Below the pieces are notes generated by a model. It did not search any database, was not told the origin of the DNA, and saw only the letters and a list, made by a program, of their open reading frames with translations. A stretch of 44,459 nt of DNA, the filler included, from Jimgerdemannia flammicorona (taxonomy: Eukaryota): NCBI GenBank assembly GCA_003990765.1. It is 2 parts of 2 records of this genome, joined end to end, with 100 filler letters (N's around TTAATTAATTAA, not from the genome) between each part and the next. Parts side by side here need not be neighbours in the genome. Positions count along the whole stretch, not along the records: positions 1 to 22,181 come from RBNJ01001324.1; positions 22,282 to 44,459 come from RBNJ01001325.1. One strand, 5' to 3'. The position numbers and the translations under genes are program-made. Shown in pieces: positions 1-44,459 of the stretch. The stretch's first letter is position 1. Each line of letters opens with the position of its first letter.

Positions 1-1318
1 AGCTATTATAATTTTAAAAGATATAAACTTTTAAAATCTTATTTCTAAATATAAATATATAAAAAACGGATAAAGAGATATCTAGAATATATATGTAGCT
101 CAGAGATTATAAAGATAAATTACTCTTACTATAAACAAAAATAAGACCAAGGAATCCAGCTAAAGGAACAACTTAAATGATACATTAATAGATTGTCAAG
201 GACCTCAAGAATCTGTGAACTATCACCAGAGACTGACTTTTAAATAAAATAAATAATTATTAACTACACATGACAAACCACTTTTCACAACATATTGAAT
301 GATCAAGTCAAGTGACCAATGACCAGAAAATGACTTAAAGGTGCACAGAACTGAGAGATGCGCTTCTACAAGTGGCACATTGACCGTGCTTGAAGCAATA
401 GGAGATACAAAACGCACGCCACAATATACCTTTGAATGTGATTGCTGCGCCACATAGCATGTCGGTTCTGAGCACACTACCCAAAATAAACATTGCGACC
501 TTGTATTCACGCTGATTATATCAGTGGCAACACCTCGCGAAAGAGCGAGGTAATGCTTGGTGTCGAGATTGTCGGTGAGAGCAAGAGCACATGTACTCGT
601 GCGCCCTGAGGAGGTTGTCGTCTTCCACGGTGATCGTAGATCAACCAGTACCACCACCACCACCACCACCAGCAATCGTAACGGGGTTGATGGATGATGG
701 ATGATGGAACTCTGGATGGTGTGTTTGAACGTTGTTTTAATCATGTCGCCGGATAGATTGGGTGCTATCTATGTACTTGGCTTCAAATCGCCACGTTATT
801 TTTCAAACAAGTTCATATAACCACTCCCATCGGTACCGCGACCATCATCACTCTGCTCAACCTTTTGTGGTCTTTCTCAACCCTCCAAATCCAAGATCTC
901 CACTCGCTGGAGCGTACGGCGACAGCTGCCCGACTCGCTCGACAATATACTCAATGACGGACCTGGCGATGTCGATCTCAAGTTTAATAATTCTGGGTCA
1001 TGGTTGACGTGAGCGCGTGAAGAGAATCGGAACGGCCAAGGCGTTTGCCGAGCAATGTCGCGAGTTTGTTAGTGGTCTGGAAATAAGTGTATCGTATAGA
1101 AGGATCAGTTGTAATTGCCAACACTAGGCGAGACTTTAGTGATCGAGAACATATCATTTGATCGAGAGAGTATAACTACTAGCATCGTATTTACAATTGA
1201 TAAACTCAAACTCATGAATGATCCAGCCAGAATAGCCATTACACGTAAATTACATCTATACTGATCGTCATCCTAATTCACACCCAACCCGGAACAATGA
1301 CACGGCCCACCCTTCGAC

Positions 1319-1947
1319 CTATGCGCTATACGCCGGAGGGGGAGGCCTTAATTCTTCATCCCTCAGAATCGATTGATGGAGGTCTACCCGCGCACCCCGC
1401 CTTCCCCTACTCCAGCAATTTCGGTATGCGCAAAACACATACACAAGAGCTACCAGCAGGACGAGTCCGACAGCGCCCATACCTGCAACGAACCCGACGC
1501 TGGTGCCAATGCTGGCAGAGTCCGCGAAGCCAGAGTCTTTGGGCGTCGGAGTGGAGCGTGCAGCGCAGAAATTGCCGAAGTCCTGTGCGTCTGTGGCGGT
1601 GCAGTTGCTGGTGGTAAAGCACGCGGCGGCTGTGGAAGTGAAGTTGGCGTTTGAGCACATGCATTTGATGTCTTCGTAAGTGGCCGGAGGGTAGCGGAAT
1701 TTGGGGGAGCAGGTGTGGTTACCAGTCGACTGAGTGGATTGAATGTGAGGTGGTGAGACGCGTGAGTTTTGACTCAAAGGACTTCAAGGAGTTAAGCAGA
1801 GAATTAAATTCTCAATGGCCAAATCCTGACACAAACCGTTGCGCAAACGGAGACGCAATTCGAGTATGCGTCAGCAAGGACTCGGCCCACAGAGATCACC
1901 GTCACCCATAGCGCCAGCAGAACGCAAAAGAGCCTCGAGCCATGCAT
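1319..1947 (-). CDS. CFEM-domain single-pass membrane protein, 173 aa; exon 1 1947-1837, intron 1836-1730, exon 2 1729-1319
   Basis: Exon 1 translates as the signal peptide MHGSRLFCVLLALWVTVISVGRVLA followed by DAYSNCVSVCAT. A phase-0 intron (GTTTGT...ACTCAG) joins it in frame to STGNHTC...EDIKCMCSN...ACFTTSNC...GNFC, giving 8 Cys in CFEM-like spacing with D-x2-CxC. A hydrophobic TM segment (VGFVAGMGAVGLVLLVALVYVFCAY), a basic stop-transfer stretch and C-terminal PPPPAY follow; TAG at 1321-1319. Confidence 0.88.
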
Positions 1948-2005
1948 GTTCGTGAGCAATAAACGAAAGAGAAAGCGAGCGGGATTCCTGTGGCGCGAAA
2001 GGACG

Positions 2006-2011
2006 TTTATA
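2006..2011 (-). promoter_or_regulatory. TATA box of the CFEM gene
   Basis: TATAAA on the - strand ~60 nt upstream of the ATG at 1947, immediately preceded by a G12 run. Confidence 0.55.
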
Positions 2012-2247
2012 CCCCCCCCCCCCTTCTTTCGATGTCACACGAAGGCGGTTTCATAATGATTTTCCGACCGGAGTGCAATTTCCGTCCCGCTTCCGCATCG
2101 CCGAAGCCAGCTTTGGTGAATTTAATGGAATAGGCGGCCCGAGCTGATCTAATGGCAAGTAGATAAAAAAAGTTAATTGTTCCAAAATCAGTCATACTAT
2201 TGTTCGGCCTTGATAGAAAATAAAAGAGTTCTTCGACGATGACGAAA

Positions 2248-2269
2248 TGACGTCACGTAATTGTGACGT
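2248..2269. promoter_or_regulatory. CRE/ATF-type palindrome TGACGTCA within an ACGTCAC-n6-GTGACGT inverted repeat in the divergent intergenic region
   Basis: The motif is seen directly between the two divergently oriented genes; function is inferred only. Confidence 0.35.
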
Positions 2270-2288
2270 AGTTTCGTTTCTGTTCTTC

Positions 2289-2618
2289 CCCGCGTTCTCG
2301 TGTTCTTTGGCACAACTTCAAATGTTCCACAATCACAGTAAGAATAGATCCTCCTTCGATAGTCACCTATTGCTATTTGTCTTCAACAGACAGCTTCGCG
2401 TTCTGCATTGGCGTCCTCACCCTGCATTTCCACATTCTCGCCTTGCAGTTCCCGTTCTCTCCCCGCATTTTCGCGTTCTCGCGTTCTTAGGGCACAACTT
2501 CAGTTAATCTCCCTGGTAAGGTTTTTTATTTTTTTTATTTTTTTCCTAACGCTCCACCTCACCGTAAGAATTAGACCCTTTTTCGATAGTCGCCTATTCT
2601 GCTATTTGTCTTCAACAG
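2289..2618 (+). repeat. Imperfect tandem duplication containing two paralogous intron-like segments (2338-2389 and 2564-2618)
   Basis: GTAAGAAT...TTCGATAGTC-CCTATT...GCTATTTGTCTTCAACAG occurs twice, each time preceded by CGCGTTCTCG-GTTCTT-GGCACAACTTCA. Confidence 0.75.
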
Positions 2619-3452
2619 TCGGCAACCTGGTAATACATCATTCCAAGACCTGTCTGTAGTTTTTGCTCGCCGTGCAGTTTTTTCTGAAGATCCACCGCCC
2701 ATTTACTAGGCCCTTTTGCTTCTTCCGAATTGCCTGTGCTTGCCTTGCTGACATTTCTATTTTTCCTTTTTGTCATTCTGCCGATATTCGATCAAGCCTT
2801 CAAAGTGAGTGCTAAAGAGTTTGTGCACGTACTGTCAACAAACCTCCCCTAAGTGTGAATACTGTTTGGAACAAGTCTTCCGTCTGTTAACCAACTCTTT
2901 GTGTTTATAGTGGAAAAGCAATTGTCCTTCTACGAAACACCCCTGTTCCGGTTCCTAACGAGACCGGATATCGCATGCACAGCCAGTTCTGTGACCGCGG
3001 ATAATCTGTTCAAACACTATCAGCAGGAACTACCAGATAGTAAACTGCAGCTAACATACGGTATCCTTGATAGGGATTTGAGACTAGCTATCAATTCCAA
3101 TTATTTCAGTGAGAATACAACGTGCGCTTTGAGGCATATCAAGGATAGTTGGAGGGTAAGTGAAACTTCAATTTCCATTGCGAGGGATAGCGCCTCTCGA
3201 TTGAGGGGTGTAAGTATCTGAAGGTGAGGAGGGACTAGAGGTCGCTTCCTAACGGCGGTACAGGGATTTTAGGTCGCCTGTATCGCCCTGATCGGTGGCA
3301 AACTTGGGGATTTTAGGTCGCTCGGGTTTGGAAGTCTGGGGACTGCAGATCACTCGGACCTAAACTTCTCCACTCGTATCGTATTTGTTTGCGAAACTGG
3401 TCTACTTAAAGTTTTGAACCTAATACAAATTTTTTATTTTTCTGTTCGAGAC

Positions 3453-4060
3453 ATGGAAGAAGGAACGCCTTCAGCGATTTCACCAGAGAGCCAACGATGT
3501 GGAACCCCGAAAAATTCAGTTCGTGAGTATGGTTACTTGTCTGATTTTTAATTTTTTCAGCTATAATAAATAAAGCTCACCGCGTTCTCTTATTCATTAG
3601 CAATCAAGTGTGACAAAATATCAAAAAGGTGTCGCCGCAGTTGTTGATGCCGAAGTGAACAAATGGGTCGAAGAAGCAGCGAAAGGTGACGTCGAGGATG
3701 TCACCACTAAACGGCCTCATGAGTTCTCAGAAAGTGACGATGAACAAGCATTATCGAGAAAAGTTCAACGAAAAGACGTACAGATCGAAGATAGCGAGGA
3801 GGAAGATAGAATGTATGCTGAGGCTGCTGAGGTGGCTGCCGAAAAATTGAGGGTAAGTTGGATAATGTTACGTGTGTTATTATATGGGATATTCGTAATT
3901 AAAAGGGACTTAGTTATTAGTGTTATAATACCGCAATATTATCTCAATAAATTTTCCGTTATAATTTACAAGATTTACAACTAGTTTTGTCCTCTGGAAC
4001 TTTTGTCAAAGACATCTTGGCTTCTGAAAGAAAGACAATATTTCATTCAAGTATCAAATG
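3453..4060 (+). pseudogene. 5' part of a spliced gene of unknown function, interrupted by the LINE at 4061
   Basis: ATG 3453 (MEEGTPSAISPESQRCGTPKNS), then donor GTTCGT 3519 with a CTCAC branch site and TTAG acceptor at 3600. The next exon, 3601-3852, is in frame and acidic (...DSEEEDRMYAEAAEVAAEKLR), with donor GTAAGT at 3853. A further exon-like stretch (LVLSSGTFVKDILASE) runs into the LINE poly(T); the downstream frame is uncertain. Confidence 0.5.
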
Positions 4061-4079
4061 TTTTTTTTTTTTTTTATAG

Positions 4080-7000
4080 TCACTTGGATTCTACCATTTA
4101 TTACCCGTCTATTAATAAGTTTACAGTATACCCTCCCACTACTCAATTCCCATAGGGGTGCCACTCCTCCCATCTACACAAACAAAGATCATTTTCTCAA
4201 CTGTAACTCCAATCCTTCCCCTACTCTGCCTACAAATTTTCTCTATCAAATAATGCCTTTGACTCCCCTGTAACCTCCAAAAGCCACCAGCTTGTCAAGG
4301 TGTCTTCCATAAGGCTATGCCATCTCAGCAGTCTGATCTCTGAGCCAAGTTTCCTTCCATCTTTAAAAATAAATAACTAGTAACTAGTCAGTCTCATCTA
4401 AATGATTAATGTCTAACTTAATATCAGCCATTTTTTTCCCATCTTCCTCTCCAATTTATCTCTTAAATCCTCCTATTGCCCCCACATACCAGCTCCTCTA
4501 CACACTATCCCCAAATGATTTCTAATGTTGTGCCAAAAGGTATGTACTAAGTACTTTACATTCTCCTAGCCAATATTCAGGCATCTGCACATATCCCCCT
4601 TTCTGTTCTATATTATAATACTCTTCACAGTCAAAACAATTTCTTGAAAAGATAACCTAAGCAGAAGTTGAGTATAATATTCCACCTCAGTACATGCCAC
4701 CAGACCACTCAGTACTTTGGTGGTAGCCACCTTCTCACCTTGACATTTTAGGCCCAAATGCTATGCCAGTCCCACTCCTCACTAATTTCTACTCCTTGCC
4801 AACTGCTAGACCACAGGTCCTGGTCTAGTCCCCATTGGTATTCAATCTTATCACCAATGTCAAACTCAATTAAGGGAATGCTGTCCAGTAACACTTGGTC
4901 CTATCTCTATATCACTGGGTCCCAAGCTGCCTCTCCTTTATTTTCTTGCTACCTAATTCTAATGTGGTACACCCCCTCTGCCACTCTCCACCAGAAGCCT
5001 TTGTATTGCAATTGTTTGGTATTCTGAAGGTCTACAAGTACTAGAAGATCATCAGTCGAACCCCTTGAAGCAGACCTCATCTCCTAGACTTTCTACAGTA
5101 GAGGGACCCAATCCACTTAGACTCTCCTTTATTATGGTTGTCTATAATAATAATACAATGTCATCTCATCCCCTCAACCGATATCCCTCAGATTCTTCTC
5201 ATCATCTGCCACACCCTCTTGCCAGAGGGTAACCCAGTCCCCTACCACCCAAATCTTCCCTTTACTTTTCTGTAAAATACAAAGTACCAAACTCTGGTGG
5301 CTTCTCCCACCTGGTCCCCATCCTCTTCACCAGCCATTTAAAGTGTCCAGTAATAGCCATTTCTAATGCACTATCTTATCCCCAACTCCAACCCACTGAC
5401 CCTCCTCAAATATATAAAACCAATGTCCAGCCAGCCCAATCTATATGGCTAGAGCCCAACTGAGTATCAGCCATTCATCCCCAACTCCTTCCACAAGTCT
5501 TCAGTGAAGCTTACCCTATCTCCTCCCTTCCTCTCCCACCAGGGCTCATAGTTCTAACCAGTCTACAATATGGCACCAGAACTCCCCTAAGACATTGTAC
5601 TCACCCAGCCAATGTTCAGGCATTTGTATCACCCCCCCCTCCTGCTCAACATCCAGACATTTCTCACACTCAAACATACCATCTATCACCAAGTGCCCAG
5701 ACTGATAGTTCAACATCACATTCTGCCATAGATCTCACTACCATACTATCCAAAACTTGGAAGGTAGCCACTGCATCACCTGCTTGCTCCAGAGCCAAAG
5801 ACTATACAAGTCTCACCCCTCACCAATTCCAACCCTCTGCCAGGCCACAGGCCAAAGGTCTCCTCCTAGACCCTATAGATACTCCATCCCATCACCAAGC
5901 TAGAAGTCCTCTACCAAAATATCATTCAGCAGTAGCCAGTCCTATTTTCACATCTGCAGACCCCTCTCATCACCCTACCACCAAAGTCCTATTCTCCTAG
6001 CACCATTCACCACCCCCCACCAGAAGCCCTTATACCACATCTTCTTACTCCCATCTATGACCACTATTGCTAGCAGGTCACCAGAAGTACTACAGGGGGA
6101 ATACCTGGTCTCTCACACCCTTCTCATGAGTGGCACCCACTCCTGGCCCCTCAGCTCACTTGCTCTCTTCAGCCACCATGCTTTCAAGCAAAGAAGACAT
6201 TTGGTAAAGTCCACCAAGCCCAGCCCATCTCTTTCCACTGGTAGGGTTAAAACCTCCCATCCTATTTGACTCTGCCACTCTGTCCAGATCTATGATCTCA
6301 TCTTCAACAGTCTCTTGACCACCCAAGCTGGGAAGTTTAGATGATATCCCACATAGCATAGCTTTGGCAGCCAATACACATTCAGCACCATCACTCTTCC
6401 TGCCAAGGATATATGCTGACCCCCTTACTGTAAAAGCACATTTTCCCACAACAGGAGTCGCTGTACCCACTAAGCACAGAGCAGAAGAGACTTATATACT
6501 AAAAAGTGAATATCTAAGTAGCGAACTATTTTACCAGCTAGCACCACCATTCCAATCACATTGCCATCAATAATTCCACCACCCAGAACCAGTATCTTGC
6601 ATTTGTGCCAGTTGAGTTTAGCACCAGAGTCTCTCTCATACTATTTTACAGATCTCCTTAATTCCCCCACATCTGCTAGTGAGCCCAGTCCAACCACTAT
6701 ATCATCTGCAAAGGCCCCCACCTTCCAATTTATTCCTAGGATATCCAAACCCCCAACTCGATACCAGATCCTGTCCAGTAGGGGCTCTAGGGAAAGGGCA
6801 TATAAGATGGATGACAACAGATCCCCTTGCAGCACCCCAAGACCCAGAGGGAAGGTCATGCCCCTGTAGCCATTAATGACCAATACTACCTGACTGTTCT
6901 CCAAAAGACTGATCAATGATCTCCTACACCCTTGGGGAACCCTGACCCTTTTCAGTACTCCTTCCAGCCAGACCCTCCTCACTCTATCATATACCTTCTC

Positions 7001-8818
7001 CTGATCCAAAAAGACCAATCTCCCATCCACCCCTGTGGCCCAGGCCCCTTCAATCATACCATGTACCCAGGCCATCTCATCTTGGATCAACTGGCTGCCA
7101 ACAAACCCTTGCTACTCTATGCCAAGTACTTACTGAGCAATTTCCTGCATCCTAGACACCAATATTTTTGTCACCAATTTGTGGTCCATGTCGAGAAGCA
7201 TGATTGGCTACTAGTTCTTCCAATCCTCCTGCCTCTCCTTATCCTTATAGAGCAAGGAGACCAGTCCTAGTCACTGGCCCCCAATCTAAGTTCCAGACTA
7301 AAGGACCTCACCACACATTTTCATCATTTCCTCCAATACCACTGCCACCCCAGCCATCTTTTTCCAAAAATCCCAGGGAAGTCTATTCTCTCCTGGCACC
7401 ATCTCTTTGCTTGTCGTGGCCAAGACCCTGTAAAATTTCTCTCCTTACCAGCTCCCCCAGAGTCTCCAGGCCCAATGCTGGGTTTGGATGCCAATCCTCC
7501 AGCTGTCTCTCAACAATTGAGACATCCACCCCCCCTTCCTCCTCACTCTACAAATTTCCCCACTGGGTTCTCAGCAATTCCAGAATCACCAAAGTCTCTA
7601 CCACTATCTCTCCATCCTCATCCAAGAGTCTATCCCACCACTGCTTAGTTCTCTATACTTGTAACATCCACAATAAAAACCTAGTGGGTCTCTCTCTCTT
7701 CTCTAGTTTTTGCCACCATAGCTGTACCATCATTCCTTTCAGTCTAGTCTCCTCCTCCCTTCTTAACACTTCCTTAAGCTCCTCAACTTCCCTCTGAATC
7801 CTCACAATATACCAATCAACTGCCTCCCAGTCCCCTAGCATCCCTCCTCATCTCTCCAGGAGTACTGCCAATCTCTGCAAGGTCCATAGCACCCTCTGCT
7901 GCTGCTGAGCACTCCTTCCTTTCCCCATCTCCCTCTAGTACTCCTGAGCACTCACTTTCAGCCTCCTCCAATGGTCTCCAATCCCCAGGCCCTGTTCCTG
8001 CCACTGATCAATCTTCTCTATAATCTCCCTCTCCCAGTTTACCCACAAACCCCCATCCTCCAACAAAGAAGAATTTAGCCACCAATGTCCAGGCCCATCC
8101 TCACCACCCCCAAACCTCCCCCCTCCTAACAGACCCTAGTGATCTGACCATAGACACCAAATCACCTCCATCATTGCTCAGACATCCTCTCCCCAGTATT
8201 CTGCTGTCAATATCCAATCAATCCTTATACCCAGTCCTGCTGCCAGTGAGTATAAATTTGACAATCTCCCCAAAACTGTCTCCCTGAATCCATCAAAGAA
8301 CTCAGCCTCTCTATCTCCAATCAATCATCCAATCCTCCACTCCTGCCCCTCATTTCTCTCCTGCCATCAGTTCTGTCTATTCCCATATCTCATACCATAT
8401 TGAAATCTCCCCCCAGGCAGTCAATTCCTACCTTCCCCAAGACTCCAGCCTCCTTCAAACTTCAGATCCAATCCACCCATTCCCCCTGCTCTGCTGAGCA
8501 GTAATATGACCCAACCATCAAGGAACTCTATCTCGGCCTCTTCTACACTCTCTATACCAACTGATTCCCCCAATGTTCAATGTCCCCAATATCCTTCATC
8601 CCTTTTTGAACTAGGATACCCACCCTCCCCATCCACACAGCTGCCCCCCCCCATTCCTTAGTCCAATCCTGTAAGTTCACATCTACCTTATAACAGACAT
8701 CCTGCAATAAGAAGAGATCTGCATCCAGTTCTTTTAGCCATCCAAATATATACTTCTGCCTAGCTGCCTCCTGCAATCCATTTATATTCAAAGAGAAAAT
8801 TCTAGTTGTACTATTCAT
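4080..8818 (-). pseudogene. LINE copy 1 ORF2: apurinic-like endonuclease + reverse transcriptase (many stops/frameshifts)
   Basis: APE N-terminus MNSTTRIFSLNINGL...ADLFLLQD at 8818. RT motifs LVFLDQEKVYDRV, GVLQGDLLSSILYALSLEPL and AFADDIVV at 6641-7090. Thumb-like VRYLDIHF and GRRVMVLNVYWLPKL near 6350-6530. Confidence 0.92.
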
Positions 8819-8879
8819 ATTGAATAATGTATGAATTTGAGACCCCAACCTAGAATTTCATACTCATCTCATCCCCAGT

Positions 8880-10771
8880 CAGATCTAAGTACCACTCTGC
8901 TTCCAAGTTACCCTCTGCTATAGCCTGAGCATCCAATACCTCCAAGATCTCTTGACATTCCACCCCATCCACCACTTCCATCTCTGCCCTATAGTCCATA
9001 CAAACTACCCTCCACTTCTCCAATTCCTTCCTTAATCCCTACAAGAATGCTGCCCAGTTATTTATAATTTCCCTGAGTTCCTCCTCTCTCTGATCATCAA
9101 CCTGATATTTAACGGATTCTAAGAGTACCATCAGAATCTCATTTCTAACCTTCCTCAAGACCTCCTCCCCACACAAGATTTCCTCCCAGTACCTTTCTTC
9201 CATAACCTGGAAGTCCTCTCCCCCCAGCTCCTCAGCTGCCATCTCTTCCAGAGTCTTCTACAGCCACTTCTCCTCATCCACTGCCTCTGCCATACCCTGG
9301 ACAACTCACTCTCTCCCCACCTCTGGGTCTACCAAAGCACTCCTTCTCACTAACTCATCTCACTTCTTATCTGGTATATCTAGTAATTCCTCCTCACCCT
9401 CTGCCCTACCCAGGACACTATACTGAGGGTATACTCCACTGTCCATTTCCACATCTACCACAATACTACTCTGCCTCTCCTTCCTTGGTCCATCCTGAGC
9501 CCCTCCTTGGTCATCCTGCTTTTCCCTGCCCAGGCACTCTCATGCAATCCTGCTTCCCCAGCCCCTGTGCTACTACCAGCCCCACCACTACCCAACTTCT
9601 CCAGCAGCTCCTTCTGGATTCTCCTCTCTTGCATCTTCTCCCGGTCGCTCAGTCCATTCTGGTCCTCTTCCCATCAACTATCTCCAATACTGTCTTAGCT
9701 TCATACTCCTTTCATGCCAATCACCTCCTCTCAACTACCCCTGCCAGATCCTCTAGAGCCTCAAGCAAATCTTTCTCCTCCTCCTGCATCCCCTTCATTC
9801 ACATGACCTTGTACTCTACTGGTCTCCACCTCAGAGTCACCAGCCAATCCCTCATCTTCCCCATATTCTCTTTTCCAGCCAGTCTCACCTAGACATTGAC
9901 ATCACCAGTTTGGAGCTCTATATCCTCCCAGACCTTGAACTCAATGTCCACAATCTCCCCATACTTCTTGACTGCCTCCACAATCAACTCCCTGGTCTTC
10001 TCCCTCAACACTGTAGGAAGATCCAACACTATCAACTGTACCACCCAAGGGTTCCAGTATATACACCAAGCCATAGAGACCACTACCCCTCTCACTGTAA
10101 CCTCCTTCTCCATGGCAGCCAACAATGCTTCCTCCTCTTCAAACCCCATCTCAATCTCTTCTTTCTCCTTCAAAAACTTCACTGAGGCTGCCCCCTTCAC
10201 CTCCTGTGCCACCAGCCCCAGATCATCCTTACAGTCACTATCAAGTCCCTGAAATACAATGTGATAGTAAATTCTGACCTTGATTTCTTAAGTAATGGTA
10301 CTGACACCATGCCCATCACCCCATCTGCCAGGTCCCTGGGTCTCATGCCCACCTCCTGTCCTGAACCATCAACTGCTATCATATCTGGATTTTTTTCCAG
10401 ATCCCCAGTCACAGCCCCATCAACAGTCACATCTCCAGCCCCTACTCCCCCCCCTCTCCTTCCACCAGACACCCCCTGGACACTCCTCCCTGTCCCCCAG
10501 CAGCCATTGACATCTTCCCCAGGCCCAGCCAATTATCCAGACCAGAGGTCATTCTCCCCATCTTGATCTTATCAGCAAAGGTCAATCTCTCCCCTCCTCA
10601 TTGTCTCAGACCACCCCTCCCTCCACCACCAGTACCTTGTCCAGCCATAGTGGCCCCTGATATCTCCAAACCATCTCTCCTCCTCTCCAATTACTGCTAG
10701 CCAAAGGCACCACTGCCTCCCTGGCCAGCATACTCACTAGTATAATCATTGCTATCCATATTGATAGTCAT
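8880..10771 (-). pseudogene. LINE copy 1 ORF1 (decayed)
   Basis: Fragments (e.g. 9889-10212 ASVKFLKEKEEIEMGFEE...YGEIVDIEFKVWE) align by eye with ORF1 of the LINE at 36853-38886 (ASVKFLKGLEGVEVGFEE...YGEVVNIRFRVWE). Confidence 0.8.
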
Positions 10772-10855
10772 CTATCATCAAAAATATTGTAAAAAGTGTT
10801 TCCTGAGACTTGTGTCACCTGAATTTTATCAGTGAAAGGCATCAAGTACCAAATA

Positions 10856-11035
10856 TTAATCAATGACTCAACACAACCAGGTTTCAATCAAGATGAGCTT
10901 AATGAAATCAAGACTTTGGTGAGTTTTATTGTCTACTTTTGTTACTCACAAAACTTTATTTCCTTTAACTGATATCTGGGCTTTATATTATTATCAGCAT
11001 GCATCTCAGAAGTAGTCTTTTTTCAACATATCTAT
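10856..11035 (+). pseudogene. Continuation of the interrupted host gene: exon to 10918, intron 10919-10997, exon cut by the LTR at 11036
   Basis: Lies directly after the right-hand TSD. The open frame LINDSTQPGFNQDELNEIKTL is followed by a canonical GTGAGT...TATCAG intron. Confidence 0.45.
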
Positions 11036-12184
11036 TGTAATGTGCCTGGCTCAATAGAGACAAATTATAAGGTTGAGAGTTGATGTAGTTTGGCTTGAGC
11101 CCTCAGTTACTTTGTCAAAAAGCAACAAAATGTTCTAAGATTCCTGAGGTTCTTGGTATTTAGTAGTATAATGGTCAAAGCTAGATATCTGCAAGTGATT
11201 TGTATGTCAATTTCCTATTTGGGACAGTTCTCTGGATATAGCAGTGATTTGTATGTATAAACAGGTTTCCTTTTTGAGTCAACTGGGAATTGGTAGAATT
11301 TCATATATAGTACAATGATCTCCAAAAGTATGCAATTTCTGCATGATGATCTCTATATAGTGTGATGATCTCTGTGTGACGATCCTGTGTAGCACGGGTT
11401 CCTTATATAGAGCAGTTGGGAATAAATAACTTGGATATCATGGGTTCTTCTGAATCAGGCTCTTCTGGGAATAATAACTTGGGCAGCGCAGGTTCTTCTG
11501 GGAATGCAGATGATGCAGATTCTTCCTGAATCAGTGGACTTCTTGAAAATGGTGGCTTCAACTAGGAATATGAATAACTTAAAAACAGTAGTGAAGTTCT
11601 TCCTTGAACTTGGCAGCAAACTTCAGGCTTATCTGGCAAGTGAACTAAAAATGTAACAAACTCTTTTTTGTATCAAAAAGTGGACCAGAGTGGAAAAGGA
11701 AACCAATGCTCACAATCTCCTAGTAGTGGCTTTAGAGCAGACATTTCTCCTAAGTATTGCAATCCTTCCTGGATCAAGTGGCTTTTGGCAGGCATATCTC
11801 TCAAAGTGTAATAGGCAGACTTGTCTTTTGCTTTGAATTCAGACTTTTCAGACTGAGGTTTATTCACTCTTATCTCTGGGGTAATTTATACAAGTTGGTT
11901 GCTATTGGGTTGCTATGTGGCTAACTATAGATCAGCCACTTATAGCAGGTATATAGAGTCTGTATGATATACAGGTCCTGTACAGTATACAGAGTCTGTA
12001 TGGTGTACAGAGTCTGTATGATATATAGAGTCTATACAGGTAAATAGACCCTATCTGATATGTCTGGCTATTTATATAGTTTCTGCAGCAATGGTTGCTG
12101 GTTACTATGCTGTATGTTCACATTATCATTGTTCATGTCATCTGGCTAAGATATGATTCAGGTGGTACATTTGAGTTTATTACA
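11036..12184 (-). repeat. 3' LTR of Gypsy A (1149 bp)
   Basis: TGTAATGTG...TTATTACA, homologous to 20156-21499. Internal minisatellite-like repeats (GTACAGAGTCTGTATG ~11950-12040). Confidence 0.88.
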
Positions 12185-12739
12185 TCAGCTCCTACTGAAG
12201 GATAGTCTGTTCCAGACTGTTCTTCAGTCATCATCCCAATAAGCATAGGCTGCTTCTGCATCTATACTTGTTCTATCATCTTTATTGTCTGTACTAGGGT
12301 TGCTCTATTCTAAAGATTCTTCTTCTTCTTCAGAGAATAGGACTTCAACAGCATTGATGAGACTCAAATAGATAGTAGAGTTCATCTCTTGAATGTTATT
12401 CAGGGAGAACTGTGCCTGTGTCAGAGTTGTGATATTTCATTTGTAAATGGTGTATAGTCTGTCTGCAGCAGTAGTGTCTCTTCTGGTCAGACTGGTGGTA
12501 TTTCTAATGTAGGTCTGTTCTGGGGCTGAGAGGTTCTGCAATTGTTTGCCAATTGCATAGTAGGCCTACAGTTGGTGGATTTGTAGTAGGCATCTGGTCA
12601 AGGTGAAGTTTTCTTGGTGGACTTGGATCTTCTGAAGGGGGTTTCCATTAACTTGGCCAAATTGAGGTAGAGGAACTGGTAGGGCCTGGAAGGAGCTGAG
12701 GACCAATGTCTGGAGGCACTGATCAATCCTTTGGCTCAT
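12185..12739 (-). pseudogene. Extra ORF3 of Gypsy A (up to 185 codons, unknown function)
   Basis: The ATG at 12739 overlaps the end of integrase. A single frame runs to the LTR with only TAG/TGA interruptions: MSQRIDQCLQTLVL...QL*AYYAIGKQLQ...AADRLYTIYK*...FSLNNIQEMN...EEEEE. Confidence 0.65.
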
Positions 12740-13790
12740 GGTGTAAGAGAAAGTATAGTTTGAGATGATTGATATGTACTGGTGTTCTCATAGTTTGTCC
12801 ATCCATGCTTCTTAAATAGATGCTAGTTCTTCTGATATTGTATACAAGATAAGGTCCTTCTCATTTAGGTTTCAGTTTAGTAGTAAAATTTGTTTCAATC
12901 ATGCTTCTCCAAACTAGTACTTGATCTCCAATCTTGATCTCCTGATCCTTTTGTTTTTGGTTATAGTACTTCTTTTGTCTTTCTTGGGCTTTGATAATCT
13001 GTCCTTGGGCTTGATTACATAACTGTTCTGCTCTCTTGAGAAGGTCTCCAAGATTCTCATGGTCAGCAGTTCTGGTTTTCTTGGCAAACATTATTTCAAA
13101 TGGCTTTTGTTTGGTGGAGGTAGCAGGAGTGTTTCGAATTTCCCATAGGATCTCAGGTAAGCAGAGGTTCCAATTAATAGGATTGACTCAGGCAAGTTCT
13201 TTTTTGATGGTCTGGTCCATTTTCTCTGTCATGCCATTGGTCTGAGAGTAGTATGATGTGGTCCTTTTGAGGTGGATCTTGTGAATTTGGGCATAACTGG
13301 TGATTATATTATTGATGAATTCCATGCCTCAGTTAGAGATAAGTTCTTCTGGAGGTCCATATCTGAGTGTGAGTCTATGGAGGAGACCTACAATAGTTAA
13401 GGCATCTGTGATTTCTATTGGAAAAGCCTCAGGCCACTTGGTCAGATGTTTCACAAATATAAGGATATATTTGTTTCTTCTTGGTATAACTGGTAGAGGT
13501 CCAATTACATCTATTCTCCATCTCTGAAAGATGTTTTCTGATGGTATGATTGGTTGCAATGGTGCTTGATAGTTCTTCTTTCCTTGGTACTTCTGACAGG
13601 TGTCATATTTCTTGAGTATGTCTTAGACTTGTATCCTAAGGTTGGGCCAATATTGGTGTGTTGTTCACAACTTTTCTTCTATATTTGCCTGTCCTTGATA
13701 GACTTTCTGATATTCTTTTTGAATGAGATCTTCTTGTACTTTAATGGTCTGAGGAGCTTCCTTTAGAGTGTAGTTCCTTGAGATACCCTT
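12723..13790 (-). pseudogene. Gypsy A integrase (no chromodomain)
   Basis: WRIDVIGPLP...LTKWPEAFPI...YGPPEELIS, QTNGMTEKM, IKIGDQVLV, EGPY and VHINHLKLY motifs. Confidence 0.9.
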
Positions 13791-13829
13791 CTTCTGATTC
13801 ATTGGGGCTAGTAGAAAAGTACATCAACA

Positions 13830-15100
13830 TTGTTGTGAGCTTTCTCTGCTTTGTAGATAATGGTGATTTTGTAATCCTAAAGGATAAGGATCCAGCAGGC
13901 TAGGATTCTGGTGGAGTTCTTGTGGTTGAATAGCCATTTGAGGGCTGCATAATCTGTGATCAGAGTGAACCTTTTTCCAATGAGGTAATGTTTGAATAGA
14001 GTGACCACCCATATGACTGCAAGGCATTCCAGTTTGGTGCTACCATAGTTCATCTGCTGCTGATTGGTAGCTCTGCTTGCATAAGCTATCATATGGTACT
14101 ATTGATTGAGTCCTTCTTAGGCCAGAACTACCTCAAGGCCATCTTTAGAAGTATCTGTATACAAGATGAATGGCTTCTGTAAATTGGGGCGTACAAGGAT
14201 TGGTGCTGTAGTCATGCAGTTCTTGAGTTCTCTGAAGGCTTTTTCTTATGTTTCTGTCCATTTGAATGGTACTTCTTTCTTGAGAAGGATTCAGATTGGG
14301 GCAGCAATTTGGGCAAAGTCTTTAATAAACCTTCTGTAGTAGGATACCAGTATCAGGAATGATAGTATTTCCTTTGGGGTTTTGGGTACTGGCCAATTGT
14401 TGATCTTCTTGGTCTTTTTTGGGTCTACATGGGTTCTTTCTTTCGAAACTATGAATTCAAGGAATTCAAGTTTCTATTTCCTGAAGTAGTATTTCTTTGC
14501 ATTTAGTCTCAAGTGGTTCTTGTGGGTGAGTTTGAAGAATTCCTCTAGATATACAGGTGTTCTTCAAAATTTGCTAAATAGATGTTGGAATCATCCATAT
14601 ATACAATCAGGCAGTAGTAGATCAAGGGGGTATAGACTGAATTCATCATCCTCTGGAAGGTTGGGGGTGCATTGCAAAGTTTAAAGGGCATTCAGAGGTA
14701 TTCAAACAGTTTTCCTAAAGCAAGAAAGGCTGTCTTTTGAATGTCCTTGGGGTCCATAGAGATCTCATGGAATTCTGTGAAGAGATCTATACTACTGAAG
14801 TATCTGGCATCTTGTAACTGATCCAAGAGGTCATCAATTCTGGGCAGAGGATAGGTATCCTTTTTGGTGACTGAATTGAGTTTCCTGTAATCTACACAGA
14901 GTCTCCATCCTCCTTCCTTTGGTATAATAAGTATAGAGCTGGCCTAGGGGCTAGTAAAGAGTCAGATGACCCTATTGTCTAAGAGTTCTTAAATGTGCTC
15001 CTTTTCGAATATTTTCAAGTAATGGGGTATTCTATAGAGTTTCTGTCAGATGGGTGTTGCATTTCCTATATTTATGCTGTGGTGATATGATGGATTGTAT
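13830..15100 (-). pseudogene. Gypsy A reverse transcriptase + RNase H
   Basis: GGWRLCVDYRKLN, YPLPRIDDLLDQL and LIVYMDDSNI (~14580-14610). RNase H: IAYASR...NYGSTKLECLAVIW...FTLITDY. Confidence 0.92.
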
Positions 15101-15619
15101 GGTAGGTTGCCATAATCAGTGGTGAAGATATCTTGATATTTATTGAGAAGTTCTACTAGTTGTTGCTGTTGTTAAGGTATCAATTCTTCTCCAATATTGG
15201 TGGAAGGCTTCACTGTCTCCTGGGTCACAGAGGGGCCTTTCCTTTCTTCTGAGACCTTTTGCTGTTTCCCAATAGATTTAGTTCATAAACTTCTCTATAG
15301 GTTTAGTTGAGAAAAGGTACCAGGTGCCCTATGATGGTTCCTTTCAGCAGGATGATGGTCTCCCAACTTTGGTTGATTGCTTGGGAGTATACTGAATTCA
15401 TCTTGTTAGGGAATATGTGTCCCTCTATATCCAGGTGTGGGATATCTTCCTTGGGTTCAAAGAAAAGGTTCCTGGGGTCAGGTGGTGCAAAGATTTCATA
15501 GATAGTTTGTTCTCTGGACTCCAGGATAAGATTCTTGTACAGTCTGACTGGTTGCTAGTACAGTTGCTGGGGAATATTCCTCTTGAGGTGGTTGACTTGA
15601 AGAAGATGTACTTCCTTTC

Positions 15620-16034
15620 TGTCTGAACTTCCAAATCTCTTGGCTTGTCTTATTTCTTCAGTTAGTTTAGAGATTTCTTGTAACTGGAGAGTCTTGATCT
15701 TCATGAAGACTGCTTGGGCAATCTTCTGTCCTCTAATAATTTGGTACCATTCTGCACTGCTGTTGTGTAAAATAACCTTGATTTCGCCTGTATATCCTGG
15801 GTCAATAGTTCCTCCTTCCACAGTTATTCCTTGTTTAGCAAGTCCAGACCTTGAGGTCAGTTGGATGTAAGATCCTTGGAGTGGCTGCATGACTAATCTG
15901 GTTCTGATCATGAAGGTTTTTCCAGGTTTGATAGATTCATCCTCCAGACTGTGAAGATCATACCCTATATCTTCTGGGTGGGCTTTGGTCAGGAGTTTGG
16001 CCTTGGGGTGCAGCAGGGCATACTGGACAATATC
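15620..16034 (-). pseudogene. dut: Trimeric dUTPase domain of Gypsy A (between protease and RT)
   Basis: All five motifs are recognisable: DIGYDL, SRSGLA, GGTIDPGYTGEIKV, GQKIAQ, RQAKRFGSS. Confidence 0.92.
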
Positions 16035-17349
16035 CTTGCTGAGTTCAGGCTTTCCTAAGGCTGAAGCTCTACTAGCAGAGAGCCTCCAAGCTCTGAGATT
16101 GAGGTGAGGCCATCTGGCTCCAGTGGAAGGGTCTCAGAGGTAGTTAATTCCTCTTCTTCCTGTAGGGTCTAGGGTTTCCATGAAGTTGGCAGCATCTCCT
16201 GCCCATCCTCAGTAGGTTGTATATCTGATGAGAGCTAGGATGTCTTCTCTCAGATCATAGATCTTGAGAATTCTTCTTTCTGGCTTCTTGGTCTGGCTTT
16301 TTCAGATCTGGCTTCAGTTATCTCCTCTCTTCAAGGTGTGGACTATAATATCATGGCTGAGGTGAATCTTCTGATGTCTACAATCTTGGCAATCTGGGTG
16401 TCTTCCATGGTTACAATATCCTATTGCTTGGAAATGATGTTCTCAGCTATTTATCTCTTGTTGCCTTGGGAATCAGTACCTATCTTAGTTATAAGTTGGA
16501 GGAAGAGTGGATAAGAGGTATGTATACTTCTGTTTGGGTGAAGAGATCTTGTCCCCTGAATCAGCTTTACAACTTGGTAGTAACTTCTTAGAAAGTAGTT
16601 AACTGTACAACTATATTTGGAGGTTCTGATCTCTGGGGTCTCTGTCTCTCCTATTGGTCTAGTAGATGATGGCACTGGTAGTAATAGTCTTGGGGAGAGT
16701 GGAAGACTATTTGGTATAGACATCTTCCTAGCTAAAATACCCTCTCTTAGTGAGTTTCTTTCTTGGAGATACTAGGGATTGTACTGGTTCCTTCTTCTAT
16801 ATTTTAAGGGTCATTGTCTTCAGGTAGTGTCCAGTGAGGGTCATTCTAGTGAATGAGTTTAGGGATCTCTTCTTCTTCAGGTACTTCTCATTCAGGAACT
16901 TCTTGGTCAGGAACTTCTTCTTCCTTAGATAATTCTTGACCCCAAATTGCTTATACTTCTGCAGCTTCAGCTGCAGGTGTTTCTGAAACATATCTGCATT
17001 TCTTCTTCTTCTTTCTGCACTCAGGGCAAGCTGTGCCAGACGAATTCTTTGTCCCAATGATCTTAGAGAAGTACTCAGGGCACTTGTATCTCTTGAGACA
17101 GGTGGGGCATCCTTTGATCTCTCCTGCAATGGCTCTGATGGTAATGGAGACAGTATTCTTAGCCTATACATTGTCTTCTGGTCTGTCTTTCACTAGGTTG
17201 ATCCTGGGATTGAGTCTGGGGTCATTTCCATCTTCAGATTCTCCTTCTTCCTCTATAGTGTACTCTTTACTGCTGGTATATTTTTCCTGGATAGTGACCT
17301 TCTTCTTCTTCTTTGATTGCTTATAGCTAGTCACCTTAACTCTGTACTT

Positions 17350-17690
17350 CTTGTCTTGGTAGTTAAACTTAAGTACTTGTTGACTGATATTAACAACTTC
17401 ATTCATTTCCTTTATCCAGTTGATACTAAGGATTATATCATAGATGACAGCTTTGGTGATAATAGCTTTTGGGATAGAGAACTAAATATATCTCAGGGAG
17501 ATGGTGATGTTTTATACTTCTCCAAGGGGTTGAGTTTAGGCTCTATCTGCTACCATTATGCTGAGGTTAGATGGTCTATCAATGGGCCATCCAGAAATTA
17601 TTTAGCAATAATACAGATAGCTGTTCCTATATCTATAAGAATTTTTATTTTTTGCCCTCTAATGTCTCTATGTAAGTAGGTGCTGACATG
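17350..17690 (-). pseudogene. Gypsy A aspartic protease
   Basis: IFIDIGTAICII (decayed DTG), followed by a DIILSINW (LG.DW-like) motif. Confidence 0.75.
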
Positions 17691-18249
17691 TCTCTCTGTA
17701 GCCTGGATGGGTATGGGGGCTGGCTCTTACTGTAGGATGAGAACTTAGCCAGTGCTAGACCTGGTGGTCTTCAGAAATTTGTTTCAAACTCTGGCTATTG
17801 TCAGTTACAGGAACTGTAGAAGAGAGACCTCCATATTGGCTTCTTGAATCTTCTACCAGACTTCATTGTAGATGCCTCTAGATATGGTCTTTGGGGCATA
17901 CTTCTTCTTAGACTTTGGGGCAGCAGATTCTCATTCTTCTTGTTTCATTTCTTCATTCTCTAGTAGCAGCTCATTTGTCTCAGAGACAAAAGAAAAAGAA
18001 GTCTGAAGAGGTATTTCTACTTATTCCTCCTCATGTTCTTCATATTCTTCTTAGATGATTCTTCTACTGATATTCCTGGATGGCCTTCCTATAGGTCTCT
18101 TCCTTTTCTCCACTGGGTAGACTGTTTTTCAGGTAATAACCTTGGTAGAGTACAAGTCCAGGTCACTATAGTCTTCACTATTGCTTGCTTCCTTGAAATC
18201 TTCAATAGGATGGGCTTCAGTCTTCTTGTACTGAGTGTCATTCCTTTGG

Positions 18250-20090
18250 TTTGATAGTTCTGAGTTCCTTTAGTTACTTCTCTTATTGTCATATTCAGTA
18301 GTATAGTGTCCAAATTATCTACAGTAGAAGTATTAAACTTGGGCTCTGTCTTGGACAGAGTATCTTCTTTCTTCTAGCTGGTAGCTCCTGTTATCTCTTA
18401 GTGGATAACTTTGGCTTCTTTATAGAAGATATCCTCTGTTGTCTTGATAACTCTAATTTTTATATATGGTGAGTTTTTCAATCTGTCCAACCAATCAGTC
18501 CAATTTAGAGCTGAGGTCTTGAATTTCACTCCTGTCCTTCTTCCCTTCTTTGGCTGGCCTTCTTTCTTTGGATCTTTCTTGTCCTTTAAGGAGTTCTTGT
18601 AGAGCTTTGACTAGGATGTCTTCTTTATCTTCTTTCTTATCATAATCACTCCAGGTAGTTCCTTGTCTGATATTAAAGAATCCTTAGACTACATCTACTT
18701 GTTCTTCAGACCTTCTGATGCCTAGAGTTCAGACATGCTGGGAAATATTTGGGGGAATCCTATTCATGAAGGTCATTGGACCTATGATATCCTGGTTGGT
18801 GGTATTGAACCCAGCAGTATGCATTCTTTTCTGAATTCTTATAAAGAAGGCTCTGGGTAATTCTCCAAGATTCATCTTCATCCCTATAATGGATTCTTGA
18901 GTCTTGTGGCAGATTTTGTTTTCTGTATATTTTTCAATAAGCCAGTGGACCATGGCCACATATTCCAGCTCATAGAATGCTACTGCTTGTATCTGTCTTG
19001 CTAGTTCTGAATATAGGTTATTTGCTATTTAGTGGAAAATTCCTCTGGCTGGTTCTCTGAGCTGGGTCTTGTAGATGGCAATTTTTCTTTCATCTGAGAG
19101 ATTTCTCAGGGCTGCAATTTCTTCAATTCTATCAAGGAATTCTCTGGAGTCTTCCTCCAGGTATCTTGCCAAGGTTGGCAATAAGGTGGCCATTTCATCA
19201 TCACTTTCTTCTGATTCTGGTTCTGGTTCAGATTCTGATTCAGATTCTGACTCTGATTCACTTTCTGAACTGTCACTGGAGATGGGAGTACTTGGATATC
19301 TTGAGGATAGTGTTCTGGACCTTGGATGAAGTAGAATGAGCCTAAGTATTCTTGTAGAAGCTACTTCCAATTCTGCAAGAGCTGGTGGTAAAGGTTCAAT
19401 AGGTGAGATTGGTGGAACTAGTATGGGGTATCTGGCTGTAAGATCTCAGGCTTATATAATGAGATCTTCTGGTTCTTGTACAAGTTCTTCAAGTTGTCCA
19501 GCAGAGTCACCTGTGTTGTCTGATTGATCTGCTTAGGGATCTCTGACTGTATTGGCTTCTGGTTGGGATCCTTCTGATTAGTGCTCCCAATGAATTGAAT
19601 TGAATTGAATTTGGCCCAAACTCGATTCGATTCGATTGAATCAAGGGTCCAATTCGATTCGAAGTTCGATTCAAATCTTAATTTTCAAAATATAATAACT
19701 CGACGAAAACTCATCCAAATTTATCATATGTTAGCTTGTTAGATTCACCATATTAATGTGATTCTAACAAGCTACAGTACATTAGATTTAGATGAGTTTA
19801 CGCTGAGTTATTGCATTTTGAAAATTAGGGTTCGAATCAGACCCTCAATTTGATTTGACTTTTGATTTGATTTGAATTGATTCAAATTGAAAAATCCCCA
19901 ATTCAATTCAACTTGTTTAACCCTCAATTTGATTCGATTTGAATTGATTCGACTCGTTTGGGAGCACTACTTCTGATGCTAAATAGTTGGCAAGTCTTGA
20001 GATAATTACTTCTCTTCCTGTTCAGATATTAGTGATAACTGATTCTCCTGTGGTGATAGAGATTAGTATTGTATCAAATGTATCCAGTTT
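18250..20090 (-). pseudogene. Gypsy A gag (N-terminal region interrupted by the MITE)
   Basis: SE-rich linker, capsid-like EDSREFLDRIEEIAALRNLSDERKI and GELPRAFFIRI, and a decayed zinc knuckle YFYCR*FGHY near 18290-18335. Confidence 0.8.
19579..19969. mobile_element. hAT-type MITE, 391 bp, inserted in Gypsy A
   Basis: Perfect 12-bp TIRs TAGTGCTCCCAA / TTGGGAGCACTA. Perfect 8-bp TSD CTTCTGAT at 19571-19578 and 19970-19977. Subterminal (ATTCG/ATTTG)n repeats; no ORF. Confidence 0.95.
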
Positions 20091-20136
20091 GACTGTGGGT
20101 TCTTGTGAGCTAAAAAGTTATGTCAATTTGAAATCC

Positions 20137-20153
20137 TCTCAGTTAAGCCCCCA
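20137..20153 (-). other. Primer-binding site of Gypsy A, tRNA-Pro-like
   Basis: TGGGGGCTTAACTGAGA, 2 nt inside the 5' LTR, resembles the canonical tRNA-Pro PBS TGGGGGCTC...CCGGGA allowing for transitions. Confidence 0.65.
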
Positions 20154-20155
20154 AA

Positions 20156-21499
20156 TGTGATGTACCAGACTCAATGGAGGCAAATTACAAGGTTGGGGGT
20201 TGATGTAGTTTGGCTTGAGCCCCTAGTTACTTTGTCAAAAAGCAACAAAATGTTCTAAGATTTCTGAAGTCCTTATTGGTGTTTAGTGGTATAATAGTCA
20301 ATCTGAATACAGTAATAGTTCCTCTGTTCACATGGTAGTTAATTTATGTAGATTTTCTTAGAGATAGTTCCCTGGGTATAGCAGTGATTTGTGTATAAAT
20401 GGGTTTCCCTCTTAAGTTAACTGGGAATTGATAGAATTTCATATATAGTATGATGATCTCTGTATGTAATAGTCTGGCAATTTAGTGGTTTCCTTCTTAA
20501 GTAATGGGTGATCTCTATATAGTGTGATGATCTCCAAAAGTATACGATTTCTAGATAATAGTCATGTTTTCAAAAGTATATAATTTCTGGTAGATAGTTC
20601 AATTTGGATGTGGATTCTCCTAAATCAGTAGGCTTCTTGAATGTTGCAGATTCTCCTAAATCAGCTCACTGGGAATTATGCTCAGCAGCTTACTGGGAAT
20701 AGAGAGTGGTATAGATTCTTCTTACTGGGAATAAACTAATAACTCAGATAACTCAGATGATGCAGATTCTTCCTAAATCAGTGGGGTTCTCGGAATAGTA
20801 CTCAGATTCTTGGTAAGTTACATCAAAGACTGACTTCATTTATATGGAGTTATATTATAAACTGGCTCTACTGTAAAGTTGTATCAAGAGACTGACTTGT
20901 AGCAAGAATAGGTGGGCTCTTTGGAAATGTGAATAACTTGGAAATGGCAGTAAAGTTCTTCCTTAAACTTTGGTGGCAAACTTGGATTCTTCAGACTTAT
21001 CTGGTAAGTAAACTAAGGCTTTATATCAGAAAGTAGACCAGAGTGAGAAAGGGACAAAGCTCACAATCTCTTAGTAGTGGCTGTAGAGCAGGCATTTCTC
21101 TTAAGTATTGTAATCCTTCCTAGATCAAATGACTTTTGGCAGATATATCTCTCAAAGTGTAGTAGGCAGACTTGTCTTTTGTTTTATATTTTGGAACTGA
21201 GGTTTATTCACTCTTGTCTCTGGGGAATTTATATATTATGGTTGCTATATAGCTAACTATAGATTTACCATTTATAGTAAGTTGTACAGGTCCAGTACAA
21301 GTGTACAGGTCTAGTACAGGTGTGCAGATCCTGCACAGATATACCTTATCTGGTAGTCTAACTATTTATATAGTTTTCTACAGCAATGGTTGCTATATCT
21401 AATTACTATACTATGTGTTTATATCATCTGACTAAGTTACTAATTGTTCACATTATCTGGCTGAGTTATAATTCAGGTGATATATCTTAGTTTGTCACA
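20156..21499 (-). repeat. 5' LTR of Gypsy A (1344 bp)
   Basis: TGTGATGTA...TTGTCACA, homologous to 11036-12184 but with large indels. Confidence 0.88.
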
Positions 21500-22181
21500 A
21501 TATAGATGTTTCCAATGTAATTTTATTTCTGGATATTATTAGTTATTAGATTGATCTTGATTAGCAACTTAAATCTCTTACCCTTAACTTTATCAAACTT
21601 ACTAGTTCTCATTCTGGAGAAAACATTGCAGATACTTTATTAGTTATATCTGAGAGCTTGAGATGACAACTAAGATAGCTTGCTATCTAGTTGGTATTTT
21701 GAGAGAAATCTTAAAACAAAATAGATTTTAATAATTATTTATTTTTGTATAAATTTGTTAACTAAAAATTTCAAGTATAGATTTTGGCCATTATGATAGA
21801 TAATACTATATATAAATAATACAGTATTTTTCTGAATTTTAGCAGCCAACCTTCAATAGGAAAATATAGCCTTTAGTATAAAAAACTATCATATATATTA
21901 TTAGGCCCATGTACTGAATCTTGCTATTTAGGATTATCATATATATATAGACAAAACATCTAGAAGTAAAGAGACTCTGAGTATTGTTTTCAAGCTATGC
22001 AAACTGATTATATTGATCTGATCATCTCTACAATAATGAGAAAAATTTACTATATAGTATAAAGCAATCAGTTTAGTCCCAAAAGAGCTGATATTAGATA
22101 TCTGTATATATTAGAACTTAATATTTATATTGATCTAGTATATGCTGGAGTTTGCTATAGTATATACTTTTTTCTTTTTTT
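21500..22181 (+). mobile_element. Internal fragment of a hAT transposase gene, heavily mutated
   Basis: Colinear with the reverse complement of ~33600-34265, including an intron: NVILFLDIISY*IDLD*QLKSLTLNFIKLTSSHSGENIAD. Confidence 0.85.
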
Positions 22182-22281
22182 NNNNNNNNNNNNNNNNNNN
22201 NNNNNNNNNNNNNNNNNNNNNNNNNTTAATTAATTAANNNNNNNNNNNNNNNNNNNNNNNNNNNNNNNNNNNNNNNNNNNN
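22182..22281. other. Assembly gap spacer (44 N + TTAATTAATTAA + 44 N)
   Basis: Exactly 100 bp and symmetric. The 12-mer gives stops in all six frames, as in scaffold linkers. Confidence 0.97.
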
Positions 22282-22648
22282 CCCCCTCCCTAGGCTCGCC
22301 TTGCCCTTCCCCTCAGCAGCACCAGCCCTTCCCCCAGCCGGCCACCCACTCCCCTTGACCTTGTCCGCAAAGCTCGGGAGCCCAGACTTTCCCCCATTGT
22401 CACCAGCCGACCCTTGCCCACCAGCCCTGTCTCCTCCTCCACCACGGCCTCCCACCAGCAGGCACCTCATGCTTCCCCCCAAGCCAGGACCTCTCCCCAC
22501 ATTCTGCCATTCGAACGCTCCAGGGCTACCCTGCCCAGTACGCACCTCCGGATGCTCGTTGGTCACTATGAAACTAGTAGCTTTTCTCCAGAAACTGTGT
22601 CGAAAGTGTTGCCAAAGGGTTGTGTAACCTGAATGTTACCGGAGAAAG
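22282..22648 (-). mobile_element. 5' end of LINE copy 2 (5'UTR + start of ORF1); body lost in the gap
   Basis: Near-colinear with 38690-38958 (GRGPGLGGSMR..LLVGG; CTCCAGAAACTGT.TCGAAAGT.TTGCCAAA.GGTTGT.TAACCTGAATGTT). Retains many CpGs. Confidence 0.88.
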
Positions 22649-22651
22649 ATG

Positions 22652-23245
22652 TTTGCATGCTCCCTCTACCTGCCCCACCCATCCTGGATACTTGCAGCTT
22701 GGGGCTGTCTCTTGCTGCCGGCGGAGGACCACAAACTTTGCATGCACCCTCACTGACCCCACACCCACCAACCCCACCCACTGATCTGGATGCTGATAGC
22801 TTGGGGCTGCCTCTCACTACTGGCAGAGGGCCACAAATTTTGCATGCTCCCTCCACCTTCCCCGCCCATCCCAGATACTTGTGGCTCAGGGCTGTCTCTT
22901 GCTGCCAGCAGAGGACTGTGCATGCTCCCTCTACTGACCCCATGTCCACCAATCCCACCAACCAACCCCACCCACTGACCCAAGCACTGATAGCTTGGGG
23001 CTGCCCCTTGCTGCTGGCAGAGGACCACAAGTTTTGTGTGCTCCCTCCGCCAACCCCCCTGACTGGGACACTTGCAGCTTAGGGCTACCCCTTGCTGCTG
23101 GTAGAGGGCCGCAAATTTTGCATACTCCCTCCACTGACCCGCCCATCGACCCACCCACTGACCCAGGCACTGATAGCTTGGGGCTGCCCCTTATTGCTGG
23201 CAGAGGGCTGCAAACACTGCATGCTCCCTCTGCCACCACCACCAA
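22652..23245. repeat. C-rich tandem array, ~6.5 units of 78-116 bp in alternating A/B types
   Basis: TGCATGCTCCCTC-like unit starts at ~22652, 22737, 22839, 22917, 23033, 23117, 23217, with a shared GGGGCTG...GCTGCTGGCAGAGG core. Confidence 0.9.
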
Positions 23246-23386
23246 CCCTGCTGACCACTGCCCACTTGGGCCACAAACTCCGGGCCGAGTTCTCAGGGTT
23301 TTTGCCTTTTTATTATTTTTTGAAAGGTATTAAATATTCCACAAGGCCAACCAACTTATCTGCAAACCCCCAGAACCTACCGAATT

Positions 23387-24197
23387 TTAGCAGCCTGAGC
23401 CCCACTAAGATTTCAGACACATACATGCCCGGATTGTCTCAGCATTCAGCACACACCTCTTTGGGACAACAAGGTCCACTCTACTTGAGAACACCTACTC
23501 AACAGAAGTACTGGAGGCAGGAATTACCAGGTAGTTCTGAGCTATGCCACACAGGCTGAAGAAGTCCATTTGATGCAGCTGCACACCCCAGTGGGTAGAG
23601 TGGTGGGTAGAGCAGTAGTTAGATTAGTGGGTTAAATTGGCCCAACACCCATCTGACAACCCACCTTCCACCAGTTGAGCACCTCTGCGCCCTCCAGCAG
23701 GATCATGTGGTCACTGGTAAGGTAAATGGTAAGTTCATCTATTGATGGCAGCTCTTCCACTAATGGCTCCCTCTTCCTCTTTCTGCTGAAGTAAATGTGG
23801 GACAGGAGGGATCCCTCAGCATATTCATCCAGACTTTGGTTGGAACCTTGCAGTGGTGCATAGTTTTTCTGATATACTTCGATTATGGCCTACTTGGTTC
23901 TCTCAATGAAGTGCTGCTCCCAGCCCTGATCTTTATAGTATTGTAGCTTTAAGCGTAGGTCCAGCACTATTTGAAGGAGAGGAGAGAGTGAGTTTTTGCA
24001 GAGGTTTCTCTGTTTTGGAAGGGGTAATGGCCACATGCTGACATCGACATTGACATATCTGTACTGATTGAGTATATAGAAATATCTGTTTAGGAGTAGT
24101 ACTTTCTGAGCTTGCTAAGAGCAACCTCCACAGTGTCTCTCTGATCCAGACTCAACTGTAAATCACCGCAACCCTCCAGCATGTTCTCGAGCTTGTC
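23387..24197 (-). pseudogene. 3' part of a hAT transposase (split from 33238-35391 by Gypsy B)
   Basis: SKLRKYY, LDLRLK (LDPR.K) and the dimerisation domain LVIPASSTSVE*VFS...KRCVLNAETIRACMCLKS. Confidence 0.9.
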
Positions 24198-24920
24198 TGT
24201 AATAACTCTCACTTCTACCCCTCTCTTATCCTTTAGATAATTAGGGAAGTGGACTATTACTTAGGGACTTAGTACACAATGTATACCAAGAAGCCTTCAG
24301 TTTGAGGAAGCACTCACTTATAAGTAAGTGTAGTGGCAGTACCTTATCTTTCAAAGGTCTTTCTCTTGTGTCCTATTTCGAGGGTCTTGTTCTTTGCTGT
24401 ACACAGACTGAATTCACCTTGGAATTCAGGTTCAATGGGTTTACTTAAGTCTTTGGGGATTTATATACTGGTCTCAGTTCTGGCAGAAGTTAGCTAGGCT
24501 TCTGGAGTTTAGTCAGAAACACTAGAGTCACTTAGATGTCATTACTAAGACTCAGGGGAATGTGTGTGTGTGGGGGGGACTTGATTCTTGTATCAAGGAC
24601 TAAACTAAAACTGCTTTATTTCGGATAGAAACTGGGGGGTATTTATACAAGTTGGTCCACGATTTCTGACTAAGTATGAGTGACTAATTTGGTAACTATA
24701 ATGAGGTTTAAAGAATATCTTTGTGATCAGAACCTCAATTACTAGGCAATGACCAGCAGCTGTAACAACAGTTGCTGCAGCACTGATTGTTGGGGATAAG
24801 CTGGATATCATTTTTTGCATTATTTCACATCGTTTGTCATTTGTATATTGCACTTTATTCATATGATGATGTCATCACCGTTGGGTCACATGATCACTCA
24901 TCATGCCTTGTTCTATTACA
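24198..24920 (-). repeat. 3' LTR of Gypsy B (723 bp)
   Basis: Colinear with 32483-33237; differences are almost all transitions plus one ~30-bp indel. Confidence 0.95.
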
Positions 24921-25761
24921 TCCTTCCCTCCTTAGAAATCAACATCCTCGTTGATTGAGAAATTGAGAACCAGAGGAGAGAAAGGTGGGGAATCCTGCTC
25001 AGGGTTGTTGGCATCTTCTTCAGTAGCAGGGGGGTAGTGGTTGCTGATGGCTCACTGTCCAGGATAGAGAAGTCAATGAGGTCTGCAAATGGTTCTTGTA
25101 TTGGGATAGGTGCTGGTATAGGGGTTCTCCATCTGATGCGGTTGGGGCCATCCAAGTAGGGTTCTTGATTCTCATGCCTGGGAATATCCATTTGGATGGG
25201 CAGTCCTTCAAAGAGGTCAGAGAGGCCTTGGAGCCATTGGTCAGAGTTGTCATTCAGGAGGGGGCTCTAGTAGGGTTTGTAGTCAATAGACTTGAGGGTG
25301 ATCTAGGAGTTGGCTTCTTGGGCTACCTTGATTTCTAGTTTGTCAACCTCAAAGAAGGAGAGGTTCTGGAAGTTCTTCAGTTGGATATAGTTGAGGTTGG
25401 GGATTGCAAAGAGTATATGACACATGATTTGATGGATCTTCTTGAAAAGTCTTTGCTTGCTCCCATCCAAGTGGGTCCAATCAGAAACTTGGTCCATGAG
25501 CAGATCCTTTGCCTATTGGAGAAGTTGATGGCCAATCTCATATTCATGCCAGATCTCTAGGCAGCTAGTGGTAAGGTAGGCTCTTTTGATGACTTTGCAG
25601 CAGTTGAGGACATAATGTCCTAGGTCCTGGCTGGAGAGGTCAAGGGCCTCTGAGTGGCAGTTCCTTCCTTAGATAGCAATCTGGATGTGTCCAAAGAGAT
25701 GGTCAACCTGGTTTGGAAGGGGCTGGCTATGGTGGGTAGTTTGGCAGCGAGTGGCAGGCAT
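24916..25761 (-). pseudogene. Extra ORF3 of Gypsy B (282 codons, unknown function)
   Basis: ATG at 25761. Track ORFs 25303-25497 and 24916-25191 are in the same frame, and there are only four internal stops (TAA/TAG). TATAAATA at 25833-25826 upstream. Confidence 0.7.
24921..24933 (-). other. Polypurine tract of Gypsy B
   Basis: AAGGAGGGAAGGA abutting the 3' LTR on the - strand. Confidence 0.85.
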
Positions 25762-26439
25762 TCTTGTCTTGTCCTTTTCTTTGTGAAGAGAGGAGATGAG
25801 AGTTGCAGAGTATTCTTACCTTGGGTATTTATACTTATTCACCCATCTGATATAACCTTCCTTTGGTCACACTTTCTGACAAAATACATGACCTATTGCT
25901 GTAAGTGAGGTATGTGCTGGTCACATGAGAAAATCCTGATTTCGAAGATATCATCACTTGTAGTTATGGTTATACAGGGTTAACAGGTCTTGGTTCTCTT
26001 TTTTTTTGTCTGGTTGGTGCATTTGCAAGGACTGGCCATCCTTGTCTAGAGTGAGGGCTCTCATTGTCACAGCTGGAGGTTTGAACCTCTCAGAAATAGA
26101 CTTTTCTTATAATCTGAGGCAATTCCTAGTAATAATATCTATCATGTAGATGGACTTAGACTGGTTTCAATGTGCTCGGCTTTCCTAAGTTCCATATGAA
26201 GCATCTATTATCATCCAGCAGAGATGACATAGATGGTGTGAAATGGAGTTGTTCAAATGTGTTTTGCTGTACTGTACTAGATTGTTCATTTGCTTAGGTA
26301 TCTTCTTGTTGATTATCCATAGTGTTCTCTTTTTTTGCAATGTTTGGTATTATATGTTTCCAGGTAAGTATGTGGTATCCTTCTGCTTACTGTGAGCTCC
26401 AAATCCTAGAGCTGCAGTTCCTTTCTTTGCTGAGGAGTG

Positions 26440-27800
26440 AGTGTTTCTATATAGTTCTGGAGAGCTTTGCATGCATTCTTCAGGGTTTCTTATTTTTCTC
26501 AGGTGGCATCATGGGTGGGGTAACCCTTCCACTTGATCAGGAAAAACCACTTAACTGTTTTAGGATATTTGCAGACCTTGTGGTCAAGTACTTCCTCAAT
26601 TTCAAATTCCTTGTGATCATTGATCCTAATTGGGGGTAGTAGTGGAATTGTATGCTTGGGAAATGGATTCTCATGGTAGTCTACCAATTGGCTGATATAG
26701 AATACTGGGTGTACTTGGATATTATGGGGAAGTTGCAACTTGTAGTTGACTTCGCTGATCTTTTCTATGATCTTGTATGGTCCAATTCTTCTAGCATGGA
26801 GTTTCTTGGCTGGTTGTTATGCCAGAGTGTCTGGTCTGTTCTAAGTATGACCATGTCACCAATATTGTAGGAGGCTTCTCTTTGCTTCAAGTTCATGTAC
26901 TTGGTCTGATAGTCTTGTGCTTCTATGAGAGTATCTCTTGTCATTCGGGTAAGGTCAGAAATAGTCTCGGCCAGATCTTGGGCTACTGGGACTGCTGATT
27001 TCACAGTAGTACTTGAGGTCCTTGGGTGTTGACCATGGTTCAGGAAAAATGGAGTCTTCTTTGTGAAGGTTTACTGACTGTTATTGTAGGCAAACTTGGT
27101 ATGGACTAGATATTTGTCCCAATCATTTTGCTTGTAACAGCAGAAGATGCTAAGCATCTGTTTGATAGTCCTGTTGGTATGCTTGGTTTGACCATCAGTC
27201 TGAGGGTGGTAGGCAGTAGAGAACTTCAGCTTGGTTCCATAGAGAGAGAAAAATGCCTTCTAGAAGTTGCTTGTGAACTTGGTATCTCAGTCAGATATAA
27301 TAGTACTAAGCATGCCATGTAGCCTGAATACTTAATTGAGGAAAATCTCGGTAATCTCTGGTACTGTAGTAGTGGTCTTGGTGGGTGCAAAATGGGCTTG
27401 TTTACTTAGGCAGTCCATGAATACCACAATAGCATCCCATCCTGTCTTGGTCTTGGGAAGTTGGACAATGAAGTCCATTGCAATCTGGTCCCAGTTGTGA
27501 CTTGGGATAGGCAAGGGTTGCAGGAGTCTGGCTGGTAGCTTGTTATCACTTTTAAACCTTTGGTACATCTTGCATGAGATCACAAAGTCTTTGATGTCCT
27601 TGGTCATTTTTGGTCAGTAGAACTCTCTTGAGAGGAGATTGTAGGTCTTTTCGAAACCAAAATATCCTACTGCAGGAGTATCATGGAGTTCCTGCATGAT
27701 CTTGAGCTGCAGAGTATCATTGTTGGATACAACCACTCTGTCATAGTCCCTATAGATAAGTCCATCATGATAGGTGAATCTCTTGGCCATTTGCCTCATG
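26440..27800 (-). pseudogene. Gypsy B integrase with GPY/F region and C-terminal chromodomain
   Basis: HDTPAVGYFG, IAMDFIVQLPKT, AYHPQTDGQT and VHPVFYISQL; chromodomain EFEIEEVLDHK...FLIKWKGYPTHDAT at ~26500-26610. Confidence 0.93.
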
Positions 27801-27939
27801 GGTTCTGGAACCTTGGCCTCTGGATCTTGGCAGAATTGAAGAAAGTTTGTCAGGGGGCTGTCCTGCTGGTAGCCATCCTTGATCATTTGGGTAAGGTCTT
27901 TAATTACTTTGACCATGAAGACAAGTTTATCTTCCATGT

Positions 27940-29250
27940 ATCTGGAGAAACCATCAGCCACACAGTTGGTTTTGCCTGGGATATACTTGATTTCTATATC
28001 AAAGTTGGTAATGATTTCCATCCAGCAGGCTTGTCTATGGGTCAGTATGGGCTGTATGTGAATATACTACAATGTATAGTGATCAGTATAGGCTACAAAT
28101 GGCTGTCCTAGGAGGAAATGGCGCCATTCCTGAAGTGCAGTAATAATAGCCAGGAGTTCCTTCTCATAGGTGGTATACTGGGTCTCAGCTGGCTTGAGCT
28201 TTTGTAAAAGGTAGGCCACTAGGCAGTCTTTTTGGCTGAGTATTGCCCCAATGGCAATGTCAGAGGCATCTGTGGTCAGAGTGAATGGCCTGGTAGGGTC
28301 AGGTGCAATTAGCACTGAGGTCTCAGTAAGGAGTCTCTTGAGATGGTCCATAGCCAGGGTGTATTCAGAGGTCTATTCAGTTTTGATATTCACTCCTTTG
28401 TGGACCAGGCTGGTTAATAGAGCTGCAATAGCAGAGTATCTTTAGATAAACCTTTGGTAATAACTGGTAATACCCAGAAAGTGCTGAAGTAGCTTGAGGG
28501 TAGTAGGAATAGGGATATCCTTAAGGGCTGATACCTTTCAGGGGTCCACATTGATACCTTCAGCAGAGATGATGTGTCCTAAGTACTCGATCTGGTCTTA
28601 ATAGAACTTATACTTGCTCATCTTGGCATAGAGCTGGTGTTCTTGCAGGAGGGTCAGTACTTGTCTGAGGTGAGTGTAATGTAGCTCTACTGTCTCACTG
28701 TAGATTAGTATATCGTCAATATATACAAGAATACAGATGTTGAGGAGTGGTCCAAAGATGTCATTCATCAGATACTGGAATATTGCTGGTACATATATTG
28801 GTCAATCCAAAAGGCATGACTCAGAACTGGTAGTGTCCAAACTGTGTTTGGAAAGCTGTTTTCTCGATGTCCTTCTCATCAATGAGAATCTGGTGGTAGC
28901 CATTTCACAAATCCAGTAGAGAAAAGGTCTTGGTCTTGAAGATTTGGTGTAGCAACTCATCAATCCTAGGTAAGGCATACTGGTTCTTGATAGTAATCTT
29001 GTTGAGGGCTCTGTAGTCAATACACATTCACAGAGAGCTATCCTTCTTCTTGACAAATAGAATGGGGGCTCCAAATGGAGAGCAGCTAGGTTCAATGTAT
29101 CCTTGGGCCAGTAGTTTTGTCAACTCGTCCTTGAGGGTCTTGAGTTCAGGCTGAGCCAGTTGGTAGATACTCTTATATAGGGGTTCAGATCCTGGAATAA
29201 GATCAATTCCATGTTGGATTTGGCACTTGGGTGGAAGTCCTTGGGGGTCT
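27940..29250 (-). pseudogene. Gypsy B reverse transcriptase + RNase H
   Basis: [27 protein letters not shown] (~28700-28735), LTTDASDIAIGAIL, YEKELLAII, FVAYTDH. Confidence 0.94.
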
Positions 29251-29499
29251 TGGAATATATCTTAGAATTCTTCAAATAGTTCTTGAGCTTCTGTTGGAAT
29301 TGGACTACTTATAGCTTCAGTGACTTCTTGTACTGTACAGATGAAGTAGGTGTTTCCCTTTTTTCAAGAGAGTCTCTTCATTTGAATGACAGAGATGATT
29401 TCGATTCCTTGGTGGTTGGTACCTTCCTGTGGTGTCAGGGTAATCTTTCTGTCTTTGTGAGTCAGGTTAACCTCATTGGTTCTCCAGTTGATGTCTGGG

Positions 29500-29790
29500 T
29501 TGTACTGGGTCAACCAGGCTTTTCCTAGGATAATGTCTTATCCTGGGAGGTCTACAATGCTGAAGTCTAACTTCTCTTGATATTTGTCAATCTTGAGCAA
29601 AAGATCTTTGCAGATCTTGGTCAATGGTGCAGTTTTACCATCACTAAAGATAACACTTCTTTTCTCAGTGATTGATCTGCTTTGGGCTCCAATCCTCTTG
29701 GCAGTCTTGGTACTGATGTAGTTTCCAGTAGCACCACTATCAAGCAAGATATTGACATTTTGTCTGTGGACTTGGCCTGTGAACTTGATG
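29500..29790 (-). pseudogene. Gypsy B aspartic protease
   Basis: LLDSGATGNYIS...DIILGKAWL; in frame with the upstream dUTPase ORF. Confidence 0.9.
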
Positions 29791-30109
29791 CAACTATTCT
29801 CCTTTTTGATAGTATTGAGCTCTTTATCTTCATTGTTGTCCCAATTGCTGTCAGTCTCCTCAAAGTCAGTTTCTCTCCATCCTTCACAAGGAGGGTTGTC
29901 TTGTTTGGGTTCCTCAGTCTGTTGAGCTTAGTGTTTCTCAGATTGAATTTTGAAGACTTTGGAGAGGCATGCATGGTATTCACCAATATGTTCCATGTAG
30001 TATATTTGAATAGAATGAGGGCATCATCTACATGGTACATAACCATCTGCAATTCTCTTATACCAGTTTTCATCATCTTCCTTCATGGTAGTGACCTTTT
30101 GACTGGGAG

Positions 30110-30530
30110 GTTTGTTGGTAAATCCAAACCCTTTCTTGCCATGATCTGTCTGGGAGAGTTCGGGGACTTCTTCAATGGTGAGATCTTGATGGATTTTTTC
30201 AATGATTGCTTGGGCAATCCTTTGGCCTGTTTTGACTTCAAATGATGTATCTCTAAAATTTTGCAAGATGACATGGATTTCACCAGTAAATCCTTGGTCA
30301 ACTACTCCTCCTTCTAGTCCAATATTGAACTCTTTGGCTAGGCTGCTTCGCTCAGCAAGGCAGATGTATGTTCCTTTAGAGGCTTGCATTGCAATTTCTG
30401 TTCGCACTGTAGCATTGGTACTTGGTGGAATAGTGAGGTCTTGACTGCTGTAGAGATCATATTCAGCATCGGTTGGGTGGGCCTTAGTGGGGATGGTAGC
30501 CTTATACTATATCTTCTATACTTTGATGAC
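30110..30530 (-). pseudogene. dut: Trimeric dUTPase domain of Gypsy B (between the gag zinc knuckle and protease)
   Basis: DAEYDL, ERSSLA, GGVVDQGFTGEIHV, GQRIAQ, HGKKGFGFT. Confidence 0.92.
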
Positions 30531-30549
30531 ATTCTCAGGGTTCTTCTTT

Positions 30550-32381
30550 CCTAGGCCTTCTCAACAGTAATGTTCTGATTACTGAGTTTGCCTGATCTGT
30601 TTCTCTTCTTGGGACATTTGACTGAGATGTGTCCTGCCTTCTTGCAGATGAAGTACAATCCCTTTTCATAGAGCTGCTTCTTCTCATCCTTGGTGGGAGG
30701 TCTGGGTCCTCTGGGATTTCACTGGTTCCTTTGATCATTATTTTGATCATATATATCTTTGATCATATCTTTGATCATTTCTCCTAGTAGGATTCCTTCT
30801 ATCTTAGTTATTCTTCTTATATTATTGATTTTGTGGAGCTTGTGTAGCAAGGATGTTGTGGGCTCTTCTTTGTACTTGGGCAAAGCACCATAAGTAGTGA
30901 GGACATCCTTGGGGAAGACCTTGTTCTTTGATCTTCTGGGTGAGCCAGTCTGGTAAGGCTGCAAAGAGGTGGTTGGCTCTAGTATCATTGATGGCCAAAT
31001 TGTTCTCCTGGTAGATAAGTCCAATGGTTTTGAGGTAGGCATCCATTCTGGTGGCAAAGGTCTCTAGATCTTCTTTGCCATTCTTGTGGAACTTCATCTG
31101 GGACAGTTTGTTCCAAGTTTCTTATATATAGGCTGCATTTTGGAATTTGGTCAGTAGCAAGGCCTTGAGTCCTGGGCCTGCTTCATAGTCATTCCAACCT
31201 GGTCTATTGTTGGTAGGTGCTTGTTCAATGACTTGGGGGTGGGCTTCCCAGGTTACTAGGTGTTGTTCCAAGGTTCGCCAGAATTCAGCTGCTGTTCCAG
31301 TGAAGAATGTGGCTACTGTTTCCACTTGTGCTGCTGATGTGGCAAACAGCTGTTGAAGGGTGTTGTTCTGGTTATTAGTGAGCATTCCTATAGGCACTCG
31401 GTTGTCATTCCATTGGTTTGATTGGTAGCCTGTATCAACTGCATTGATGAAGTTTTCAATATCACTGTTTTTTCTGCTGAATGTTGGGATTTGCAAGGTT
31501 TTGGTTGGTTTGTTCTGTTTGGCAATCTGTCCTACTATCCCTGCTAGTGCTGCTAGCTAAGTAGTCAGTACTGCAATGTTGGCATCTACCATTGTTTTGA
31601 CTATTGGTGGTAGGCCTGTTGAGGTAGATTCTCCTGAAGATTGTTCTGCTTAATGGAGTTGTGGGGCTGTATGTCTTGGGGTTACTTAGTTTCCAGATAT
31701 TAAGTCAAAGAGTCCTGTGAGAGAGGGTAAACCAAACCTCTGTATAGGTGGCTAGGTTGGTTCTGGGGTCTGATATTTTTGATCTGTAGTTCCTTAGTAA
31801 ATTCCTAGGCCTGCTGTTCCTTGTTGGCTATCATCAGACTAGTAACCTGTAGAGTTTTCATCTGACTCCCTTTCCTGATGAGATAGTGCATTCTCGTACT
31901 AACTACGTCCTTCAAAGAGGATATCAGTTTCTGGCTGAGTAGATGGGCCTGCTCCTTGTTCAGTGGTAGAGGATGAGTGGCCTGCTTGCTCGTTCTCATA
32001 CCTAGTTATGATAGAGGCATAGTATATAACTAGTCTGTAGTAGAGGGAGGTCTTGGTTGGGGTATGATGATATCTATCAGAGGCAATCCACTCAGTAGCT
32101 GCTTTTCTTGCAACAGGGGGTGTGATATAATCTAGAAAATCCTGGGTAGCTGCAGCAGTAGATTCTGGGGTCCTAGTGGTTTCAATGTATCCTTGGAGGA
32201 GTTCGTAGAACCTACAGTGGCTAACAATATTTCTAAGTCCTGAGTGGTATGTCCTAAAGGCCTGGTATATATCCTTGTAAGTCTGGTCAATTACAAGCTG
32301 GTGGGTCCTTGGGTCTGTGGTTTCCTGGTACCACCTGATCCTAATAGCAAGGGCTTCTCTGGCTCTGGTTTGAGGATCCAC
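30550..32381 (-). pseudogene. Gypsy B gag with long N-terminal extension
   Basis: IPTFSRKNSDIENFINAVD, EDLETFATRM and the zinc knuckle YFICKKAGHISVKC (~30612-30655). ORF 31899-32381 is in the same frame as 31122-31496. Confidence 0.85.
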
Positions 32382-32467
32382 AGTTGATTCTGGGAGTTAC
32401 TCCTGTCCAAGGTTGGTCTTATTCCAACTTCAGGAGTGTGTTCTTTGGTGCCTTCTTAGCTGATAAA

Positions 32468-32479
32468 CTACTGCTGCCA
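32468..32479 (-). other. Primer-binding site of Gypsy B, tRNA-Leu-like
   Basis: TGGCAGCAGTAG, 3 nt inside the 5' LTR, equals the tRNA-Leu PBS start TGGCAGCGGTGG with two G-to-A changes. Confidence 0.6.
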
Positions 32480-32482
32480 AGT

Positions 32483-33237
32483 TGTAATAATTCTCACTTC
32501 TACTCCTCTCTTATCCTTTGGATAATTAGAGAAGTAGACTATTACTTAGAGGCTTAGTACACAATGTGTACTAAGAAGCCTTCAGTTTGAGGAAGCACTT
32601 GCTTATAAGTAAGTGTAGCAGCAGTACCTTATCTTTCAAAGGTCTTTCTCTTGTGCCCTATTTCAAGGGTCTTGTTCTTTGTTGTGCACAGACTGAATTC
32701 ACCTTGGAATTCAGGTTCAATGGGTTTACTTAAGTCTTTGGGGATTTATATACCAGTCTCAGTTCTGGCAGAAGTTAGCTAGGCTTCTGGAGTTTAGTCA
32801 GAAATACTAGAGTCACTTAGATGTCATTACTAAGACTTAGGGGAATGTGTGTGTGTGGGGGAGACTTGATTCTTGTATCAAGGACTGAACTAAAACTGCT
32901 TTATTTCGGATGGAAACTGGGGGGTATTTATACAAGTTGGTCTACAATTTCTGACTAAATATAAGTGACTAATTTGGTAACTATAATGAGGTTTATGATC
33001 ATGACCTTTGTTAGGTAGTTTTTGGTAAAGAATATCTTTGTAATCAGGACTTCAATTACTAGGTAATAATCAGCAGCTGTGGCAACAGTTGCTGTGGCGC
33101 TGATTGTTGGGGATAAGCTGGATATTGTTTTCTATATCATTTCACATCATTCGTCATTCATATGTTGTGCTTCGTTCATATGATGACGTCATTGCCATCA
33201 GGTCACGTGATCACTTGTCATGCCTTGTTCTATTACA
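32483..33237 (-). repeat. 5' LTR of Gypsy B (755 bp)
   Basis: TGTAATAA...CTATTACA, colinear with 24198-24920. Confidence 0.95.
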
Positions 33238-35391
33238 TTATCCTCTAACCAGTCAATCAGAAGGTTGTATACTGGTATTGCCAAGCTTATTGTCAGGGTC
33301 ATTTATTTGACTATATCCTTCATACAATTGTTGAAACACTGGCAGTTATATGTGATGAGGTATTGCATTGTACAGAGGCAGACAAAATAAGTACAGAGGC
33401 TGACAAAACAAGTATGGAGCCAGAGCAATCACCACTTACTTCCAAAACTCTGACAATATTCCTAAGTATATTCCACTCATTTTCACCTAGAGCCTCGGCC
33501 CATATTTCCTTATCAGCAGCCACTGTTGAATCTATTGGCTTTTTTTGTTTTTTTAAAATAAATCTTCAATCATCCGAAACAAGTTGCTTCAGCTGACTGA
33601 AGAAAAAAAGGACGCATATCACAGCAAACTCCAGCATGCACTGGATCACTGCAAATGTTGAGTTCCAATGCATACAGATATCCAATATAAGCTCTTTTGG
33701 GGCTAAACTAATTGCCCTATACTATACAGTGAATTTGTCTCATCATTGCAGGGATAATCAGACTGATACAACCAGGTTGCGCAGCTTGGAAATTATACTC
33801 AGGGCCCCTTCTCTCTTGGATGTTTTGTCTATATGCATAAGATAGTTCTGAACAGCGAGATTCAGTACATGGGTCTGGCATCATATATGGCAGCTTTCTG
33901 TACCAAAGGCCACATTTTCCCATTTGAGGCTAGTCACTAAAACTTTGAAAAATGTTGAGTTGTTTGTGGTATTGTCTATTGTAATAGCCAAAATCTGTAC
34001 TTGAAATATTTGATTAGCAAATTTATGTGAAAATAAATAATCAATAAAATCTGATTTGGTTTAGGACCTCCCTCAAAACCTTTTTTACCTTGGTGGTGAT
34101 CCCAAGCTCCCAGATATAACTGATAAAAGCATCTGCAATATTGTCTCCAGAATGAGGGCCAGCAAGTTTGACAAAGTCAAGAGTAAGATATTTAAGCTGC
34201 CAATCGAGGTCAATCCAATGACTGGTAATGCCCAGAAATAAAATTACATTGGGGGATATCCATGTATCAATCGTAAATGAAATTTTGCCTACTGAATTCT
34301 GCTTATGGAATGTGAGGTTAAATTGGTGAGCTCTTTTATATAATTTAGCTTACAAAGGTCATAGTGCTGCCCTTATTTTATCTGAAGTATCTGGCAGAGA
34401 TTATCATGCTCCTTCCTATAGGCCTCCAGGACATCTTTGTGAATAGTATTGACACTTGACAAATATAAATTATGCTTGAGGAGGCCAAAGATACTATGCA
34501 ATTGATCACTCTCAATAGTTGTGAATGGCTGGTCTGTACATACAATCCAGCAAATGAGCTGATTTCAAAATTCTACCAAAGAGTATGGCTAAATATTTTT
34601 GATTAAATGGCATTGTTGGTACAGAAATGGTTGGGCAATCAGATAAATGTACTCACTACAGCTTGGATGTTGATTTTATTTGTCTCCATGTTCTTTTTGA
34701 TTTTGTCAGAGTACTTGTCTTTTATGTGTCAATTCATATTCGAAGTTGTACCCCCAAGCATTTTGAACTTCTGGCTGATGCAGTTCATGGGGGTGGATGA
34801 AACAATATCATGTGTATATCAAAACAAACAAAAAGTGTCAATAGGTATGTCTCAATTTTTTACCTACAATAATTACAAACAACATCATCTCCTATCTTAG
34901 CATAATGTTGCCAGATTTCAGAGCAAGGATTGTGTGGAAGGTGTGGAGCTATCAGGGATGTTTGACTTGAAGCATCATCAGTACTGTGAACTGTTGAAGA
35001 CTGATCTATTGACATGTGTGTTTGTATGTTTATGTATGCATGTGTGTGCATGTGTGTGTATATTGTATTGTGGATACATCTGGCATATGAGTCATGTAGA
35101 GAATTTGGATTGGAGGATTTGGTTGAAGGATTCAGATGAGGATTTGGATTGAAGGATTCAAATTGGAGGATTCAAATTGGAGAATTCAAATTGGAGAATT
35201 CAGATTGAGTAATTCGGATTGAGTGATTTGGATTGAGTGATTCAGATTGAGTAATTCAGATTGAGTGATTTGGATTGGGGTGGTTTGGATGAGTGATTCA
35301 GATGGGGCAATTCAGATGGGATGATTTGGATTAATCCGAGTTGATTCGGATGGCTTTGGATTTGATTCGAATTGACTCATTCAGAGTACTA
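33238..35391 (-). mobile_element. 5' part of a hAT DNA transposon: TIR, subterminal repeats, intron-containing BED-finger/DDE transposase pseudogene
   Basis: Terminus TAGTACTCTGAATGAGTC at 35391 and (GGATT/ATTC.)n repeats at 35100-35375. BED finger EIWQHY...VVCNYC / GTTSNM..HI. TDQPFTTIES, FTIDTWISPN..FLGITSHWID, GPHSGDNIA, ITIDN, C.THVLNL, WNST. Confidence 0.92.
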
Positions 35392-38300
35392 CCTGGTACT
35401 GTGCCCAAAGTGGTCATGGCAAGTACCTGGTAAATCTCCTCCTCCTGAACCAATGACACTAAGTCACCCAGTCCTTCTACTTGTAGTGAGTGCCAGTCCT
35501 CTAGAGCATGATCAATGGCAGCATCATCTGCCCCATCCTCCTCCTCACTCCAAAGTCCACTCCAGTACTCCTTCAACACTCTGAGAATGTCTTGTATATT
35601 ATGTACTAGCAAACCATCAGGTGCCTCTACTCCCTCCCATCTCTGCTTCACCCTCCTTGCCTGAAAGGCCCTCATAAGATACTTCAAAGGCCTTTCTCCT
35701 TCCTCCTGCCCCTGCCATCATAACCTTGCCATCAGGCCCTGCACTTGTACTTCCTCCTCATCCCTCAGCACCTGTTGTAATTCCCTAATTTCCATTTTTA
35801 CCTGCATTACTCTCCAGTCCTCCCCCCCCTCTTGTACTACCAGATTAGCCCAAACCTCCAAAAGCCTAGCCAATCTAGCAGATGCCCATCTCTCCTTTCT
35901 TCTTCTCTGTCTTCCAGCCACTTTGCCAGCCTTGCTCCAGTAGGCCCTGGTAGTATCTTTCAACCTCAACCACCTGGCACTAACTGGGGCACCCTCCTGT
36001 ATCCAGCCCTCTACCTTCTGTTGAATTTCTACCTCTCACATATCTCACAATATCTTATCAGCTAGCAAAGAGGAATTGAGATACCAATGTCCAGGCCTAT
36101 CCCCACTCCCCCCAAAATGTCCCTGCCTTAACAAACCCTAATGATCTGATCATGGACACCACTCAACCTCTAATAACTTCCACACATCGAGGCCCCAGTA
36201 GCTCACCATCAAAATCCAGTCAATTCTTGTCCCCAGGCCTCCTGTCCAATGCATGTACACTTTCCTGTCACCCCAAATCCCCCTACCAGCATCCATCAGA
36301 GCACTCAACCTTTCCACCTCCTCCTATATCTCCAGCCCTCCACTCCTACCCTCAGCCCCCCACCCTCTATTGGTCCTATCCACCAGTACATCTCTGACCA
36401 TATTGATGTCCCCACCAAGTAAGTCTATGCCCACCTCTGTGAGGATCCCACTCTCCCTGAGGCCCTTCACCCAATCTATATGCTCAATCCTCACAGCAGG
36501 GCAGTAGCAGGAATCCACCATAGTTGGCTCTCAGTCTGCTCATATCCATTCTCCCCAAACCAGCCTGTCACCCCAGTTCCTCACATCCCAGATCTCCCCT
36601 CTGCTCCTCTGAACCAGAATCCCAACCTTCCCCATCCAAACTACCTCCTCTCCCTATTCCTTCATCTATTCTAGCTCTTCCAAGTCATCCTCACATCTGA
36701 CATTCTGCAAAAGAAAGAGATCAGCCTTCAATCTCTTTAGCCAAGTAAAAATATTCCAGTACTGGAAAGACCCCCATAGCCCATTCACATTCAAAGAAAA
36801 AATATTGGTTATACTATTCATAAGGAAGATTATATAGTTTCAAACAAGTCCTCTACTGCTCTATGTCCACTTCCTCCTGTACCCTATCTAGGTTGTGCTC
36901 TGCAATAGCTTCTGCCTCCTCAGCTCTCTTAGCCTCCAATTCAGCCAGGATCTCAGCCATCTCCCCATCCTCCTTTTTCTCAAACTCCTTACAGTACTCC
37001 AAACAAGCCTCTTGCCAGAGCTGCAGTCTATGCCACTTAGCCCAACAGTGGGCAGCCCACTCACCTGCCACAACTGCTAGAGTAGCCTCCCTCTCCTTAT
37101 TGACCTCATACCCCTCCTCCTCTAAGTATACTGCCAGAATTTCTACCTTCAATGCCACCACTACTCCATCACTCTGCAGGATCCTTGTCCAATGCTCATT
37201 GCTCATTACTCTGAGGTCTACTTCCCCCAGCTCTTCCACTACTAAGTTGTTCATCATCTGGCACACCCAGAGCAAGTTTCCCACCTCCTTCTCTCCTGGG
37301 GTCGCTGGCCTCCCTCCATCCAACATCATAGTATCAGCCCCTATACTCACTGACTCATTCCATCCCTCCTCTGGGACATCCACTAATTCCTCTTCTCTAG
37401 TCACCTCTATCAATCTCCCCTTCTCCACATTTGGAACTCCAAAGTGTACCTGCTGATTACTGCACATCGGTACATCCTCCACCACCCTACCTCTCACCAC
37501 TGGTCCCTTTTTGATAAGGGGGGAGGGTGAAGGTGAATCCTCCCAGGATTCCTCCCAAACCTCAAACATGCCATCCTCATATGGATTCTTGCTCAGCACC
37601 TTCTCAGCCTCCTCCAGACCCCCCTCCACATTCCCTCCACTACCAGTAGCCCAGACACTCACCTCAGCACCTCCAGTGATTGTACTACCTCCCACCTTCC
37701 TCTTCACCTCTGCCCCCATTTTCTCCAACAGCTTCCTCTGCCTTCTGCGCCCTTGGGACCTCTCCCACACCTCTTTATTGATGCAGACTCACTTCCCTCC
37801 AACCACCTCAAGATGTGTCAACTCCTCAAATGCCTTCCATACCTTTGCCCTCCTCTCTACTGTCCCACTCATCTCCTCTAGTACTTCTAGCAAATCCTCC
37901 TCCTCCTCCTCGCTCCCCTTCACTCTCATCACTTTGCACAAGAAAGCCCCCCACACCATCACCAAGGGCCAGTCCTGAGCCTTCCCAGTAGCCTCCCTCC
38001 CTGCCAACCAAATCCTGATGTCAACATTCCCTGTCCGAAGAGAGATTCCTTCCCACACTCTAAACCTAATATTGACTACCTCTCCATACTCTGTCATGAT
38101 CTCCTTGACTCTCTTCCTCATCTCTTCAGCAGTAACAGTGGGAACTCCTTTCACCAGAAGCTATACTACTCTTGGGTCCCACCTCAGGCATCTCACCATT
38201 GGTACACACATCTTGCCCACTATCATCCCAGTCTTCAAAGCCTCCTCCAATGGTCCAGCCTCCTCAAATCCCACCTCTACCCCTTCTAGGCCCTTCAGAA

Positions 38301-38958
38301 ACTTAACAGATGCCGCACCACTCATCTGCTTCATGATTAGCCCCAGAATCATTTTTGTCATCACCACCAAGCCCCGGAAATACATTGTGACTACAAATTT
38401 CAAGATTGACTTCTTGAGTAATAGGGCCACTGCCAGTCCTGTTACACTATCTGTCAAGTCTCTGGGCCTTGTGCTCTTCCCACTGCTTGGCTCACCATCA
38501 GCAGTCCCATCTAGATTTTTTTCCAGATTGCCTGTCACACCCCCATTAGTAGTCTCTGCCTCAGCTGCTACCCCCTCAGCTTCATCCCTAAGGCCCTCCA
38601 GAGAGGTACCCCTATGAGGCTGCTGTCTTGTAGCCCTCACCAGCACCTTCCCCCCCCTCAGCCAGCTCTCCAGTCCAACTCCCTGCTGACCCCCCTTCAT
38701 CTTCTCCACAAAGCTCACTCTACCAGACCCTTGACCTCCAGCTCTGCTCTCTCCTCCACTGTGTCCTCCCACCAGCAGGCCCCTCATACTTCCCCCCAAG
38801 CCTGAGCCTCTCCCCACTTGCTGCTATTTGAATGCTCCAGGGCCACCCTGCCCAGTATGCACCTCAGGATACTCATTAGTTACCATGATACTAGTAGCTT
38901 GTCTCCAGAAACTGTATCGAAAGTATTGCCAAAAGGTTGTATAACCTGAATGTTGCTG
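35392..38958 (-). mobile_element. 5' half of LINE copy 3 (ORF1 38886-36853; ORF2 APE from 36821), cut by the hAT
   Basis: MNSITNIFSLNVNGL...ADLFLLQ, LLGGDINMV and SDH motifs. ORF2 stops at LGTVPG (the K.PG.DG motif just before RT) exactly at the hAT TIR. Confidence 0.9.
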
Positions 38959-41100
38959 ATGAGTATGTCATAGTTGGTAGTATTGGTTATAATTACATTT
39001 ACTGAGATGGTTACTCCTCCAAACTTGATGGAGATATCTTAGATCTTTCCCAGAGATGTGGCTCTTGTACTATCTACTATAATGAATACTAATTTGGTTG
39101 CTTCTTCAACCTCCCAACCTAAGCAGTCTGCTGCTTTCTTGCTAAGAAGACATCCTCCTACTCTAGTATCAATAATGGCCTCAAAGCTTCTATCTTCAAT
39201 TTGACAGGTTATATAGGCAGAGATCTTATGGTTGTCTTTACTTTCTTCTTCAGAGTTTTCTTGAACATTATTCATCTCAGTTATCTTCCAACCTTACTCT
39301 TTAGTTGTCTTGGTAAGTTCATATCTCATTTGCTATCTAAATGTAGGTATTTCTGCTAGCTGACCAAAGGTTATATTAATCTTTTATTTATTGAGATCCT
39401 TGAAGATATCATACTTGAAGGTCTTAGTCTTGCAAAGCTTCTTCTCCTTTTCCCCTTCACTAGCTAAAGTAGTTTCTTAAATAATATCTTTAATAGTCTG
39501 TTCCAGTTCTATGTCTAGATCTATTTCTTCACCTTAGCTTTCTATAGTAGTTTCTATCTGTTTTTCTATAGATTTCTTCTTGGATCTCTCTAATAGTCTC
39601 TTGTAGAGTTGCTTGTGAACATCCTTCTTAATAGTCTCAGCATAGTAGGCTTCCCATTCTTCTTCATCTGATTCTTCAATTTCTTTAAAGGTAATAGTAT
39701 TGGCCTATTTCTTATTTCTTATAGTATTACTTAGCTGAGTTTTGTACTTAGTCTCACTTATATATTTATATGAGTAGTGGCCTTCTTCTCCACAAATATA
39801 GCAGATATCTCTCTTCTTGTCTGAGGTGATAGCAAACTTCTAAACTAAACAGCAGTCTCTTTTTCTAATTTCCTTTACCATATCTCTAAGATGAGCAGTC
39901 ATTTTAGCAAACTTTTTAGCAAGTTCCTCCATAGGGTCACTATTTCTCTATTGCTCTATAGCTCTTAGCTGAGGTGTATTTCAATTGATCACTATAGTGA
40001 GAATTATGCTAGTTATCTTGAGTGCTTCAATTCTGACTCCAGTGACTCTTTTCATTATATGATCTTGTAGATGTCTGGCTATTCAATATCACTGGGAATA
40101 GGTGACCTTCTGTAGTAGGTCCAGGACTACTAGTGATGAGCAGATGGTCATAGCTATTTCTGAGTAGACTCCTTTTATAAAGGTTACTTTAGTTACTTGA
40201 TCTCAGATAGTATCAGTATAATCTATAAGAATTATTTGATATCGAATTCTAATATAAAATATATTTGGATCCTTACTTATTTCTTAATATGTTATAATGA
40301 GCTAATTCTTCAGTGCTTGCTTGATCTCATCTATATAATAGGTAGTTTGGAGCCAGATCTTCTGTGCTGCTAGTATGATATTGTCATTATTTCCTATATA
40401 GGTTATAGCTATAAATGCTACTCTTACTGGTTCTTGGAGACTGAAGAGTAGGAGAGCTACTTGCTGTATTACTGTCAGGGTTCTTATAGCAGCATACTAC
40501 TCAAAGTCATCAATGAATGTGATGACCAATTTATCTGAAATATATCTATAGAATACTGGTGATCTTATATCTATCTTGTCTGAATATCTTTATTCAATTT
40601 GTATAGTTATTCAGGTGGTAGCAGTTATTTATTAGTCAGTTTAAAAGTGAGAGATTCACTTTGAATTATCAGCCAATGGGTACTAAGTGGTAATATGGAG
40701 GATACATAACTATATAAGTATATCAGATTTCTATATTTTGAAAACTTAATCTTCTTTGACTCTACAGAGTCCTCAGAATATAAGAGTGAGTGAGTTCAAA
40801 ATGTATCTGTCTGCAGACTTACTAGTTTCTTTACTTTCTCTTTGCTTTAAACTATTTCAATCTGAGGTTTATTTACTCTAAATATTAGAGATATTTATAC
40901 AAGTTTGCTAGCTATGAGATAGTAGCTAAGTTATGAGATATTTTGAAAGTATTGAAATATTTTAACATAGTTAAAATGCTATACTATATTGGGTCTTCAA
41001 TTTTAAACATTTTAAAACATTTAAAAATTGTCAAAATCAGTGACTGCTAACTATATGGCTATACTAATTTGAGACTAGTTGTAATTAAATATCTATTACT
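38959..41100 (-). mobile_element. Gypsy C remnant: LTR-like segment (~40690-41100), gag with zinc knuckle, protease cut by LINE copy 3
   Basis: AIIDTRVGGCLLS protease (39039-39275) and ICYICGEEGHYS knuckle (~39770-39810). The LTR-like part shares CTGAGGTTTATT.ACTCT...ATTTATACAAGTT with the Gypsy A LTRs. Boundaries are approximate. Confidence 0.75.
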
Positions 41101-41159
41101 AATTTCTTCTTCCAAATTTAGCTCTACTATCATACTATATATCATTAGAAAAAAAACAT

Positions 41160-41450
41160 TAGTTCATATTCATTAGTTTATATTTACAGTTGTTTGAGTT
41201 TATATGATTTAATATAGTTTGATTTCATAGTTTTTTAGTTTATATTACTATATATTCTATCTATATACTTGCTATTTAGTTTATATAGCTATATTTTCAA
41301 GAAAACAAATTTGTTAACATCTACTAATTCATGTCCATAGTTATTTGAGTTATATCATAAAATTATAGTTTGTATATTGTGATTTTCTGTTCATATTCTT
41401 AGCAATTTAGTTTATAAAATATATAGAAATTTGAGTCTTAGTTCAGGAAT
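41160..41450. repeat. Degenerate short-period repeats (AGTT[CT]ATAT-like), probably subterminal repeats of a decayed DNA transposon
   Basis: Repeated TAGTTTATAT/GAGTTTATAT/AGTTCATAT words in very AT-rich sequence. Confidence 0.4.
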
Positions 41451-42599
41451 AGCAAGCATAGCTACCTAGATAAGAAAAATAATAAACAAATAGAAGATAA
41501 CAAATAGAAGATGTATCTATAACTCAACTATTCTGATTTTCAAATAATATTCTTAATACTATTAATAAAATCCAGATATTTATTACTATATAGATAAGAT
41601 AGAAAGAAATATAAATTATAGCTAATAAAGAATTATTTTATATGTATAAACAAAATAGAAATAATGGCATCACTATCTCCAGCTAGTAATAAAGAGTCCT
41701 CTGATAATAGAGAATAAATCTTGATAAAACAAAAAGCCACTGTTAGTATCAAACAAAATGCTAAGTATCAAAAGTAATAGTAACTTCTAAAAAAAGCCAA
41801 ATAGACTAATAAAGTTAACAAAATACTTTAATAAATTGATACTACTCTTAGATAAGCTCAAGATATAGTTCCTGGACAAACTCAGAGCTAATAAACTCAA
41901 TCAGAATATACACTGAATTGTATGAATATGCTATCAATGCTACCTTCAAGGATGCTATTATGGAAAATTATCTATTTGATAAAAAATTACAATATGATAA
42001 ATAAATTCAGTATAATAAGACAAGAAATAGTAATTTCCTATTTAGTCAAAAAGTACTACCTTATCTTACTAGAAGAGAAGAAGACCAAAAGTAAAACAAT
42101 GTAATTAAAGAAGTATATCAGATTTATGATATAACTTCTCACCTAATATTAAATCAGATCTGCTATCTACAAGGAGTAAGTAAATGAGATTTAACTTGAA
42201 TATAAAAAGATAAGATATATTTACTATATGAAATATATCTATAATAAATCCACAAACTATACTATGAATACTACTATACTATAAATACTATAAATAATAA
42301 ATATCATAAATACTATATATAAAACTATATAAATCTCAACTTATATTAATAAAGGTTTAGTTTTAATAATAATCTATAAACTCTTATATGTATTATACAC
42401 AATTCACTATTGAATATACATATACTCCTAATACTATTATATACTTTTTGAATAAAAACTGGTCACAATTACAAGTAACACTAAGTTCATATGATTGTAT
42501 TTTTAGTCTATATATTTGACTATTTAGTCCAACTATATATGTATATATTTATAAATAAAAAATATATTTAAAATTTTTTTCTCCTATAATATATGATCA

Positions 42600-43791
42600 A
42601 TATACTTATTTACTAAATATAAACAAAAAGAATATGCATTCAATCACTTACTAAGTTCTTTCTTACTGAATTATATTTTTTAAACAAAAATTATATATAT
42701 ATTATATACAATTACATCTATAGATATAATATTAAACTGTCCAGTCTGTATAGTAATAGTCATTTCTATTTTACAATTATGAGAGATTATATTTTTAGTA
42801 CTAGAATCTACAATATTTACACTCTAAGTATATAAGTTAATAGACTTGGTAATCTTACTTGATTTTAAAAAAAGGCAAACTTAGGTAAAAAGATATTTAT
42901 CTATATCTTATCTTATTTCAAACTGCTTGTCTATGATATTATACAATACTATTCAGTTATATTATAGACTCCTATGGAACTATTGCTTATAGCAAATAAG
43001 TTGGCAAAATATAGCTGAACCTAATTTTATATCTACAAATGGGTCATAAACTCTAATTGATAAAGTAATAAAGATATTAGTTTACAGAAATCAAGAAGAG
43101 ATATTAGAAATATTACAAAAAGGTTCATAGACTAGCTTAGCATAAATAACTTACTGTTGAATTTGAAAGTTTGGAAAGATTCTTCCTATTTACTTAATAA
43201 TGATATCTATTTTCAGATACAAACTGAAGATTATGAAAAAATATCTAAGTAGCAAGTTTGAGGTTATATTGCTCAAATAATTTGGAAACTTCATTGATAT
43301 GGAGTATATCTTCAGGAATACTAGTACTTAGGTACCAGTATTTCTTAGTTATTAATGAGCTTGAGATATCCATAAACTTACTGGTTATAATATAATTGAG
43401 CTTGTTCTTAGATACTATTTAGTACTCTACAAACTTGACAACTTAGAGAAGAGGATCATGTTTATTCACTTATCAATATAGTATCTTAACTTTTATATAA
43501 TATTAATGTTTAGTTATCTCTATATCAGCATTATCTGATATATTAAATGTTTGAGTTAACTCAGAAATATGCTGTAGAGAGTGGAGTTTTTCAAAGTTCA
43601 GTAAACTTAATAAGATCTCTGCAAACTGCTCTTTTAGTTTATTGAATTGAGATAATAGTATATCTTGATCTATAAGTGTTTTTTTAGTCTGGACTAGTGA
43701 TGAGATATAGAAGTACCACTCAATAAATATTGTAAGACATTTGACAATACTAAGTAATTTGAAAAACTCTCTCATGTATAAGAGGAATACA
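42600..43791 (-). mobile_element. Plavaka-like (CMC-related) transposase C-terminal remnant
   Basis: ORF 43503-43775 and read-through: LNFEKLHSLQHISELTQTFNISDNADIEITKH*Y..KVKILY..VNK matches the F.KLH.L.H....I..FG..DN..TE..E..H....K..Y..TN pattern of Plavaka-type transposases. The left boundary is a guess. Confidence 0.65.
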
Positions 43792-44420
43792 TATAATAAC
43801 TCTTATTTCTACCCCTCTCTTATCCTTTGGATAATTAGGAAAATAAGATATTACTTAGAGACTTAGTACACAAGTGTACTAAGAAGCCTTCAGTATGAGG
43901 AGTACTTACTTGAAAGTAGTTATAGCAGTAGTATCCTTTTTATTAATTATAGTTATAAGGAACTTGTTCTTTGCTATATATAAACTGAATTCACCTTAAA
44001 ATTCAAGTTCTTAATTAAGTTTTTATGATTTATATACTAGTCTCAGTTCTGGTAGAAGTTAGCTAGGCTTCTGGAGTTTAGTCAGAAATACTAAAGTCAC
44101 TTAGATATCATTATTAAGACTCAGAAAAATATGTATGTAGAGGAAGAACTTGATTCTTATATCAAGGACTAAACTAAAACTATCTTTATTTCAGATGAAA
44201 ACTAGAGGGTATTTATATAAGTTGGTTTGCAATTTCTGACTAAGTATAAGTAACTAATTTGGTAACTATAGATGAGATTTGTAATTATAACCTTTGTCAG
44301 ATGGTTTGTAATCAAAAATACTTTATGATTAGGACCTTTGTTATTAGACAATAATCAGTTACTATAGTACTGATTATTGGAGATAAGCTGGATATTATTT
44401 ATTGCATTGTTCACATTGTT

Positions 44421-44422
<2 letters not shown>
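43792..44422 (-). repeat. Third, more mutated copy of the Gypsy B LTR, truncated by poly(T)
   Basis: Colinear with 32483-33150; the terminal TG is mutated to TA. Confidence 0.92.

Positions 44423-44459
<37 letters not shown>
44423..44459 (-). repeat. Poly(T) >=37 nt, probably the poly(A) tail of another LINE inserted into the LTR
   Basis: Interrupts the LTR ~90 bp before its expected end and has the same orientation as the other LINE tail. The window ends here. Confidence 0.5.

Follow-up and report, generated by a model that had tools for sequence, protein, structure and literature searches.

Two related Ty3/Gypsy elements and the frames 3′ of their integrases

The window (the whole 44,459-nt stretch of Jimgerdemannia flammicorona DNA analysed here, filler included) contains two Ty3/Gypsy elements, A and B. 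In each, a minus-strand frame, here called ORF3, was found where the original prediction had placed it, 3′ of the integrase and 5′ of the 3′ LTR, and the order integrase, frame, 3′ LTR was borne out for both elements. The features are as follows.

11036-12184, minus strand: 3′ LTR of element A (blastn; termini compared)
12224-12739, minus strand: ORF3-A, decayed copy, 171 codons plus TGA stop (translation; family model match; intact homologues)
12732-13733, minus strand: integrase of element A (tblastn of the integrase from related locus L003, 75% identity over 334 aa; Pfam scan)
12736-12739, minus strand: ATGA, the ORF3-A start overlapping the ancestral pol stop (junctions of the window copy and of loci L001, L002 and L003)
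15624-16004, minus strand: dUTPase domain of element A (Pfam PF00692, E 2.5e-23)
20156-21499: 5′ LTR of element A (blastn)
24198-24921, minus strand: 3′ LTR of element B (blastn)
24921-24931, minus strand: polypurine tract GGAGGGAAGGA, adjoining the ORF3-B stop on its 5′ side and the LTR start TGTAATAG on its 3′ side
24932-25761, minus strand: ORF3-B, decayed copy (translation; family model match; tblastn of P0017, P0018, P0019, P0020 and P0003)
25823-25834, minus strand: GTATAAATACCC, copy of the B-type LTR TATA box 12-mer, candidate internal promoter
25873-25886, minus strand: TATTTTGTCAGAAA, 13/14 match to the block upstream of the B LTR TATA box, in the same order (E 0.39 alone)
26448-26606, minus strand: chromodomain at the end of element B pol (Pfam PF00385, E 1.6e-6)
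30120-30503, minus strand: dUTPase domain of element B (Pfam PF00692, E 3.2e-28)
32483-33238: 5′ LTR of element B (blastn)

The LTR pairs are 70–75% (A) and 87% (B) identical by blastn. The element A integrase terminates about 10 residues past an SH3-like motif, with no chromodomain match at its end in a Pfam scan, and in element B a stop-rich spacer of about 640 nt separates pol from ORF3-B. The presence of a dUTPase in both elements and the chromodomain difference (a Pfam match in B only) were both as predicted. The description as two distinct lineages was overstated: the dUTPases occupy the same place and are 48–50% identical, and the LTRs have the terminus TGTAATA and a TATA region in common. 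The integrases are 27–31% identical. A and B are two related dUTPase-bearing Ty3/Gypsy lineages.

ORF3 as a genuine third gene

Protein searches recovered 13 intact metagenome proteins for ORF3-A (E down to 7.5e-72), among them homologues of 171–172 aa; the full-length ones span 169–183 aa and all have the C-terminus ...W[DN]D[DN]. For ORF3-B there are 5 intact metagenome proteins: one relative (E 7.9e-76) is 59% identical with no stops over 214 aa, and an exhaustive profile search added four further relatives of 138–342 aa. All 18 relatives are metagenomic and either unnamed or annotated "hypothetical protein", with no plant, animal or named fungal protein among them. The expectation that such matches follow Gypsy integrases held for family A, in which ORF3 lies directly 3′ of one at three metagenome loci. 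Within family A, dN in the ORF3 frame is 0.21–0.36. Of six pairs, four have saturated dS and two allow an omega, 0.08 and 0.20. The two off-frames give omega values of 0.70–4.40 in 12/12 pairs and look neutral. Selection is frame-specific, and the proposed dN/dS comparison among copies shows purifying selection on family A ORF3. Comparison of the L003 sublineage with the window copy (75% identity in integrase, 51% in ORF3) suggests that ORF3 diverges about twice as fast as integrase.

Stretches 12224-12739 and 24932-25761, both on the minus strand, are decayed copies of a genuine third gene, ORF3, which active relatives keep intact and, as shown for family A, under purifying selection. That decayed, non-coding sequence between pol and LTR merely happens to be open in these frames can be dismissed, despite a modest excess of openness in the window (5 stops against 8–13 in the next best frames), given intact homologues at 41–88% identity, frame-specific selection, and conserved start and stop positions. 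Stop counts in the named frames are 5 in region A (9–13 in the other five frames) and 5 in region B (8–22), and having the fewest stops of six frames is weak evidence taken alone.

In a six-frame search of the window, the ORF3-A family model matched 12739-12227 (E 3.6e-88). The terminal TGA lies at 12224-12226 after ...WDDD, an end found in all full-length homologues, and the last 13 codons of the frame as originally drawn, to 12185, fall outside the gene. The three internal stops are at 12566-12568 (TAG, codon 58), 12437-12439 (TGA, codon 101) and 12305-12307 (TAG, codon 145). Codon 58, written W(*) in the original prediction, restores to glutamine (CAG/CAA in 3/3 related loci), and codon 145 is TGG in relatives; a single C>T or G>A change separates these two of the three stops from the relatives' codons. 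Intact proteins have R, W or Q opposite codon 101, which is CAG in L001 and the same TGA in L002.

The ORF3-B model matched 25761-25051 (E 3.1e-119). Its four internal stops lie at 25669-25671, 25513-25515, 25303-25305 and 25267-25269. A frameshift somewhere in the stretch from about 25050 to 24995, missed when the frame was ended at 24916, puts the true C-terminus, ...PLVLNFSINEDVDF followed by TAA at 24932-24934, in a different frame adjoining the polypurine tract, as fixed by comparison with P0032. Stop codons 153 and 165 are opposite W in homologues, and codons 31 and 83 are opposite R, E or K, so not all ORF3-B stops are single transitions. The reading of all stops as C-to-T or G-to-A changes therefore stands for A codons 58 and 145 and B codons 153 and 165, and does not extend to all of the ORF3-B stops. 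As judged by alignment, the window-copy stops seem to be copy-private and mostly one transition from sense codons.

Protein features and probable common ancestry of the two genes

By prediction, the ORF3 product is small and soluble. Its helical core, about 100 residues long, is basic in family A (pI 9.1–10.3). Its tail is long, strongly acidic and disordered (net charge −15 to −18 in family A); aromatic and aliphatic residues dot the tail, which is also rich in short, repeated hydrophobic-acidic motifs that differ from lineage to lineage. The AF2 model of ORF3-A (pLDDT 70.5) is all-helical with a disordered tail, bearing out for this family the original description as probably helical; that of ORF3-B is poor (pLDDT 39.7). 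The expected lack of a signal peptide or transmembrane helix was confirmed: neither was found, and over 19 residues Kyte-Doolittle hydropathy never exceeds 1.36. An acidic tail was seen in both families, also as described. Searches of Pfam, PDB, Foldseek and the atlas gave no match to a known family, in agreement with the original prediction, and BFVD yielded no sequence or fold kin; ORF3 has no relative detectable by these searches outside A- and B-type elements.

The two genes had been predicted to be homologous, on an alignment almost without gaps. By pairwise BLASTP this similarity is within chance (15.8 bits, E 0.80), and it emerges with family profiles, where the top hhalign match is the alignment originally proposed (score 22.5, probability 2.1%, E 0.023). 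That score was reached by 1/200 and 0/250 column shuffles, i.e. 1/450. Another alignment, which does not overlap the first, scores 21.7, and the best shuffle reached 13.5 (0/250). Column shuffles remove helical periodicity, which flatters the real scores, and hhalign with small profiles gave E 0.17 in a different region. HMMER matches are reciprocal on the same collinear region: the A model scores two of the six B sequences (P0003, 10.4 bits; P0018, 7.0 bits) above the maximum of 600 shuffled decoys (6.5 bits), with the other four at decoy level. Among about 89,000 six-frame window residues, the best non-self match of the B model is ORF3-A in the correct frame; the reverse search did not find ORF3-B. 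In the two AF2 models the helix boundaries keep in step, shifted by about +18, which is weak evidence because the B model is poor.

The claim of homology is thus moderately supported, by profile alignments that exceed shuffles, and is weakened by the failure of the A model to find ORF3-B and by similarity that is in part not collinear: the two common blocks differ in order between the proteins. From these comparisons we consider it probable that a single ancestral ORF3 gave rise to both genes and that it has diverged at about twice the integrase rate while the motif DQxLQxL...FxxLPI, common to both and found at different places, changed position. A less probable reading, though one with some weight, is that both genes are genuine and unrelated, arising by independent capture or de novo and converging, at the element's only free site, on a helical core followed by an acidic tail. 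The chance-level pairwise score, the low hhalign probability, the one-sided window search and the displaced motif fit this, as do differences in length (171 vs 247–342 aa), core charge and gene junction. Against it stand the two separate local similarities above nearly all shuffles, the reciprocal HMMER matches, the top non-self match of the B model, and the dUTPases at the same place; moreover, at the integrase identity seen here, twofold faster evolution should leave a gene with hardly any recognisable similarity.

Expression, possible roles and known systems

At 4/4 A loci the pol stop and the ORF3 start position overlap, as ATGA in three and, with loss of the start codon, as ATAA in L003. 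In the window copy, loss of one base about 5 codons upstream of ATGA extends the pol frame to 12723. A −1 slippery heptamer is absent from the 400 nt preceding ORF3-A in 3/3 loci, and a structure search upstream of ATGA revealed no covariation among 4 sequences. UGGGA at −125/−122 is accounted for by conserved integrase WEGP codons. The overlap of the AUG with the pol stop (AUGA) suggests that lineage A may express ORF3 either from genomic RNA, by termination-reinitiation, or from a short transcript of the 3′ end.

Lineage B points to another route. The ORF3-B ATG follows the TATA 12-mer GTATAAATACCC at a distance of 62 nt, a stretch that contains no other ATG, and the four matches of the 12-mer in the window are the three B-type LTRs and this site (0.22 expected; four reached in 0/100 shuffles). 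Together with the 13-of-14 block it constitutes the promoter lead, in one decayed copy. Such a partial copy of the LTR core promoter could drive a subgenomic ORF3 mRNA ending in the 3′ LTR.

The helical core with its acidic, hydrophobic tail and the common promoter module lead us to suggest, tentatively, that ORF3 is an element-encoded transcriptional activator or chromatin adaptor, which would have the LTR and the internal promoter as its targets. Structure comparison brought up no DNA-binding fold (the top Z, 4.9, is under the tool's stated noise level for helical proteins) and the B core is not basic (pI 5.4–6.1), both of which count against this role. Taken as a whole, a conserved ORF3 with the expression routes and activator or adaptor role proposed here is our best explanation, at slightly less than even likelihood.

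Two other roles strike us as unlikely, to a similar degree. ORF3 might be an integration or particle-assembly cofactor made in step with Pol; in one version it is a detachable targeting subunit whose acidic tail tethers integrase to chromatin, an in-trans equivalent of the in-cis chromodomain. The lineage A gene beginning on the pol stop would couple its synthesis to Pol, the A integrase ends without a chromodomain match, and the tail could bind histones or other basic partners. Lineage B, in contrast, has a chromodomain as well as ORF3, and its gap and own promoter-like module argue against obligatory coupling. Alternatively, ORF3 might be a counter-defence protein that blocks host silencing through RNAi, heterochromatin or the C-to-T mutator that hit the window copies, e.g. 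by sequestering a host factor with short tail motifs. Fast evolution and a disordered, motif-rich tail are typical traits of proteins that interact with a host. ORF3 has such a tail and outpaces integrase about twofold, and the window copies differ from relatives almost entirely by transitions. However, the core is under strong purifying selection with no signs of an arms race, and searches gave no similarity to any known suppressor.

Compared with known systems, retroviral and errantiviral Env proteins resemble ORF3 only in their position between pol and the 3′ LTR; ORF3 is small and acidic, lacks a signal peptide or membrane span, and matches no Pfam env family. The premise that fungal Ty3/Gypsy elements normally carry only gag and pol was overstated, as elements with an "additional ORF of unknown function" are drawn in a figure of a 2010 survey (Novikova et al., PMC2864245). 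Extra ORFs are also described for plant Tat/Ogre lineages and bdelloid rotifers (PMC5408684, PMC2774666). All share with ORF3 the position between pol and the 3′ LTR, lineage specificity and a non-env or unknown function. The ORF3 protein searches returned no plant, animal or named fungal protein.

In fungal victoriviruses the stop-start junction is AUGA. Such coupling is also described for caliciviruses, influenza B and the SART1 retrotransposon (review PMC10275272) and, as UAAUG, for hypovirus CHV1 (PMC2699510). As in ORF3-A, the start codon overlaps the upstream stop after a long ORF; unlike in those systems, no upstream structured element is demonstrated in lineage A, where reinitiation is putative. 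No LTR retrotransposon that uses such coupling for a post-pol gene was found in the literature searched.

For the foamy-virus transactivator Tas (Bel1), no sequence or fold similarity to ORF3 was found (Pfam; BFVD). It also differs in setting: ORF3 resides in a fungus, in a Ty3/Gypsy element without env, and the lineage A gene abuts pol, leaving no space for a non-coding promoter. Tas carries an acidic activation domain, and ORF3 too has an acidic C-terminal region. Tas and ORF3 alike occupy the 3′ end of their elements as accessory genes, ahead of the 3′ LTR, and the copy of the LTR TATA module that precedes ORF3 in element B recalls the Tas internal promoter. A putative activator or adaptor role for ORF3, with a candidate internal promoter, would follow the same logic as Tas without kinship in sequence.

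The two elements and their third frames

The minus strand of the window carries two LTR retrotransposons, A and B, and each of them has its third frame (ORF3) at its 3′ end, ahead of the 3′ LTR.

LTRs and corrected ORF3 models
11036-12184 and 20156-21499, minus strand: LTRs of element A, 70-75% identical to each other
24198-24921 and 32483-33238, minus strand: LTRs of element B, 87% identical to each other
12224-12739, minus strand: ORF3-A, ending at the true stop
24932-25761, minus strand: ORF3-B, with a frameshift near 25050-24995

Both peptides described in the original prediction are present in the window. The end of ORF3-A had to be moved, as the last 13 codons of the frame first drawn lie beyond the true stop, which is conserved in relatives. 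The genuine C-terminus of ORF3-B (...PLVLNFSINEDVDF, followed by the stop) agrees with the metagenomic proteins P0017 and P0032; its stop codon falls where the polypurine tract region begins; the tract itself, GGAGGGAAGGA, adjoins the LTR.

Pfam searches with stops read as X identified dUTPase, reverse transcriptase (RT), RNase H and integrase-type domains in both elements, and protease, SH3_Tf2-1 and chromodomain matches in B only. Identity between A and B is 48-50% in dUTPase, 35-43% in RT, 27% in RNase H and 27-31% in integrase, and at the level of these domains the elements are distant yet related. The 5′ terminus TGTAATA and a TATA region are common to their LTRs, which cannot be aligned outside this terminus and a block surrounding the TATA box, CAACTTGTATAAAT(T)ACCCC (11840-11950 and 24585-24700, minus strand). 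A third B-type LTR at 43794-44420 (minus strand), 76-78% identical to the other two and with no B-like internal sequence below it, may be a solo LTR; alternatively, it belongs as the 3′ LTR to a copy beyond the end of the window.

Other features of the window were recorded alongside the elements. Five imperfect 102-nt units occupy 22660-23240, in G+C-richer DNA between the elements, with 68-81% identity to the reference copy, and a 229-nt repeat pairs 22409-22637 with 38726-38954. Very strong GC skew (-0.4 to -0.6) marks the stretches at about 4000-11000 and about 35500-39000 (minus strand); a reverse transcriptase of non-LTR type (RVT_1 at 6641-7090, E 9.5e-9) is encoded in at least the former. 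At 1319-1777 (minus strand) a host-gene ORF matches the CFEM domain (PF05730 of Pfam; E 4e-5, above the curated cut-off), which is not known outside fungi and identifies the host as a fungus.

Conservation and architecture of the ORF3 proteins

In each of the two regions the named frame has the fewest stops among the six frames (5 vs 8-22); a low stop count by itself would not prove a gene. Relatives were sought in protein collections. For ORF3-B, a word-indexed search of 5.8 billion proteins gave one relative among 204 candidates, the metagenomic protein P0003 (E 7.9e-76, 59% identity, open over 214 aa), and when 1.84 billion representatives were searched exhaustively with HMMER, 9 proteins matched at E ≤ 0.001. 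Five of these are relatives (P0003; P0017, 342 aa; P0018, 247 aa; P0019; P0020). The other four, P0021-P0024, are long proteins of repetitive sequence whose matches fall into 4-8 stretches and whose Pfam domains are unrelated; they were set aside as compositional matches. Scanning viral contigs with P0003 found no relative. ORF3-A has 5 relatives by sequence and 13 by profile; those that are full-length measure 169-183 aa and all end in ...AY.[YH]W[DN]D[DN]. All 18 ORF3 relatives are metagenomic, and each is unnamed or called 'hypothetical protein', with 16 members of 9 clusters covered. Three metagenome contigs (L001-L003), corresponding to 3 confirmed relatives out of 302 pattern matches, place ORF3-A directly 3′ of a Gypsy integrase.

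Substitution patterns were compared among four A-lineage DNA sequences, and the ORF3 frame behaved unlike the shifted frames. Across the six pairs its dN is 0.21-0.36; in 4 of them dS lies beyond correction, and the remaining two have omega values of 0.08 and 0.20. The two shifted frames gave omega values of 0.70-4.40 (12/12 pairs). Together with intact homologues of both proteins, this frame-specific behavior in lineage A bears out the view that the frames are conserved genes, and on these grounds of sequence both ORF3s are real genes.

The internal stops had been attributed to transitions. For ORF3-A the explanation fits two of three (TAG vs CAG/CAA, and TAG vs TGG); the third, a TGA at codon 101, stands opposite R, W or Q in intact proteins. 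Judged from these alignments, the internal stops are private to each copy, apart from the codon 101 TGA, which L002 has as well. Contigs of four public DNA runs cover B-type elements including spacer and ORF3. Compared with these contigs, element B of the window (24198-33238) differs almost only by transitions, with 800 transition and 61 transversion sites against run X1; the commonest difference is A or T in the window where the contigs have G or C. By this base pattern the window copy of B is marked by the signature of C-to-T hypermutation.

The products had been described as probably helical, and an AF2 model of family A (pLDDT 70.5, pTM 0.58) agrees, with a core consisting entirely of helices (residues 34-134; one helix has 36 residues, the five others are shorter) and a disordered tail behind it. 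Family A combines a basic core (pI 9.1-10.3) with a tail of 37-38 residues whose net charge is -15 to -18. In family B the core is near neutral to acidic, and the tail, of 57-127 residues, has a net charge of -14 to -21. Aromatic and aliphatic residues are set within the acidic runs of the tails (VEILFPEEEEE...AYAYWDDD in A; DLI.F[SE]D and P.VLNF in B).

Comparisons with databases likewise left the proteins outside any named family, as first stated. Pfam gave no match at E ≤ 10 for the window copies or at E ≤ 0.01 for 5 intact members. Among PDB sequence profiles the best match for A was a coiled-coil protein at E 0.03, and B matched nothing. Foldseek with the A model gave no match at E ≤ 0.001 in PDB or BFVD, and the VIA wide search reached a maximum Z of 4.9 with no match; structural matches to small DNA-binding helical domains scored Z 3.4-4.3 only, below the noise level of the tool. 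The ESM atlas returned only unnamed clusters (0.93 for A, 0.88 for B), and that the same few clusters appear for both families was taken as a lead only. An Env glycoprotein was rejected: no env family was matched and, consistent with the first description, there is no signal peptide and no TM segment is predicted in any of the 10 family members examined (19-residue Kyte-Doolittle maximum 0.59-1.36).

Relationship between ORF3-A and ORF3-B

The two frames were originally aligned to each other almost without gaps. Pairwise comparison detects no relationship (E 0.80), and hhalign with tiny profiles preferred another region (E 0.17). When hhalign was given 13 A rows and 6 B rows, its top match was the originally described alignment, joining A 46-104 to B 66-122 with a score of 22.5, an E of 0.023 and a probability of only 2.1%. 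Column shuffles, a lenient null for helical proteins, reached this score in 1/200 and 0/250 trials. The second-best alignment, which does not overlap the first, pairs the N-terminus of A (DQxLQTLxLSSFQxLPIPL) with B 173-194 (DQWLQGLxDxFEGxPI) and scores 21.7, while shuffles reach 13.5 at most (0/250); the order of the two shared blocks differs between the A and B proteins.

The A model scored P0003 at 10.4 bits and P0018 at 7.0 bits, compared with a maximum of 6.5 among 600 shuffled decoys, and did no better than decoys on 4 of the 6 B sequences. The P0003 and P0018 matches fall in the same collinear region, which the reverse search finds too. In the six-frame window, the best non-self match of the B model is ORF3-A in the correct frame (E 0.17), and the A model finds nothing at ORF3-B. 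Helix boundaries in the AF2 models of A and B run parallel at an offset of about +18, the B model being poor (pLDDT 39.7). Within lineage A, ORF3 is 51% identical and integrase 75%, so that ORF3 diverges twice as fast, and near-invisibility at the distance between A and B is therefore expected under common descent. We consider it probable that ORF3-A and ORF3-B are homologous.

Weak, sub-threshold ORF3-like matches to both family models and to P0017 near 40000-41050 (minus strand) were set aside as noise because they lie in AT-rich DNA with no other B-like sequence. The surrounding stretch, 39000-43800, falls to 20-34% G+C and looks like heavily transition-mutated repeat DNA.

Possible expression and roles of ORF3

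In each of the four A-lineage loci the pol stop and the ORF3 start position overlap. The junction reads ATGA in the window, L001 and L002, and ATAA in L003, where the ATG is lost; the ORF3-A ATG has an A at -3. ORF3 lies in the -1 frame relative to pol in L001, L002 and L003, and direct sequence comparison shows a one-base loss in the window copy, some 5 codons upstream of the junction. None of 3 loci has a slippery heptamer (X XXY YYZ) in the 400 nt before the pol stop, which makes a Pol-ORF3 fusion by frameshifting unlikely. The ORF3 frame is open only 7, 20 and 51 codons upstream in the three loci, and ORF3 is unlikely to be an integrase C-terminal domain reached by -1 frameshifting. Caliciviruses, influenza B and the SART1 retrotransposon use stop-start overlaps for reinitiation (PMC10275272); an overlapping out-of-frame start and stop of this kind is present in lineage A and absent from lineage B. 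RNAalifold on 4 sequences revealed no conserved RNA structure upstream of ATGA (covariation term -0.06, 1/22 pairs compensatory), and a UGGGA at -125/-122 in 3 of 4 A loci falls on conserved integrase codons.

In all three metagenome loci the integrase coding sequence contains a consensus TATA box, TATATAAG, some 78 nt ahead of the ORF3-A start; the window copy reads TATTTAAG at this position. It could be a second route to an ORF3-A transcript, or mere codon choice for Y-I-R.

Intervals around the TATA box TATATAAG
L001: 1640-1790
L002: 1066-1216
L003: 3702-3852

In B, the chromodomain is followed by a stop-rich spacer of about 640 nt. The 12-mer GTATAAATACCC, the TATA box of the B-type LTR, occurs in the three B-type LTRs of the window and at one site 62 nt upstream of the ORF3-B ATG, and nowhere else in the window (4 matches vs 0.22 expected; 4 reached in 0/100 shuffles). 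A second LTR block, TATTT[A/T]GTCAGAAA, is matched at 13/14 positions upstream in the same order, so that the two LTR-like blocks span 62-125 nt before the ATG, in one copy only; there is no ATG between the TATA box and the ORF3-B start. This arrangement points to an LTR-like internal promoter, as a lead from a single decayed copy.

Accessory genes distinguish 'complex' retroviruses from simple retroelements, and fungal LTR retrotransposons are usually described as gag-pol only. Extra ORFs in Ty3/Gypsy elements are known from plants and rotifers (PMC5408684), and in a 2010 survey some fungal elements are depicted with an 'add. ORF with unknown function' (PMC2864245). Our literature search found no description of the ORF3 family, its selection or its junctions, within sources available in part; the element table of PMC2864245, outside that search, may bear on novelty. 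ORF3 is thus far reported by gene predictors as an orphan. It constitutes a concrete protein family under selection, lacking a known fold or annotation and tied to a dUTPase-bearing Gypsy clade abundant in soil metagenomes, and it comes with natural intact sequences and two testable expression mechanisms, the AUGA stop-start overlap and the LTR-like internal promoter.

Protein architecture and promoter module together fit best with a product that would act as an element-encoded activator or chromatin adaptor, following the logic of spumavirus Tas; we offer this reading as tentative. If ORF3 regulates transcription or chromatin, it would show self-control or silencing evasion by a fungal transposon. 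Two alternatives seem equally unlikely, a counter-silencing factor and a Pol-coupled integration or particle cofactor. As to an origin of ORF3 by duplication of gag, neither family model matches the gag regions in the six-frame window at E ≤ 10 with a positive domain score, a result with which remote similarity is compatible. Even as a structural helper only, ORF3 would be a new and easily annotated marker gene of the clade.

The activator or adaptor reading invites comparison with spumavirus Tas/Bel1. ORF3 shares no Pfam family with Tas and has no BFVD match at E ≤ 0.001. The position of the gene, at the 3′ end of the element and upstream of the 3′ LTR, is alike. Tas binds an internal as well as the LTR promoter (PMC517496). 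A candidate internal promoter with elements in common with the LTR is represented in B by the LTR TATA 12-mer and the 13/14 block, in one copy, and in A only by TATATAAG within pol. A wider proposal, at present doubtful, is that fungal Ty3/Gypsy elements include 'complex' retroelements, in which an ORF3 transactivator of novel fold would be produced via an internal promoter (B) or through stop-start reinitiation after pol (A) and would feed back on transcription. Such a circuit, if true, would be convergent with spumavirus Tas and its internal promoter, outside animals and Retroviridae.
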